Assembly: GCF_004010195.1 (NCBI RefSeq)
Contig: NC_057726.1
Location: 61,492,794 to 61,556,793 of the forward strand
Direction: 5' to 3'
Source of the DNA: Chiloscyllium plagiosum
Taxonomy: Eukaryota
DNA length: 64,000 bases
Shown: positions 1 through 64,000 of the stretch, piece after piece
Numbering within the stretch: the first letter of the stretch is position 1
Layout of the letters: every line of letters starts with the position of its first letter
Notes under the pieces: generated by a model
What the model was told of the DNA's origin: nothing
The model's input: only the letters and a program-made list of their open reading frames with translations
Databases searched by the model: none
Program-made: the position numbers and the translations under genes

Positions 1-207
1 AAAACACATTGAGGGTTTTGATACAAACCAGACTGAGGAAGACCTTTTCGTAGTCCAGTCTTGAGCTGAGGGGCTTTGACATTGTGTAATATGACCTCAT
101 CCACTAGTAGTAGAAAATTAGTTCACTTCCTTTGTGATTAATGGATCATGTAGCTCAGCAGTACTGAATTATCTGTGAACCTTTTATCTAATGAGAGAAA
201 TATATAA

Positions 208-342
<135 letters not shown>

Positions 343-730
343 TGAGGCAATGTGTGATATGCTGAGGCATGATTGAATTCACATGCAGTCTGGTAGCTTA
401 AGGGTGTACTTCAGATGAAAATATTAGCGTGAGCTCCAAATGATCAATGGAGTAACATTCATCCACCTCCTAGCACTTGAAGTGAATTAATAGTTTGTCT
501 CTTGCACTTCCTGTTGCAACTCGTACATGAGGGTGTCTGCTGAACAGCTGAGATAAATGCCTTAATTTCACTGGATGAAAAGGAATATTGGTTGTGATAC
601 TAAAGTCCTCTGGTCAAATAATCTTTGATCTTTGACCAAGCCCTGAGTGTCTGATCACACTTGTAAAATGGTATTTTTGATGTAGTGCTGTCTCAGTATT
701 ACAATAAATTCAGTATCTGTTATATTTGCA

Positions 731-1253
731 GATTGTTGTGGTTGTGTTTGCCGAGCTGGGAATTTGTGTTGCAGACATTTCGCCCCCTGTCTAGGTGACA
801 TCCTCAGTGCTTTGGAGCCTCTGTGAAGCGCTTCTGTGATCTTTCCTCCGGCATTTGTAGTGGTTTGAATCTGTCGTTTCCGGTTGTCCGTTCCAGCTGT
901 CCGTTGCAGTGGCCGGTATATTGGGTCCAGGTCGATGTGCTTATTGATTGAATCTGTGGATGAGTGCCATGCCTCTAGTGCCACTCACCCACAGATTCAA
1001 TCAATAAGCACATCAATCTGGACCCAATATATCGGCCACTGCAACGGACAGCTGGAATTGACAACCGGAAGCGACAGATTCAAACCACTACAAATGCCGG
1101 AGGAAAGATCACAGAAGCGCTTCACAGGAGGCTCCCAAGCACTGAGGATGTCACCTAGACAGGGGACGAAACATCTGCAACACAAATTCCCAGCTCGGCG
1201 AACAGAACCACAACGACGAGCACCCGAGCTACAAATCTTCTCACAAACTTTGA
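731..1253. mobile_element. Penelope-like element remnant forming an inverted repeat with ~235 bp arms, in a NUDT21 intron
   Basis: About 732-966 is the reverse complement of about 984-1214. The minus ORF LEAWHSSTDSINKHIDLDPIY resembles a PLE GIY-YIG C-terminus. Flanking direct repeat ATATTTGCA at 722-730 and 1254-1262. Confidence 0.8.
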
Positions 1254-2458
1254 ATATTTGCAAATTATTTGGAACCTTTTTATTTGAACTTCAGCTTCTG
1301 ACTAAAGCACAACTGCCAGGGAGCCTTGGCTGGTCGTCAATGTAAACAAATTCTACTCTCAGGATCCATCTTCCATTCCACCACAAAATGCTATCAAACC
1401 AATAAATCATGATACCTTTCTGACACTTGGTCTCTCTCAACTCCTTAGCCCTGGTAATGTTTTACAGCTGCCCTGTCCCCCTTTCTAAGTAGCTATCACT
1501 TGACGCCTGTGACTACATGCAGACTGATCTGTGGAACATCACAGCCAAAGCAAATTCTCCTCTTGCCTCTCTATTTCTAAAAGGTTTCTATGCTGTGAAT
1601 GATGGAACCCCAGTTACTTCTATCTGTTTCTTATCCCAGGAATGCTATCTTGGCTAGGATCAAATGGCTAAACGTCAAGTAAATGAGATGTGGCTAGTTT
1701 ATTCATTTTTGTGGCTGTCTGACGTATGGCTGCTTTGAGTTTTGGAACATTTGTATATCCAGTTTCCCAGGCAAAACTATGATTTACCTGTGGAAAACTT
1801 TCAGTAAGAGATACACTTAAGAGATTGCACCAGTGAGAAATTTAACAGACCAACCTGGCAACTTAGGTTACAACTCTATTTCTTATCCCAAATGGTAGAG
1901 GCAATGCTTTTGTAGTTTTCACTTTTCGCAGACCAATACACTTTGAGCAACTGAAAAGCTACGAAGTGAGAGTTAATTTTGGGCTTTGGTCCAGTTATTT
2001 GTCAACTTTAAATCTCAGTGGTGAAAGAAACCAGCATGACTTAAGAGGTGAATCAGAAGGGTGAATTAAATTTTAAATTGTGCACAGAAAGCCAAATAAA
2101 ATTGGATTACGAGACTAAGGAAAGGAACTTAATTTTTGAATTTACTCCATGCAAGAATAGTGCATGCTAATCTAAATCTTTCAGGCTGGATTGGTTGATA
2201 TACTGTTGCACTAATTTCCCATGAGAATTTAATATGTGACCTTTTCAAGCAGAGCTTGAGTTTCCAGTAGTGAGGTTTATTGCAAAACTACAGCAAGGTT
2301 GAGGGTTATCTTCTTTCTGTCTGGCCAAATTGTCTTGGTCATGCAGAATGCATGTTAACTTGCTTTCGTGCAAGTTTTGGGCTGCTGTCTTTATTATTTT
2401 TACTATATGCAGTTGCTAGCATATTTGATACTTGTGACACATCTCTTGGTTCCGGTAG

Positions 2459-2617
<159 letters not shown>

Positions 2618-3327
2618 TGAACATGTCTTTTGTTTGTTTTGAGATTACAGATTGCTTAAATCTCATAGTTGAGTGCACATTGAAAAAGGGGCTGAGAGCA
2701 GATTTTGAATTGGGGAAAGTCTGAAGCTACTTGCCATAGAAATGGCTTAACTGATACTAGTCACGAATTTTGTCTAAATTGACTTGCACAACTTTTGCTG
2801 TTAAAATGTACAAGGGCTTATGGGAAAGTTTGGAGGGAGGCTTATCTGGAACATTGTAAGCATTGCACTCTAGTTTCTCTGATAAATTTCCCCTTTTACA
2901 ACTTAACAGTTTTCTTAGGCAAATTGAAAATATTTTTAAAACTTTGTAACAAACAAGTGCTGGAGAAACTCAGCAGGTCTGATAATATCTGTGGAGACAA
3001 AACAGTAGTGTTAAATGTCAAGACTCAGACTTCCAGCATTCTGTTTCCAGTTTCAAATTTCCAGAATCAAAGTATTTTGCCACCTTTTAACTTTTTGTCA
3101 AGAGTTTAAAACTGCTCCTATAAACAGTTTAACTGACTCCAGTTTCTATTTAAAGTCCAGTTGGCTTTTTTATTTGGAGCTTGCAATTCGATAACCTCCG
3201 ATATGAAATCAGTTTGAAAAACATTTGAGTTATCATTTAAGATCTTTAACTTTTTCATACTTTGGGAAGAAAATTATTGTGTGTGCAATTTCAATGTACT
3301 TAAAATTGTTTTTAATTTGTATTCTAG

Positions 3328-3349
3328 GTTTAATTTTATTTATAACTGA
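3328..3349 (+). CDS. NUDT21: NUDT21 last coding exon, (R)FNFIYN-stop
   Basis: Acceptor tattctag followed by G TTT AAT TTT ATT TAT AAC TGA, giving the known NUDT21 C-terminus RFNFIYN. Confidence 0.96.
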
Positions 3350-4287
3350 AGTTTAAGAACATGCCAAACATGAGATCATGATGGCCTGTAGGTCAAGTTT
3401 CCCTGAACATCTTCAACTGTGAATTCCGTCAGCTGCTGACAGTTCAAGTCCATGCCAGTTGCATCTTTGCAGCATCAGATTGCCCAAATCTGGCTGATGT
3501 TTTGTTCAGTTCTATGATAATTGAAGACAAACCTAACTAGCACGTTCTTTTTTTTAAGAAAATTTCTGCTCTTGTGTAACTGTTCGCATTTTCTACTTTA
3601 TTAAATGGAGAAGGATACATGATGTGGTTTTTAATTGATTAAATTTCATGGGTTTTTTTTTTGTATTTCGTCCTGTTCTTTTTGTAAATGGATGTAGCAT
3701 GCAACCTAAGGATTAATAACTCTCTCAATGGATTCTGTTTGGTTTCTATGGTAGGAACACTTTCATCACCCAACCTTTTTTGGACCAGTAACTTTCAAGG
3801 TCAGCTTTAGCCTTGTATACATGTTATCTGATTTATTATCAGTTCTGCGGCTCTTATTCAAGTTTTAAACTTTTTTGGTTGGGATGTTAATGCTTGCCTG
3901 TTTTACAAACATTAACTGCTGCTTCATACAGCCTTATTCAAGTGTGCAAGTGATCTGATTGTGCTTATGGGACTTTGCTAGTCGCTGCAGTATCTGGGTA
4001 TAATTGTAAAATATTTGTTCTGAGCATTAAAATTTATTTACAACCAGTACCACAGTAAAGGTTAAAAAGACTAATCAAGCCACATGCTGATAAAGACCCA
4101 AATTTTTGACAAAGGAAATTTTATTTACAAATGGGGAAGATGAGCAAAGTAAGCAATTAAATTGCTTAGGTTGTGCAAATCACGGTTCTGAAAGCTAATG
4201 AACCATATACAGATTTAGGGTTTCATTTGCTACTGCATCACCTGAAGATGTGTAGTTCTTTCTATATTTTGCATAATCTGAGTATGC

Positions 4288-4293
4288 AATAAA
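4288..4293 (+). terminator. Candidate NUDT21 poly(A) signal AATAAA
   Basis: First canonical AATAAA I noticed downstream of the stop, about 0.94 kb away. ATTAAA variants occur near 3600 and 4026. No transcript data. Confidence 0.4.
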
Positions 4294-6087
4294 TTAGTTG
4301 AAATTCTTCTAAACAAGAGAGGTTAACTCTATTTATTGCTTATCTCTAATTGCCTTTGCTAATAGTGAGCTACCTTTTTGAACTAGTGCAGTTTTTTTTT
4401 AGGTACAGTAAGAGAGATGGTTCTAGGACATTGACCCCACAACAGTGAAGGAATAGTAATTGTTCCAGTCAGGATATTGGAGGGTAACTTTGTAGATGGA
4501 GTTCCCAGGCATCTGCCCTTCTCCCAAATGGTAGAGATTGCAGTTGTGAAATATACTGTTAGAGAAAGTGGTGAGTTGCCACAGTGCATCTTGTAATTGG
4601 TGCACACTGCTACCTTGACATTGGTGCCAAACAAGTGGGCTGCTTTGTCTTGGATGGTGTCAAACTTACTGTTGGAGCTGGACTCATCAATGCCAGCAGA
4701 ATAACATTGACCGGGACTGCCATCATGTTAAGGGCTTGGATGGTGAGGATTTTGTTAAATGTGTTTTTGAAAATTTTCTTGATCAATATGTAGATGTACC
4801 TATTAGGAGCAAAACTTGACCTCTTGGGGAAATAAGGCAGGGTAAGTGACTGAAGTGTTGATGGGGAAGCACTTTGGGACCAGTGATAACTATTCTAGTA
4901 GTTTTTAAATAATCATGGAAACGAATAGGCTTTGTGTGAAAGTTGAAGTTCTAAATTGGAGTCAGGCCAATTTTGAAGATACAAGACTCCACTTTCAAAA
5001 GTTGATTGGGGTAGTCTGTTGCAGGTAAAGGGATGACTGGCAAATGAAAGGCTTTCAAAGATGAGCTAATGAGAACAGTCCTGAGGAAGGGTCACTTGAC
5101 CTGAAACATTAACTCTGATTTTCTGTGCACAGATGCTGTCAGACCAGCTGAACTTTTTCCAGCATTTTCTATTTTTCATTGTGTTAATGAGAATTCAGAG
5201 GCATGATGTTCCTCTTAGTGAAGGGTAAGGTGAATAAGAGTAGGGAACAGTGGCTGAATTAAGATAATGAGGTTCTGGATTCTTCTGAGTCTAAGGAGTG
5301 CAGAGACATTTTAAGAGGGAAATCCGAGGCCAAAAAGGAATGAGATGCCTGTGGCCGATAAGGTTAATGATGATGATCCAAAGAGGTTCGTTGATACAGA
5401 AAGAACAACTAGAGAGAATCTATGTAGATTCACAGATGGGTAAGAAACTAAACAAATATTTCCTGTCAGTATTTACTGAAGAAAGCTGGGGAACTCTGGA
5501 AAGTATTGATCTCTTAAACTTTAGAAGAGGTACAGGAAGTCATTTGGAGTGGTGGGGGAGTGGATCTCCAGGACATTGTGCAAAGTTATGAAAGAAAGTG
5601 CCAGGCCCTGTCAGATTTCATTTCAATAGGTAGGGGTGAGGTGCTAGAGAATTAGTGGTAGTTAACCATGTGCCTTTATTTAAAGAGGGACTGTAAGGAA
5701 AAGCCTGGGAGTCTGATGTTGTTGGAAGGGGTTTTGAGAGAAAGTCTGCATGCATTTGGAGAGGCAAGGGCTCTTTAGGGACAGTCTGTGTGGCTTAGTG
5801 CATGCAATATTATGTCTCACTAACTTGAGTGTTTTGATGACATAACCAAAAAGATTGTGAATACTTTAGTAGACATTGTCTACATGGACTTTAGTAAAAC
5901 CTTTGACAAGGTTCTGCAGGGTACACTGATTACTAAAATTAGATCACCTGGGATTCAGAGACCTTGACAATTGGATACAAAATGGCTTGATGGCAGATGT
6001 GGTGAAGGGTTGTTTTTCAGACTGGAGGCCTGTGACCAGCAATATTCCAGAGGGATCTGTGCTGGATAATTTTTTTAAAAATCCCTC

Positions 6088-6346
6088 CAGTGGAAACAGG
6101 CCATGAGGCCCAGTGGGTCCAGATTAGCATTTCCTATGGCTAATTCATCTAGTCTGTCCATCCCTGAACATCATAGGGAATTCAGCATAGTCAACCCATC
6201 TAACTTGCACATCTTTTGGACTGTGGGAAGAAACAGGAGTACCCATGCAGACATGGGGAGAACATGCACACTCCACACAGTTACCAAAGAGGGGAATTGA
6301 ACCTGGAACCCTGGTGCTGTGAGGCACCACTGCTAACCACTCTGCC
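6088..6346 (-). mobile_element. HE1-type shark SINE
   Basis: Core gtgtggagt.tgca..ttctccccatgtctgc.tggg on the minus strand; same family as 11932, 37630, 38850 and 45235. Confidence 0.8.
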
Positions 6347-6930
6347 GAGTGTTGTGTAAATAATTTGGATGGAAGTTTAAGAGGCGTGGTTGTAAGTTTG
6401 CAGATGTCGTCAAAGTTTTAATGGTATAAGTGGATAGTGAAGAAGGTTATCCAAGATTGGCCAAATTGATCAAGATTCCTTTGTAATGGGCTGAGTGGTA
6501 GATGGAGTTTACTATGGATAAATGAGGGCATTACATTTTGGTAGAGTGGTTAAGGGCAGCATATTCACAGTTCATGGCTGGGCCCTGGGTATTGTAAAAC
6601 AGACTTAGGAGTTCAGGGATATAATTTGAAGGTTGTCACCTGTAGACTGGATTGTTAAGTTGTTTAGTATGTTTGCTTTTTTTATTGTTCAGTCCATTGA
6701 GTGTAAGAGTTGGGATGTCATATTGAGGTTGTGCAGGAGTTTTGTCAGGCTTTTGGGGTACTGTGTACAGTTCTGATTATCCTACTGTAGGAAGGATATT
6801 AAATTGGAGGGGGTTCAGGAAAGGTTAATGCAGATATTGCTAGGCCTGGAGGGTGAGCGTTATAGGGAGAGGCTGAATAGGCTAGGACCTTTTTTCTGGA
6901 GGGTGAGGGATGACAGAGGTTTGAAGCCAT

Positions 6931-7480
6931 GGATTTGTTTGTCAAACTAGTGTTTTTCTGCAAACGTTTTGTTGCCTAGCTAGATGATATCGTCAGTGTG
7001 CCTTTTGATAGGGTGTTGGTGGTCTGCCATGCTTAAATTTGTTGGTATTTCTGATTCTGTATCTGAGTGGTCTGTATGTGCAGTCTTGCAAGTTCCAGTT
7101 GGAGTGCAAGCTTTCAAGTGTTGGAAATAAGAGTGCTGGTCAATCACACAGACAGCAAAGGACACCTATTCAATTGGGGTGATGTAACCATCCTAACACA
7201 GGCAAAACAGACTTGTTAAAGGATTCCTTGAAGCCTGGCACTCCAACTGGAATTCTATCAATAGGCACCCCTGTATGCGGGGTCCAGTTCAAACCACTCA
7301 TACAGAACTGGAAGTACCAACAAATTGCGACATAAATACCAATGGGACAGGCCACCAAGACCTTATCAAAGATGCACTGATGAAGTCGCCCAGCAACATG
7401 ACCAAACATTTGCAGAAAAACACCAGCTCAGCGAGCAAATCCACAACTTCATCCACAACCCAAGTAACAAATCTTCCCAA
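6931..7480. mobile_element. Old Penelope-like element fragment with inverted termini
   Basis: Left end is the reverse complement of 7375-7442. Internal FLEAWHS-like coding remnant (ttccttgaagcctggcactcc). Confidence 0.6.
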
Positions 7481-10262
7481 AAGTTAGAGGTTTATCAAAT
7501 CATAGGAGGAAATACTTAACTATGCCCCCTGTGATGGGGGAGTTCAAAACTAGAGGGCAGATTTTTAAACCTGAGAGAAGAATGGTTGATTTAAAAGGGG
7601 TCAGAAGTCAACTTTTTTTTTCAGGGTGCTTTTAACGTGCAATGAACTGCTGGAGGCAGTGGTGGATACAGGTACAGACAACATTTAAAAGCCAATTTAA
7701 CAGATGTAGAATAGGACCGGTTTGGAGGAATATGGGCTAAATGCAGACAAGTGGCACCTGCTTTAGTTTGGGAAATCTGATTGGCGAGAACAGGTTGGAC
7801 TGAAGAGTCTGTTTCCAAGCTGTTTGACTGACATTCCTGACAGACTTGGTTTGAGTTGCTTGTTGTGGGGTTCCTAGTTGCTAGCCTATTATTTTAGCTA
7901 CGTTTCTGATTAACCAAAAAAGGAGCTAGACTATATTAGCACCCAGGATGTTGATAGGCAATTCAGTGATGTAATGCCATTGAATACCACAGGGTAAGTT
8001 TTTAAAGTTTTTAGTATTGAGAAATTATTTGACTAGTATTACAGTCCAAATCTTGATGTGATCTGGCTCTTCTGTATGAGAATGAGGTATGTCAGTTGAA
8101 TCATTACACAATTTACAGCACAATTCACAATGAGCAGACATTCCCACGTCCTACTGTACAATGGCAAGGTCATTGAAGCAACTGCAGGTGATTATAGGGT
8201 AGTGTCCTAGGTACAGAGCTGGGGTTGGTGTGGCATAGTAGTAGTGTACCTACCTTTTTTGAGCCAGAAGACATTGGTTCAAGTCTCATCTACCTCAGAA
8301 GTATGAAATCACCTCTGTGAATAAATTTCTAAGAGTTCTTCAGAGAAGATATTTTCAGTTCTGACATAATTAACCTCCAATGACAAACCATCATCCTTTT
8401 GTGCTAAGAATGACTCCAACCATTGTAAAGTACCTTAGACCATTTTAATTTGGGCCAAGCCTGCAATTAAGTCTGAAGCCAAGTGGCTGTACCACACCCA
8501 AACTGAGCTCAGCAATAGACTATTGCTGATTGGTAATGCTTTTGAGCTGCTACTATCCCTTCTGATGGAAGTTGATAATAGGGTAATTGGATTTGTCCTT
8601 TTTTTTGTGAGATTAGGTCATACCTTGGCAATTTTACACATGGCACATCCAGTTTTGTAGGGGCACTACTAGGTCTGGGAAATGCTGGCTATCGCAGAAG
8701 CAGGTGTATTTTTTTTTACTGGGTCAACTGCACTAAACGGTCTACTGCAATTACTCAGCAAAATGCTTTGATTTATAAAGTTGGCTTGTGCTAGGAGATC
8801 TATGATGTGTAAAGACAAGTGACGAGTATGAAGGCCGTCATTAACGAACGTGCTTGGAGTTGGGGAGGTGAAAATGAACTTGTTTGAGCCAAGTGCTTTA
8901 TTTCAAACATAGTCCCTGAACACTCAGTGGTTATTGCTGGTCTCTGGCTGTTGAGTAGCCCAACATAATTTATTTTAACTTTTATATTCTTTGTTTGCAG
9001 TTTTCTCCTCTATCCACCCCCAAATGATCTGTTGAAGTCGTGGCAGCAAATAATTATCCGGTTATATGACTTAGCCATGGAACTTGTTTGCTTTTTCCTC
9101 TGTCCTATTTGAATTCCTAGAAGTCCCTTTTCATGTCAGTTGTACTAAGAATTTAACTGATTTTAACTATTCTTCACTGCAAAACATATTGGGCCTAGAC
9201 AATGTGCATGTTTGTGTGTGCGCGAGTGTGAGATGCAGCACTCCCTTATCATAGCCAGATCTCATATTGACCCTGTTAGACCTCTAGGTTTTGACCCGAA
9301 CTGAATTGTTTCTCTGGGAAAAGCAAAAAACAAGTTGCTACCTGTAGTCTCTAGTATACTTTACTTTAATGAGTTTTCCTCTACTGGGTCTCTGCATGTT
9401 GGGTTTGTGTGTCCTCCTGAAACATGACTATTTTAAAATAGGATCTGTTAATGAAGTTTGTGAGTGTTGCTGATGAAGGACACAATGCATCTTGTAAATC
9501 CAGTACTGTAAATTATTGCCGAACATTATTTTAAACATAACATTGGTCTTATTTAGTTCAATTGGTTGCCACTCTTTTGGATTTCAAGATTGCCTTAGAG
9601 CTATGAGATCTCAAGCCTTGCCTGGTACTTTATTGAAGTAATAGCTTGCAATAGTTCTTAAAGTCATCCAAATGTGTGCAATGTCAACCATGATCTGGAG
9701 CAAATTGTGAACGTTGTCTAGGGGAGAAGAAAACTTGCTGTACAAACTCTCCTTGATGTAGTAGAGTTGATATTGAACTGTAGTAGGCTCCTGATTGAGG
9801 TGGTGTAATGAGATCACACAATTAACAAGAGTAAGGAAAAAAAATCACCAGTATCAAATGGACATGTGAACAGATCTTTGACATTGTACCAGAGAGCTGT
9901 ATTTGAGAATGTACAATGTACAGATGTAAATAAAGGAGTGTTACCATACATAAGCATTTGAAGTTAATGAGCAAGCAGTTTCATCTGCAGATGTGCCAAT
10001 GTCCAGCCTGTGATCCTGCAATCCAGTATCTTTATCTGTAGGTAGCTGTACTGACTTTCAGCATATTCTGCCAGTTTACTGCCCCAATATTGAAAGTGAT
10101 ATTTAACTTTGCTGTCACTACTCAACATCCACATATAATGCTTGTGATGTTCCAGCCTGTTGTCTTTCCAGTAGCCGCAGTAAAGTGTGTGAGTGATGTT
10201 TTTTTAATGTATAATCAAATATCTGACACCTGTACCTTTCAAATAGCTCACATCTTCAGATT

Positions 10263-10415
10263 TTATTTGGGTTCTCTGCTTTTCTCTTTGTTTTCCACTT
10301 TTACTTCTGAGTATACTGTATGGTTGTTTTGCTGTTCAGGTTTTGGCGCTTTCTTAAAATTAGCAAGCTGTAATACTGCATAAGATACAATGTTATCTTC
10401 ATCTCTTTGTTCAGT
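10263..10415 (-). CDS. Receptor copy A, last coding exon: cytoplasmic tail with ITIM (VSYAVL) and ITSM (TVYSEV), ends TAA
   Basis: Acceptor tactttcacag, phase 0, 153 bp: TEQRDEDNIVSYAVLQLANFKKAPKPEQQNNHTVYSEVKVENKEKSREPK*. Homologous exon at 40353-40493. Confidence 0.88.
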   Translation of the reverse strand, partial: TEQRDEDNIVSYAVLQLANFKKAPKPEQQNNHTVYSEVKVENKEKSREPK

Positions 10416-11140
10416 CTGTGAAAGTAATATTTAAGATCACCTGTTAGTCCATTACCTCATTGCTTGAGGCAATTAAGATTAACAATACCTACCTTCCCCT
10501 ATACATGTACCTACACCATATGAACAGCAGCAGTTTCAAGGGCCATTGTGTATAGGGATTAAATGCTGGCCAGCCAGTGACACCCACATCCCATGAATAA
10601 TTTAAAAATATAGTCAAATTGAGGCAGAGGGCAAAATCAAGGGGGAGTCTCTTCCTCAGAGCGGTTAAGTTTGACCCCCTCCCATGATTCATCAGTGAAG
10701 GTCTGAAAGTTAATTTCATTAACATGCCCATCCAATTTCCTTCTGACATCACTAATCATCTCCGTTTCTTTGACATTGGTGCACATTAACTTATGGATGA
10801 TTATCAAAAGTTACAAAAACAAACACTGCATGCCTTTTAATCTCTTTCGCAAAACCTTACATAATAGTCGCTGTAGCATGTACTAGCGCGAATAGCTTTT
10901 TTTTTCCTTGTCTGGTTTAGCTAAACCTGTCTCAATCTTGGACACCTCTATTACATCACTAATTTCCTTTACGAAATGGAGAACTACTCTACTCTTCCAA
11001 CTTAGTCTCATAGATAAAATCTCCCATCCCGAGAACCATCTTAGTACATCTCCTCTGTACACTCTCAAGGACCCACACAGTCTTCCTCAAATGTGGCAAG
11101 GAAGCAGGTCCTGCCTTTATTACCTTTTCTCTAGCCCAAA

Positions 11141-11500
11141 CCCCTTCCCCCTATTAATTTCTCAACCCCCTTCCCCTCCCTAGACCTGATGAAGGGTCAT
11201 GCCCAAAACGTCGGTCCTCTTGCTCCTCCGGCGCTGTCTGACCTGCTGTGCTTTTTCCAGCGGCACACTTTATCGACTCTCAACCTCCGCAAGAAAGGCT
11301 TCAAATTCCATGCTGTATTCATTAATCTGACCCCTTCCCCCTATTAATTTCTCAACCCCCTTCCCCTCCCTAGACCTGATGAAGGGTCATGCCCAAAACG
11401 TCGGTCCTCTTGCTCCTCCGACGCTGTCTGACCTGCTGTGCTTTTTCCAGCGGCACACTTTATCGACTCTCAACCTCCATGCTGTATTCATTAATCTGAC
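11141..11500 (+). repeat. Tandem duplication (period 190 bp) of a PLE-derived short element end
   Basis: ccccttccccctattaatttctcaacccc...ttatcgactctcaacctcc begins at 11141 and again at 11331. The second copy lacks about 20 bp. Confidence 0.9.
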
Positions 11501-11931
11501 AGAAAGGCTAGCCAACTACTACCCCAATCAGAAATGTATGTTACACTAAATAAAAATTATCTTAACCTTATAAATGATATAGTATGCCAAAGCAAATCGT
11601 TTGTGTTTAATACTGTAAATTATTGGTTAGAGCTCAGTTGAATCGTGGTGCCATTCCATTTTGAAGGAGGATGTAACATCCGGGAAAGGATACAGAAGAG
11701 ATTTTCTGCAATGGTGTTGTGGGTGAGAGACTACCATTACGTTGGGGACTCCAGAATATGTGTGATTGATATCCTTGGGACAGAGAACGATAAGGGGCGA
11801 TCTAAGAGTCGCAAAAGGTACGGGAAGTCAGTGTAAAGAGTGAGGAATTGAGCTAGTCGGATAGATATTTTCAAAGGTCCTCACAGGGTATTTGAGTCCT
11901 ATGATTCTGTGACATTTAATTAGGTTGCACG

Positions 11932-12385
11932 ACTGCCTCACATCCTCAGGAGTTGTCTGTGTGGAGTTTGCACATTCTTGCTATGCCTGCGTGGGTTTCC
12001 TCCCACAATCTAAAGACGTGCGGGTTAGATGAATTGACCATGCTAAATTGCCGTAGTGTTCAGGGACGTGTAGGTTAGGTACATTAGTCAGGGGTAAATG
12101 ACGATGTGCAGGTTAAGCGAATTGGCCATGCTAACTTGCCCGTAGTATTCAAGGATGTGTAGGTTAGGTGCATTAGTCAGGGGTAAATGAAGATGTGCAG
12201 GTTAGGTGATTTGGCCATGCCAACGTGCCCGTAGTGCTCAGGGATATGTAGGTTAGGTAGATTAGTTAGGGGTAAATGTAGAGTTGGAGGGGAAATGGAT
12301 CTGGGTGGGTTACCCTTCGGAGGGTTTGTGTGGACTTGATGGGCCGAAGGGCCTGTTTCCACACTGTAGGGATTCTATGATTCTA
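11932..12385 (+). mobile_element. HE1-type SINE with an internally triplicated ~85-90 bp segment
   Basis: HE1 core and tail (ggccgaagggcctgtttccacactgtagggattctatga). The unit ccatgc...gtagtg..cagggat.tgtaggttaggt..attagt.aggggtaaatg occurs three times. Confidence 0.85.
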
Positions 12386-12448
12386 ATTAATGTTCCTAGA
12401 TGATTGGAGTCATTCTTAACCGCTCTTTTCGGAACATTGTCACCCTAC

Positions 12449-12483
12449 CTGCTTTTCATCTTGATTCACTTCCGCCGAAATGC
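12449..12483 (-). CDS. Receptor copy A, small cytoplasmic exon (G)ISAEVNQDEKQ
   Basis: Acceptor cttttctttcctttag, donor CAG/gtaggg, 35 bp, phase 1-0, joining the TM exon to the ITIM exon in frame. Same acceptor in the paralogue at 47076. Confidence 0.82.
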
Positions 12484-13053
12484 CTAAAGGAAAGAAAAGG
12501 AGCCCATCTTGAATAATTTATTGAGCGTACTCGCGAAACCGGCAACCTAGCATGGCCAAGAAGTCCAACTCACAAAATGCTGTGCATTACCTTCCTAAAA
12601 TCTGCAGTGACGCTATACACAACGGATCAGACTTTGTTTCTGTGGGATGGTGTCAAACAGGTGGTAAGTCCACAGTCCTTTTTGCATCGCAATGCTACTT
12701 TGGAAATAAAATCTGGACTGCTATTCAGGTTGTACCATTTCAAAATTAATATATTTCAAGGTCTGGACTATTATTTTAAGAACGAGATTTCGTGTAGAAA
12801 TCGACGAAACATTTTGAATGAGAAGGTGAAATCCTCTCATTTAAAACCGTATACTCGGTTTATATTGTCCAACTGTACTGCTGATCGTGTAGCGGGCTTG
12901 AGGTAGCAACTTCGTTATTTAAAATGCTCGTTATTCCTCTACAATTAATCACTGTTCATCTGCGCTTTGTCTTTTTATGACGCTAAAACAGTTAAAAAAA
13001 GACATTGGGTCTTAGAAACTGACAGTATTCGGAGAAATAATTAAGATTCTTAC

Positions 13054-13158
13054 CAGCTGATGCCTTTAACTTGAGTCTTGTCAAAACGAATATCAAAAGT
13101 AAAATTGCCAACACGCCGAATGTCCATCCAAACGCTAGAGAGTGATTGGCAACTTTAT
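13054..13158 (-). CDS. Receptor copy A, transmembrane exon (D)KVANHSLAFGWTFGVLAILLLIFVLTRLKLKASA
   Basis: Acceptor attctgcag, donor CTG/gtaaga, 105 bp, phase 1-1. About 20 hydrophobic residues followed by a basic stop-transfer RLKLK. Paralogous exon at 48856-48961. Confidence 0.9.
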
Positions 13159-13754
13159 CTGCAGAATCGATATTTGAATAAGAAACTGCAGAGCATAGCG
13201 AGATTTATATGCAGAGAATCGTGGATCAGACACAGAAGGGGGAGATGCAAAGGAGTATCCCAGGACGATCATGTCCAATAAATATTAGTAGGGACTGATC
13301 CCTTTTCTATAGGTAGTATGTCTTCAAGGATTACAACGTGTTTCAAATGACAAATCAGCTATAGGCCTGTAATGCAATTTATGGAGGGAACAATTCCAGA
13401 AAGGCACAAGAGACTTCTCTCTGTACTGTTTGTCAAAAGTAAAAGGTCTTACTTTTCCAACTTACCGTGCTTCCCTTGAGCGGCCTTCCACAGTGAATCT
13501 CGCATTTGTAAAACCCCGAAAGCATTGCAAAATGTCCCAGCGCTCTCCACGGCACGTTATTGAACACAACCCAGACAAAAAAAGTGATATGAGAACAGGT
13601 AGAGACAGATTTCGGGAGCGTGTGAAAGCAGAGAGAATCAGAGACGCGAAGGTCTTGGGGCGGGAAATCTGGAGTTCATTATGCGGAGATACCAGATTTT
13701 AAATGTGTAAACAGAGGATCCAAAAGTAACTGTCCTAGAACTGATTTTGTTTTA

Positions 13755-15250
13755 ACAAAACAAAGAACTGCGGGTGCTGGAAATCTGAAACAAAAACTGA
13801 AATTGCTGGCGAAATTCAGCAGGTCTGGCAGCTGGGAAGAAAGCAGAGTAACGTTTCCAGTCCAGTGGCTCTCCGTCAGAATTCTTATCAGTTACGAACA
13901 CGTGGCATTTATGCTGAAGTCGAAATTGGGGGAGGGGGTGATGAGTGGATACGTGGAGATAGAGCCCAGAGAGAGATATGAAAGAGGTAAGTCAACAGGT
14001 AGCTTATGGAGAACAGGCTAGAACAGAAGAAAAACTGAAAAATGATAAGACCAGGAAAGAATGAGTGAGCTGCGCTGAAAGCGATCCATGTAATGTGATA
14101 TTAAGCCCAAGAGTAGGTGAAAATGGGTGACTGTACTAAAAGCAATCCCCACCATAACGTACCATGGATACCTGCATAGGCTCCAGTTACGCCTCTGTGA
14201 GATACGTCGAACATTCCTTGTTCCAATCCTATTGCGATCGCCACCCACAACTCTTTCCTCAGTATATTGATGACATCATCAGTGCGGTTTCCCTTTCCCA
14301 TTCTGAACTGGAAACAATTATCAATTTCTGGGGATAGGTTGGCCGCTGGTATCCATCACACATCCATCAACTCCCACAGTTATCTTATCGCATACTCAAC
14401 TTCCTGACAGGACTCCATCCCGTTCTCCCAGATTCTCCATCTCCACTGTATTTGTTCTGATGGTGCGACCTTCGGCTGGGGTCTCAGAAATATCCACCTT
14501 TCTCCTCAAGGAGGATTCCCGCCACTGTAGTCGCCTTTAGCTGTGTTCAACCCATCTTTCGCACTTTGGCCCTCACACTTTCCCCTCCCTCGCACAGCAA
14601 TGACAAGGATTCCTGGGTGCTCACCTATCAGCCCACCAGCATTCACATCCAAAGGATCATTAGCCACCATTTCCACCACCTCCAGTAATGCCACCGTCAG
14701 GCATATGTTCCATCCCCTCCATTGTCAGCCTTCTGCCTGGACCATTGCCTCCAGGACACCCCGGTCCATTCCTTCCCATGCAATGGGAAAACATGTGACA
14801 CCTGCACCTTTGCTTCCTCCCTCCTCACTAATCAAAGCTCCAGAATCAAAACTTCCATGTTCTATGCATTCCATGATTCTAGGTGAAGCAGCAATTTATC
14901 TGCACTTCACTAACCACGGTCTATTGCATTCACTGCTAACAATGCAGTCTCTTCAACATTGGGGAAACAAAATGCAGACTGGGTGACCATCTTGCAGAAT
15001 ACCTACATTATGTCTGCAAACATGACCCAGAGTTGGCTGTCACTTCAAAACAGGCTTGCTGTAATGTTCTAGTGAGCCTCAGAACAAGCTTGAGGAACAA
15101 TATTTAGTTTTCTGCTTGTGGACCCTGCAGCCTTCAGAATTCAACATGGGGTTAAAGAACTTTATAGCCCTTTTCATCCTTTCATGTTTTTACCCACCCC
15201 ACACCCAGTCCTGTCATGACATGGGTTGCTTTCATTTGCATTTCGTATTA
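13755..15250 (+). mobile_element. Degenerate Penelope-like element (inverted left end, RT/GIY-YIG remnants)
   Basis: Similar to 22789-24275 and 50090-51905. Remnant ctattgcattcactgc...cattggggaaacaaaatgcagactgggtgacc reads as YCIxC...IGETKxRLGD. Confidence 0.65.
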
Positions 15251-15289
15251 TCTCCTGCTCTCAGCTTCCATTATCAATTAGTTAATCTT

Positions 15290-16740
15290 TATAGAGTCAA
15301 AGTGTCATACAGCACGGAAATAGATCCTTTAGTCCAACTCATACGTGCCGACCAGGGTTCCCAAACTAACTATTTACTTGTCTTTGGCCCATATCCCTCT
15401 AAACCTTTCCTATTCATTGACCTGTCCCAATGTCATTCAGATGTTGTAACTGGAGCTGCATCTATCACTTCCTCTGGCAGTTCATCTCACTTCAATCAGA
15501 TTCAGTGTGAAAATGTTGCACCTATTACCTTAAAATATGCCTTCTAGTTTTAAATTCTCCTACCTCAAGAAATCAAGCTTTGCTATTCATCTTATCTATG
15601 CCTGCCATGATTTTATAAACCTTTATAAGGTCACCCCTCAACCACATATGCTCCAGTGAAAAACGACCCAGCCTATCCAGCTTCTCCCTATAACTTAAAC
15701 CCTCCAGTCCAGGTAATATCCACATAAATCTTTTAAACATCATCTCCAATTTAATAGTATCATTTCAATAGCAGGGTGACCTGAACTGTGCACAGTACTC
15801 CAAAAGTGGCTTCACTAACTTCCTGTACAGCCACAACATGATGTCTCAACTCCTTCACCCAATTGTTTGATCAATGAAGACAACCGTGTCAAATACCGAC
15901 TTTACCATCCAGTACATGTCTGATGCAACTTTCCAAAAAATATATACCTTAACCCTTAGTTCTCTGTGTGACAACAATCCCAATGCCCCACCATTAACTG
16001 TATAAATCCTGCCCTTGTTCATCTTACCAAAACACAGCACTTCACATTGATCCAAATTAAACTCCACCTGCCACTCCTTGACCCACTGGTCCAATTGACC
16101 AAAATCCCTTTATAATCTTAGATAAAGTTTTTTCACTGTGCTATAGTAACAATTTTGGTGCCATTCGCAAACTTACCATACCTCCAGAATTCTCATCAAA
16201 ATCGTTCGTATAAATGACAAGCAACAGTGGGTCCAGCATCGGTTCCAATGGAACACCACTGGTTACAGACCTCCAGTCTGAAAACAACCCTCTAAACCCA
16301 CCATCTGTCTCCTACCATCTAGACAGTTTTCCATCCAATTGGCAAGCTATCCCTGATTCCCATGTGATCTAACTTGACTAACCAATCTTCCAGTCAGAAC
16401 CTTGTCAGAGGTTTTACTAAAGCCCATGTCGACAACATCTACCCTTCTGTCCTCCATCTATCTTCTTGGTCATGTCCTCAATCAACTCAATCACGTTTGT
16501 GAGATGCAAATTCCCACATACAAAGCCTGGTGACTATCCCTAAAGAGTCTTTGCCTTTCGAAATCCATGCAAATCCTGTCTATCACAACTGGCTCTAATA
16601 ACTTACAAGTAGAACATCGAACATTACAGCGCAGTGTCGCATTACCGACCTGTGAAACCAATCTGAAGCCCATCTAACCTACACTATTCCATTCTCGTCC
16701 GTATGTCAACCAATGACTATTTAAATGTCCTTATTGAACT
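15290..16740 (-). mobile_element. CR1-clade LINE, 3' ~1.4 kb, degenerate
   Basis: Minus-strand peptides WQVEFNLDQCEVLCFGK and RQRLFRDSHQ. CR1 tail repeat (tagagtca) at the left end. Confidence 0.85.
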
Positions 16741-17074
16741 CAATGGTCTACAATTCCCAGTCTTTTCATTTCAGCCTTCCTTAAGTAAAGGCTCAATAAT
16801 ATCTACCCAACAGTCCTCCGGCACCTCACCCGTGGTATTAGATGTTAGAAATATCTCTGCTACGGGCCTACAATTTTTTTCTCTAACGTTCCACAACGTC
16901 TTTTTAGGTGTAATTTCAGTTTTCTTCGACAAGAATTTGATAAAGAATGATCTTTTATCTTTCAAATCTCTTCATCTCGCCCTCTCTCGTTTGGACAGCT
17001 GTTCAGCTAGATGTCTACTCTCTAAACTCAAGTTTGAACACTTGCCTCAGAGCTGCAAATGTTTCCAGTCTTAC

Positions 17075-17368
17075 CTGGATTGACGGTGTAGTTGACACTG
17101 GCGGGTACAGGAAGGGAAACATGTGACACCAGACAAGTATAAACCACTCCGCTCCTGACGGGATGCGCTTCTTCCAAAGAGCTGGAAACCTCATAAAGTC
17201 CATCTGCTGTCGTCTTCACGGTTTGTATACTGGTCAGATTTTCGACACCATCTCTTCGCCAGGTGATACCGACAGACTCCGGGTAGCAGGCAGCGGTTTT
17301 ACACACGAGTTTCAAGGAATCGGCGGAAATCCCTTCAACTTGAATGAGCTTCAGTGGCAACGGCGACA
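17075..17368 (-). CDS. Receptor copy A, Ig C1-set domain exon
   Basis: Acceptor ttctcctttaag, donor CAG/gtaaga, 294 bp, phase 1-1. C1 motifs LVCKTAACYP..VGITW, DGLYEVSSSL and YTCLVSH (Y-x-C-x-V-x-H signature). Confidence 0.95.
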
Positions 17369-18892
17369 CTTAAAGGAGAAAATAAAAATTTAATGGAATA
17401 TCTCCTCATTTGACTACATCCGTGATGCTGTTACATACATAGCGTGACAATACTTATGCTCTTTATCGTTTAATTTTAAACATTGAAGTGTTCTATCCCC
17501 ACATCAAAATAGCAGGAATATGTGAAACGATAAGCAAAGAGTTTGAATCTCCCAGGACTGGTAACATGAAGGAAGACAGACACAATGTTCGGAAAGAGAT
17601 CCTGGAACGGGATTGGGGTTAGCAGCAGTCGGACCTCTGAGCAAATATTTCGAAGACAGTACACCTTAGTGTGCTGCTGAATCCTTTCTCCCCTTAGTGC
17701 AGTAGGGAAGGTTTGCGGTACTAAACATTTTGTCTCGCAAATTTCCTTAAAGCATATCCTGAGGAAGAGTCAAATCAAATTTCGAACGTTAACTCTATAT
17801 CTCTCCGCAAATGCTGCCACATCCATTGGGATTTTTTGTTGTGTTTTCCTCCTTTACACCTCACCCCTGCACCTTATAATTATTTTTTAGGTAGGGATAG
17901 CCATGACAGCCCCGGAGTCTCCTGCAGTGCACTCCAGATCCTTAGAAAACTTTGCTGACTTTGCTGACTGTTTTGGAAATTATCCTAAATTTGTATCCTC
18001 TGTTTGTTCATACCCATGGGAACAGCTTATCAGGTGTTTCCCGTCCTTAGCCTTGTTAATGACTGATCAGTGTGAAGTTCATAACATCCGCAAAGATGCA
18101 GAATCCAAGACGGAAAATTCTAATTCTGAACGCATGTCTTATATAATTCCAGAGTTTTTGTACTTCCCTACATTCATTGTGTCTGCTGATCTCTGTGTTC
18201 CCCTGCTTTTATCAGCGTTTTGTTTTGCCTTTAACAGACTGAATCAGTGTCCGCACAATCTCTAGGCGTCATATAACCTGAGATATGGGGCCTTGTTAAA
18301 TTTGCGTTGTTTGTGAGATTATTGAGGAACAATTTCGATGTTTTCTATACATGCATAATTTCCGAAATGTTGAAATACAAAATAATATAAATTTGCAAGT
18401 TTTATGGCCTGCACTAAGTACATAGCCAAGACTCAGAATTGTATTATTCTTTAACCCTGGATCTGCGTTAGTTAAGGGTGGCAAAAGATATGACCCAGGA
18501 GATGGTAGAATTGTTCCCATTGTCGCACATCAACATGGTTACTTTGGAGAGAAGGGACAAAGTTTTCTTAACTCATTAATTCATTCCAAACCAAAATTTA
18601 AACTTCTATTCTATGTCGGTATCTTCGTTTGAGAAGAATTATAAGCGGACAAAAATAACTGTTTGGAGATAAAACCCTTTCAAATATCAGGAGAGCAAGC
18701 GAGTGAAATTGGTCTTAGACTAAAGTACTCAAATAGCGAGAGTGAACCGATTGCTATTTAACACGAGTTCAATGACAAAGAAACACAAATCAATTTAAAA
18801 GCAATTCGAAGAATCTTCACTTAGCGGTCAAAAAAAATTGCACGTATCTAATAAAACTGAAAAGCAGCCTATCCCGGTACAAGGATCCTTAC

Positions 18893-19198
18893 CGTAAACA
18901 GTCAGCTGTGTGCCACCTCCATCGTCAATCCACCTTCGCCGGTGCTTTACCTCACAGAAATACACTCCGGCGTCAGCAAAACTGGCGTTTAGGATCTTAA
19001 AAGAACTTGTTCCCTTGTTTGTATTGATTCGCTTTCTGCTGTCTGGCTTCAGAAACGATTCCTCACCCCGTCTCCGCCAATAAACATCAGGAGTTTCTTC
19101 AAAGATAGGAAACATGCAGAACATGGAAACATTCCCACCTCTGGTGACGCTCAACAACTTCGGGAACTGTTTCACTTTTCTCAAAGTTACTTCAGCCG
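18893..19198 (-). CDS. Receptor copy A, Ig V-set (VJ-type) domain exon
   Basis: Acceptor tttcttttctgatag, donor ACG/gtaagg, 306 bp, phase 1-1. B-strand Cys (MFC), C-strand Trp (VYW), DAGVYFC and J-like GGGTQLTV all in one exon. Confidence 0.95.
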
Positions 19199-19936
19199 CT
19201 ATCAGAAAAGAAAGAGTCACGATAATATTTGCAAACGAACATACACCACACGAAGTAAGATTAGGCCTTTCAGCCTCTTAAACCTGCTCGGCTAGTCAAT
19301 AATTCTGTTCTGATTGCAGCTTCGACTCGACTCCGCTTTCCCGCGTATCCCTGAGAACCTTTCAACTCGTTGCTTGATGAGAATACGACAGACATAGGGA
19401 AAAAAGGACTTCGCGAATTAAAATGCAAGAACTGTTGAAAACTCTAGCAATCAAAGTGGAGTAGCACAGTGTTTAATTGTACAACGCAGAGCTATTGCAC
19501 CATCCTCTAAAAAGAATGCAAAAGATTTGGCGTAGGAGCATGTCGTAATGAAACGTACCTGTCCAAATTATGCCAAGGAGAGACATATACGGTACTATAA
19601 CTGTCACCAGCATATTTCAGATTTTTAAAAACGTCGTTGGCTTGTTGTTGTAGATGTGGATAGTGTACTGAATGGTTTGGTAGGAAAATTTTATCAAACC
19701 GATTACCATGATCTAAGATGTCACATGACAAGTGTTACGTCCTAGATGTCTAGGAACTGGGAGGTTCCCTGATCACTCCGGGTTGAGCAGATTCTATCTG
19801 ATGGCAAGGTCTTGCTGACACTACCAGCTTTTCAATAATTTATCAACAACAATGTTGGTGCCTTGGCTCAGTCTGAAAATAATGGTTCAGGTCGGAGGCA
19901 TGGCCATGTCTCCAGTATCTCACCTAAAGTATTCAC

Positions 19937-19991
19937 CTCCATGCAGGGCAGTGAGAGTGAGAAAATATTTAGCCTGGGCCTGCAAGTTCAT
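19937..19991 (-). CDS. Receptor copy A, leader exon MNLQAQAKYFLTLTALHG(A)
   Basis: Acceptor tttctgcttcag 6 nt before the ATG; donor GAG/gtgaat, phase 1, in frame with the V exon. Conserved in all three copies. Confidence 0.75.
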
Positions 19992-20097
19992 TACAATCTG
20001 AAGCAGAAATCACTGGAATAACAATTAAAATTAATAATCCTGCTCAATTCCCTTTCTCCCGTCCAGGACTGTCGATGATAATATTAGTTTTACTCAC

Positions 20098-20161
20098 GAC
20101 AGATGTGAAATTCCAGACCACTGTTCACTTGGTTCGCAGTTGCAGCTATTAATCTAACAGC
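20098..20161 (-). other. Putative non-coding 5' UTR exon of copy A
   Basis: Acceptor-like gctgcctttcag and donor GTC/gtgagt. The donor is conserved in copies B (~28120) and C (~57256). In-frame stop relative to the leader ATG. Confidence 0.45.
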
Positions 20162-20934
20162 CTGAAAGGCAGCAAATAGTATTCACGGGCTGTTTGTTGG
20201 GCATTTCCAAATGAAACTGCGCGGAGAAGCGGAATAAATAGACCACCATTTTGCTGAGAGCAATTAAAAGAAAGGATAACAATGGAAGTGGGAACAAGAA
20301 CGGAAATTGCTGGAGAAACTGAAGGTCTGACAGCATCTGTGGGAAGAGAGTAGAGCTGGTGTTTCGAGTCTGGCTTCATCAGTATCCGAACACGGAGAAA
20401 TGGGACAATGATTATGCGCCGTGTTCAGTTTCTTGTAGTTTCCAAATTTGTTCCGCCTTCTATTGGTTTGTCACCGCACTGGTAACAACAGACAGGACTA
20501 GTTGTACCCCGCTTCTTCTCAGTAGACTCTAGTGCTTTTGTAAATCGCGTTAGCACTTTGTTATTTAATTTGTGACTCTTCTTTAGTTTGCCTTATAAAA
20601 CTGTTGTGAACGCTGACCTCCAGCATCAATTCACCACATCCTTCTCGATTCTAACGAGAAAAACCTTAGCTTCCCAGTCTCTCCACGTAGTTAAATCCCA
20701 CAATCTCGTTTACATTCTGGCAAACATCTCCTCCGGTGTTTCCATTATCGTGAAACCCTCTCTAATAGATGGTGGACAGTTTGCACATAACACTTCAGCT
20801 GAAACCTAAATAGTTCTTAACAAATGCTTCGTGCAACTTTCTTGCTTTATGCGCCATCGCTCTATTAACAATGCTAAGAATCCTTTATATTTGTCCTGCT
20901 ACCTTAAAAAAAATGTACATGCACCCCAGGTCTT

Positions 20935-21506
20935 AGAGTCATACAGTATGGAAACAGACCCTTGTCTAACCAGTCCATGCCGACCATAACCTCAAATCAA
21001 AGTAGTCCCACCCGCCTGTTCTTGGCCCATATGCTCCAAATATTTCGTATCCATGTACTTATCCAAATGTCTTTTAAATACAGTATTGTAACTGTACCTA
21101 CAACCACCACTTCCTCTGGAAGTCATTCCACACAACAACCACTCCCTGTCTAATAAAAAACCTTTCAGGTCGTTTTAAAAATGTTCTCCTTAAGTTTAAA
21201 AAATGACCCGTAGTCTTGAAATCCCCCACCCTAGGGAACAGACACCTCCCATTCACCTTAACTGTACCCCTCATTATTTAATCAATCTCCAACACTCCAG
21301 TGCAAAAAGGTCCCAGACTCTCCAGCCAATGCTTGTGACTCAAGCCCCTCCATTCTTGAAAATATCCTGGTAAATCTCTGCTCAACCCTTCCAATTTAAC
21401 AATATACCTTGTATAACAGGGAGACCAGACTGGACAGTGTATTCCAGATGATGCCAGACAAACCCCCTGTACGACCTTAACATGACGTCCCAACTCGTAT
21501 ACAGTA
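20935..21506 (-). mobile_element. CR1-clade LINE 3' end, interrupted at 21506
   Basis: CR1 tail (tagagtcatacag), peptide CPVWSPCY...KLEG. Appears to resume briefly at 29711-29736. Confidence 0.75.
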
Positions 21507-21511
21507 TTGAA

Positions 21512-22288
21512 AATTTAGATCAGAGTGGTGCTGGAAAAGCACAGCAGGTCAGGCAGCATCCGAGGAGCAGGANNAATTGGTGTGGGGATGGAGGTGATAG
21601 GTCAGAGGGGAGGGTGGACAGGTGGGAAGGGAAATTGGCAGGTAGGACAGGTCATGAGGACAGTGCTGAGCTGGAAGGTTGGAACTGAGGGAGGGGTAAT
21701 GAGGAAATTGGTGAAGTCCACATTGATGCCCAAGGGTTGAAGTGTTCCAAGGTGGAAGATGAGGCATTCTTCCTTCAGGCGTCGGATGGTGAGGGATTGG
21801 CGGTAGAGGAGGCACAGGACCTGCATGTCCTCGGCAGAGTGGAGGGGGAGTTGAAATGTTGGGCCAGGGGTGGTGGGGTTGATTGCTGTGGATGTCCCGG
21901 AGATGTTCCCCGAAGCGCTCTGCGAGGAGGCGTCCAGTCTCCCCAGTGTAGAGGAGACCACATCGGGAGCAACGGATACAATAAATGAGATTGGTGATGC
22001 ATAACTGAAACTCTGATGGATGTGGAAGGCTCCTTTGGGGGCTTGGATGGTGCTGAGGGAGGCAGTGTGGGTGCAGGTTTTGCAATTCCTGCGGTGGCAG
22101 GGAAGGGTGCCAGGAGGGTAGTGTGGTTTGTTGGGGTGTGTGGACCTGACCAGGTAGTCACAGAGGGAACGGTCTTTGTGGAAACTGGAAAGGGGTGGGA
22201 AGGAAATATATCCCTGCTGGTGGGGTCCGTTTGGAGGTGGCGGAAATGTTGGCGGATGATATGGTTAATGCGAAGGTTGGTAGGGTGG
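21512..22288 (-). mobile_element. Penelope-like retroelement, GIY-YIG endonuclease region, running into the gap
   Basis: Minus ORF NLIYCIRCSRCGLLYTGETGRLLAERFGEH and RRLKEECLIFHLGTLQPLGINVDF. Terminal sequence shared with 28355 and, inverted, with 29675. Confidence 0.85.
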
Positions 22289-22788
22289 NNNNNNNNNNNN
22301 NNNNNNNNNNNNNNNNNNNNNNNNNNNNNNNNNNNNNNNNNNNNNNNNNNNNNNNNNNNNNNNNNNNNNNNNNNNNNNNNNNNNNNNNNNNNNNNNNNNN
22401 NNNNNNNNNNNNNNNNNNNNNNNNNNNNNNNNNNNNNNNNNNNNNNNNNNNNNNNNNNNNNNNNNNNNNNNNNNNNNNNNNNNNNNNNNNNNNNNNNNNN
22501 NNNNNNNNNNNNNNNNNNNNNNNNNNNNNNNNNNNNNNNNNNNNNNNNNNNNNNNNNNNNNNNNNNNNNNNNNNNNNNNNNNNNNNNNNNNNNNNNNNNN
22601 NNNNNNNNNNNNNNNNNNNNNNNNNNNNNNNNNNNNNNNNNNNNNNNNNNNNNNNNNNNNNNNNNNNNNNNNNNNNNNNNNNNNNNNNNNNNNNNNNNNN
22701 NNNNNNNNNNNNNNNNNNNNNNNNNNNNNNNNNNNNNNNNNNNNNNNNNNNNNNNNNNNNNNNNNNNNNNNNNNNNNNNNNNNNNNNN
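22289..22788. other. Assembly gap (500 N)
   Basis: Run of N. Confidence 1.
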
Positions 22789-25245
22789 CATGGTCTTCAG
22801 TTCTGTCTGTCTCCTTGTAGGGTACATGGAACTTCCCTTATCCTTATCCCATTCAGGTCCTGCCCCACAACTCTTTCCCTGTTTCATCGCTAATTCATCA
22901 GTGCTTCTTCTGACTCTCATCAAAAACTGGAAAAAGTGATTAATTTCACTTTCAATTTCTACCCTGCTCCTACCTTCTCCTAGTTCATCTCTGACTCCTC
23001 CCTTCCCTTCCTCGACTTTCTGTTTCTTTTTCTGGGTATATTTCTGGCCACCAATTTTCATTACAAACCCACCAACTTCCACAGTTACATGGGCTATCAA
23101 TCCTCACACTGCAAATCCTGTAAAGACTCCTTTCCATTCCAAGTTCTCCATTTGCATCACATCTGTTCTGATGATGCTACCTTCAGTAGGGGGGTCACAG
23201 AAATATCCACTTTTTTTCTCATCCAAGGATTCTCTGCTACATGTTTAAGAGGGCCTTCAGCCATTTCTGATCCATCTCCCATTCTTCTGCCCTCACTCAT
23301 CTTCATCCACAATACCGATAGGGTCCTCGTTGTCAACTTCCAGCTCACCTCCCCCAAAGTCACCATTTCTGACACCTCCCATGGGGAGCCACCACCAGAC
23401 ACACATGCCTTTCCCCTCCTTTGCCACCAATCTGCCACCCTTGCCCACTCATCCTCCACTCCCAACACACCCTTACACTCCCACGTCACCTTGCCATGCA
23501 GAAGGGGCAACACTTTCCCGTTTACATTCTCCATCCTCACTATCTAATGTCTCAGATGCACCTTGCAGGTAGGGCACTGATTTACCTGCACTTTACTCAA
23601 TCTAGTCTCCTGTATTCATTGCTCATAATGTAGTCACCTTTACATTGGGTAGACAAAACACAGACTGGCTTGCAGAACACCTGTGTTCTGTCTGCAAAAT
23701 GTACCCTGAGCTTCTAACTGCTTGCCGCATCAACAGATTACCATAGTCCCAGCCAACATCTCTGTCTCGGGCCTGCTGCAGTACTCCAGTGAAGCTCAGT
23801 GCAAGCTAAAAGAACAGCACCTCATTTTCCACGTGGGGATCATGTAGTCTTCAGCACTCAATGTCCAGTTCAATAATTTTAGGACCTGAACATTTATTCC
23901 ATGAATTTTACCCTCCCCCACACCCCAAGCCCAGACATGACATGAGCTGCTTTCAACATAGCCAACCGAATTTCATCTACTTATGATCCCCATCATCAAC
24001 TTTTCTTCCTCCGTGGCATGTTATCATCTATCCCTTTGCCTGCCAAACTGTCATTGTCTCTGGGTTCCATCTCCGCCTATCTGTTCTCTCCCTCTCTCCC
24101 ACACCAAACATGGCTTCAGCAAAAATACCACCCTTTCCTAGTTGCTATCAGTTCTGAAAAATGGTCACTGAACTCAAAATATTAACTCTGCTTTCTCTCC
24201 AGAGATGCTGGCAGGCTTTCTGAGTTTCTCCAGCATTTTCTCTTTTTTTCCAACATCCACAGTTCTTTGTTTTGTCTGGATGGCAAGTTAGATGTCATAA
24301 GCTTTCGTCCTTTGACCCCAACTATTTACAATCTACATTAACAACTTGGAAAGAGAGATTGAATGCCCTATATTTGCGGAAGACACAAAAATAGGCAGGA
24401 TGGTAAATTGCAATGATGAAATAAGAACCTTACAAATGAATATAGATAGATAAGGTGAGTGGTCCAATATGTGGCAGATAAATGGCTAAGTGGCTGATTG
24501 TGAGGTCATGCATTTGGCTCAGAAAAATGGGAATGCAACCTATTATCTTAATGGGTAGAGACTTCGTGGTACTCTGGTGCAGATGGATTTAGGTGTACTC
24601 ATTCATGAGTCAGAGAAAACTGGCATGAGGTACAGTAAATACTAAAGAACGCGAATGAAATGTTGGCTTTTATAGCTTCAGGAAAATAATATAACGTTAG
24701 GGAAGTATTGTTGCAACAAGACAAGGTATTGTTGAGACCGCGCCTGGAGTGTTGTGCACAGTTTTGGACCTCTTATTGAGGAAAGATGTAATGGCATTGG
24801 AGAAAGTTCAGAGGAGGTTCATGGATTGATCCCAGAGATGAGAGATTTGTCATATGAAGAGAGATTGTACAATTTAGGCCTATACTCACTGGAATTTCGC
24901 AGAATGAGGGGAGATCAAATTGGGGTATTCATGATGATAAAAGGTATAGATGCAATAGACGTGGAGCAAATAGAGTCATAGAGATGTACAGCTCAGAAAC
25001 AGATTATTCAGTCCAACTCATCCATGTTGACCAGATATCCCAACTCAATCTGTTCCCACCTGCCAGCAGCTGGCCCATATCCCTCCAAACCCTTCGTATT
25101 CATATATTTATCCAGATGCCTTTTACATGTTGCAATCGTACTAGCCTCCACCACTTCCTCTGGCAGCTCATTCCGTATAAATACCATGCTCTGCATGAAA
25201 ACGGTTTCCCTTAGGTCTCTTTTATATCTTTTCCCTCTCATCCTA
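22789..25245. mobile_element. PLE remnant (+, to ~24275), CR1 fragment (+, ~24280-24970) and CR1 3' end (-, ~24972-25245); block paralogous to 50533-52890
   Basis: Near-identical spurious ORFs in both blocks (e.g. 23089-23547 vs 50833-51291). CR1 peptide LSYEERLYNLGLYSLEFRRMRGD. Confidence 0.8.
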
Positions 25246-25435
25246 ATTTCATTTTACTTGTTAAGAATTTGAGGAATATTTTGATTCTTTTCACATTTAT
25301 TACACTTTGGGAATTAATACAGGTTGCAACCACACGTTTCCCCGTGTTTGGACAGTTGTTCAACTGCCTGTCTACTCTCTAAACCCAGATTGGAGCACTG
25401 GACCATTTCACTGTTGCCAATGTTTCCAGTCTTAC

Positions 25436-25729
25436 CTGGATTGACGGTGTAGTTGACACTGGCGGGTACAGGAAGGGAAACATGTGACACCAGACAGGTA
25501 TAAACCACTCCAGTCCTGACGGGATGCGCTTCTTCCAAAGAGCTGGAAACCTCATAAAGTCCATCTGCTGTCTTCTTCACGGTTTGTATACTGGTCAGAT
25601 TTTCGACACCATCTCTTCGCCAGGTGATACCGACAGGATCCGGGTAACAGGCAGCGGTTTTACACACGAGTTTCAAGGAATCGGCGGAAATCCCTTCAAC
25701 TTGAATGAGCTTCAGTGGCAACGGCGACA
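25436..25729 (-). CDS. Receptor copy B, Ig C1-set domain exon
   Basis: 294 bp, same splice sites as copy A, open frame, 4 aa differences from A. Confidence 0.9.
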
Positions 25730-26938
25730 CTTAAAGGAGAAAATAAAAATTTAATGGAATATCTCCTCATTTGACTACATCCGTGATGCTGTTACATTCA
25801 TAGCGTGACAATACTTATACTCATTATCGTTTAATTTTAAAATTGAAGTTTTCTATCCCCACAACAAAATAGCAGGAACATGCGAAACGATAAGCAAAGA
25901 GCTTGAATCTCCCAGGACTGGTAACACGAAGGAAGACAGACACAATGTTCGGAAAGAGATCCTGGAACGGGATTGGGTTTAGCAGCAGTCGGACCTCTGA
26001 GCAAATGTTTCGAAGACAGTATACCTCAGTGTGCTGCTGAATCCTTTCTCCCCTTAGCGCGGTAGGGAAGGTTTGCGGTACTGAACATTTTGTCTCGCAA
26101 ATTTCCCTAAAGCATATCCTGAAGAAGAGTCAAATCAAATTTCGAACGTTAACTCTATATCTCTCCGCAAATGCTGCCACATCCATTGGGATTTTTGTTG
26201 TTGACTTCCTCCTTTACACCTCACCCCTGCACCTTATCATTATTTTTTAGGTAGGGATAGCCATGACTGCCCCGGAGTCTCCTGCAGTGCATTCCAGATC
26301 CTTAGAAAACTTTGCTGAAAGACTTTGCTGACTGTTTTGGAAATTATCTTAAATTTGTATCCTCTGTTTGTTCTCCACCCATGGGAACAGCTTATCAGGT
26401 TTATACCGTCCTTAGCCTTGTTAATTACTGATCAGTGTGAAGTTCATAACATCCGCAAAGATGCAGAATCCAAGACGGAAAATTCCATTTCTGAGCGCAC
26501 GTCTTACAAAATTCCAGAGTTTTTGTACTTCCCTACATGACCCAGGAGATGTTAGAATTGTTCCCATTGTCGCACATCAACATGGTTACTTTGGAGAGAA
26601 GGGACAAATGCCTACTTAACTCATTGATTCATTCCAAACCAAAATTTAAACTTCTATTCTATGTCGTTATCTTCGTTTGTGAAGAATTATAAGTGAACAA
26701 AAATAACTGTTTGGAGATAAAACCCTTTCAAATATCAGGAGAGAAAACGAGTTAAATTGATCTTAAACTAAAGTACTCAAATAGCGAGAGTGAACCGGTT
26801 GCTGTTTAACACGAACTCAATGACAAAGAAACACAACTCAATTTAAAAGCAATTCGAAGAATCTTCACTTAGCGATAAAAAAATTGCACGTGTCTAATAA
26901 AACTGAAAAGCAGCCTATCCCGGTACAAGGATCCTTAC

Positions 26939-27244
26939 CGTAAACAGTCAGCTGTGTGCCACCTCCATCGTCAATCCACCTTCGCCGGTGCTTTACCTCA
27001 CAGAAATACACTCCGGCGTCAGCAAAACTGGCGTTTAGGATCTTAAAAGAACTTGTTCCCTTGATTGTATTGATTCGCTTTCTGCTGTCTGGCTCCAGAA
27101 ACGATTCCTCACCCCGTCTCCGCCAATAAACATCAGGAGTTTCTTCAAAGATAGGAAACATGCAGAACATGGAAACATTCCCACCTCTGGTGACGCTCAA
27201 CAACTTCGGGAACTGTTTCACTTTTCTCAAAGTTACTTCAGCCG
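26939..27244 (-). CDS. Receptor copy B, Ig VJ-type domain exon
   Basis: 306 bp, splice sites intact. 2 nt differences from copy A, both non-synonymous (K>E, N>I). Confidence 0.9.
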
Positions 27245-27960
27245 CTATCAGAAAAGAAAGAGTCACGATAATATTTGCAAACGAACATACACCACACGAA
27301 GTAAGATTAGGCCTTTCAGCCTCTTAAACCTGCTCGGCTAGTCAATAATTCTGTTCTGACTGCAGCTTCGACTCCGCTTTCCCGCGTATCCCTGAGAACC
27401 TTTCAACTCGTTGCTTGATGAGAATACGACAGACATAGGGAAAAAAGGACTTCGCGAATTAAAATGCAAGAACTGTTGAAAACTCTAGCAAAGTGGAGCA
27501 GCACAGTGTTTAATTGTACAACGCAGAGCTATTGCACCATCCTCTAAAAAGAATGCAAAAGATTTGGCGTAGGAGCATGTCGTAATGAAACGTACCTGTC
27601 CAAATTATGCCAAGGAGAGTCATATACGGTACTATAACTGTCACCAACATATTTTAGATTTTTAAAAACGTCGTTGGTTTGTTGTTGTAGATGTGGATAG
27701 TGTACTGAATGGTTTGGTAGGAAAATTATATCAAACCGATTACCATGATCTAAGATGTCACATGACAAGTGTTGCGTCCCAGATGTCTAGGAACTGGGAG
27801 GTTCCCTGATCACTACAGGTTGAGCAGATTCTATCTAATGGCAAAGTCTTGCTGACACTACCAGCTTTTCCATAATTTATCAACAACAATGTTCGTACCT
27901 TGGCTCAGTCTGAAAATAATTGTTCAGGTCGGAGGCATGGCCATGTCTCCAGTATCTCAC

Positions 27961-28015
27961 CTCCATGCAGGGCAGTGAGAGTGAGAAAATATTTAGCCTG
28001 GGCCTGAAAGTCCAT
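27961..28015 (-). CDS. Receptor copy B, leader exon MDFQAQAKYFLTLTALHG(A)
   Basis: 55 coding bp, donor GAG/gtgaga, phase 1. Homologous to 19937-19991. Confidence 0.75.
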
Positions 28016-28354
28016 TACAATCTGAAGCAGAAATCACTGGAATAACAATTAAAATTAATAAATCTGCTCAATTCCCGTTCTCCCGTCCAGGACTGTCGAT
28101 GATAATATTAGTTTTACTCACGTTAGATGTGAAATTCCAGACCACTGTTCACTTGGTTCGCAGTTGCAGTTATTGATCTAACAGCCTGAAAGGCAGCAAA
28201 TAGTATTCACGGGCTTTTTGTTGGGCATTTCCAAATGAAACTGCGCGGAGAAGCAGAATAAAGAGACCACCATTTTGCTGAGAGCAATTAAAAGAAAGGA
28301 TAACAATGGAAGTGGGAACAAAGGCGGAAATTGCTGGAGAAACTGAAGGTCTGA

Positions 28355-29705
28355 GTTTAGATCAGAGTGGTGCTGGAAAAGCACAGCAGGTCAGGCATCA
28401 TCCGAAGAGCAGGAAAATCGATATTTCAGGCAAGCGCCTTTAATCAGGAATAGAGGCAGGAAGCCTGCTGGGTGGAGAGATAAATCAGAGGGGTGGGGAG
28501 AAAGTAGGATACAGTACAATAGGTGAATGGGGGTGGGGATGGAGGGAATAGATCAGAGAGGAGAGTGGAGTGGATAGGTGGGAAGGAAGATAGGNNNNNN
28601 NNNNNNNNNNNNNNNNNNNNNNNNNNNNNNNNNNNNNNNNNNNNNNNNNNNNNNNNNNNNNNNNNNNNNNNNNNNNNNNNNNNNNNNNNNNNNNNNNNNN
28701 NNNNNNNNNNNNNNNNNNNNNNNNNNNNNNNNNNNNNNNNNNNNNNNNNNNNNNNNNNNNNNNNNNNNNNNNNNNNNNNNNNNNNNNNNNNNNNNNNNNN
28801 NNNNNNNNNNNNNNNNNNNNNNNNNNNNNNNNNNNNNNNNNNNNNNNNNNNNNNNNNNNNNNNNNNNNNNNNNNNNNNNNNNNNNNNNNNNNNNNNNNNN
28901 NNNNNNNNNNNNNNNNNNNNNNNNNNNNNNNNNNNNNNNNNNNNNNNNNNNNNNNNNNNNNNNNNNNNNNNNNNNNNNNNNNNNNNNNNNNNNNNNNNNN
29001 NNNNNNNNNNNNNNNNNNNNNNNNNNNNNNNNNNNNNNNNNNNNNNNNNNNNNNNNNNNNNNNNNNNNNNNNNNNNNNNNNNNNNNNNNNNNNNNNNNNN
29101 NNNNNNNNNNNNNNNNNNNNNNNNNNNNNNNNNNNNNNNNNNNNNNNNNNNNNNNNNNNNNNNNNNNNNNNNNNNNNNNNNNNNNNNNNNNNNNNNNNNN
29201 NNNNNNNNNNNNNNNNNNNNNNNNNNNNNNNNNNNNNNNNNNNNNNNNNNNNNNNNNNNNNNNNNNNNNNNNNNNNNNNNNNNNNNNNNNNNNNNNNNNN
29301 NNNNNNNNNNNNNNNNNNNNNNNNNNNNNNNNNNNNNNNNNNNNNNNNNNNNNNNNNNNNNNNNNNNNNNNNNNNNNNNNNNNNNNNNNNNNNNNNNNNN
29401 NNNNNNNNNNNNNNNNNNNNNNNNNNNNNNNNNNNNNNNNNNNNNNNNNNNNNNNNNNNNNNNNNNNNNNNNNNNNNNNNNNNNNNNNNNNNNNNNNNNN
29501 NNNNNNNNNNNNNNNNNNNNNNNNNNNNNNNNNNNNNNNNNNCAATTTATCTCTCCACCCTGGAGGCTTCCAGCCTCTATTCCTGGTGAAGACCTTTTGC
29601 CCGAAACGTCGATTTTCCTGCTCCGCGGATGCTGCCTGACCTGCTGTGCTTTTCCAGCACCACTCTGATCTAAACTCTGGTTTCCAGATTCGGCAGTCCT
29701 CACTT
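28355..29705. mobile_element. Penelope-like element ends in inverted orientation on either side of the gap
   Basis: gtttagatcagagtggtgctggaaaagcacagcaggtcaggca at 28355 is the reverse complement of about 29633-29675. It interrupts the sequence homologous to copy A position ~20330. Confidence 0.7.
28595..29542. other. Assembly gap (948 N)
   Basis: Run of N. Confidence 1.
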
Positions 29706-30778
29706 TTTCCTACAGTACTCAAGGTTATGAGCAATGTCTGATATTTTTATCCCCGAACCAATAACAGCCAGCATTATTTTCTATATCTCTGGTTGTATTT
29801 TATAATTTAAAAATGATGATCTGATTGAAGTCTTTAAAGGTATTAATAAGAAAAGACAGGGTAGGTAAAGATAAACCATTTCCACTGATTGCGGAATTTG
29901 GAATTGGGGGGCAGAGTCTGAGGATTAGAGCTAGACTATTCAGGAGAGATGTTAGGAATGACTTTTACACACAAAGGGTGAAGTGAGGTTTGGAACTCAC
30001 TCCACAAATAGTAGCGGATCCTAAACCAGTTGTAAATTTTCAATCCGCAATCGATACATTTTTGTGAAGCGGAAGTATTAAGATGGCCCAGTGGTTAGCA
30101 CAGTAGCCTCACAGCGCCAGGGATATGTCATTGTTATCTCCGATCTTCTTGCAACAGTAAAACGTGAGTAATTCCATTATTTCAAATTTCTCTCACAATT
30201 TCATGTTGAGGAGGATTAGTGAAAACTGCATCTCTATGGGAAGCACAAATGCAGAAGCCCTGATACCTGAACTAATTGACTACACAGTGTTGGATTAAAC
30301 TACGCTCAGGATAATTCTTGAGTAACAACATAAATACAAGTTCAGGCTTTTGTGAGGTGTATGACAACGCAGTGAATTTGAAACGATTCAATTCTGAAGA
30401 AGTGACATTGCAGTGACAGCATGACCATGTAGAATGAACATCAGCCTCAAATTGCCCCCACCTCACTCCGCAATAAACCCCTGTAACTGGTCAACTGTGC
30501 GCCATATATACCAATCAGTTATCTTCACAAGCGTATTTCATGAAAAAGAAGTCTGAAGAAGTTCGTGATATTTATCCCTGGAGCAAAGTTGCAGCTCCAC
30601 AAAGCCGGGCTGTGAAGTTGTTTGAGATGTGCCTCGCCGAACCTGCTGCAACCATTATGGGGTCTGGCAACCTCCTGAAGTAAACGCGAAAAACGTGTGC
30701 TCCAGAACGTGAAATTGCCCCAGCCAAGCCGTTTCAGCGAACCTACATCAGTGGCATCGACCAAATAACGTGTAAGAT

Positions 30779-30995
30779 AGAGTCGAAAAGGGTGGCGCGA
30801 GGAAAGTACAGGTCAGGCAGCGTCGAGGAGCAGGAGAATTGACGATTCGGGCGTAAGTCCTTCGTCACGCATTCCTGATGGACGGCCTATGCTCGAAACG
30901 TCGACTCTCCTGCTCCTCAGATGCTGCCTGACCTACTGTACTTTTCCAAAGCCACACTTTTCGACTCTGACTCTCCAGCATCTGCAGTCCTCACT
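30779..30995. mobile_element. Short palindromic PLE-derived element
   Basis: About 30779-30868 is an imperfect reverse complement of about 30874-30968. Absent at the paralogous site (~59350). Confidence 0.65.
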
Positions 30996-32254
30996 TTTGT
31001 TTTTCCAAATCGTAGGGTAGCCCATGTAAATGCACAGTCAACAAAAAAGCAGGAGATATTGAATTTGAGCAATTTACGTTCCATAAGCCTATCCCTTATC
31101 TTCAGCAGAGACCTGAAAGGTGTAATCTACAATGCAATGAAGCGAAACTTGTACAACAATAATCTGCTCAAAACAAAAATCAATTTGAGCAGGTCTGGCA
31201 ACATGGAGAAAGCGGAGCTGACATTTCGGGTTCAGAACGTCAACTTTGCTTTCTCTCCACAGATGTTGTCAGACTTGTTGAGTTTTTTCCCCGAGCAATT
31301 TTTGTTTTTGTTTCTGATTTCCAACATTCCCAGTTATTTGTGTTTTTCTTGAATCTGCTCATTGTGATGTTTCTGTTGTGAGACTTCACTGCTAGGAACA
31401 TGAGAATATTGGCGGCACGATTAAAGTGTTTCATTTGTTGTAAAGAGGATTGGAATCTCAAGAGGTCATGAAATAAGCCACATAAATACATTTTTGGTCT
31501 GCAGGGTCACTGGACGCGAAACGGTAACTCTGTTTTCTCACCATAAATGGATTTTTGGTTTCCATTCACTAGTTGACCAATGTTATTTCCAGTCTACAAT
31601 AAGGACTTCTCTCAGTTCAATTGTATAATTTACTGTGTTGGATGACCTTACGCACAATGAGAACTTGCTGGATGTTTGAGAAGACAGTAAAGGCGTGATC
31701 GATACACAGAATGGCGTCTCTCCGTAATTTATAGAGATTGCCGTCTCTCTCACGCTCCCCTAAATAAGACATTCTAAGACAAAGAGCTGCACATTTCTAA
31801 AGTTAGTTATGTACAGCGTCCAAATATAGGCGATGTCAACACGATTGGTTCGGATTTCATTTATTTTTCAGAGTTAGCGCACTGGGACATTGCCAAACAT
31901 AAAACTCCAGAACGTGTTTTAAAGAAGCTTGTTTGGCAGTTGCGAGACTTGATACAGCGTACATTTTTAAAATTACGCTCTTTTAAACTAAAACGAAAAT
32001 AAAACTACAAGGACTGCTAAAATTGCACGTCCTGAGACGGGCTCAAAATCCAACCACGAGCGTTTCCATTCGCTTCAACTGTAAGGAACCTTTTATTTAA
32101 AAATAAATATGTTGTGGGTGTTAAAACTTGAGCTGTGATGAACTCTCGGCCGAAACATAAATCGAAGATAGGCGCCTGGGTCGTCAGCAATCTCCATTAA
32201 CGTAGAATGCGTCACAAATAAGATTAACCTTTAGGAAGGGAACAAGTGGAAACG

Positions 32255-33956
32255 GAGGCACTCCCACACAAAAGCAGAACCACACGGACACGAGCGTTCG
32301 GCAAGTCACATCAATATGGCGCCTGCAACGTAGTAGAATATCAAGGTGATTGGCAGGGAACATTAGAGATTGAAGAATTTTTCGGTGAAAACACCTTGGT
32401 CAGAGAGGCAGGTTTTAAAAGAGGAGACAAAAACAGACTTGATTCGGTATGAACTTCTAAAGATTAGGACCTGTGTAGTCCAGGAAATGGTGAAATGCAA
32501 GAAATTGGACTTAGACAAGAGATAAGAATTGGAGCAGAGGCGGTGTCCTGGATTGGAGGGATTTAAAATATTAAAGAGAATTTCAAACGTAAGACGTATT
32601 AAGGCAATGTGGCTCAACGAATATGGAACAACGAATGAATTGTTCTTGAGATGAGTTATATGTAGATACACTTTAGCCTGCCCAAAAAAATATCAAAATA
32701 TAGACGCATACTTAAAACCGGCGCGCAAGCTGACTTGGTGCTGTGCACATATTCACACACGTACATGAAAAGGGGGCATTGGTGACGTGAAAATGGGAAT
32801 GGAGCGGACGCTACATTTCCCGTCTCATACAACTTCGCTGTTTTCCCAACACTCTTCCGTTTATTTCACGTCATGGCCTTCTGCAACATTTTGGTAATTC
32901 CGGTTGCTACCCCAGCACAGCGGCTTAACTAAATTGACAAATTATTTTATCGGTAATGGCAACACTGGGTTCTCTTCATTGGAAAGATTGTTACCTCCTA
33001 CCTTTGCCACATTACCTGTATTCATCCCACCTCAATCCATTAAATTCCATTATGAGCGCTTGGAAATTAATGGAATCAATAAACAAAAAAAAGACTGTTT
33101 ACAAAGTGAGGCACTCCCACACATAAGCAGAACCACACGGACACGAGCGTTCGGCAAGTCACATCAATATGGCGCCTGCAACGTAGTAGAATATCAAGGT
33201 GATTGGCAGGGAACATTAGAGATTGAAGAATTTTTCGGTGAAAACACCTTGGTCAGAGAGGCAGGTTTTAAAAGAGGAGACAAAAACAGACTTGATTCGG
33301 TATGAACTTCTAAAGATTAGGACCTGTGTAGTCCAGGAAATGGTGAAATGCAAGAAATTGGACTTAGACAAGAGATAAGAATTGGAGCAGAGGCGGTGTC
33401 CTGGATTGGAGGGATTTAAAATATTAAAGAGAATTTCAAACGTAAGACGTATTAAGGCAATGTGGCTCAACGAATATGGAACAACGAATGAATTGTTCTT
33501 GAGATGAGTTATATGTAGATACACTTTAGCCTGCCCAAAAAAATATCAAAATATAGACGCATACTTAAAACCGGCGCGCAAGCTGACTTGGTGCTATGCA
33601 CATATTGACACACATACATGAAAAGGGGGCATTGGTGACGTGCAAAATGGGAATGGAGCGGACGCTACATTTCCCGTCTCATACAATTTCGCTGTTTTCC
33701 CAACACTCTTCCGTTTATTTCACGTCATTGGCAACATTTTGGTAATTCCGGTTGCTACCCCAGCACAGCGGCTTAACTAAATTGACAAATTATTTTATCG
33801 GTAATGGCAACACTGGGTTCTCTTCATTGGAAAGATTGTTACCTCCTACCTTTGCCACATTACCTGTATTCATCCCAACTCAATCCATTAAATTCCATTA
33901 TGAGCGCTTGGAAATTAATGGAATCAATAAACAAAAAAAAAGACTGTTTACAAAGT
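32255..33956 (+). repeat. Near-identical tandem duplication, unit ~853 bp
   Basis: gaggcactcccacac starts at 32255 and 33108. Identical spurious ORFs 853 bp apart (32363 and 33216). Both units end in gactgtttacaaagt. Confidence 0.95.
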
Positions 33957-34574
33957 TACACCACCAAACAAGCTACACTTTAACCGTTTTCACCAAATGT
34001 AGTCCTTGCAGCACGGCCATCCTCCAATTCACAGAAAATGTATTCCTTTCCAAACTTTGCTGCCCATTGGCTATCCAAGTCGTGCTCACCCAGCTCCCAA
34101 TCCTCGTTTACCTGCAAATGTTTCTTCTGGTTATTGGCTCAAATTTAAGATTCCGATTTTCTCTTGGCCTTGTTATTCCCTACCTCAGTACCAGTTCAGT
34201 CAATGATTCCACCCGCTATTCTCCTATCTGTGGAATATTGTATACTGCCAGTTCTTTGCCATCATTGCCTAGATTCTATGCTCCAAAATTCCCTCCAAAG
34301 TCTCTGCTACACCATCTTCCTTTTCACTCAGAATTCTTATTTAATCCACCACAAGAATTGATTTTTCACTCCTCTCTTCCTCTGCATTTTGTGACAGGGT
34401 GTGGTTTTGTTTACTCCTCAGGAGACACTACTGCGTGTTTGTGTTTCAAACGCTTTTTATAAACGTAAGTTGCATAAGATCACTTTCTTACTTTTCTAGT
34501 TCTGATGAAGCCCAATGACTGAACCGTTGATTTACTTTTTCTTGGCAAATGTTAGTCAGCCCATTGTATGATCA

Positions 34575-35075
34575 GGTCATAGTCATAGAGTCATAGAGAT
34601 GCACAGCACGGAAGGAGACCCTTCGGTCCTACTTGTCCATGCCGACCAGATATCCCAACCCAATCTAGTCCCACCTGTCAGCACCCGGCCCATATCCCTC
34701 CAAACCCTTCCTATTCTCATACCCATCCACCTTTTAAATGTTGGAACTGTACTAGCCGTCACCACTTCCACTGGCAGCTCAGTCCATACACGTACCACCC
34801 TTAATTCTTTTTTATATCTTTCCCCTCTCACCCTAAACCTATGCCCTCTAGTTCTGGACTCCCCCACTCCAGAGAAGAGACATTATCTATTTATCCTATC
34901 CATGCCCCTCATGATTTTACATACCTCTATAAGGTCACCCCTCAGGTTCCGACGATCCAGGGAAAACAGACCCAACCTACTCAACCTCTCCCCAGAGCTC
35001 AAAACCTCCAACCCTGTCAACATCCCTGTAAATCTTTTCTGAACCCTTTCAAGTTTCACCAAGGAGACCAGAATT
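34575..35075 (-). mobile_element. CR1-clade LINE 3' end
   Basis: Peptide LERVQKRFTGMLTGLE...LFSLDRRNLRGDLIEV; tail catagagtcatagag. Confidence 0.85.
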
Positions 35076-35592
35076 GTTTTGTTTTCCACGACTGACGGTC
35101 ACATGCAACTTCCAGCACAAGCCGAGACTACTCAGCCCATCTGATATATTCTGGCATTTTTGTTCCTTACTACGAGCCATGTCTAATCCAATTTGCATAT
35201 CATTTTATTTATTTGTGTTTCGTTTGCATATTAAATTGTCTTTTCGATTTCGCTCTGAGTATTTATGTCTGTGTGCTCTAGTTTTGCATTCTATCCCAAG
35301 TGGAATCATTTTCTCTGGAATGATCCACCCTGTCATACCTCCTCATAATACCAATTAGATTGCTCAGGTCACCTGCAGGTTTTCATTCTTCTTTAAATTG
35401 GTTTGAGTGCCTGGTGGCAGGTCTCACTCCTGTCTAAGAACAAGGTTGGTGATTGTCTCACTTCCAGACGAGAGCAGCAATACCGATGTTGGCATTCCAG
35501 TACAGGATTGAACAAGTCCTGCTGTCCGAAGCACTACTTTTCGGATGCGATGTTTGAGCGAGTCGACATCCACCCTCTTGTGGTAACTTAAG

Positions 35593-35670
35593 GGATCCAA
35601 TGCCACTACTTTGAAGTAGAGCGAAGCAGTTGGATCCAATGCCACTACTTTGAAGTAGAGCGAAGCAGTT
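35593..35670 (+). repeat. 39-bp direct tandem duplication
   Basis: ggatccaatgccactactttgaagtagagcgaagcagtt occurs twice. Confidence 0.9.
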
Positions 35671-35715
35671 AACCCTACTGTCTTCATTCTTTATCAGTTA
35701 ATCAGCATCTATCTG

Positions 35716-35766
35716 ACACACGCAGACACACACACTCACGCACACAAGCGCGCGCGCACACACACG
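35716..35766. repeat. Imperfect (CA)n/(CG)n microsatellite
   Basis: acacacgcagacacacacactcacgcacacaagcgcgcgcgcacacacacg. Confidence 0.85.
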
Positions 35767-36442
35767 TAAACATACAGGAGCAACCGTTTACCTGGTCATC
35801 ATCGTATTGTTAATTTGGGAATTTTGCAGTGTGCGCGAATTGGCTGTGGTGTCTCGTACATCACCACTGTGACTAAACTTGAAAAGTTGGCTGTGGCCAC
35901 GTTGGGAAGTCCGGTGCATGTTAAAGGCGAGATATGACTATGTTTTTCTGTAACGAAATCAAGACAGATGACATCTTACTGTCAACTGATAAATTTGAAA
36001 ATTTCCTTTGGAGTTTTATTTGTCATGAAATATTGTGCGGCTTCTTTACTTCGACAAAGTTGGAAATCCTTCAAATGACTTCTTTGAATGTTAAAGCAGA
36101 CTGACCATTAGAGGTCGCTATTTCCTTGCGAGATAGCGTTGATCTGCAGATGGAACCGGTGGAAATGTACGCCATCTCTCGCCATTAGTTTCAAGTTGTA
36201 AATTGTGGTTACATGTTTTAAAAGCCAATAAATGAAGTTGACTTTGGAATCTGAAGAGTGAAAATTGGTGACTGTATGTCGCTCCGCTGAAAAATGATAA
36301 GCGCTGGAAAGTGATTTTAACTTTTAACTTGTCTCCGAAGCGCGCTTTTTACTAAAACCACAGTTCCAGTTTTCGCGTTGCCCTTAACCTTTCGGGGCAC
36401 ATTACGAAATTCATGCTAAAACCTTGCTGTTCTACACAGGAG

Positions 36443-36682
36443 AATTGACATTCACTCAATCTGGTCGATCTCCAGATGAACAGTTAAAATATGAAGGAGA
36501 ATGACACTACTTTGCAACAAAAAAAACCCCTAAAGAACTGTGGATGCTGGAAATCGGAAATAAATTGACATTCACTCAATCTGGTCGATCTCCAGATGAA
36601 CAGTTAAAATATGAAGGAGAATGACACTACTTTGCAACAAAAAAAACCCTAAAGAACTGTGGATGCTGGAAATCGGAAATAA
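36443..36682 (+). repeat. ~120-bp direct tandem duplication
   Basis: aattgacattcactcaatctgg...gctggaaatcggaaataa occurs twice; the unit includes the start of the adjacent short element (to ~36778). Confidence 0.9.
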
Positions 36683-37514
36683 GAACAGAAATTGTTGGAA
36701 AAACTCAGCAGGTGTAGCAGCATCTGTGGAGAATAAGCGAGTTAAGGTTTCGGATCTGATGATCCTTCCTCAGAACTGAAATTATTTTATGTTTGAAACG
36801 TAAATTATTATTTTAAAAAATTAAGTGAAATAAAATTTAGCCCGATTTGTAAAGGTATGTTGGAAACTAAAGTAACGAATGATGCTTGAACTTGAATTTC
36901 GCAGAATGTTTTGATATTTATAACTATGAATGTGTACACCAGTCTGCAAAAAGAACAATCTGCAGGTTATGAAACTTTAAAATGAAAGGCAATATTAAAT
37001 GTGTACAACGTGAGCTTGAAGATATCAACGTGGGATTAATTGTGATAATAAAGACACCTAATCAGGCATTTGTACAATTTTTGCAACGGCAATCCTAAAG
37101 CATCGAGCCCTAAATCCAATGTTAAATACAAGCCTAAACAGATTTACATTAATTCAATTAATTTAATCCTTAATTCTAAAATATCGTGTTAACTCCACCC
37201 TTAAAACTAAACTTTGTGGTTTCATTGGCACACATAGCAGGTTATCGTGTCAGGTATGTTGATGGCATCTTTACACAAATTGGACGAAGTCAGTAGTCAT
37301 TGACAGATGGCCAACCTCTTCTTGGCAACTATTTTGCAAAGTGATATTGTTTGAGAATTGTGAAACCGGAGCATTAAAGGATGTACCATATGATTATTTT
37401 TAGACATGACATTTGGTAAAAGCCTTGTCACTGAAAGGATCCCATGATTCTGAATGCATATTTACCAAAACCTTCTGCCATTAGGGTTTCTCCCCTGTCA
37501 CGTGTTGGTCTCTT

Positions 37515-38580
37515 ATAGAGTCATAGAATCACAGAAGAAATGTACAGCACGGAAACATACCCTTCAGTCCAATTCGTTCCTACCGACATTCTAAATTAAT
37601 CTAGTCTCATTTAAATGAGAGAATAATATCCCTAGAGTATGCAAACAGGCCCTTCAGCCCAACAAGTTCACACCAACCCTCTGAAGAGTGACCAATCCAA
37701 ACGCATTCCCCTACCCTATTACTCTGCATTTACCCTTGACTAGTGCACCGAACCTGCACATCGCTGAGAACTATGGGCAATTTAGCATGGCCAATTCACC
37801 TAACGTGCACATCTTTGGATTGTTGAAGGAAATCCATGCAGACATGGGGAGAATGTGCAAACGCCACACGGACAGTCGCTCGAGGCTTGAATCGAACCGG
37901 GGTCCCAGGCATTGTGAGGCAGAAGTGCTAACCACAGAATCACTGTGTCGCTGCAATTTGCTAGCACTTGGTCAATATCCCTCTAAACCCTTCCTATCAA
38001 TGTACACATTCAGACGCCTTTTAAACATTGTAATTTTATCAATCTTCATCATTTCCTGTGGTAGTTCATTCCATACATGCACCACCCTCTGCATATAAAA
38101 GATGTCCCTTAGGTCCCTTTTAAATTATCCGCTCTCACCCTAAACCTATGCCCCCTAGCTCTGGACTTACCCACTCCAGGGAAAAGACCTTGTCTATTTA
38201 CCCTATCCATGCTCCTCATGATTTTATGAACCTCTATAAGGTCACCCCTCAGACTCCTACACTCATTGGAAAACAGCCCCAGCATATTCAGCCTCTCCCT
38301 GTAGCTCAAACACTCAAACTCTAGCAACAACCTTGTAAGTCCTTTCTGAACCCTTCCAAGTTTTACAACATTCTTCCTATTGGAGGGAGACCAGAATTGC
38401 ACACAATATTCCGGAAGTGGCCTAACCAATGTCCTGTACATGACCTCCCAACTCCTTTACGGAATGCTCTGACCAATAAAGGAAAGCATACGAACACCTG
38501 CCTGACTATCCTATTTATCTGCGACTCCACTTTTAAGGAACTATGAACCTGCACTCCAAGGTCTCTTTGTTCAGCATAGG
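37515..38580 (-). mobile_element. CR1 LINE 3' part with a nested HE1 SINE (~37630-37950)
   Basis: Peptide YRTLVRPLPEYCVQFWSP...LRGDLIEV; HE1 core on the minus strand. Confidence 0.85.
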
Positions 38581-38849
38581 GCATTTTGGCAACTAATTAA
38601 TGAAGAGTAATTATAATAGACACCATTATAATGAGACCATGAGGGCATTGCAAGGGGAACTAGACAGATTTTAATCTTTTTGTCCAGAGAACATCAAAAC
38701 TGCCGACAGAATGGAGGAATACCACATAGTGGTGAAACAGTCTGTGAATGATTTCTCAAATGTAGAAAAGGCCACATTGTGAGCAGGAATTGAAAATACC
38801 AATTGATGGAAATGCAAGTAAATCGTTATTTCAATAGCAGTCAGTCTTA

Positions 38850-39165
38850 GAATCTTAGAGTCCCTACAGTGTGGAAACAGGCCCATTGGCCTAACAAGTC
38901 CACATGGGCCCGAAAAGAGTATCGCACCCAAATCCATTACTCTATATTGACCTCTGACCAATACACCGAAACTACACATCCCTGAATGGCATGGTCAATT
39001 TAGTATGGCCAATTCACCTAGCCTGCACTTCTTTGGATTGTGGGAGGAAACCGGAGCACCTGGAATAAGCACATGCAGACATGAGGAGTAAGTGCAACCT
39101 CCACACAGACAGTCGCCCAAGTTTGGAATCTAATCTGGTTCCCTGGCGCTGTGAAGCAGCAGTCA
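38850..39165 (-). mobile_element. HE1-type SINE
   Basis: Tail tagagtccctacagtgtggaaacaggccc and core ctccacacagacagtcgccc. Confidence 0.8.
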
Positions 39166-40352
39166 TTAGTGTACATGCACATGTTACTTAAATAGTATTA
39201 AAATGTATTTTGTGAAATTTATAGTTACAACGGAAAAAAATGCAATTTGATCTGGACTTGAGCTATTGAGATTCATGGTCCTGAAAGGTAATAAACCACA
39301 AGCATTTTTATTTTATTGTGCCTACTATCTGTGTCCAACATCCTTCTCTTGATAATTACTGAGCGCAATGGGGTATATGAGTTGAGATCCCTCTTAAAAG
39401 AAATGTGAGAATTAAATGCTTTGCATTAGTCATTGGGTATGGACATCACTGGCTAAGTTTGTATTTATTATCCATCCCAAATCACCCTTGCAGATTGTGG
39501 TTAGCTGACTTTTGATTGCTTCAGTCCTTTGTGTGTAAGTACTCCCATACTATTGTTCAGAAGACATTCAAGGATGTTAATTCAGGAAGAAATGAGGGAA
39601 CAATGAGGATGTAATGCAGGCTGGTGTGCGGTTTGGAGAGGAGCTTGCAGGTCGTCCAGCATCTGCTGCTCTTGTCCTTCCAGATGGTCAAGGTCATGGG
39701 ATTAAAAGTTGTTGTTGGAGATGTCTTGGAGAGTTGCTATAGTGCAACTTGCAGATAGTACACATTGTTGTCCCTGTACATCAAATGTGGAGGAATTGAA
39801 TATAGAAAGTGTTGGATTGGATGCCTTTTACATAGGCTGCTTCACCTTGGATGGTGTTGAGCGTCTTGGCTGATAGATATGCACTCATGCAGGCAAATGG
39901 AGACTATTTCATGATGCTCCTGACTTATGCCTTCTCGATGATGAAAAGGCATTCACATGTCATGAAGCAAATTACTTGCTGCATAAATCTTTGCCTTCCA
40001 ATTGTTCTTGCAATGCCAGTATTTATTTAGAGTGCTGATAAATGTTTTATAATGAGATTCATTTCAGTCATGTAAGAGCAGAGGCACCAATCTCGAATAA
40101 GCATACAAAGAATCTTACACAGTAAACTGGAGAGTTGTATTAGAGAACTTATGTACAGATATATCATTAAACAATGAAGGTGAAAATTACCATTTCACCC
40201 TCCCTTCTTACCATGCACGAGTAATGTTACATATCATTTCAATAGTTAGCCACAATAAATGAAACAGTGATAGATATCAATTGTATGGTATATGACTGGA
40301 TATCCTCGGCTTCCATCCATAAACAATTCACTACTTCTGTTTTTCTAGATTC

Positions 40353-40493
40353 TCAGCTTCTTTTGTTCGTTGCCAGCTTTATATCTGCATATACTGTGCA
40401 TTTGTCCAGAGATATAGGTGGTGATTTGTGTTTTGGAATTAGCAAGCTTCAAGTGGCATACGCCAAATTGTCATCTCGGCTTCCTTGTTTAGT
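40353..40493 (-). pseudogene. Receptor copy C, last exon: ITIM interrupted by TGA (LAYAT*), downstream ITSM TVYADI untranslated
   Basis: Acceptor tactttcacag identical to copy A. Reads TKQGSRDDNLAYAT*SLLIPKHKSPPISLDKCTVYADIKLATNKRS*, with TGA at 40449-40451. Same Tyr-Tyr spacing (23 codons) as copy A. Confidence 0.82.
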
Positions 40494-41869
40494 CTGTGAA
40501 AGTAATGTTTGATATCAATTGTTAGTGCATTGTCACTCACTACTTAAGATTATCATGGTTGAAAATAAAGGCTGTTAGCAAATTTCCTTTCAATTCCTAA
40601 TTTGCCTCATGACCTCTATCATGCAGAAGGACAAGAGAAAAAGATGCCTTGGGATGTCACTATCTCCATACTGACTTGGAATTATACCACTGCCCCTTCA
40701 CAGTCGCTGGTCAAAGTAATCAAACCTTTTCCTAACAGTATTATAGGTGTGTCAACACCACATGGAGTGCAAAGGTTCCAGACGACAACCAACTGTTATC
40801 TTCTCAAGATCAATTAGATGGGCAAGAAGTGTTGGTCTAGTCAGTGCTCCCCACATGTCATGAATGAATATGAACTTGAGTTAGAGCAATGTCGAGTCAC
40901 TAAAAACAGCATATGGCCTATCAAGTCTAAAGTCTTTTTGAGAGGTAAGTCAGTCATTCTACTCCTTTATTTGATGACTGTAGCCCTTCCCTGTAGCCCC
41001 TTTCATCAAGTGCTCATCCAATTCCCTTTTGAAACAATTGATGGTCTCTGCTTCCACCACCCTAATGGGCTATATGTTCCTGGCCAATATCACACAAGTT
41101 TCCTTGGATTTCCTCTGCATGTATTTACCAAAATCTCAAATGTATTTTCCCAAGATTTTGTGCTGTCAATTAGTGGGACAGGTTTTTCCTTGTCACCCTT
41201 ATCTAAAGCTACTATAATCTTGAACACCTCTATGATGTCATACCCTCAATCTCCTTTTATCAAGGCCAATAATCTCATCTTTTCCAAGCTGATCATGCAT
41301 CTACTATTTCTGATCTCGAATACTTACGTGGTGTATCCCATGTACACCCCCGGAGGACCTACGTTTCCTCAACTGTGATGACAAGAAGTTCATTCAGTAT
41401 TCTGCTCATTCAGAGTGCCCCTGCTCATTCATAGTATTTATTGATTTCTTTAAAAGTAGCCACTGATTGGTGGACTATAAACTACTTCTATTTGGAAATT
41501 CTTTTCCTTGCTTTTTCTCACCTCCACCCACAGATGTTTTGCCATATTTATTTTCTGAACAAAGGTGATTTCTCATGACTGTACTGCTCATACATTTATT
41601 AACAGAGCCATGTCCTTTGTTTTGATGCTGTCCTTATGTAAGGTCACACACTTTTAATATATATTATCCAGTTTTGGTTATCTTGCAAACACATCTCTAC
41701 AATGTTATCATATCGTAGCTGTTTTTCTGTAATCATGTGATCAATTCATCAAGCCTGTTACAAATTCTTGGTTTGAGACGAAAAAAACATGCAGATTCTG
41801 GAATCCAAGGTAGACAGTCAGGAGGCTGGAAGAGCACAGCAGGCCAGGCAGCCATCAGGAGGTGGAGGA

Positions 41870-44080
41870 GAGTTTACATGTTACTGAGGATTATATCTGC
41901 AATGAATGTCATTGGTTGCAAATCCGATCAGATCGAATGGATCAGTTAAAAAGATAGTTAGAGGCAATGCGGAATTTACAAGAGCAAGGGAATGTGATGG
42001 ATGGCAGTTGTGGGAAGCGGGGAAAGTCGCAGATCCAGTCACACAGATGGTTTAACTCTAGGAAAGGTAAGAGAGGTTGGCAGGTAGTGCAGAAGTCTTC
42101 TGTGACTATCCCCATTTCAAACAAGTATGCTGTTTTGGAAAATGCATGAGGTAATGGATTCTCAGGGGAATGTAACATGAACAACCAAGGTTTTGGTATT
42201 GATACTGGTTCTAATGTAATGAGGGGTACATGGGGTTCCAAGAGATCGATTGTGTTAGGTGACTCTCTAGTCCGAAGTACAGACAGATGTTTCTGTGGTC
42301 AGCAGTGGAAAATCAGAATGATTTGTTGCTTCCCTGGTGCCAGGACCAAGGGTGTCTCAGAGAGTGTGCAGAATGTTCTCATGGGGGATGGGGCCAGCAG
42401 AAGGTCATTGTACACATTGGAACAATGACAGAGGAAGGGAAAAGGATGAGATTCCGCAGGGAGATGACCGTGAGTTAGGCAGGAATTTAAAAAGGAGGTC
42501 TTCGAGAGTAGTAATATCTGGATTACTACCGGTGCTATGAGCTAGCGAGGCCAGGAATACGAGGATAGAGCAGATGAATGCAAGGCTGAGGAGCTGGTGA
42601 GGTACTGGTGAACTGGAGGTTGGCTAAAGTGGTGCCACAGTTTAAGAAAGGTGGTAAGGACAAGCCAGGGAAGTACAGACCAGTGAGCGTGATTTTGGTA
42701 GTGGGCAATTTGTTGGAGGGAATCCTGAGGGACAGGATGTACATGTATTTGGAAAGGCAAGGACTGATTTGGAATAGGCAACATGGCTTCGTGTATGGGA
42801 AATCATGTCTCACAAACTTGATTGAGCTTTTTGAAGAAACATCTCTATGATTATGACTCTAAGTTACAAAGAGGATTGATGATGGCAGAGCAGTAGACGT
42901 GATCTATATGGAACTCAGTAAGGCGTTTGACAAACTTCCCCATGGGAGACTGGTTAGCATGTTTAGAGCTCATGGAATACAGGGAGAACTAGCCATTTAG
43001 ATACAGAACTGGCTCAAAGGTAAAAGACATAGGGTGGTCGTGGAGGCTTGTTTTTCAGACTGGAAGCCTGTGACCAGTCAAGTTCTACAAGGGTCGGTGC
43101 TGGGTCCACTACATTTCATCATTTAGATAAATAATTTGGATGTGAGCATAAGAGGTATAGTTAGTAAGTTTGCAGATAACACCAAAATTGGAGAGGTAGT
43201 GGACAGCAAAGATAGTTACCTCAGATTATAACGTGATCTTGATCAGAAGGGCCAATGGGCTAAGAAGTGGCAGATAGAGTTTAATTTAGATAAATGCGAG
43301 GTGCTACACTTTGGAAAAGCAAAGCTTAGCAGGACTTATATACTTACTGGTAAGGTCCTAGGGAGTGTTGCTGAGCAAAGAGACCTTGGAGTGTAGGTTC
43401 ACAGCTCCTTGAAAATGGAGTTGCAGGCAGATAGGATAGTGAAGAAGGCGTTTGGTATGCTTTCCTTTGTTGGTCAGAGTATTGAGTACAGGAGTTGGGA
43501 GGTCATGTTGTGGGTGTACAGGACATTGGTTAGGCCACCGTACAATTCTGGTCTCCTTCCTATGGGAAAGATGTTGTGAAACTTGAAATGGATCAGAAAA
43601 GATTTACATGGATGTTGCCAGGGTTGGAGGATTTGTGCTATCGAGAGAGGTTGAATAGGCTGGGACTGGTTTCCCTGCAGCGTCAGAGGCAGAGGGGTTT
43701 CCTTATAGAGGTTTATAAAATCATGGTGGGCATGGATCAGATAAATACACAAAGTATTTTCCCTGGTGTAGGGGAGTCCAGAACTAGAGGGCATAGGTTC
43801 AGAGTGAGAGGGGAAAGATATAAAAGGGAGCTAATGGGCAACTTTTTCACACAGAGGGTGGTATGTATATGGAACAAGCTGCCAGAGGAAATGGTGGAGC
43901 CTAGTAGAATTGCAACATTTAAAAATCATCTGGATGGGTATATGAATAGGAAAGGTTTAGAGCGAGATGGACTGGGTGCTGGCAGGTGGGATTAGACTGG
44001 GTTGGGTTATCTGGTCGGCATGGACAAGTTAGACCAAAGTATCTATTGCCGTGCTGTACGTCTCTGTGACTCTATGACTC
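41870..44080 (+). mobile_element. CR1-clade LINE with ORF1 esterase remnant joined to the RT/3' region, inserted in a short PLE-derived element (41780-44160)
   Basis: IVLGDSLVR...CCFPGA (SGNH/GDSL-like ORF1), NWRLAKVVPQFKKGGKDKPGKYRPVS (RT), tail tgactctatgactc. Confidence 0.9.
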
Positions 44081-45234
44081 GAAGTCGACATTTCAAATGT
44101 AACCTGAAGAACGTTTACATCCGAAACGTCGACTCCTCCACCTCCTGATGCTGCCTGGTGTCAGTTACGAATTCTGTCTACTTCAGCAGAACAGGCCTTA
44201 GTCTGACCTTTTGCATCATCTTTTGACAAGACATGTTGACTTGTGCTAATCATACTACACATTTCTAACTGCATTTTTTATACTCTTTTAATAATATGTT
44301 GCAGAAGTTTGTGAAGGAATAATAACAGGTGAACGGCCCTGCAGTTCCCTGTTTTCCCTTGCTTTTTCCTTGAAAGTGAAGTTATATTTTCCAACTCTCA
44401 ATCTGATGTGAATACTTTTGGAAATAAGGAATTTTGTTTGACCATTGTTCACATAGATATCTTCATTTCCTGTGAAAATGTCTGTTGTCTGTGTATGGGT
44501 GCAAATATTTACTTTGGCATCTCTTTTTTTGTATACTTAATAATGGTCTTACAATCAAATTTTATATTTTTAGCTAGTTTGCTTTCCCCCCCCATTTTAT
44601 CAATTTTTTGATGCATTCTAATATCAGATTTAATTTCTTGAGTGAGTCATGGATGATTTTTGGCTGAGTTTTTATTATTTAACTAACTGAATTTTGCTCT
44701 GCATCTTGAATTGTGTCTTTAAATCCTTCCCACTGTGCATTTAAGTATCAGCATAACAAAGTTATATAATCAACCTATTTTCACTGCATTTTGATATAAT
44801 TGATATTGCTTAAGTTTATGATTGAAGTTCATGATTGGAACTTTGGCAAACCTTACTAATTAATAAAACATTATAATTATAATTAATAATAATTATGATA
44901 GCTAGATAGAATAGTTATCTATGATAACTTCATTCAGAGGCAGCTGTAAAATGCATTGCTGCATGAAGTGATCACAAAAAACTCTGCAAATTTCTCTTCC
45001 AGATTGTCCTTTAAAAAATGTAATTGACACTCCCGATGTGAAGGGTAAATTCACCCAGGACAAATACATTTCCTTTGTGTCAAGCTGCAAAGGTTTAGTT
45101 CAATGTTTGGTCCACAATATACTTTCTGTCATGTGTTCTAAAAACTGCTCCTGCTATCATTTTCTGACTCCCGATATTTCCATTTACCACGGAGTGTGAT
45201 TCTGTTTTGTGATTTTCTTTCCAATGTTGCTGCA

Positions 45235-45470
45235 ACAGGTTCGATTCCAGCCTTGGGTGACTGTCTGTGCGGAGTTTGCACATTCTCCCCATGTCTGCGT
45301 GGGCTTCCTCTGGGCGATCTGGTTTCCTTCCACAGTCCAAAGATGTGCGGGTCAGGTGGATTGGCCATTCTAAATTGCCCATAATATTAGGAGAATTAGT
45401 CAGAGAGAAATGGGTCTGGGTGGGTTACTCTTCGGAGGGTTGGTGTGGACTGGTTGGGCCGAATCGGGAA
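45235..45470 (+). mobile_element. HE1-type SINE
   Basis: ggttcgattccagccttgggtgactgtctgtgcggagtttgcacattctccccatgtctgcgtggg (B-box-like start plus HE1 core). Confidence 0.85.
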
Positions 45471-47031
45471 ACTATTCTAAAAAAAATCCTTATTATGAGA
45501 GCCACCTTCCACTTTTACAATGCTGAATTCCTCTTGCAATGTGTGTACCTTGGAATATATATTCCCCAACCTTGGTCACCTTTTAGTCATATCTCAACAG
45601 TAGCGATCCAATCAATTTACAATGCCTATATTTGTGTAATTAACACACCTATTTTCTTGAAGATGCTTCATGCATTTAGAAGAAAAGAGCCTTTAATTTC
45701 ACTACTTTACTTCTTATTCTTGCATTGACTTTATTCACAGATGCAGAACTGAAGCTAACTCACAGTCCCATCCTGTTTTTTTCAAACTACATCTCTCCAT
45801 TGTTCTATTGTCTTCATGTCTTATTCTATCTCTTTGGATTGCTCAATCTCGGTTCACCATAACTGTCTCTCTCTACTACTTTAACACCTGACTACAGCTC
45901 TTGTTATAGCAATTGTCCCACTGAGTTTAAGTCGTGCCCACATAAATGAAATGGCTTCCTGTTTCGCAAATGATCAAAACCCTTTTGTCCAACAGCATTG
46001 CTTGAACCATATGTCGAAGTCTCTAATCTGCTGTATGCTATGTCAACTGGTAACAGGCCAGAGATTATTACCTGATAATTTTTCCACTTTTAATTTGGGC
46101 ATTTACTTTTAAAACTCAGCAGAGCATTATTCCTTGCATTGGTTTCTATGACAACTAGATCGTCCCATCTCACTACAGGTTCCTTCAAGGTCATGGGGAG
46201 ATGACCTTAATCTTGGAACAAGGCATGTCACACAGCAATTCAAGTTCCCAGTGATGATGCTCATAATTTGGCGGGTTGTGCTATGCAAGTGTTTCAATTT
46301 AGCAACTAAGCACCTGGGAATTTCCTATTTTTTAAGCTGTTTGAATTATAAAGATTAGAATGAGAAGTCTCTTCTTTAATTTACCTGCCTGAAAGCAGGT
46401 CCTAGTTAATTCCCAGAGACAGAAAAGTGCTTTTCTGGCAGGGCAAGGAAATAGACATTGAGTTTACTTCATTCAGAATGTACACACAATAAGAATGTAA
46501 CTGCCAGAAGAGAGTGCAGAAGAGATTTACTAGAATGGTGTCAGGAATGGGGAACTTCAGTAATCCTGGGTAGACTAGACAATTTATGATTGAATTGCGC
46601 AGGGCAGAGAAAAACAAAGGGATGATTGCTTAAAGTTTTTTACAATTACGAGAGATTTCAATAAAGCAAAAATGAGTTCAATTGTTGATCTGTCAGCATG
46701 CAGAGGATAAATTTACAATTACTGATAGAATAACTATGGGATTTTGAAGATTTATTTTGTGGAAACCTCTATAGTACTTTTGAATATCTGGCAGAAGCAA
46801 AGTCAGTAGAAATTTTTTCAAAAATGAAGAAAAGATTACCTATAAATGCAAAAATACAGAGCGAGGGACAAAGAGTGAGGAGTTGGGCTGATTGATTAGT
46901 TATTTTCTAAGACCTACGCAACAGTGACAGTCTCCTTTAGTCTATGATTCAATAAATGTTCTCAGCTGATTGCAATACTTCTTGCTATTCCTTCATAACT
47001 GTTCTTCTATGAAGAAAGATTATGCCCTTAC

Positions 47032-47075
47032 CAGCTGTTGAGTTTCATCCACTTCCACAGAATGTTTCCTAACAC
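47032..47075 (-). pseudogene. Receptor copy C, small cytoplasmic exon (G)VRKHSVEVDETQQL, downstream of the premature stop
   Basis: Acceptor cttttctttcctttag as in copy A, donor CTG/gtaagg, 44 bp, phase 1-0. Confidence 0.78.
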
Positions 47076-47149
47076 CTAAAGGAAAGAAAAGAAATCTATA
47101 CTGAATGTAAAATATAATAACACAATTATAGCAATGAATAAATGAATAT

Positions 47150-47640
47150 ATTGAAGCTGATTCAGAGGAGGCTTACTCGATTGACATTTGGAATTAACTG
47201 GTTGTTTCATGAGGATAGGTTCAATAGACTCGGTTTCTTTCCACTGGAGTTTGGAACAATGAGGGGTGATCTGATTGCAGTGTATCAGTTACTGAACCAT
47301 TTGACAAGATGGACATAGAAAGAATAGTTTCTTTTGTGGATGAATCCAGAACAATGGGACACAGTTTACCAATTAAAGATTGTCCTTTAGAGACAGAGAT
47401 GTGGAAGGTTTCTTTTATCTTAGAAAATTGTGCCAGTTTGGAACTCCCCGCTCCAGAAGGTGATCGTTGAATATTTTAAAGGCTGTAGTACTTGGATTCC
47501 TGTTAGACAAGGGAAATGAATGGTTACTGGGGGCTAGTTGGGAATGTGGAATACCAAACACGAACTGATCAGTGATAACCTTATTGAGTGATGGTGGGTC
47601 TGGAGCAGCTGGTTGGTCGACTTGTGCTTTTAACTCATAT
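47150..47640 (+). mobile_element. Old CR1/L2-clade LINE 3' fragment
   Basis: Nucleotide similarity to LINE 3' ends (ccactggagtttggaacaatgaggggtgatctgattg). Confidence 0.6.
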
Positions 47641-47699
47641 ATACTGTATGCTTGTGGTAATAATGTATTGAGTGCACAATCAGCAATAGTGATCTGCAT

Positions 47700-48431
47700 T
47701 ACAAAGATCTAGAGCTCAGTGTGGAGTACATTGTCTTCCCAAATCCTGCCTTGGTGCTAATCACAACAGAGTAGACTCTTCCTCTTGTGGGAGAGTGAAT
47801 TGACAGTTTAGTTTGCGTTGCAAAATTACTTTCTACATAACAATTGGGAGTAAAATGAACCAGATTGACATAGTGATTGTAACCAGGTTGATATTATTGA
47901 CTGTATGATCTTTGATTGGGGTTGTAACCCTGGCTGACCAATATAAACAGGGGATTCTGGATGTCCCTGGAGAAGGAACACTTGGTGTCTACCAATAACC
48001 TAGAGGTTTTTATGATGAGGTTGGCACCATAGTGTGTGGAGTGTTTTATTCCCCCCTCTGATTCTATTTTGATTTAATCTCTACCCTTCCTTTCACTTTT
48101 TCAATCATGTTGGAATTGCCCCTAAGGAGCATTGGCTACTCGGTGCTTTTTCTTCCTGGTGATGGAATATGAATAATGTTTTCTGCACTCGTTCTTTCTT
48201 CTCTGTGTCCTACACCTCCATGCACACAATATGGGTGCTGGGGAGAAATGAGCACTACTGCTGTTTGGTGGTAGCATGGAGGATTGAGAAAAAAAAAAAA
48301 TTAACATGGGACTTAGGATCTCCTTAATTCATGGACTGACTCTGGGCTGGATGGCAACAGCCAGTGTACTGTACACATGTAAATAAAGGGCAATTTGGTG
48401 ACAGTATACCAGCCTCTGTGTCGTTATTTCA
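47700..48431 (+). mobile_element. Possible solo LTR, interrupted
   Basis: TATA-like atataaa at 47941, then tgtaaataaaggg...cctctgtgtcgttatttca ending in CA. Left boundary uncertain. Confidence 0.35.
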
Positions 48432-48855
48432 GTTAGCTATTCCGATATCACTTTAAAATGAGTTCACTGGCACTGCTACTTTTAGAACTGGGTTGGGGTG
48501 GGAGTAATTTGTTTACAAAATTGACCAATTAGTTTGAATGGGGGTTGAAATAAATCCGGTTTATATTGTCATGTTGAATTGCCAAACTGCTTGTGACATC
48601 AACTTCATTCTTTAAAGATGTAGAAAGGTGTTCACTATTCCCGTATAGTTATTCACTTTTCATCTGCTCTTTATGTCTTCTAACAAATAAAATTGGCTCT
48701 TGGAAGATGAAACATATTCAATAGAATAACAAAATAGAAGTTCATAGAAGTTCATAGAATATGCACATCTGGTATATGAATGCTGGTAAACTGTCACCAA
48801 ATATCATTGGGACTTGGAAACTAAAACTATTCAGCAAAATAACAAACATTCTTAC

Positions 48856-48961
48856 CAGCTGATGCCTTTAACTCAAGTCTTGTTAAAATGATTATCAATA
48901 GTAAAATTGCCAGAATGCCACCTGCCCATCTAGAGATAATTGAGATAATTGAGATCTTTAC
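48856..48961 (-). CDS. Receptor copy C, TM-homologous exon with +1 frameshift: reads (G)KDLNYLNYL-stop; TM (SRWAGGILAILLLIIILTRLELKASA) is out of frame
   Basis: Acceptor attctatag and donor CTG/gtaaga conserved, but the exon is 106 bp against 105 in copy A. TAG at 48930-48932; tandem CTCAATTAT repeat at the indel. Confidence 0.82.
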
Positions 48962-49464
48962 CTATAGAATTAATAACACTTGAATAAGAAACTGCAGAGT
49001 ACAGCGTGATTTAGACACAGAGAATCATGATTCAGACACAGGAAGGCGATCTGCAAAATAGTATCCCAGGACGATCACATCCAATAAACATCAATAGAGA
49101 CTGATCCTTTTTATTTCAATGTGTAGTATGTGTAAAACGATTATAAGATGTATCGCATGACATATAAGTCACAATCCCACAATACAATTTATGGAGGGAA
49201 CAATTCCATAGAGATTGAGGAATCTTGACTCCTGGTCATTTCTTAAGAGGAAAAACAGTTACACATTATTGATCTCATCGTGTTACACCAGCACCAGCTG
49301 GAAAACATCATCAGATTTAACTTTCCCTGTAACTTTTGTCAATTAATACATACATCTTGCTTTCATTTAACTCGTTTAACATGACAAAGCATCCAATGCT
49401 TTACAGAGGACTGTTATCAAGCAGTCCAGCCACATAAGGCACATTAGAACAAATGGATCACAAA

Positions 49465-52400
49465 CAGAAACTCCTGGAGCAAATCAGCTGGTCCAGCAGC
49501 ATCTGTGGAGAGAGAAACTGATTAAATAATTTGAGTCTAGGGGCCCTTCTTTAGAACTGATAGCAGCTAGGAAAAAGTGGTATGTATGCTCAAGACAAAT
49601 ATTGGGATATGGAGAGTGGAGGTGGAGAAAGGGGTGAGCAGAAAGGCAGAGATGGAGCCAAAAGAGAGAGAACAGCATTCGGACAATAAAAAAGGATGGA
49701 TGACAACATGCCAGGAAAATAAAAAGCTGACATTGGTGATCATAACTAGATGAAAATTGGTTGACTGTGCTGAAAGCAGCTCATGTCATTGCCAGGATCT
49801 GCGGTGTGAGTATCAGGCTGCAATATCCGCAAGTGGAAAATGAAATGCTGCTCTTCCAGCTTGCACTGCGGCTTGATGCATCACTGCAGCAGGTCTGAGA
49901 CAGGAATGTTTGCCAGGGAACATGGTGGTATGCTGAAGTGGCAGCAACTGGAAACTCATTTTTAAGGACAGAATGAAAGTTTGATTGCAAAGCTGTTGCC
50001 TGGTCTGCATTCTGTCTCACCAGTGTATAGGAGACAACATTGTGAGCTGTGAATATAATATATAGGTATTCACTGCTTCACTTCGAAGCTGTGTCTGGAT
50101 TAGAGTGTGAGGAGGAAGGAAGTAAATGGGCTACCACAATATATAACCTACTAATATCTTCTTCCCAAAATCTAGCAACAGGAATGGCAGGGCAGAGCCA
50201 CTGTTCCTGCCACACAGACCTAATCTCTTCATACCTTGATTCAACATTTTCTCCCATTCTCAGCTCAGTTCCCATTAATATCCATGATTTATGTGAAATT
50301 TTGCATCTGTTTAGAGTTTCCAGTTTGTGGGCAGCAACTGCCTCATCTTCATTTTGGATGTACAATGCGTTTACACATCCACCTTCTGTCATGGTGGTTT
50401 TATGGTTCCCCACTTGAACTGTCCCTATTCACCAACCCTCTTCTATCTGGCCAAGGTTGTCCTCACTTTGAAGAACATCTCCTTTTCCTCCTCTCACCTT
50501 CTTCAGATCAAAGGTTCGGCTATAGATACCTGCATGGTCTTCAGTTCTGTCTGTCTCCTTGTAGGGTACATGGAACTTCCCTTATCCTTATCCCATTCAG
50601 GTCCTGCCCCACAACTCTTTCCCTGTTCCATCGATAATTCTTCAGTGCTTCTTCTGACTCTCATCAAAAACTGGAAAAATTGATTAATTTCACTTTCAAT
50701 TTCTATCCTGCTGCTACCTTCTCCTAGTTCATCTCTGACTCCTCCCTTCCCTTCCTCGATTTTGTATTTCTTTTTCTGGGTATATGTCTGGCCACCAATT
50801 TTCATTACAAACTCACCAACTTCCACAGTTACATGGGCTATCAGTCCTCACACTGCAAATCCTGTAAAGACTCCTTTCCATTCCAAGTTCTCCATTTGTA
50901 TCACATCTGTTCTGATGATACTACCTTCAGTAGAGGGGTCACAGAAATGTCCACATTTTTTCTCATCCAAGGATTCTCTGCTACATGTTTAAGAGGGCCT
51001 TCAGCCATTTCTGATCCATCTCCCATTCTTCTGCCCTCACTCATCTTCTTCCACAATACCAATAGGGTCTTCGTTGTCAACTTCCAGCTCACCTCCCCCA
51101 AAGTCACCATTTCTGACACCTCCCACGGGATGCCACCACCAGACACACATGCTTTTCCCCTCCATTGCCACCAATTTTCCACCCTTGCCCACTCATCCTC
51201 CACTCCCAACATACCCTTACACTCCCATGTCAGCTTGCCATGCAGAAGGTGCAAAACTTTCCCATTTACTTTCTCCATCCTCACTATCTAATGTCTCAGA
51301 TGCACCTTGCAGGTAGGGCACTGATTTACCTGCACTTTACTCAATCTAGTCTCCTGTATTCTTTGCTCATAATGTACTCACCTCTAAATTGGGGAGACAA
51401 AACACAGATTGGCTTGTTCTGTCTGCAAAAATGTCCCCTGAGCTTCCAACTGCTTGCCGCATCAACAGATTACCATGGTCCCAGTCAACAACTCTGTCTC
51501 GGGCCTGCTGCAGTACTCCAGTGAAGCTCAGTGCAAGATAGAAGAACAGTACCTCATTTTCCACATGGGGATCATGTAGTCTTCAGCACTCAATGTCCAG
51601 TTCAATAATTTTAGGACCTGAACATTTATTCCATGAATTTTACCCTCCCCCACACCCCAAGATCCCTTTGCCTGCCAAACTGTCATTGTCTCTGGGTTCC
51701 ATCTCCGCCTATCTGTTCTCTCCCTCTCTCCCACACCAAACATGGCTTCAGCAAAAATACCACCCTTTCCTAGTTGCTATCAGTTCTGAAAAATGGTCAC
51801 TGAACTCAAAATATTAACTCTGCTTTCTCTCCAGAGATGCTGGCAGGCTTTCTGAGTTTCTCCAGCATTTTCTCTTTTTTTCCAACATCCACAGTTCTTT
51901 GTTTTGTTTGGATGGCAGGTTATAACTACTGGAGTGCCATAAGGTTTGGTCCTTTGACCCCAGCTATTTACAATCTACATTAACGACTTGGAAAGAGAGA
52001 TCGAATGCCCTATAGGCAAATTTGCGGAAGACACAAAAATGAGCAGGATGGTAAATTGCAATGATGAAATAAGAACCTTACAAATAAATATAGATAGGTA
52101 AGGAGAGTGGGCCAATATGTGGCAGATAAATGGCTAAGTGGCTGATTGTGAGGTCATGCATTTGGCTCAGAAAAATGGGAAAACGACCTATTATCTTAAT
52201 GGGTAGAGACTTCGTGGTGCTCTGGTGCAGATGGATTTAGGTGTACTCATTCATGAGTCAGAGAAAACTGGCATGAGGTACAGTGAATACTAAAGAAAGC
52301 GAATGGAATGTTGGCTTTTATAGCTTCAAGAAAATAATATAAAGGTAGGGAAGTATTGTTACAACAGTACAAGGTATTGTTGAGATCGCGCCTGGAGTGT

Positions 52401-52890
52401 TGTGCACAGTTTTGGACCTCTTACTTGAGGAAAGATGTAATGGCATTGGAGAAAGTTCAGAGGAGGTTCATGGATTGATCCCAGAGATAAGAGGTTTGTC
52501 ATATGAAGAGGGATTGTACAATTGAGGCCTTTACTCACTGGAATTTCGCAGAATGAGGGGAGATCAAATTGGGGTATTCAAGATGATAGAAGGCATAGAT
52601 AAAATAGACGTGGACGAATAGAGTCATGGAGATGTACGGCTCAGAAACAGATTCTTCGGTCCAACTCGTCCATGTTGACCAGATATTCCAACTCAATCTG
52701 TTCCCACCTGCCTGCAGCTGGCCCATATCCCTCCAAACCCTTCCTATTCATATATTTATCCAGATGCCTTTTACGTGTTGCAATCGTACTAGCCTCCACC
52801 ACTTCCTCTGGCAGCTCATTCCATATACATACCATGCTCTGCATGAAAACGCTTCCCCTTAGGTCTCTTTTATATCTTTTCCCTCTCACC
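49465..52890. mobile_element. PLE remnant with inverted left part (~49465-51905) plus CR1 fragments (~51910-52890), in the C1-TM intron of copy C
   Basis: PLE RT-like remnant (QIKGSAIDTCM, cf. QxxGxAMGT.M); CR1 3' peptides; paralogous to 22789-25245. Confidence 0.75.
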
Positions 52891-53079
52891 CTAATTTCAT
52901 TTTACTTGGTAAGAATTTGAGGAATATTTTGATTCTTTTCCCATTTATTACACTTTGGGAGTTAATACAGACTGCATCCACACCTTTCCCCGTGTTTGGA
53001 CAGCTGTTCAACTGCCTGTCTACTCTCTAAACCCAGATTGGAGCACTGGTCCATTTGTTGCCAATGTTTCCAGTCTTAC

Positions 53080-53373
53080 CTGCATTGACGGTGTAGTTGA
53101 GACCGGCAGGTTCAGGAAGGGAAACATGTGACACCAGACAGGTATAAACCACTCCGCTCCTGACGGGATGCGCTTCTTCCAAAGAGCTGGAAACCTCATA
53201 AAGCCCATCTGCTGTCTTCTTCACGGTTTGTATACTGGTCAGATTTTCGACACCATCTCTTCGCCAGGTGATACCGACAAGCTCCGGGTAACAGGCAGCG
53301 GTTTTACACACGAGTTTCAGGGAATCGGCGGAAATCCCTTCAACTTGAATGAGCTTCAGTGGCAATGGCGACA
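53080..53373 (-). CDS. Receptor copy C, Ig C1-set domain exon
   Basis: 294 bp, splice sites intact, open frame, 6 aa differences from copy A. Confidence 0.92.
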
Positions 53374-54464
53374 CTTAAAGGAGAAAATAAAAATTTAATG
53401 GAATATCTCCTCATTTGCCGACATCCGTGATACTGTTACATTCATAGCGTGACAATACTTATGTTCTTTATCGTTTAATTTTAAACATTGAAGTGTTCTA
53501 TCCCCACAACAAAATAGCAGGAATATGTGAAACGATAAGCAAAGAACTTGAATCTCCCAGGACTGGTAACACGAAGGAAGACAGTCAGAATGTTCGGAAA
53601 GAGATCCTGGAACGGGATTGGGTTTAACAGCAGTCGGACCTCTGATAAAATCTTTCGAAGGCAGTACACCTCTTTGTGCTGCTGAATCCTTTCTCCCCTT
53701 AGTATAGTTGGGAAGGTTTGCGGTACTAAACATTTTGTCTCGCACATACCTTAAAACATTTCCGAAAGAAGAGTCAAACCAAACTAGAAACGCTAACTTC
53801 ATCTCTCTTCACAAATGCTGCCAGATCCACAGCAATTCTCTTTGCTTGTTTCCTCTTTTTCAGCACATCCCTGCAGCTTTTAAAGTTTTTTCCCTGATAG
53901 GTATAAAGTTCCCTTTTGTCTGCTAAGATTGCACCAAGGTGTCCGGTAGTGCCCTCCAGATCCTTACAAAACTGCTGTTAATGATTTTCTGACTGTTGTA
54001 CGTGACTGTTTTGCAAATTATCTGAAATCTACGTCCTCTGTTTGTTCTTCACCAATGGGAACAGCTTATCTGGTGTATACTGTCCTTTAACCTTTAACAG
54101 ACGTGAATCAGTGTCCGTACAACCTGTAGGTATCATATAACCTGAGATATGGGGCCTTGTTAAGTTTGCATTATTTGTGAGATTATTGAGGAACAATTTG
54201 ATGTTTTCCTTATGTGCATACTTTTCTAAAAATTGCAAAACATAAAATACCATAAAATATGGTCATTATCAATTTGCAAGTTTCGTTACATTTTATGGTC
54301 AACAGAACTGCATTAAGTGCATAGCCCAGACTCAGGATTGCGTCATTCTTTAACCCTGGATCTACGTTAGTTAAGGGTGGCAAATATGTGATCCAGGAGA
54401 TGTTAGAATTGTTCCCACTGTCACATGTCGGCATGGTCACTTTGGAGAGAAGGGATCTTGTCTT

Positions 54465-55790
54465 CGAGTCATAGAGTTGGACAGAATGGAAACAGGCTCT
54501 TCGGTCCAACTCATCCCTGAGAAGCAGATATCCCAACCCGTCCCACCTGCCAGCTTTCGGCCCATATCCCTTGAAACCCTTCCTATTCATATATCCATCC
54601 ATATGCTTTTAAGTGTTATAATAGTGCTAGCCTCCACCACTTCCTCTGGCATCTCATTCCATATACATACCACCCTTTGCGTGAAAACGTTACCCCGTAA
54701 GCCTCTTTTATAACTTTCCTCTCTCACCCGAAACCTATGCTCTCCAGTTCTGTACTCCCACACCCCAAGGAAGAGACTTTGTCTATTTATCTGATTCATG
54801 CCCCTCATGATTTTTATAGACCTCTATAAGGTCACCTCTCAGCCTCCATCGCTCCAGGGAAAACAGCAGCAGCTTATTCAACCAAGCGCCGTTACTTGTG
54901 GCACTTCAGTGGTCACAGGCCTCCAGCGAGAAAAACGACCCTCCACCACCACCCTCTGGCTTCTTTCTTTGAGCCAGTTCCGTATCCAAATGGCTAATTC
55001 TCCCTGTATTCCATGAGATCTAACCTTGCTAACTGGTCTCCCATGTGGAACCTTGTTGAACGCCTTACTGAAATCCATATAGCTCATGTCCACCGCTCTG
55101 CCCTCATCAATCCTCTTTGTTACTTCTTCAAAAAACTCCATCAGGTTTGTTAGACATGATTTCCCACGCACAAAGTCATGTTGACTGTCCCTAATCAGTC
55201 CTTGCCTTTCCAAATATATGTGTATCCTGTCCCTCAGGATTCCCTCCAATAATTTGTCCACCACCGATGTCAGGCTCACTGGTCTATAGTTCCCTGGCTT
55301 GTCCTGACCACCCTTTTTAAACAGTGACACCACGTTAGCCAGCCTCCAGTCTTCTGGCACTTCACCTGTGACTATCGATGATCCAGATATCTCAGCAAGG
55401 GGCTCAACAATCCCTTCCCTAGCTTCCCACAGAGTTCTAAGGTACCCCTGATTAGGTCCTGGGCATTTATCCACTTTTATGCGTTTCAAAACATCCTGCA
55501 CTTCCTCTCCTGTAAAATGGACATTTTTCAAGATGTCACCATCTATATACCTACATTCTATACCTTCCATGTCCTTTTCCACAGTAAATACTGATCCTGT
55601 GGTTCCACACAAAGACCGCCTTGTTAATCTTTGACGGGCCCTGTTCTCTCCCTAGTTACCCTTTTCTCCTTAATTTATTTGTGAAAACATTTTGGATTCT
55701 CCTTAATTCAACTTGCCAAAGCTATCTCATGTCCCCTTTTTGCCTTCCTGATTTTCCTCTTAAGTATATACCTACTGTCTTTCTAAACCT
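54465..55790 (-). mobile_element. CR1-clade LINE fragments inserted in the V-C1 intron of copy C only
   Basis: 244-aa RT ORF piece (VPEDWRLANVVSLFKKG...YRPVSLTS...YMDFSKAFNKVPH). Absent from copies A and B at the homologous site. Confidence 0.92.
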
Positions 55791-56099
55791 CATTGAGTCA
55801 TTCCAAACCAAAATGTAAACTTGTATTTCAGTATCATGTTTTGATAAGAATTGCAACTGGACAAACATAAAGCTGTTTGGAGATACAACCGTTCCAAGTA
55901 TCAGGAGAGCAAGCGAGTTAAATTGATCTTAAACTAAAGTACTCAAATAGCGAGAATGAATCGGTTAACATGAACTCAATGACAAAGAAACTACGAGCCA
56001 ATGTAAAAGCAATTTGAAGAACCTTCACCTAACGATAAAAAAATTTGCACGTATCTAATAAAACTGAAAAGCAGCCTATCCCGATACAAGGATCCTTAC

Positions 56100-56405
56100 C
56101 GTAAACAATCAGCTGTGTGCCACCTCCATCGTCAACCCATCTCCGCCGGTGCTTTACCTCACAGAAATACATTCCGGCGTCAGCAAAACTGGCGTTTAGG
56201 ATCTTAAAAGAACTTGTTCCCCTGTTTGTATTGATTCGCTTTCTGCTGTCTGGCTTCAGAAACGATTCCTCACCCCGTCTCCGCCAATAAACATCAGGAG
56301 TTTCTTCAAAGATAGGAAACATGCAGAACATGGAAACATTCCCACCTCTGGTGACGCTCAACAACTTAGGGAACTGTTTCACTTTTCTCAAAGTTACTTC
56401 AGCCG
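56100..56405 (-). CDS. Receptor copy C, Ig VJ-type domain exon
   Basis: 306 bp, splice sites intact. 7 nt and 4 aa differences from copy A by hand count. Confidence 0.92.
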
Positions 56406-57127
56406 CTATCAGAAAAGAAAGAAAAGCCAAGTTAATACACTGTATTTGATAAGAACATATACCACACGGAACAAGATTAGGCCGTTCAGCCTCTCAAACC
56501 TGTTCGCTATTCAATAATTCTGTTCTGATTGCAGTTCAAATCCGCTTTCCCGCGTATCCCTGACAACCTTTCAACCCGTTGCTCGGTAAGAATAGGATAG
56601 ACACAGGGCAAAGAAAAACCTTAGCGAAGTAAAATGCAAGAACTATTGAAAATGAAAGCGATCGAAGTGGAGCAGAACAGTGTTTGATTGTACAATGTAG
56701 AGCCATTGCAGTATACAATAAAATAGGGCATAACGGATTTGGTGTAGCACCATTTAACAACTGAACGTACCTGACCCAATGATGCCAAGTAGAGTTATGT
56801 ACTGTACTGTAACCCTCAGCAACATACTTCAGATTTTATTAAAAAGGTTCATTTGTTTGTTTTTGTAGATGAGGATAGTGTACCGAATGGTTTGGTTGGA
56901 AAACTTTCTCAAGCATATGACCATGACAAGAGATATCAAATGACGAGTGTTGAGTCCCAGAAGTCTGAGGACTTCCGCCGACTGAGCAGTTTCTACCTGA
57001 AGGCAAAGTCTTGCTGACATTATCCGCTTTTCAATAATTTATTAACAACCGCCTTGGCTCAGTCTGAAAATAATGGTTCAGGTCGGAGGCATGGCCATGT
57101 CTCCAGTATCTCACCTAAAGTATTCAC

Positions 57128-57161
57128 CTCCATGCAGGGCAGTGAGAGTGAGAAAATCCAT
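57128..57161 (-). CDS. Receptor copy C, shortened leader exon MDFLTLTALHG(A)
   Basis: Homologous to the A and B leaders with an in-frame 21-bp deletion; donor GAG/gtgaat, phase 1. Confidence 0.7.
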
Positions 57162-57514
57162 TACGATCTGAAGCAGAAATCACTGGACTAGCAATTAGGA
57201 TTAATAACCCTGCTTATTTATGTAGGGTTGTCCAGGACAATATTATTTTTACTCACGACAGATGTGAAATTCTAGACCCCTGTCCACATGGTTCACAGTT
57301 ACAGCTATTAACCTAAACAGCCTGAAAAGCAGGAAGTAATATTCACGGGGCTGTTTGATGACATTTCCAGATGGAAGTAAGAGGAGAAGCGAAATATTGA
57401 GACTGTCATTTTGCTCAGAGCAATTAAAAAAAAGGGTAACAATGGAAGTCGGAACAAGAACAGAAACTGCTGGAAAACTCAAGACCTGGCAGCATCTTGT
57501 GACGGTGTGATGGT

Positions 57515-58035
57515 GAGTGTTGTGAAACTTGAAAGGGTTCAGAAAAAAATTACAAGGATGTTGCCAGGTTTGGAGGATTTGAGCTATAGAGAGGGGTTGC
57601 ATAGGTTGGGGCTGTTTTCCCTGGAGCGTCAGAGGCTGAGGGGGTGACCTTATAGAGGTTTGTAAAACCATGGAGGGCATGAATCGGAGAAATAGGCAAA
57701 GTCTTCTCCCTGTTGTGGGAGAGTTCAGAACGATAGGGCATGTGTTTGGGTGAGAGGGGAAAGATATAAAAGCGACCTAAAGGGCAACCTTTTCGCACAG
57801 AGGTTGATGCGTGTATGGAATGAGCTGATACAGGAATTGGTGGAGGCTGGTACAATTACGATATACAATATTTAAAAGGCATCTGGATGGCCATATAAAT
57901 AGGAAGGGTTTGGAGAGATATTGGCCAAGTGCTGGTAAATGGGACTAGATTAGATTAGGGTATCTGGTCGGCATGGACGAGTTGGGCCGAAGGGTCTGTC
58001 TCCGTGCTGTACGTCTCTATGGTCCTATGACTCTT
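57515..58035 (+). mobile_element. CR1 LINE 3' end inserted into a short element upstream of the copy C leader
   Basis: Peptide KLERVQKKITRMLPGLEDLSYRE; tail ctctatggtcctatgactct. Absent in copy A. Confidence 0.85.
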
Positions 58036-60699
58036 ATCTGTGGGAGGAGAGCAGAGTTACAATTTCGAGTCCGGAGACCCTTCATCAGAACCCCAACAAA
58101 TGGAAGTGGGACTTTGGTTATTCACAGTGTTCAGTTTCTTGCAGCTTCCAAATCTGTTCGGTCTTTTTTTTTAAAAACCTGGAAATGCAAATCATTCAGG
58201 AGTTCTGTTCGTCACCGCCGTCCATCTGAAGTATGCACACTTGGAAAATGGTTAACAACAGGACAGGACTACCCCGCTTCTTCTCAGTAGTCTCTATATC
58301 TTTTGTCAATCGCCTTTACTCTTTGTTATTTGGTTTCCGACCCTTCTATAACTGGGAACAGTTTTCTTTAATTTGCCTTTTGAAAATGTTGTGAACTCTG
58401 AACCTCAATTCGCCCACCCCTCTCGACTCTAACGAAGAAAATCTCCAGTTTCTCCACATAGTTAAATCCTATGACCTCGTTTCATTGTCGTACCTTCTGC
58501 GGTGTTTCCATTTTCGTGAAACCCTCCCTAAAGGGTCGACGGAGATTTGAACATAACACTCCAGCTGAGACCTAAATAGTTCTTAACAAATGTTTCGTGC
58601 AACTTATTTGCTTTATGCACCATCGCTCTATTCACAATGCTAAGAATCTGCTTTGCCTTTTCATTTGGCCTGCAACCCTCAAATATTCCACATGCACCCC
58701 AGGCCTTTCACTGAATTCTCTTATTTTCTACCAACAGTAAAATGTGAGTAATTCCATTATTTAAGACTTTCCCCGCAGTTTCGTGTTCAGGTAAGTTAAT
58801 TAAGACTGTAGTTCCTTCGGATAAATGTAGAAGCAGTGGTATTCTAATTAACGACAGGGCTGCATGTCAAATTATTAAACTGCGCTCAGGCCTGCTCTTG
58901 GATCTGAACATGAATACAGATTTAGGCTTTTGCGAAATGTATGATAATGCAATGAATTTGAGACGATTGTATTGTGAGTAAGCGACTTCTGTCGTGACAG
59001 TTTGATCATGAAGGATGACTGTCTAACTCAAATTGCCCCCACCTCACTCCTCAATGAACCCCAGCGACTGGCCAGCTGCGCGCCATATATACAATTCAAT
59101 TATCCTCGCTCGGGGTTTTCATGAACACAAATCGTATGAAGCTCATGGTATTTACCCATGGAACAGTGCCTCTATTGCACAGCGTAGTGCTGTGAGTATC
59201 TCGGTTGTTTCGAGTGTACCTTGCCACAGCCACTGCAAACAATTAGGGGTCCTGGCAACCTCCTCACATTAGGACGAATGACGTGTGTTCTAGAACATGG
59301 GAAGGCCTCAGCCAAACTGTTTCAACACACCATCAGTGGCATGTACCCAAATATTTGAAAGTATCCCACTTAAATATCCTGTCCACAAAACAAAAGCAGG
59401 ATGAATCAAATCTGGGCAATTAACGTTTCGTCAGCCTACTCTTCGACAGAGAGCTGAAAGGTGGTGTCCACAGTGCTATCAGGCGAAATTTGCACAATCA
59501 TCTGCCCACTGTTCAATGTGAGTTCTATCAAATCTAGTGTTCCTCAGTGCACATTACAGCTTTGGTGTAAGCATTATCAAAGAGCTAGAGGTGAGATGAA
59601 CTTGATATCAAGGTAGCCTTTGTCCATGTATGGCCCGAAGGAAACCTAGGAAACATGGTCAATGGAAATCAGACGCTGTGGAGTGGATGTAGCGGTAGAA
59701 ATAGCTCCTCACTGATTGGATTTACATCGGGCACAGGGAAGATTGTTGCGTTTTTTTGGTGAATCGTTTCAGAACCCAGGACGCTGCTGCAAGATGACTG
59801 TAGGGCGGTGTTCTGGCCCAATCATTTCAGTTGCTTTTTCGTGATCTTCCCTCCAGCATGAAGTTAATAGTGTACGCGTTCACTAATGATTGCACAATCT
59901 TCATTACCAGTTCGCCAGAAGCTGAGAGGACATGTCCAGATGCAGCAAAGCCAAAACAATATTCAGTCTTCCGCTTAATAGTGGCTAGTAATGTTCACAC
60001 CACAGAAGTACCATTTGGTTCACTGACGTCCTTTAGAGAAGGAAATCTGCTTTCCTTTTCTGGTCTTGCCTCTACGTGACTCCAGATCCACAGCAAGGTG
60101 GTTGATTTTTAACTGCCCTTTCGAATGGGCATTAATTGGTTGTTTGCTTTGATGACAATCGACAGGTTACGTGGTTGACGATGGGATAGTTTTCATTGCG
60201 AATTTGTATCAGGTCACAGTTTTGCTGCAGGTTTAACCTTCAATTGAGGGACTGTGATAAAATATGAAAAACAGTTTTGATTTTTTAAGACTGATCTTAT
60301 TGTTTTCTTGTTTAAAACCAACATTGTAGAGACAGATCTTTTCGCATAGTCAATTTTTTTGTTCCCCTTGAGCGTCCTCGTATCTTTGTTCATCTAAACC
60401 TTTCATTCTAGCCTTTGTCCAGCTTCCAGCTATATGGATCGAAACTGCTTGGCCCAGTCACTTCCCTTAAGCTTCATTTCTCCCACAACTGTGGAAACGA
60501 GGGTGGAGGAAAGAGAGCAATACAAATTTGACGGAAGGAGAGTTGGTGGCGGCCAATGATATGTCGTGAGGTTTAACTTTCGCCAGAAGACTTTAGTGCT
60601 TCTTCCCGATAATTAGGCGACTGCGTGAATTAGAATAACTTCTATTTTATGTAATATTTGCTTTGTGTTGTACAAAGTCATGAAATTACACGAAAATAT

Positions 60700-60840
60700 C
60701 ATAGAATCCCTGCAGTGTGGAGGCGGGCCATTTGGCCCATCGAGTCGACAACGACACTCCGAAGAACATCGAACCAGATCCGCCTATCCTTAGCCCTGCA
60801 TCTCCGAAGCTAATCCATCTAGCCTAGACATCCCTGGATT
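60700..60840 (-). mobile_element. HE1-type SINE 3' fragment
   Basis: catagaatccctgcagtgtggaggcgggccatttggccc matches the SINE tail on the minus strand. Confidence 0.6.
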
Positions 60841-63800
60841 GTTAAGAGATAAGACACCACGAATCTCTGCTTTCTCAGGTGGAGGGTTTGGTCAACATTT
60901 TCAAGCAAAATAAACTTCCAGATTTCTTGGACTTTGCCTCAATACTAATTGTGTTTCCTTGCATTCAGTTTATTAAGTGCCCGCCCTCTCTCCCGACGTT
61001 ATAACAGTCTCCGCACATTAAAAACAGCCACTAGAGCATTCCGCAATAGTAAAAAAAGCCATGTGTGCTTTCTCTTTTTGTGAGTGGAGCATATTGTGCG
61101 CACAAGTTCTTCCACATTGGCTGTTCCAATCAGTGTGACAGTTTTAGGACTTGCATTAACGAAATAATGAGGTGCTATATATGAATATTAGTTAGTCAAA
61201 GCGGCATTGGTGAAAACCTGCAAACATGACGGGATTTGGAATGTCGGAAGCATTCCCGGATCTCCAGGAGTTGGATGTACATTACGGTCGTATTATTATA
61301 ACAGGTCTGTGGCAGCGTGACAACTGACTATGCTTTTAAACTGCTATTTTGGGGGGAATGTTATTCCCAGTTCCCTAGCATGCCTTAGGGTTGAGAGTGG
61401 CTTGGTTCAACTCAACATTGAAAGTAGAATCATTGCTGGGTCTTGAGATCATATTGATCTGACATCACTATACATCATTTCTAGAGCTGTAGAAGCCAGT
61501 CATGATTCACTGTGACATTGATGACTCCAACTGCGTGCTTCCCTTTATCGGAAGTACCTACATGAATAAACAGGGGAAATAGGTTCCTCATGGCATGTTC
61601 CAGCATGGTATTGTAGTTGGCCTGGTCACCCCTGAGTTCATCCTTCCACGGACTTCACGAAAACTAAGCTGTTAATTACAAATCAGAACCAGGAATTGTT
61701 GAAAAAGAAAACTCAGTAGGTCTGGCAAGATCTGTGGAGAGGAAGCGGAGTTAACATTTTGGGTCCAGTGACACTTGATCAGAACGTCAACTCTGCTATC
61801 TGTCCACAGATGCAGCCAGAGCTGCTGAGTTACTTTCCAGCGATTTCTGTTTTTGTTTTTGATTTCCAGCATCCCTGGTTCTTTCTGTTTTTCTTGTGTT
61901 TGCTCATTGTGATGTTTCTGTTGTGGGACTTTGCTGCGAGTAACATGACTGTGTTGTTTCCAAGAATACTGGGAACACAACTAAAGTGCTTCATTAGTTG
62001 TAAAGTGGATTGGAATCTCACGAGGCCATGAAATGAGCCATATAAGTACTTTTTCTTTGTTCTGAAGGGACACTGGACTCGAAACAGTAACTGCTTTCTC
62101 ATCACAAATACATTTTATAGAACATAGAACAGTGCAGAACATCACAGGTTGTGCCGATCTTTTACCCTACTCTAACATCAAATTAACCATTATGTTTCAA
62201 TTTACTAATTCACCAGTATTCATTTCCAGTCTACAATAAGAACATCTCTCAATTCTAATATATAATCTAATGTGTCGGATAACTTTATGCACAATGAGAA
62301 CTTGCCGGATGATCCAGCTAAAAATAATGGAGGGATCGATGTACAGAATGATGTATCTCCGTAACTTATATAGATTACCAACTCTCTCACGCTCCCATCA
62401 ATAGGACGTTCTCGGTCAAAGAACTGCATGTATCTAAAGTTAGTTACCTGTATAGTTCAAATTTAAGCGATGTCAACGCGATTGCTTCGGATTTCATTTA
62501 TTTTTCAAAGTTAGCGCAGGACATTGCTAATCATAAAGCTTGCAGAACGCATTTAGATGAGCTTGTTTAGCAGTTGCGAGATTTGAAATACATGTTTAAA
62601 AATGCATTTTCCTTTAACTAAACGAGAAATGCAAGTATTGCTAAACTTGCGTTCCCTGAGGCAGCCTCAACCTCGAACCACAAGTGTTTCATTTCTCTTC
62701 AACACTAAGAAACCTTTATTTAAAAATAAATAAATTATAAATTTGAGCAGTGACAATTGCGTAACCGAAGCATAAGTCCAAAATAGATGGGTGGTCAGAA
62801 CTGTCCATCAATATAGAATGCATTACAAATAAAAATAACATGTATAAAGGAAACAAATAGAAACGGAGGCACTCTCACACATAAGGAGAAACACACAGAC
62901 AAGCGTACGACAAGTTGTATTTACATAGCGCCTGCAACGTGGAAAATTACCATGGCGAATTGCAGAGAACATTATGGACTGAGCAAAGTGATTTATTGGT
63001 GAAAACAGCTTGGTCAAAGAGGCAGGTTTTAAACGAAGAGACAAAAACAGAGTTTCCAGAGATTACGGCCCGAGTCTTTCACGACATGGCCGCTAACGGC
63101 GGAATGGAGAAAATTGGACTTGCGCGGGAGATCAGAATTAGAGCAGAGAGAATGTCCTGGATTGGAGAGATTTAAAGTATTCAAGCGGATTTCAAACCAA
63201 AGACGTTGCAGAATCAAAAGACAACGTGGCTCATCGAATATTAAACACTAAATGAACTTTAGCATGCACCAAACATACAGATAAAAATGAAGACACAGCC
63301 ACAAAAGCGGCGCGCACACAAGTTCACACACTTCCAAATAAAATGACTTGTATTTATAACATTGGAAGTCAGGATGTTCCACTTGAAAGCCACTCTAAAG
63401 TCACTGTTAGGTGCAAAGATTCGCAGAAATCGAGCACCAATCGACATGATACACAGTTCCATATGCACGCGCACCGTCATTCTGGGCAGTCCCTTGGAAT
63501 CGAGGATGACGGAGGTCAGGTTCGATGTTATCTCAGATGACTGAGAAACCTAATTCCGGATCGACTAGGTTTTCAAAGAGAAATAGAATTTACAGCCCTG
63601 CACTGGTTTATTTCTTCCTCTGTCACAGCCGCTCCAGCTCTCAACTGTCACAGTTGAGTTGGTGCCATGCACACATTCACAAACATGTACGTGGAAAGGG
63701 GGAAATGGTGACATGTAAAATGGGAATGCAGTGGCCATTGTATTTTCTCTCTCATATAATGTGGCTGCTTTCCCTTTGCTCTTCGGTTTATTTCACGTCA

Positions 63801-64000
63801 GACCCTTCTGCAACACTCCGATAATCCGGGTTTCTATCCCAGCACAGCGACCTAATTAAATTGACAACTAACTTTCTCTGTGATGGCGACCCTGGGTTCT
63901 CTTCATTGGGAAGATTGTTTCCTTCTGCCTCTGCAACGTTACTTGTGTTCATCCCACCTCAACAATCTAAATTCCAATATTAGCGAATAGAAGCAAATGG

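What the first reader, a model, noticed from the sequence alone, without database searches (positions are those of the whole stretch)
10263..19991. Intact non-rearranging VJ-C1 antigen-receptor-like gene with an inhibitory ITIM+ITSM tail
Seen: six minus-strand exons (55+306+294+105+35+153 = 948 nt) with canonical GT-AG sites and matching phases splice into a 315-aa type I membrane protein. The V exon carries its own J-like G strand (DDGGGTQLTV) with no intervening RSS, and is followed by a true C1-set domain. Four of the six exons are missing from the ORF track. Established: C1 domains are largely confined to Ig/TCR/MHC/B2M, tapasin, SIRP and some B7 members; germline VJ domains occur in NKp30, the CD28 family, CD8, SIRP and NITR; a VJ-C1 gene is the architecture proposed for the pre-RAG ancestor of antigen receptors. 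Inference: this is a one-VJ, one-C1 inhibitory receptor family in a cartilaginous fish that I cannot assign to a named gene.
Basis: partly seen in the sequence, partly recalled or inferred. Interest (0 to 1): 0.92.

Follow-up and report, generated by a model that had tools for sequence, protein, structure and literature searches.

The report
Shark SIRP-like inhibitory V-C1 receptor gene
This is an apparently intact shark gene for a cell-surface receptor with one antibody-like variable domain, one constant domain and an inhibitory tail. It belongs to a large family found only in sharks, rays and chimaeras, which databases label SIRP-alpha-like and which no paper found here describes.

Summary
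The gene is real at the sequence level. All have AG/GT sites and matching phases. A family-typical leader of the same length and phase lies at 19613-19559.

It can be assigned. It belongs to a multigene family seen here only in cartilaginous fishes. RefSeq names members inconsistently, most often 'tyrosine-protein phosphatase non-receptor type substrate 1-like' (SIRP-alpha-like). The window holds three tandem V+C1 copies, and only this one keeps an intact TM and tail. Earlier first-reader notes of this scan report similar genes elsewhere in this genome.

- **V domain:** scores best against antigen-receptor V domains.
- **C1 domain:** typical C1-set.
- **Tail:** matches SIRP-alpha's SHP-2-binding two-tyrosine segment by eye.

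Most likely function is an inhibitory, SHP-1/2-recruiting member of a paired-receptor family. No RNA evidence could be obtained.

Non-rearranging VJ-C1 genes (UrIg, UrIg2, SIRP-alpha) are already published, so this is a new variant of a known kind. Interest is moderate.

The parts
19559..19613 (-). Leader exon (family type): ATG at 19613, 55 nt, ends in phase 1, donor G|GTACGT. Best-supported exon 1.
   Evidence: tblastn of the N-terminus of homologue P0154 hits here in all 3 copies. Sequence read. Matches the family leader pattern in alignment A1. ORF, ATG and donor kept in copies B and C. Mean KD 1.94.
19937..19991 (-). Doubtful as leader; possibly an alternative or untranslated 5' exon.
   Evidence: Coordinates and donor. 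Unlike any family N-terminus. Mean KD 0.26. Its 3' 34 nt plus donor are invariant in A, B and C, and copy C has a 21-nt in-frame deletion.
18893..19198 (-). V exon with the last leader residues and a germline-joined J-like G strand (GGGTQLTV). 306 nt, phase 1 to 1.
   Evidence: Splice sites. Pfam V-set E 9.5e-11. 66.7% identity over 102 aa to Heterodontus P0154. No RSS-like motif.
17075..17368 (-). C1-set domain exon, 294 nt, phase 1 to 1. Contains the YTCLVSH hallmark.
   Evidence: Splice sites. Pfam C1-set E 8.2e-9. All 60 PDB rows shown are C1-domain proteins: Ig constant regions, MHC I/II, TAPBPR, NCR3LG1 and UrIg2. 63-67% identity to Heterodontus members.
13054..13158 (-). Stalk + transmembrane + stop-transfer exon (uncharged TM, then RLKLK). 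105 nt, phase 1 to 1.
   Evidence: Splice sites. 72% identity over 29 aa to P0154. Best 10-aa KD window 3.72. Covered without change in the exon by a DNA contig of run X1.
12449..12483 (-). 35-nt cytoplasmic mini-exon, phase 1 to 0.
   Evidence: Best acceptor among 6 open 35-nt candidates. Aligns to the segment just after the TM in P0154, P0162 and P0164, while the other 5 candidates align elsewhere with lower scores. 7 of 11 residues match P0154. This is the weakest exon.
10263..10415 (-). Tail exon: ITIM VSYAVL (10388-10371), ITSM TVYSEV (10319-10302), tyrosines 23 residues apart, stop TAA 10265-10263.
   Evidence: 50-51% identity to the last exon of P0154, P0195 and P0196. No other tail-like exon lies between 10416 and 13053.
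9629..10267 (-). Possible 3' UTR. Candidate poly(A) signals: AATAAA overlapping the stop (10267-10262), ATTAAA (10208-10203), AATAAA (9634-9629).
   Evidence: Read. Not tested: no RNA reads lay here.

Best explanation
Gene A (19613-10263, minus strand) is an apparently intact six-exon gene. It encodes a type I membrane protein: split leader, one germline-joined VJ-type V domain, one C1-set domain, an uncharged TM, and a short tail with one ITIM and one ITSM 23 residues apart.

It is the inhibitory member of a local three-copy cluster. It belongs to a large multigene family of V-C1 receptors found only in cartilaginous fishes, which resembles the SIRPs.

Proposed mechanism (inferred, not shown): the V domain binds a ligand. 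Src-family kinases then phosphorylate the two tail tyrosines. The doubly phosphorylated segment engages the tandem SH2 domains of SHP-1/SHP-2 and damps activation, as in SIRP-alpha. Family members with charged TMs and short tails would be the activating partners.

Shown: the exons, domain types, family membership and motif conservation. Inferred: expression, phosphatase recruitment, the ligand and the cell type.
For: - Canonical splice sites and matching phases for all exons.
- Pfam V-set and C1-set above their cut-offs.
- Homologues of the same architecture: 31 of 31 hits and 46 of 46 hits are from cartilaginous fishes.
- Of 30 cluster representatives looked up, 24 are from cartilaginous fishes, 3 are unnamed ENA/Logan fragments, and 3 are unrelated multi-Ig proteins of turtles and a mussel.
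- One RefSeq isoform, P0161 (Heterodontus, 324 aa), has exactly this layout: TM, short segment, single tail module.
- C1-exon tree of 41 rows: copies A, B and C form one clade (SH-aLRT 99) inside an 18-row elasmobranch subfamily (99). That subfamily holds both long-tailed and charged-TM short-tailed members.
- Of 49 family proteins with tails of 40 aa or more, 42 carry an ITIM-like motif. Of 31 short-tailed ones, 11 have an R...[DE]H transmembrane segment. The TM finder was crude, and isoforms and fragments were included.
- V exon identity between A and C is 97.7%, against 82-84% in the 300-nt flanks.
- Similarity to SIRP, full family profile: SIRP-alpha 2wng scores E 1.6e-26 with V-C1 aligned to d1-d2, and SIRP-gamma scores 5.8e-24.
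- Similarity to SIRP, ESM Atlas: SIRP clusters score 0.95-0.96 with 197-200 shared features.
- Similarity to SIRP, tail: 13 of 29 positions, with one 1-residue gap, match the SIRP-alpha SHP2-binding peptide printed in PMC5589908. Tyr-Tyr spacing is 23 here and 24 there. The alignment was made by eye.
Against: - No RNA support. The only RNA runs of the species were single-cell libraries, read at 2-6%, and they hit only a repeat. A low-depth run of uncertain kind gave one contig in the putative 3' UTR.
- Exon 1 is ambiguous.
- The 35-nt exon rests on splice-site quality and an 11-residue similarity.
- Only one tail module is present, where many homologues have two.
- SIRP-alpha d1 is not among the 60 best PDB matches of the V profile. 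Those that span the whole V domain are V-NAR, TCR-alpha, CD79b and nanobodies.
- No SIRP of a bony vertebrate came up in the word-index searches. That index is insensitive, so this says little.
- The tail comparison is unscored.
Confidence: 0.72

Rival explanations
1. The family is the true cartilaginous-fish counterpart (co-orthologue) of the SIRP genes of bony vertebrates. It either lost one C1 domain or keeps the ancestral single-C1 form. The finding would then simply be 'shark SIRP'.
For: - RefSeq automatic names.
- The family profile scores SIRP-alpha at E 1.6e-26 over V-C1.
- Atlas feature similarity to SIRP clusters.
- The tail module resembles SIRP-alpha's ITYADL...NNHTEYASI segment.
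- A paired inhibitory/activating layout, as in SIRP-alpha/beta (PMC12975943 passages).
- Some members have two C1 domains, for example P0131.
Against: - One C1 domain, not two.
- The V profile prefers antigen-receptor V domains over SIRP d1.
- In one search an Ig light-chain-containing chain and UrIg2 score higher than SIRP-alpha.
- The automatic names are inconsistent: also NCR3LG1-like, tapasin-related-like, Ig lambda-like and TCR beta-like.
- No synteny or phylogeny with bony-vertebrate SIRPs could be run.
Confidence: 0.4
2. It is an independent relic of the pre-RAG antigen-receptor lineage, kin of UrIg/UrIg2. It acquired an ITIM tail by exon shuffling or convergence and is not specifically related to SIRPs.
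For: - Single-exon VJ with split leader, as described for UrIg2 (PMC12227049, section 7).
- UrIg2 is the top PDB row for the C1 exon and second for the family profile.
- The V profile is closest to V-NAR and TCR V.
Against: - The UrIg2 E-values are sums over three C domains. The best single domain gives only 20.7 bits against the C1 exon, no better than IgA or IgY constant domains.
- UrIg has three C1 domains and is secreted. UrIg2 has nine C domains.
- The tail similarity to SIRP-alpha argues for shared descent of at least that exon.
Confidence: 0.2
3. The copy is not expressed or is a young pseudogene. The open frames only reflect recent duplication.
For: - No RNA reads on any exon.
- Neighbouring copy C has a frameshifted TM-like exon and a tail pseudo-exon with stops.
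- Copy B has no visible TM or tail.
Against: - All six exons are open, with intact splice sites.
- The exons are far better conserved than the flanks.
- The TM and tail are 50-72% identical to homologues in species from other orders.
- The RNA sampling was no real test.
Confidence: 0.1
4. It is a B7/NCR3LG1-type ligand (V + C1-like domain) rather than a receptor.
For: - Several homologues are auto-named NCR3LG1-like.
- NCR3LG1 appears among the C1 matches at E about 7e-8.
- Pfam C2-set_3 (butyrophilin Ig-C) at E 1.2e-6.
Against: - The V domain has a J-type G strand and matches antigen-receptor V domains. The only B7-type V hit is PD-L1 at E 1e-3.
- C1-set outscores C2-set_3.
- The conserved ITIM/ITSM modules and charged-TM partners are features of a paired receptor.
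Confidence: 0.05

Closest known systems
SIRP-alpha / SIRP family (SHPS-1, PTPNS1)
   Same: - N-terminal V-set domain with a J-like strand, followed by C1-set domain(s), a single TM and ITIM-bearing tail (PMC2785349 and PMC12975943 passages).
- A two-tyrosine segment with nearly the same spacing and shared KK and NNHT.Y residues (by eye).
- Inhibitory and charged-TM activating relatives exist.
- The family profile hits SIRP-alpha at E 1.6e-26.
   Different: - One C1 domain instead of two.
- One tail module here instead of two.
- The V domain scores better with V-NAR, TCR and CD79b than with SIRP d1.
- Activating-type relatives carry R...D/E-H in the TM rather than the single basic residue described for SIRP-beta.
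- Orthology and CD47 binding were not tested.
UrIg and UrIg2 (non-rearranging shark VJ-C1 genes)
   Same: - Elasmobranch, single-exon VJ, split leader, C1-type constant domains, no RSS (PMC12227049 sections 4 and 7).
- UrIg2 is among the best PDB matches.
   Different: - UrIg has three C1 domains, is secreted and is made in the liver. UrIg2 has nine C domains.
- Neither is described with an ITIM tail: 'ITIM', 'ITSM', 'SIRP' and 'inhibitory' occur 0 times in that paper.
- Per-domain similarity to UrIg2 is no higher than to Ig constant domains.
PD-1 / CD28-family and Siglec-type ITIM+ITSM receptors
   Same: An ITIM followed by an ITSM in a short tail.
   Different: - Those ectodomains have no C1-set domain (recalled knowledge).
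- The residues between and around the tyrosines match SIRP-alpha instead.
PRARP genes (Fu et al. 2019) and teleost NITRs
   Same: Non-rearranging IgSF receptors with VJ-type domains that have been proposed as antigen-receptor relics. PRARP was seen only as a mention and a reference entry in PMC10751288. Their details are recalled, not read.
   Different: Could not be compared.

Membership tests
Cartilaginous-fish V-C1 'SIRP-alpha-like' multigene family (RefSeq automatic models) | Leader, VJ-type V, C1, TM and tail in separate exons, with high sequence identity to members | tested here: met
   Against Heterodontus P0154 or P0162: V 66.7% over 102 aa, C1 63-67%, TM 72% over 29 aa, tail 50% over 48 aa. 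The window copies fall inside an 18-row elasmobranch clade with SH-aLRT 99.
Cartilaginous-fish V-C1 'SIRP-alpha-like' multigene family (RefSeq automatic models) | Family leader pattern and the V-C1 linker (VPPTPL in the consensus) | tested here: met
   The leader at 19613-19559 matches the pattern. The linker here is VSPLPL.
Cartilaginous-fish V-C1 'SIRP-alpha-like' multigene family (RefSeq automatic models) | Tail module LTYAxLxL ... xxYAxV | tested here: met
   VSYAVLQL ... TVYSEV. 42 of 49 long-tailed family proteins carry an ITIM-like motif.
SIRP family | N-terminal V-set domain followed by C1-set domains | tested here: met
   Pfam V-set and C1-set. SIRP-alpha d1-d2 aligns along V-C1 of the family profile.
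SIRP family | [quoted passage not shown] | tested here: not met
   Only one C1 exon lies between V and TM. No further Ig-like open frame was found in the 3.9-kb intron.
SIRP family | ITIM tail that recruits SHP-1/SHP-2 | tested here: inconclusive
   The motifs and spacing resemble the SIRP-alpha SHP2-binding peptide, with 13 of 29 positions matching by eye. Binding cannot be tested with these tools.
SIRP family | Orthology: phylogeny with bony-vertebrate SIRPs and conserved synteny; CD47 binding | not tested
UrIg / UrIg2 | VJ exon with split leader and no RSS | tested here: met
   Feature as described in PMC12227049, section 7.
UrIg / UrIg2 | Three or more C1-type domains; specific sequence kinship | tested here: not met
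   A single C1 domain. The best single UrIg2 domain scores 20.7 bits against the C1 exon, similar to Ig constant domains.
Rearranging Ig/TCR genes | V and J segments separated and flanked by RSS | tested here: not met
   The G strand is contiguous within the V exon. There are 0 heptamer-like and 0 nonamer-like motifs in the 3 V exons and their flanks.

The most novel reading that the evidence does not exclude
This family is the cartilaginous-fish branch of the SIRP lineage and keeps the ancestral two-domain VJ-C1 form. Its V domain is still closer to antigen-receptor V domains than mammalian SIRP d1 is. It would then be a living, signalling-competent bridge between SIRPs and the VJ-C1 gene that the RAG transposon invaded. 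It would also show that ITIM/SHP-coupled paired receptors of this design predate the split of cartilaginous and bony vertebrates.
Probability: 0.2. Interest if true: 0.8.

Novelty: new variant of a known kind. Interest (0 to 1): 0.5.

Why it matters
V-C1 receptors outside Ig/TCR/MHC are rare, and they are used to reason about how antigen receptors began. Hatherley et al. noted that no SIRP was known outside animals with adaptive immunity (PMC2785349).

A large, paired, SIRP-like V-C1 family in the earliest-branching living jawed vertebrates has three uses:
- It dates this receptor design to the base of the gnathostomes.
- It offers an outgroup for SIRP evolution.
- It gives concrete genes whose V and C1 domains can be placed against UrIg, UrIg2, Ig and TCR.

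For genome annotation, it shows that the automatic names of these genes are unreliable. RefSeq variously calls them SIRP-alpha-like, NCR3LG1-like, tapasin-related-like, Ig lambda-like and TCR beta-like.

Tried and rejected
**RNA evidence.** The look-up of sequencing runs listed no RNA holder. Read laying on 9300-15299 gave only repeat-derived reads in single-cell run X5, and none in X6. Run X7, of uncertain kind, gave one 284-nt contig at 9656-9940. This is no test of expression.

**Tail search.** The tail exon against PDB sequences gave 0 matches at E up to 10. A tail-only word-index search with P0096 residues 258-368 gave 5 hits among 32 candidates, all from cartilaginous fishes. It therefore said nothing about SIRPs of other vertebrates.

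**Extra exons.**
- No extra cytoplasmic exon turned up between 10416 and 13053.
- No activating-type TM exon turned up anywhere in the window for copies B or C.

**Assignments rejected.**
- UrIg/UrIg2 membership was rejected on domain number and per-domain scores.
- A B7-type ligand was rejected on the V-domain matches.
- A PD-1-type reading of the tail was rejected in favour of a SIRP-alpha-type reading.

**Literature.**
- Searches returned search listings only. Their titles and abstract openings showed no paper describing a SIRP-like or ITIM-bearing V-C1 family of cartilaginous fishes.
- Subscription journals and supplements are not covered. Supplements of PMC12227049 and PMC10751288 might list such genes.
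- Fu et al. 2019 (PRARP) and Flajnik et al. 2023 (UrIg) are not held.

**What I saw of each paper.**
- PMC12227049: outline, sections 4 and 7, and a term count.
- PMC2785349, PMC10751288, PMC12975943, PMC5413580 and PMC5589908: passages only.

**Spliced model.** It was handled exon by exon. Database homologues stood in for the full-length protein.

Full report
**What is there**

Reading the junctions base by base gives five exons:
- V exon 19198-18893: 306 nt, AG before, GTAAGG after.
- C1 exon 17368-17075: 294 nt, AG / GTAAGA.
- Stalk/TM exon 13158-13054: 105 nt, AG / GTAAGA.
- A 35-nt exon, discussed below.
- Tail exon 10415-10263: 153 nt, AG before, TAA stop.

Six open 35-nt AG..GT candidates exist in the right phase. 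Only 12483-12449 has a strong acceptor (94% pyrimidines, CAG|GTAGGG). Its peptide is the only one that aligns just behind the TM of homologues P0154, P0162 and P0164. It matches 7 of 11 residues of P0154.

By arithmetic the phases run 1,1,1,1,0 and the coding length is 948 nt. None of the three N runs of the window lies in the gene. The exons were searched one at a time, and natural full-length homologues from the databases stood in for the whole protein.

**The leader needs correcting**

It resembles no homologue's N-terminus.

The N-terminus of the Heterodontus homologue P0154 instead matches 19613-19563 in this copy, and the equivalent place in the other two copies. The sequence there is an ATG with A at -3, then 18 codons plus one base, then G|GTACGT. 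That is again 55 nt ending in phase 1. The peptide MLVTVIVPYMSLLGIIWT fits the family leader pattern and has a mean KD of 1.94. ATG, frame and donor are kept in copies B and C. This gives the short-intron 'split leader' typical of antigen-receptor-type genes.

Its last 34 nt and its donor are identical in all three copies. Copy C has an in-frame 21-nt deletion there. One Scyliorhinus homologue also has two RefSeq isoforms with different first exons.

**Domain identities**

Pfam results:
- V exon: V-set at E 9.5e-11 (42.3 bits, cut-off 26).
- C1 exon: C1-set at E 8.2e-9 (36.1 bits, cut-off 21), ahead of the butyrophilin-type C2-set_3 (28.9 bits).
- TM and tail exons: no family.

Against PDB sequences, the 60 best rows for the C1 exon are Ig constant regions, MHC class I and II, TAPBPR, NCR3LG1 and UrIg2. 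UrIg2 heads the list only because three domains add up. Its best single domain scores 20.7 bits.

The V exon carries the G strand GGGTQLTV in the same exon. No RSS-like heptamer or nonamer occurs in or beside any of the three V exons. A V-only profile (alignment A5, 11 rows) scores best, among matches that cover the whole domain, with these:
- shark V-NAR, 50.7 bits;
- TCR-alpha V domains;
- CD79b;
- nanobodies.

Multi-Ig adhesion proteins rank higher only by summed partial matches. SIRP-alpha d1 is not among the 60 rows shown.

**The gene is one of three tandem copies**

tblastn of the exon peptides against the window gives these hits:

| Exon | Copy A | Copy B | Copy C |
|---|---|---|---|
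| V | 19196-18894 | 27242-26940 | 56403-56101 |
| V identity to A | 100% | 98% | 96% |
| C1 | 17366-17076 | 25727-25437 | 53371-53084 |
| C1 identity to A | 100% | 96% | 95% |

The TM exon has only one significant hit, copy A itself. The tail exon has its own hit plus a weak one at 40493-40344.

- Copy C has a TM-like exon at about 48835-48995 with a 1-nt insertion. It also has a tail-like exon with in-frame stops.
- Downstream of its C1 exon, copy B matches copy C until an N run.
- The V exons of A and C are 97.7% identical, while the 300-nt flanks are 82-84% identical. The exons are therefore under selection or are being homogenised.

**It can be assigned to a family**

A word-index-free HMMER search with the V exon found 494 proteins at E up to 1e-3. 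Giant multi-Ig proteins top the list by summed scores. Below them come single-match proteins of 130-500 aa with 36-67% identity.

The 30 that I fetched mostly share one layout: leader, VJ-type V, a VPPTPL-type linker, C1, TM, and a tail with repeated LTYAxLxL ... xVYAx modules.

Names and sources:
- 24 of the 30 cluster representatives looked up are RefSeq or UniProt proteins of sharks, rays and the elephant shark.
- 3 are unnamed ENA or Logan fragments.
- 3 are unrelated multi-Ig proteins of turtles and a mussel.

A search with Heterodontus P0154 gave 31 of 31 hits from cartilaginous fishes. A search with a 26-sequence alignment gave 46 of 46.

The automatic names disagree. Most are 'tyrosine-protein phosphatase non-receptor type substrate 1-like' (SIRP-alpha). 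Others are SIRP beta-1-like, NCR3LG1-like, tapasin-related-like, Ig lambda-1-like, TCR beta-like, CD276 homolog or uncharacterised.

In the species with several listed members (Heterodontus, Scyliorhinus, Heptranchias, both Mobula species, Callorhinchus, Mustelus), nearly all of them sit on one large contig. One Mobula birostris model sits on a small unplaced contig.

In a C1-exon tree of 41 rows, A, B and C form one clade (SH-aLRT 99). That clade lies inside an 18-row elasmobranch subfamily (99) that contains both long-tailed members and short-tailed members with an R...D/E-H transmembrane segment. The RefSeq isoform P0161 has the same single-module tail layout as this gene.

First-reader notes of this scan report similar genes 41 kb, 0.7 Mb and 7.5-8.7 Mb away, and on other pieces of this genome. 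I did not check those.

**Relation to known families**

The full family profile against PDB sequences scores as follows:

| PDB chain | E-value | Note |
|---|---|---|
| Ig light-chain-containing chain | 1.6e-34 | |
| UrIg2 | 2.6e-32 | four domains |
| SIRP-alpha 2wng | 1.6e-26 | V-C1 aligned to d1-d2 |
| SIRP-gamma | 5.8e-24 | |

The ESM Atlas places SIRP-alpha-like clusters among the nearest named clusters, at 0.95-0.96 with 197-200 shared features. This is a lead only.

The tail is the most telling part. PMC5589908 prints the SIRP-alpha peptide used as a bisphosphoryl SHP2-binding motif. PMC5413580 calls its ITYADL an ITIM and its TEYASI an ITSM. Aligned by eye to the tail exon with one 1-residue gap, 13 of 29 positions agree. 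The shared positions include both tyrosines, YA.L.L, KK, AP and NNHT. The tyrosines are 23 residues apart here and 24 in SIRP-alpha. I did not type that peptide into a tool, so the match has no score.

The published non-rearranging shark genes differ:
- UrIg has three C1 domains and is secreted.
- UrIg2 has nine C domains (PMC12227049, sections 4 and 7).
- That paper does not mention ITIM, ITSM, SIRP or inhibitory signalling.

The idea that a V-C1 receptor is close to the antigen-receptor precursor is in print for SIRP-alpha (PMC2785349 passages).

**Mechanism**

Most likely this is an inhibitory receptor. After ligand binding by the V domain, the two tail tyrosines are phosphorylated and bind the tandem SH2 domains of SHP-1/SHP-2, as described for SIRP-alpha (PMC12975943 passages). 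The charged-TM, short-tailed relatives in other species would signal through an ITAM adaptor. All of this is inference from motifs and homology.

**What could not be done**

- Expression is untested.
There is therefore no model, no fold search and no synteny.
- No bony-vertebrate SIRP, PRARP or NITR sequence was available for trees.
- The literature searches turned up no description of this family. Subscription journals and supplements were out of reach.

**Verdict**

- The gene is real and apparently intact. Its leader needs correcting.
- It is a member of a SIRP-like V-C1 paired-receptor family, seen here only in cartilaginous fishes, that databases hold only as automatic models.
- It is a new variant of a known kind and of moderate interest.

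Noticed in passing
window 25437-28015 (copy B) and 40335-57161 (copy C): Two further tandem V+C1 copies, 95-98% identical to copy A in the exons. Copy C has a TM-like exon with a 1-nt insertion (about 48835-48995) and a tail-like exon with in-frame stops (40511-40335). Copy B runs into an N gap with no TM or tail seen. No activating-type TM exon was found in the window.
   Followed up: partly
window 18593-19498 vs 55800-56705: The V exons of A and C are 97.7% identical, but the 300-nt flanks are only 82-84% identical. This fits gene conversion or strong purifying selection on the exon. In the V exon, A vs B shows 0 synonymous and 2 non-synonymous changes; A vs C shows 3 and 4.
   Followed up: partly
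window 10390: DNA run X1 reads G where the window has A. On the coding strand this turns the Ile two residues before the ITIM into Thr. The ITIM core is unchanged.
   Followed up: no
window 11900-12400: A very high-copy short repeat, with depth up to about 1.4 million in DNA run X1. It is also the only part hit by single-cell RNA reads. It ends about 60 nt before the 35-nt exon.
   Followed up: no
window 11150-11520: Two direct copies of a unit of about 190 nt in intron 5. The same open frames are repeated at 11189-11347 and 11379-11549.
   Followed up: no
window 15576-16673: Reverse-transcriptase-like open frames (LINE-type fragment) on the minus strand inside the C1-TM intron.
   Followed up: no
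family proteins P0016, P0165, P0166, P0089, P0102, P0068, P0204 (other species): Short-tailed family members share a TM with an Arg near the outer face and Asp/Glu-His near the inner face. This is an unusual charged-TM signature for putative activating partners.
   Followed up: partly
P0011, P0061 (turtles): Among the V-exon hits are turtle proteins made of 4-6 tandem VJ-type domains, each ending in a GxGTxVTI strand. They are auto-named NCAM2-like, titin-like or pIgR-like.
   Followed up: no

What the first reader, a model, noticed from the sequence alone, without database searches (positions are those of the whole stretch)
40353..57161. Paired-receptor system: copy C keeps a near-identical ectodomain but has lost membrane anchor and inhibitory signalling
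Seen: the V and C1 exons are open with intact splice sites. The TM exon has one extra base (106 vs 105 nt), giving ...GKDLNYLNYL-TAG before the hydrophobic stretch, and the last exon has TGA inside the ITIM. Inference: as assembled, copy C encodes a secreted VJ-C1 protein nearly identical to the ectodomain of inhibitory copy A, i.e. a soluble decoy. The stop lies about 75 nt upstream of the next junction, so NMD is a risk unless intronic polyadenylation is used. A young pseudogene is the alternative. Established: clustered inhibitory, activating and soluble paralogues typify SIRP, LILR, KIR, Siglec and NITR loci.
Basis: partly seen in the sequence, partly recalled or inferred. Interest (0 to 1): 0.85.

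Follow-up and report, generated by a model that had tools for sequence, protein, structure and literature searches.

The report
Shark paired receptor: ITIM-less copy, frameshift allele
The third copy of a shark immune-receptor gene looks anchorless only in this assembly, because three other DNA samples of the species lack the extra base, so it is more likely a membrane-bound partner that lost its inhibitory tail than a secreted decoy.

Summary
Copy C (minus strand, 57161-40353) has open V and C1 exons with intact splice sites, a 106-nt TM exon that stops after ...NYLNYL, and a TGA inside the ITIM of the last exon.

The extra base is not a feature of the species. In 3 of 3 DNA runs laid on the locus (3 samples, 2 studies), one letter is missing at 48940 or 48942, at full depth. 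That gives a 105-nt, in-frame TM exon with an Arg near its outer end.

The soluble-decoy reading is therefore not supported. The window haplotype carries either a private null allele or an assembly error. Its stop lies 74 nt before the next junction, so nonsense-mediated decay (NMD) is expected.

My best reading is that copy C is the ITIM-less, Arg-in-TM, activating-type partner of inhibitory copy A. It would derive from an inhibitory ancestor, as described for KIR (PMC2213150). A gene in early decay is the main rival.

I saw no RNA evidence: 0 reads fell on the exons in one scRNA run. The TGA could not be checked in reads.

The gene belongs to a VJ-C1 receptor family found only in cartilaginous fish among the names I looked up, and named only by automatic annotation. 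First readers of this scan noted similar VJ-C1-ITIM genes elsewhere in this genome; none has been followed up.

The parts
57128..57161 (-). Copy C leader exon. The ATG is at 57161 and the donor is phase 1. It is 21 nt shorter, in frame, than copy A's leader (19991-19937), which leaves a short signal peptide.
   Evidence: Alignment of the 5' ends of A, B and C; coordinates. The signal-peptide pattern was compared by eye with homologues fetched.
56100..56405 (-). Copy C V exon (VJ type, with a germline-joined J-like G-x-G-T-x-L-x-V motif), 306 nt, phase 1-1, open.
   Evidence: Pfam V-set E 2.9e-10. 299/306 identical to A and 297/306 to B.
54881..55651 (-). Reverse-transcriptase fragment of a retroelement inside intron 2 of copy C. 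It is not part of the receptor.
   Evidence: ORF of 257 aa; Pfam RVT_1 E 3.6e-13.
53080..53373 (-). Copy C C1-set exon, 294 nt, phase 1-1, open.
   Evidence: Pfam C1-set E 2.3e-8. Best solved relative is the UrIg2 chain 9dmx_A, E 3.3e-11.
48856..48961 (-). Copy C TM exon. It is 106 nt in the window (frameshifted) and 105 nt, in frame, in 3 of 3 other DNA runs.
   Evidence: The 3'-frame reading of the unchanged window sequence 48857-48940 matches the TM of Heterodontus francisci XP_067906045 at 22/28 residues.
48938..48942 (-). Multi-allelic microsite that carries the extra base. In the window, unit 2 of a degenerate 8-9-nt tandem array is identical to unit 1 (9 nt). Two other in-frame alleles are seen in the reads.
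   Evidence: tables 3 and 4: 48938 A>C in X1, X3 and X4; 48940 T>G and 48941 T>C in X3 and X4; one letter left out at 48940 (X1) or 48942 (X3, X4). The repeat is visible.
48930..48932 (-). Premature TAG of the window allele. It lies 74 nt upstream of the TM-exon donor, with two exon junctions downstream.
48929..48931 (-). AGA (Arg) codon in the frame used by the 105-nt alleles, about 5 residues into the hydrophobic segment. Copy A and the Heterodontus homologue have Gly here.
   Evidence: No listed difference at these places in X1, X3 or X4, but not all differences were listed.
47032..47075 (-). Copy C cytoplasmic exon 1, 44 nt, phase 1 to 0, open, AG/GT kept. Copy A's counterpart is 12483-12449 (35 nt).
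40353..40493 (-). Copy C last exon. It holds 14 codons and then TGA (40451-40449) at Y+3 of the ITIM. An ITSM-like remnant (TVYADI, 40397-40380) and the ancestral stop (40355-40353) follow in the same frame.
   Evidence: The DNA homology to copy A continues one base out of frame after the Tyr codon and returns to frame about 25 nt later.
10263..19991 (-). Copy A, the intact inhibitory partner: leader, V, C1, 105-nt TM exon, 35-nt cytoplasmic exon, and a last exon with ITIM (VSYAVL) and ITSM (TVYSEV).
22789..27970 (-). Copy B: leader, V and C1 exons only. Its 3' part runs into the N gap 22289-22788.

Best explanation
Copy C is the third gene of a tandem cluster of non-rearranging VJ-C1 receptors of a shark.

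In the species at large its TM exon is 105 nt and in frame. The gene then encodes a membrane-anchored receptor with three features:
- an ectodomain kept about 95% identical to inhibitory copy A by gene conversion;
- an Arg, derived from Gly, in the outer third of the TM helix;
- a cytoplasmic tail of about 38 residues, cut by a stop codon inside the ITIM.

This is the architecture of an activating-type, or at least non-inhibitory, partner that arose from an inhibitory ancestor.

The haplotype in the window carries one extra base. It arose where unit 2 of a short degenerate tandem array became a copy of unit 1. The resulting stop lies 74 nt before the next exon junction, so this allele should be a null removed by NMD, or else the base is an assembly error. 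It is not a secreted decoy.

Shown here: the exon anatomy, the in-frame state in other samples, the homogenised 5' half against the old 3' half, and family membership.
Inferred: the Arg pairs with an ITAM adaptor, the gene is expressed, and the TGA is fixed.
For: 1; in 3 of 3 DNA runs (3 samples, 2 studies), the single contig over the site lacks one letter, at all of the depth; both read-supported alleles are 105 nt and open through the exon, reading ...NYL(M/L)ISRW... followed by the hydrophobic core.
2; the TM core of copy C matches a Heterodontus francisci homologue at 22/28 residues, against 20/34 for copy A. The exon has therefore been conserved for a long time. Arg replaces a Gly that is present in both copy A and Heterodontus.
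3; the stop sits inside the ITIM, with an ITSM remnant behind it in the same frame. The Tyr-to-Tyr spacing is the same (23 codons) as in copy A.
4; the cytoplasmic exon 1 is open and keeps its splice sites.
5. V exon A-C 299/306 identical, with only 3 synonymous changes, against 580/707 for intron 1. This points to gene conversion of the binding domain, as in paired receptors.
6; other members of this family in at least 7 cartilaginous-fish species have Arg at the outer TM end and a short tail.
7. [quoted passage not shown]
Against: - No RNA support. In run X21 (12,955,460 records, about 2 in 100 of the run), 92 reads were laid. All 92 fitted only partly, and the depth lay in 7 of 30 bins that coincide with bins of very high DNA depth (repeats). 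The bins holding the TM exon and the C1 exon had zero depth.
- The TGA and the leader deletion were not checked in other individuals.
- Copy C's TM is of the inhibitory type, not the (D/E)H-ended TM type seen in most Arg-bearing family members. The Arg could therefore be an incidental change in a gene under relaxed constraint.
- The leader lost 7 codons, which may weaken secretion.
- The C-specific changes in V plus C1 are 7 synonymous to 9 non-synonymous, too few to show constraint.
- One search listed only the best-supported differences (111 more not shown). Only 1 of 4 (X1), 5 of 7 (X3) and 4 of 6 (X4) single-letter differences of the contigs over the exon are known to me. The frame is certain; the exact residues are not.
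- Contigs can drop one allele of a heterozygote, so the 106-nt allele is not excluded from those three animals.
Confidence: 0.5

Rival explanations
1. Copy C is an inhibitory gene in early decay, a young pseudogene. The tail frameshift and TGA, the shortened leader, the Gly-to-Arg change and a segregating TM frameshift are all symptoms of relaxed constraint. The V and C1 exons look healthy only because gene conversion from A and B keeps overwriting them.
For: - Three or four potentially disabling changes sit in one gene.
- The synonymous divergence of the V exon is far below the intron divergence. Conversion alone, without selection on C, could explain the open exons.
- There are no RNA reads.
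- The last exon is no better conserved than its flanks: 64% to copy A over a 250-nt block.
Against: - The TM frameshift is not fixed: 0 of 3 other runs show it.
- All splice sites, the cytoplasmic exon 1 and the TM core remain intact, although the 3' half is only 63-74% identical to copy A.
- The TM core matches Heterodontus at 22/28 residues.
- The two lesions that are not shown to be private, a TM charge and a stop in the ITIM, are exactly the pair that turns an inhibitory receptor into an activating one (PMC2213150).
Confidence: 0.3
2. One reading: copy C encodes a secreted VJ-C1 protein, a soluble decoy for the ligand of copy A, made from the 106-nt allele, with intronic polyadenylation to escape NMD.
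For: - As assembled, the frame stops before the hydrophobic segment.
- Soluble forms do occur in the family. A predicted Narcine bancroftii isoform (P0019) lacks the TM segment.
- The TM exon is phase 1-1, so skipping it keeps the frame.
Against: - The extra base is absent in 3 of 3 other DNA runs.
- The stop lies 74 nt before the next junction and 118 nt of exon before the last one, so NMD is the default expectation.
- No poly(A)-primed read ends in either intron outside repeats.
- The rest of the gene (TM core, cytoplasmic exon, splice sites) is kept, which a dedicated soluble form would not need.
Confidence: 0.05
3. The extra base is an assembly or polishing error, and the sequenced animal has a normal 105-nt exon. 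This concerns only the nature of the lesion. It is compatible with the best explanation's view of the gene.
For: - No read set supports the 106-nt form: 0 of 3 runs.
- The site lies in a short tandem array where consensus callers can misalign.
Against: - The window differs from the nearest read allele (X1) by a substitution plus an insertion, not by a homopolymer length change.
- The site already has two other alleles among three runs, so it is truly variable.
- The window haplotype differs from the runs by 0-2.7% in the contig pieces listed (table 8). It is a distinct haplotype that the three runs may simply not contain.
Confidence: 0.3

Closest known systems
Activating KIR (short-tailed KIR) derived from inhibitory KIR; KIR2DS4 full-length and deleted forms
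   Same: - An inhibitory ancestor.
- A positive charge gained in the TM, and a stop codon introduced within the membrane-proximal ITIM (PMC2213150, passages read).
- An ectodomain shaped by gene conversion with neighbours, and a variable balance of 'full-length' and 'deleted' forms (PMC2768862, title and abstract start in the listing).
   Different: - KIR have C2/I-type D0-D2 domains, not VJ-C1.
- KIR use Lys and DAP12; here the residue is Arg near the outer TM end, with an unknown partner.
- Function, expression and ligand are untested here.
SIRP family (SIRP-alpha, -beta, -gamma). NCBI names the homologues 'tyrosine-protein phosphatase non-receptor type substrate 1-like'.
   Same: - An N-terminal V domain with a J-like strand, followed by a C1-set domain.
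- Inhibitory, activating and tail-less paralogues in one cluster.
- SIRP-alpha (2wng) is the fifth best solved match of a family profile, E 1.1e-26, covering V plus C1.
   Different: - One C1 domain here, not two.
- UrIg2 and an IgA1 heavy chain score better than SIRP. SIRP is not among the best 60 for either single exon.
- Orthology is not shown. The name is automatic annotation.
UrIg / UrIg2, non-rearranging VJ-C1 genes of elasmobranchs
   Same: - Germline-joined VJ plus C1-set domains in cartilaginous fish.
- Best solved match both for the C1 exon (E 3.3e-11) and for the family profile (E 1.6e-33 over V plus C1).
   Different: [quoted passage not shown]
- The words ITIM and SIRP do not occur in that paper's text.
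- Here there is one C1 domain, ITIM/ITSM tails and tandem paired copies.
Other paired Ig-superfamily receptors with antigen-receptor-like V domains (teleost NITR, hagfish APAR, chicken PRARP)
   Same: Recalled, not tested here: VJ-type V domains on ITIM-bearing or charged-TM partners in multigene clusters.
   Different: Recalled: NITR and APAR lack a C1-set domain. I could not read the PRARP paper. It appears only in the reference list of PMC10751288, and a search for PRARP found no primary paper on it in the library.

Membership tests
Paired inhibitory/activating Ig-superfamily receptor cluster (functional class) | Tandem paralogues with closely similar ligand-binding domains | tested here: met
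   V exon 299/306 and C1 exon 281/294 identical between A and C. The three copies lie within 47 kb.
Paired inhibitory/activating Ig-superfamily receptor cluster (functional class) | One partner carries ITIM/ITSM in its tail | tested here: met
   The last exon of copy A reads VSYAVL ... TVYSEV. This is motif level only.
Paired inhibitory/activating Ig-superfamily receptor cluster (functional class) | The other partner has a basic residue in the TM and a short tail without ITIM | tested here: met
   Met for the 105-nt alleles of 3 of 3 DNA runs, together with the TGA in the ITIM of the window. Not met for the window allele itself, which is frameshifted before the TM.
Paired inhibitory/activating Ig-superfamily receptor cluster (functional class) | The activating partner associates with an ITAM adaptor, and the two partners signal in opposite directions | not testable with these tools
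   Needs co-expression and signalling assays.
SIRP family (orthology) | Ectodomain of V plus two C1-set domains | tested here: not met
   There is a single C1 exon between the V and TM exons in A and C. Homologues such as P0017 also go from one C1 domain straight to the TM.
SIRP family (orthology) | Closest sequence relative among characterised proteins | tested here: not met
   SIRP-alpha ranks fifth in the profile search, behind UrIg2, an IgA1 heavy chain and two other chains. It is absent from the best 60 for the single exons.
UrIg / UrIg2 | VJ followed by several C1-type domains (nine in nurse-shark UrIg2) | tested here: not met
   There is one C1 exon here. UrIg2 architecture is taken from PMC12227049.
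Unitary pseudogene | Disabling lesions fixed in the species | tested here: inconclusive
   TM frameshift: not fixed, 0 of 3 other runs carry it. TGA in the tail and leader deletion: not tested in reads.
Unitary pseudogene | No transcription or no spliced mRNA | tested here: inconclusive
   There were 0 reads on the C1 or TM exon in about 2% of one scRNA run. Reads of A or B that are at least 95% alike would also have been laid on the C1 exon, so the whole family is silent or unsampled there.
Secreted decoy receptor | A stop or polyadenylation before the TM segment as the regular product | tested here: not met
   The stop depends on a base absent from 3 of 3 other runs. No poly(A)-primed reads end in the introns outside repeats.

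The most novel reading that the evidence does not exclude
Copy C is caught in the act of an inhibitory-to-activating switch in an antigen-receptor-like (VJ-C1) family of sharks. It gained a TM arginine and a stop codon in the ITIM, while its binding domain is kept matched to the inhibitory neighbour by gene conversion. Functional and null (frameshift) alleles coexist on divergent haplotypes, as with human KIR2DS4. That would place the paired-receptor arms-race logic, including presence/null polymorphism of the activating partner, in the oldest living jawed vertebrates and on the domain architecture thought ancestral to Ig and TCR.
Probability: 0.2. Interest if true: 0.7.

Novelty: new member of a known kind. 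Interest (0 to 1): 0.4.

Why it matters
This would be a concrete example, in a cartilaginous fish, of how an activating partner is born from an inhibitory receptor. The two changes, a TM charge and a stop in the ITIM, are the same pair reconstructed for primate KIR, here on a VJ-C1 scaffold related to antigen receptors.

It also corrects an attractive but wrong reading. The 'soluble decoy' rests on one base that other animals of the species do not have. That is a caution for any annotation of this locus made from the reference alone.

I found no paper on this chondrichthyan VJ-C1 ITIM/Arg-TM family in the full-text searches. It carries only automatic names.

Tried and rejected
- Middle cytoplasmic exon. 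The A/C-similar block at 10901-11095 / 41183-41377 was considered. I rejected it because its translation looks like the tail of the retroelement copies seen elsewhere in the window and has stops in all frames. The real exon is the 35/44-nt one.
- Rescuing the frame of the 106-nt exon with a nearby alternative acceptor. By reading the sequence, no AG lies in a position that would restore the frame.
- dN/dS on V plus C1. There are only 16 C-specific changes (7 synonymous, 9 non-synonymous), too few to separate constraint from drift.
- RNA evidence. The one RNA run laid (X21) gave only partial hits, in bins that the DNA depth marks as repeats. Neither the run search nor read laying could be repeated, because each is capped at one call.
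- UrIg/UrIg2 membership. Rejected on architecture.
- SIRP orthology. Rejected on domain number and ranking.
- The phmmer search. It gave 223 proteins with E up to 0.001. The top ten are giant multi-Ig proteins of 1346-6980 aa with 9-27 matched stretches each, which I set aside as generic Ig repeats. I looked at all 56 proteins under 520 aa in hand, and at the names of 20 clusters. Of these, 19 were named and all 19 came from cartilaginous fishes; 1 was an unnamed ENA entry.
- The crude motif and hydropathy classification. It examined 45 fetched proteins that carry a C1 hallmark pattern, 33 of them with a TM. It is noisy: it counts isoforms separately and counts juxtamembrane Lys/Arg. I use it only to say that Arg-in-outer-TM, short-tail members exist.
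- Supplementary files of the papers were not opened. Figures and supplements of PMC12227049 may list further VJ-C1 genes that I could not see.
- The joined spliced protein model was not searched with any tool. All searches were exon by exon or with stored database proteins.

Full report
WHAT IS IN THE WINDOW

The window carries three tandem paralogues on the minus strand (self-comparison, open frames).
- Copy A lies at 19991-10263.
- Copy B runs from 27970 down to the N gap at 22289-22788.
- Copy C lies at 57161-40353.

The three N runs were left untouched.

I fixed the exons of copy C by alignment with A and B and by splice motifs:
- leader, 57161-57128;
- V exon, 56405-56100 (306 nt);
- C1 exon, 53373-53080 (294 nt);
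- TM exon, 48961-48856 (106 nt);
- a small cytoplasmic exon, 47075-47032 (44 nt);
- last exon, from 40493.

The phases are 1-1-1-1-0. They match copy A exon for exon; A's TM exon is 105 nt and its small exon 35 nt.

Pfam calls the two ectodomain exons V-set and C1-set. The V exon ends in a germline J-like motif.

THE OBSERVATION

- Read from the C1 donor, the TM exon gives ...NYLNYL and then TAG at 48932-48930, 74 nt before the exon's donor.
- The last exon gives ...NLAYAT and then TGA at the Y+3 position of the ITIM.
- V and C1 are open and nearly identical to copy A: 299/306 and 281/294 nt, with 4 and 6 amino-acid differences.

- In the other frame the whole 106-nt exon is open. It encodes a normal hydrophobic segment preceded by Ser-Arg-Trp (unchanged window sequence 48857-48940).
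- In the last exon, the DNA homology with copy A continues one base out of frame right after the Tyr codon and returns to frame about 25 nt later. An ITSM-like TVYADI therefore sits behind the stop in the original frame, and the Tyr-to-Tyr spacing is 23 codons in both copies.

THE DECISIVE TEST

The run search listed 24 runs.
- 8 are DNA-type runs of the same species label, holding 0.43-0.56 of the sampled words.
- 12 come from two related labels and hold 0.12-0.21.
- No holder is on record as RNA. Two raw-read single-cell poly(A) RNA runs carry the species label.

I laid X1, X3 and X4 (samples S1, S2, S3; studies P1, P2) and the RNA run X21 on 47401-53400. All three DNA runs cover all 30 bins.

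At the TM exon, each DNA run has one contig:
- X1 record 2, 48673-48967;
- X3 record 11, 48798-49147;
- X4 record 19, 48735-49012.

Each contig lacks one letter relative to the window. It is 48940 in X1 and 48942 in X3 and X4. In every case the depth carrying the deletion equals the whole depth at that place. In addition, 48938 A>C is seen in all three runs, and 48940 T>G and 48941 T>C in X3 and X4.

Applying these differences gives two alleles. Both are 105 nt long and both are open through the exon, with Leu-Met or Leu-Leu before Ile-Ser-Arg-Trp and then the hydrophobic core.

The window version differs in that the second unit of a degenerate 8-9-nt tandem array is a perfect copy of the first. 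That is how a slipped or templated mutation would look.

Caveats on this test:
- Table 3 shows only the best-supported differences (111 more not shown). I know only 1 of 4, 5 of 7 and 4 of 6 single-letter differences of the three contigs. The frame is certain; every residue is not.
- Contigs can drop one allele of a heterozygote.
- I could not identify the assembly's own reads. X1 differs from the window by up to 2.3% in single contig pieces.

RNA

From X21, 12,955,460 records were read, about 2 in 100 of the run.
- 92 reads were laid, and all 92 fitted only partly.
- Depth is found in 7 of 30 bins. Those bins coincide with the bins of very high DNA depth, which marks them as repeats.
- The bins holding the TM exon (48801-49000) and the C1 exon (53001-53400) have zero depth.

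Reads from copies A or B that are at least 95% alike would also have been laid on the C1 exon. The family as a whole is therefore silent or unsampled in that slice. This says nothing specific about copy C. It also gives no support to intronic polyadenylation.

HOW THE GENE IS BUILT HISTORICALLY

The 5' half of copy C is 82-98% identical to A and B.
- The V exon (97.7%) stands out against intron 1 (580/707, 82%) and against the first 110 nt of intron 2 (88%).
- There are only 3 synonymous differences in the V exon. Purifying selection alone cannot explain that, but gene conversion can.

The 3' half is far older: 73.8% over the TM block, 64.4% over the last-exon block, and about 63% between them. 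Even so, it keeps every splice site and an open 44-nt exon. Its TM core matches the Heterodontus francisci protein XP_067906045 at 22/28 residues, better than copy A does at 20/34.

So the signalling half of copy C was under constraint for most of its history. Its lesions are recent. The Arg is derived: copy A and Heterodontus both have Gly at that place.

FAMILY

A phmmer search of 1.84 billion representatives with the V exon gave 223 proteins with E up to 0.001.
- The top ten hits are giant multi-Ig proteins, which I set aside.
- The single-domain hits of 130-420 aa share leader, VJ, one C1 domain and a TM, with tails carrying LxYAxL-type and xVYAxV-type motifs.
- I looked up names for 20 clusters. 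19 are named and all 19 come from cartilaginous fishes: Scyliorhinus, Heterodontus, Mobula, Narcine, Hypanus, Hemitrygon, Mustelus, Carcharodon, Chiloscyllium, Leucoraja, Heptranchias and Callorhinchus.
- The names are automatic: 'tyrosine-protein phosphatase non-receptor type substrate 1-like', 'NCR3LG1-like', 'tapasin-related-like' or 'uncharacterized'.

Members with an Arg at the outer end of the TM and a short tail occur in several of these species, for example P0012, P0050, P0069, P0095, P0112 and P0126. One predicted Narcine isoform lacks the TM segment.

A profile of 12 members finds UrIg2 (9dmx) first, at E 1.6e-33 over V plus C1. An IgA1 heavy chain and two other chains follow, and SIRP-alpha (2wng) is fifth, at E 1.1e-26.

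[quoted passage not shown] SIRPs have two C1 domains (my recall). This family fits neither by architecture.

My full-text searches for the family found no description of it. The PRARP paper that might be relevant is not in the library; it appears only in the reference list seen.

MECHANISM

I commit to the following, with about 0.5 confidence for the whole chain. Copy C normally makes a membrane receptor that binds what copy A binds. It cannot recruit phosphatases, because its tail stops inside the ITIM. Its TM arginine lets it pair with an ITAM adaptor.

- That Arg near the outer TM end goes with FcR-gamma-type adaptors is my recall, supported only by the abstract start of PMC8102735 in the listing.
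- The window allele is then a null. Its stop lies 74 nt before the TM-cyt1 junction, with a further junction downstream. By the usual 50-55-nt rule (established knowledge) this predicts NMD.
- Frameshifted would-be activating receptors are noted for Ly49 (PMC2213150). A balance of full-length and deleted forms is noted for KIR2DS4 (PMC2768862, listing).

The rival I take most seriously, at 0.3, is a gene beginning to decay while conversion keeps its first exons clean. The decoy reading gets 0.05.

Whether the extra base is a real allele or an assembly error is a separate question. I put it at about 0.7 to 0.3 for a real allele. My reasons are that the change is a substitution plus an insertion, not a homopolymer slip; that the site is multi-allelic; and that the window is a distinct haplotype.

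VERDICT

The soluble-decoy inference is not supported. What remains is a plausible activating-type member of an undescribed shark VJ-C1 paired-receptor family, with a null or erroneous reference allele. It is a new member of a known kind, of moderate interest.

First readers of this scan noted comparable VJ-C1-ITIM genes on other pieces of this genome. Those notes are unchecked, and I did not test them.

Noticed in passing
window 47401-53400: The window haplotype differs from the contigs of X1, X3 and X4 by 0-2.7% in single-copy pieces. X1 and X4 share a long run of the same differences, for example at 47449-47710. This suggests divergent haplotype lineages at this receptor cluster.
   Followed up: no
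window 53217-53366 (C1 exon of copy C): At places where copy C differs from A or B in the window, other animals show the A or B state. 53280 A>G is seen in 3 of 3 runs (Leu to Pro, the state of copy B). 53320 G>A is seen in X1 and X4, 53366 T>C in X1 and partly in X3, and 53282 C>A and 53217 T>G in X1 only. So the 'diagnostic' differences of copy C are partly polymorphic, as expected with ongoing gene conversion. The X4 depth of 36.5 hints that paralogues may be collapsed there.
   Followed up: partly
window 57128-57161 versus 19937-19991: Copy C's leader exon lacks 21 nt, in frame. That removes the N-terminal part of the signal peptide and leaves Met-Asp followed by a short hydrophobic run. 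Copy B instead lacks 13 nt at the donor but keeps a phase-1 GT.
   Followed up: partly
window 52601-53000: A very high-copy repeat, with summed contig depth of 4e5 to 1.2e6 in the DNA runs. It is also the main place where the poly(A) RNA reads landed, some with A-runs in their loose ends. It behaves like a SINE-like element and sits about 190 nt downstream of the C1 exon, in intron 3.
   Followed up: no
window 32366-32692 and 33219-33545; 32898-33302 and 33746-34459: Identical 109-aa open frames, and near-identical plus-strand frames, recur about 850 nt apart. This is a local tandem duplication between copies B and C.
   Followed up: no
window 54881-55651 and 21552-22264: Retroelement pieces. 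The first is a reverse-transcriptase fragment (Pfam RVT_1, E 3.6e-13) inside intron 2 of copy C. The second is a pair of 200-220-aa proline-rich open frames next to the N gap, with no Pfam match.
   Followed up: partly
P0019 (Narcine bancroftii XP_069757175, isoform X4): A predicted isoform of a family member goes from the C1 domain straight into the ITIM tail without a TM segment. The TM exon is phase 1-1 in copies A and C here, so exon skipping would keep the frame. That is a route to soluble forms that needs no frameshift.
   Followed up: no
window 22289-22788 and 28595-29542: Assembly gaps flank copy B. Its TM and tail exons, if they exist, would fall in or beyond the first gap. The similarity of copy C to copy B starts exactly at the gap edge, 22789.
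   Followed up: no

Follow-up and report, generated by a model that had tools for sequence, protein, structure and literature searches.

Probable conversion-type exchange over the V and C1 exons of an ITIM-bearing gene and its arginine-bearing neighbours, likely paired receptors, in a bamboo shark gene cluster

The window analysed here, a stretch of 64,000 nucleotides of Chiloscyllium plagiosum (G000:C17:61492794-61556793), belongs to an assembly of 101,977 contigs. Self-comparison revealed three segment copies on the minus strand of the window, at 10-21 kb (copy A), 22.8-28.6 kb (copy B) and 40-58 kb (copy C), each of which carries a V-set exon and a C1-set exon. The exons of copy A match the C. 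plagiosum RefSeq model P0020, which is composed of leader, V, C1, transmembrane (TM), short cytoplasmic and last exons, and the tail exons match at 100%. They are located at 19559-19613 (leader), 18893-19198 (V, 306 nt with AG/GT ends), 17075-17368 (C1), 13054-13158 (TM, with an uncharged best hydrophobic window and present in P0020), 12449-12483 (first cytoplasmic exon, to which P0020 maps at 100%) and 10263-10415 (last coding exon). The corresponding exons of copy C were placed at 56771-56825 (leader, identified through its horn shark and catshark homologs), 56100-56405 (V, 306 nt, AG/GT; Pfam V-set, E 5.8e-10), 53080-53373 (C1), 48856-48961 (TM, arginine type), 47032-47075 (predicted first cytoplasmic exon, AG/GT, with an acceptor homologous to that of A) and 40449-40493 (last coding exon). 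Copy B sits between two N gaps, from gap to gap at 22789-28594, with leader, V and C1 exons at 27650-27596, 27244-26939 and 25729-25436, respectively. A further copy, D, lies outside the window (V exon at about G000:C17:61656187-61656492) and is the sister of C in a 24-kb duplication.

The window as assembled also shows an apparent tandem duplication of about 850 nt at 32255-33956 (98.2%), short near-identical repeats at 11140-11478 and 36443-36682, and retroelement fragments in introns and intergenic DNA (54460-55650, 42545-44080, 50500-51300 and 21500-22290) which, from their translations, we take to be LINE-like. The retroelement near 50.5-51.3 kb occupies an equivalent position in each of B, C and D.

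A search of the assembly with the V region returned 12 matches, four of them close (C, D, A and B) and eight at 69-73%. In 864 kb of contig C17 (the window plus 800 kb), tblastn detected 15 V exons and 16 clear C1 exons across about 600 kb, each gene having a single V and a single C1 exon. Two orphan last exons, for which V and C1 exons were not found nearby, were observed at about G000:C17:61575800-61576000, where an N gap follows, and at 61677630-61677830; one is of the stop type and one is without the ITIM tyrosine. Of the open reading frames in the flanks, 150 were scanned against Pfam (139 of 357 on the left and 11 of 11 on the right); eight gave hits, and six of these eight were BBS2 or AMFR-type domains. 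Exons of both genes flank the cluster about 50-170 kb to the left of the window (L074-L079, L083-L085); AMFR and BBS2 are neighbours on human 16q as well.

The RefSeq name of gene A, 'NCR3LG1-like', is an automatic similarity label, and homologs in databases are frequently labelled SIRPalpha-like. Sequence searches of the ESM Atlas and the PDB gave generic immunoglobulin V/C1 matches and no ortholog. The 306-nt V exon contains the J-like end GGGTQLxV, in the form GGGTQLTV, as a germline-joined VJ. A description of the family or the cluster was not found in the literature searched, subscription papers and supplements lying outside the search, and the main text of the bamboo shark genome paper (PMC7677710) has no mention of 'SIRP' or 'gene conversion'. 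From its sequence, the cluster thus appears to be a shark V-C1 family beside AMFR and BBS2, undescribed in the literature searched: a new member for a known mechanism.

The V exons of A (19198-18893) and C (56405-56100) differ at 7 of 306 nucleotides, four differences being non-synonymous and three synonymous, exactly as counted in the first-pass annotation. The abrupt drop of identity noticed there just past the acceptor was located 21 nt outside the acceptor, where the tract has its 5' edge; its 3' edge lies about 55 nt into intron 2. This tract in copy C (56045-56426) was the best-scoring low-divergence segment of the A-C alignment, with 8 differences in 379 columns. Its score of 56.3 was reached in none of 2000 shuffles (best 21.4), and the longest identical A-C run, 145 nt, in none of 10000 (best 98). 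The similarity that had been described for the C1 exon and its adjoining intron likewise resolved into a tract (53063-53744), which takes in the C1 exon together with the ~370 nt of intron 2 that precede it and has 36 A-C differences in 682 columns (5.3%). Background divergence between A and C amounts to 284/1401 (20.3%) in gap-free upstream and intron columns, and the intron between both tracts, ~2 kb long, is 16-25% diverged in its alignable parts.

The divergence claimed earlier for the leader-V intron and the cytoplasmic exons was evident (intron 1, 66/331), and the leader exon (13/55) is not homogenised either; for the upstream region the claim held only in part, as a 106-nt island at 57157-57052 (19966-19861 in A) is 100% identical. 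The island precedes the start codon by ~250 nt, contains a donor-like AG/GTGAGA and shows a 13-nt gap in copy B; it may represent a non-coding first exon or a promoter element. It was also considered as the leader exon and rejected in this role, since the homologous leaders map to 19613-19559 and 56825-56771. The island is matched at 78% and 71% at two distant places in the cluster, so that its identity between A and C may be explained by selection, by a short conversion or by both.

This retention in distant paralogs raises, for the tracts too, the alternative of strong purifying selection on exons, splice signals and an intronic element with no exchange of DNA, an explanation with which the low non-synonymous divergence of the A-C V exons (pN 0.017) also agrees. 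Synonymous sites, however, are homogenised as well: 3/67 differ between the V exons (Fisher P=7e-4 against the background of 284/1401), 6/75 between the C1 exons (P=7e-3) and 9/142 in both together (P=1.5e-5). The comparison of synonymous with intron divergence exon by exon, which the first-pass annotation had proposed, therefore places the V exon far below the intron level and agrees with its view that purifying selection alone is insufficient. Moreover, the part of intron 2 inside the C1 tract differs at only 24/371 positions between A and C (P=1.7e-11), and this stretch found no good match in the distant paralogs, hence it is not a family-wide conserved element.

Other exons of the same genes behave differently. 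Between A and C/D, pS is 0.35 for the leader, 0.29-0.40 for the TM exon and 0.56 for the last exon (first 14 codons). The same exons in other genes of the cluster serve as a second control: pS of the V exon is 0.41 for F-H and 0.25 for G-I, and the V and C1 exons of these pairs (pS 0.25-0.41) are about at or above their own intron level, the intron windows being mostly 20-30% diverged. Differences at four-fold sites number 6/92 for A-C, 3/91 for A-D, 25/68 for F-H and 11/62 for G-I, the last being somewhat below its own intron level and thus a point in favour of selection. With synonymous and intronic sites homogenised and the control exons and pairs diverged, selection alone leaves the tracts unexplained, nor can it yield the conflict between ectodomain and tail trees described below. 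We consider it largely refuted and, as a full account of the data, extremely improbable. Judged from the sequence patterns, the tracts were very likely made by conversion-type exchange.

The timing of this exchange can be read against copy D. Copies C and D lie 107 kb apart and differ by 4.4% (802/18212 in four aligned blocks), and the tract edges are identical in both. At non-coding sites, the divergence between A/B and C/D is about 20%. In a four-way alignment, sites fixed between A/B and C/D numbered 219/1401 in the background, 2/306 in the V exon and 9/668 in the C1 tract. Within this C1 tract the distances between the lineages are all 4-9%, with A-C (4.4-6.5%) no lower than C-D (4.4-7.3%), which indicates that the last bulk exchange dates from about the time of the C/D duplication. 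An old duplication followed by recent conversion over V and C1, as originally inferred, is borne out by the sharp edges, the homogenised neutral sites, the diverged remaining exons and the conflicting trees; the word 'recent' is apt only in comparison with the 20% split between A/B and C/D.

Within the V exon, distances per 306 nt are 7 for A-C, 12 for A-D and 15 for C-D, a modest gap between A-C and C-D. Private changes number 5 in C, 10 in D and 2 in B, and 2 lineage sites are common to C and D. Residues F73, W89 and D91 are common to A, B and C. In their place D has L73, S89 and E91, three of its 10 private changes, which are the same in the Chiloscyllium punctatum model P0001, an A-type protein with an A-like read-through tail; F73, W89 and D91 therefore look derived. 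The three residues are bracketed by the lineage sites 56222 and 56084; this segment, no longer than ~140 nt, includes the FG (CDR3-like) loop, as assigned by the Cys and GxG sequence motifs. A later exchange between A/B and C near this loop is thus suggested by three sites polarised by one protein model. All 5 C-private changes are likewise confined to this 3' portion of the V exon, and a recent A-to-C transfer fits poorly with this crowding. Upstream of the gene, at 57839-59856, C and D differ by 0-2.4% per 500 nt compared with 4.4% overall, which probably marks a younger conversion tract between these two copies.

Copy B is A-like before the C1 exon (leader, V and intron 2; 4-6%) and C/D-like after it (intron 3; 4.0-6.0%), which places the switch within the homogenised C1 tract. 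In the direction of transcription the copies follow one another as C, B, A, and an unequal crossover would fit this arrangement. Intron 1 and the V exon (26939-27595) form a younger tract common to A and B, with differences at 4/655 sites compared with 72/1441 in its flanks (P=2.2e-8). The unplaced contig G000:C85984 starts, judged against C, exactly where B runs into the gap, and it carries an intact, in-frame arginine TM exon; we infer from its sequence that it is probably the tail of copy B. Positions 1-3357 of the contig (L093, L097) form a mosaic, nearer to D at 1-676 (97.3% vs 95.0%) and nearer to C at 677-3356 (96.6% vs 92.8%).

Since the assembly is fragmented, with gaps on both sides of B and its continuation on an unplaced contig, and the tracts are read from assembled sequence, the patterns might be an artefact of assembly or polishing in which reads of similar exons were collapsed, or in which B and C85984 are a second haplotype placed in tandem. 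Such an artefact is very unlikely as the source of the tracts. The V exons carry the private changes listed above for C, D and B in addition to the two shared C/D lineage sites, the same tract edges recur in C and D at a distance of 107 kb, and a collapse would not produce a C1 tract of 680 nt with 5% divergence. In addition, a similar V identity occurs in a separate assembly, that of the catshark, where predicted proteins of an ITIM-bearing (P0021) and a charged-TM model (P0007, with R and D) share 97% identity in V and 92.8% in C1, and their V regions are 65-71% identical to those of four horn shark models. The artefact is a more serious concern for the status of B as a separate gene, which may instead be a second haplotype, and for the 1-nt frameshift of C than for the tracts.

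Conflicting histories of binding and signalling ends were revealed by trees of the seven genes with all parts, a set without B, E, J and the two orphan last exons. Ectodomain data gave the topology ((A,C,D),((F,G),(H,I))), and tail data gave ((F,H),(A,((C,D),(G,I)))). In AU tests, with groups named after the trees were seen, ectodomain data reject the groupings (C,D,G,I) with p 1e-40, (G,I) with 2e-83 and (F,H) with 1e-8, and tail data reject (H,I) with 1e-4, (F,G) with 1e-39 and, weakly, (A,C,D) with 0.02. Three pairings of an inhibitory with an arginine-type gene run across the cluster. H and I share a 4-kb block which includes the intron (2-16% per 100 nt), and F and G share an old ectodomain half only; the latter pair was rejected as a second case of exon-focused conversion, with pS of 0.20 in V and 0.33 in C1. 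As F-G is without exon focus and the H-I tract is intron-inclusive, exon focus is not general.

The H-I block, the whole old ectodomain half of F-G and the make-up of B, whose order (C, a 5'A-3'C hybrid, A) is as an unequal crossover predicts, could all be read to mean that reciprocal double crossovers or exon-shuffling duplications built the mosaics, rather than non-reciprocal conversion. The A-C tracts are, however, short (~380 and ~680 nt) with ~2 kb of diverged intron between them, and conversion is a likelier source than a pair of double crossovers so near each other; nor was a copy with the displaced, 20%-diverged V exon found among the four close matches and the eight at 69-73%. As a general explanation, reciprocal exchange is therefore unlikely, and conversion remains our preferred reading for the A-C tracts.

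The signalling ends of the linked genes are of opposite types. Copy A has an uncharged TM core and, in its last exon, the ITIM VSYAVL and the ITSM TVYSEV. D, G, I and C85984 carry ISRWA at the start of the TM segment, and the arginine lies inside the best 21-residue hydrophobic window of D. The TM exon of copy C has a +1 frameshift (106 nt vs 105 in A) and stops early, whereas those of D and C85984 are in frame; copy C is likely a pseudogene or a soluble decoy. The tails of C, D and G end with LAYAT-stop, in C and D by a common 1-nt loss, and in C the ITIM is thus cut and the ITSM out of frame. Gene I lacks an in-frame tyrosine motif. E and H have LTYATL, a second tyrosine motif and uncharged TMs, and F has an ITIM and then a stop. 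Local alignment found no extra tyrosine-motif cytoplasmic exons of the E/F/H type in A, C, D, G and I, where best scores were 22-34 compared with 46-77 for E, F and H matches. The TM exon of C, D, G and I is homologous to the inhibitory-type TM exons.

An arginine in the N-terminal part of the TM segment recruits FcR-gamma or CD3-zeta in NKp46, LILRA and GPVI. From this one residue, an activating function is predicted for D and B as the moderately more probable outcome. The V identities of linked genes are 99.3% for A-B, 97.7% for A-C, 96.0% for A-D and 95.7% for H-I, and a paired inhibitory and activating function of these genes, predicted from their sequences, appears somewhat more plausible than the contrary. 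The analogy to paired receptors drawn in the first-pass annotation is in fact closer than had been claimed, A having ITIM and ITSM and the C/D lineage a TM arginine without an intact ITIM. Taken together, it is quite likely that conversion over V and C1 occurred between the ITIM/ITSM gene A and the arginine-TM, ITIM-less copies C, D and hybrid B, and that these are likely paired receptors.

A different charged TM type, with R and D, occurs in the cluster near G000:C17:62107809, followed by a stop and ~10 kb from a stop-bearing V exon. Gene J (G000:C17:62098103-62107900) and two unplaced V copies (L009, L010) have an in-frame V stop in common. The R/D type, putatively an older activating gene, is present in catshark and sevengill shark, and in bamboo shark it would survive as a stop-bearing relic. 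In the catshark model P0004 the TM is of inhibitory type but includes an arginine (IIGRVGG), and the tail is short; the same switch may have been gained there independently.

The following history would account for these observations. Ectopic gene conversion would have copied the V and C1 exons between the A and C/D lineages, with the bulk transfer shortly before the C/D duplication. Subsequently, A/B and C would have exchanged no more than ~140 nt covering the FG loop. An unequal crossover inside the homogenised C1 tract may have given rise to copy B, with an A-type 5' half and a C/D-type tail, and the younger A-B tract over intron 1 and V would have followed this crossover. The arginine copies would signal via an adaptor of the FcR-gamma/CD3-zeta type, and selection may keep those conversions which let them match the ligand of the inhibitory receptor. 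A broader reading, offered tentatively and with slightly less than even confidence, would be an undescribed, antigen-receptor-like VJ-C1 paired-receptor family of sharks, located beside AMFR/BBS2, in which a bamboo shark activating lineage, derived from an inhibitory-type TM exon by gain of the arginine and loss of the ITIM, replaced the R/D-type gene and captured, through recombination, the ectodomains of three inhibitory partners.

If true, this would imply KIR/Ly49-style turnover and an arms race with pathogen decoys in the oldest jawed-vertebrate lineage, and the pattern of paired receptors, with matched binding exons and opposite signalling ends, would extend to cartilaginous fish. A VJ-C1 family is furthermore of interest for the origin of antigen receptors. 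Candidate pairs are A with B or D and H with I, and the FG loop is the candidate binding face. In this cluster, orthology judged from V-exon trees or from automatic names (SIRP-like, B7-H6-like) is misleading. The mechanism of conversion is already well known, so the surprise is moderate.

Among known systems are the adjacent inhibitory and activating genes SIGLEC5 and SIGLEC14, in which partial gene conversion has homogenised the first two extracellular domains (PMC4042635), and SIGLEC11/16 are grouped with them as further paired receptors. A fusion allele has also arisen there by crossover in the similar region, which resembles hybrid B (PMC4042635); the Siglec fusion, however, deletes a gene and gives an inhibitory protein, and B looks like the opposite product. 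These Siglecs are sialic-acid lectins, Siglec-14 uses DAP12 and homogenisation forms one long 5' tract, in contrast to the V-C1 structure of the shark family and the two short A-C tracts.

The closest match in the anatomy of the tracts is offered by the Xenopus ceacam pairs (ceacam301/303 and 350/351/368), where conversion is limited to the ligand-binding N exon with its splice sites, with few synonymous changes, diverged introns and later non-synonymous changes on the CC'FG face (PMC5112662). Activating ceacams have their own ITAM and the pairs are argued in that paper to lie in opposite orientation, whereas the shark copies have a TM arginine, A-D stand in one orientation, which is a point against the reading preferred here, and a second tract covers C1. 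The activating KIR and Ly49 receptors have been described (PMC2213150) as derived from inhibitory homologues by gain of TM charge and loss of the ITIM, spread by recombination and short-lived. The TM exon of C, D, G and I, with its homology to inhibitory-type TM exons, and the already broken C are similar to this; the KIR/Ly49 family is unrelated to the shark cluster.

A V domain with a J-like end followed by C1, with ITIM-bearing and charged-TM members, is reminiscent of SIRP, and SIRPalpha (2wng) was the third profile match (E 8e-32). The SIRP ectodomain is V-C1-C1 and its locus is syntenic with NSFL1C and FKBP1A. The shark genes are not placed in SIRP, as each has a single C1 and not two, and synteny with the SIRP locus was not supported, SEP-domain (NSFL1C-type) matches occurring only on C20 and C4 and the cluster neighbours being AMFR and BBS2. 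For conversion between SIRPA and SIRPB1, which the first-pass annotation had cited as a precedent, the literature search returned no paper. The V-C1 ectodomain also resembles that of NCR3LG1/B7-H6, whose human gene has the neighbours NUCB2 and KCNJ11 at 11p15.1; the near-flank scan for B7-H6 synteny (150 reading frames, eight with Pfam hits) gave AMFR and BBS2. The shark genes are not assigned to B7-H6, the name being an automatic one.

The second profile match was UrIg2 (9dmx), and a non-rearranging joined VJ exon with C1 is common to UrIg/UrIg2 and the shark genes (PMC10751288, PMC12227049). UrIg2, however, has 10 Ig domains and UrIg lies in the MHC class III region (PMC10751288, PMC12227049), compared with a single C1 and an AMFR/BBS2 flank in the shark cluster, which in addition has 15 V exons and ITIM and charged-TM members. 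Filing the genes as UrIg-type was rejected, for neither several constant domains nor MHC linkage was seen in the cluster. PMC11599192 concerns single-V genes of the CD28 family and has no bearing on the shark cluster. The cluster works in the manner of SIGLEC, ceacam and KIR genes, yet it stands outside those families.
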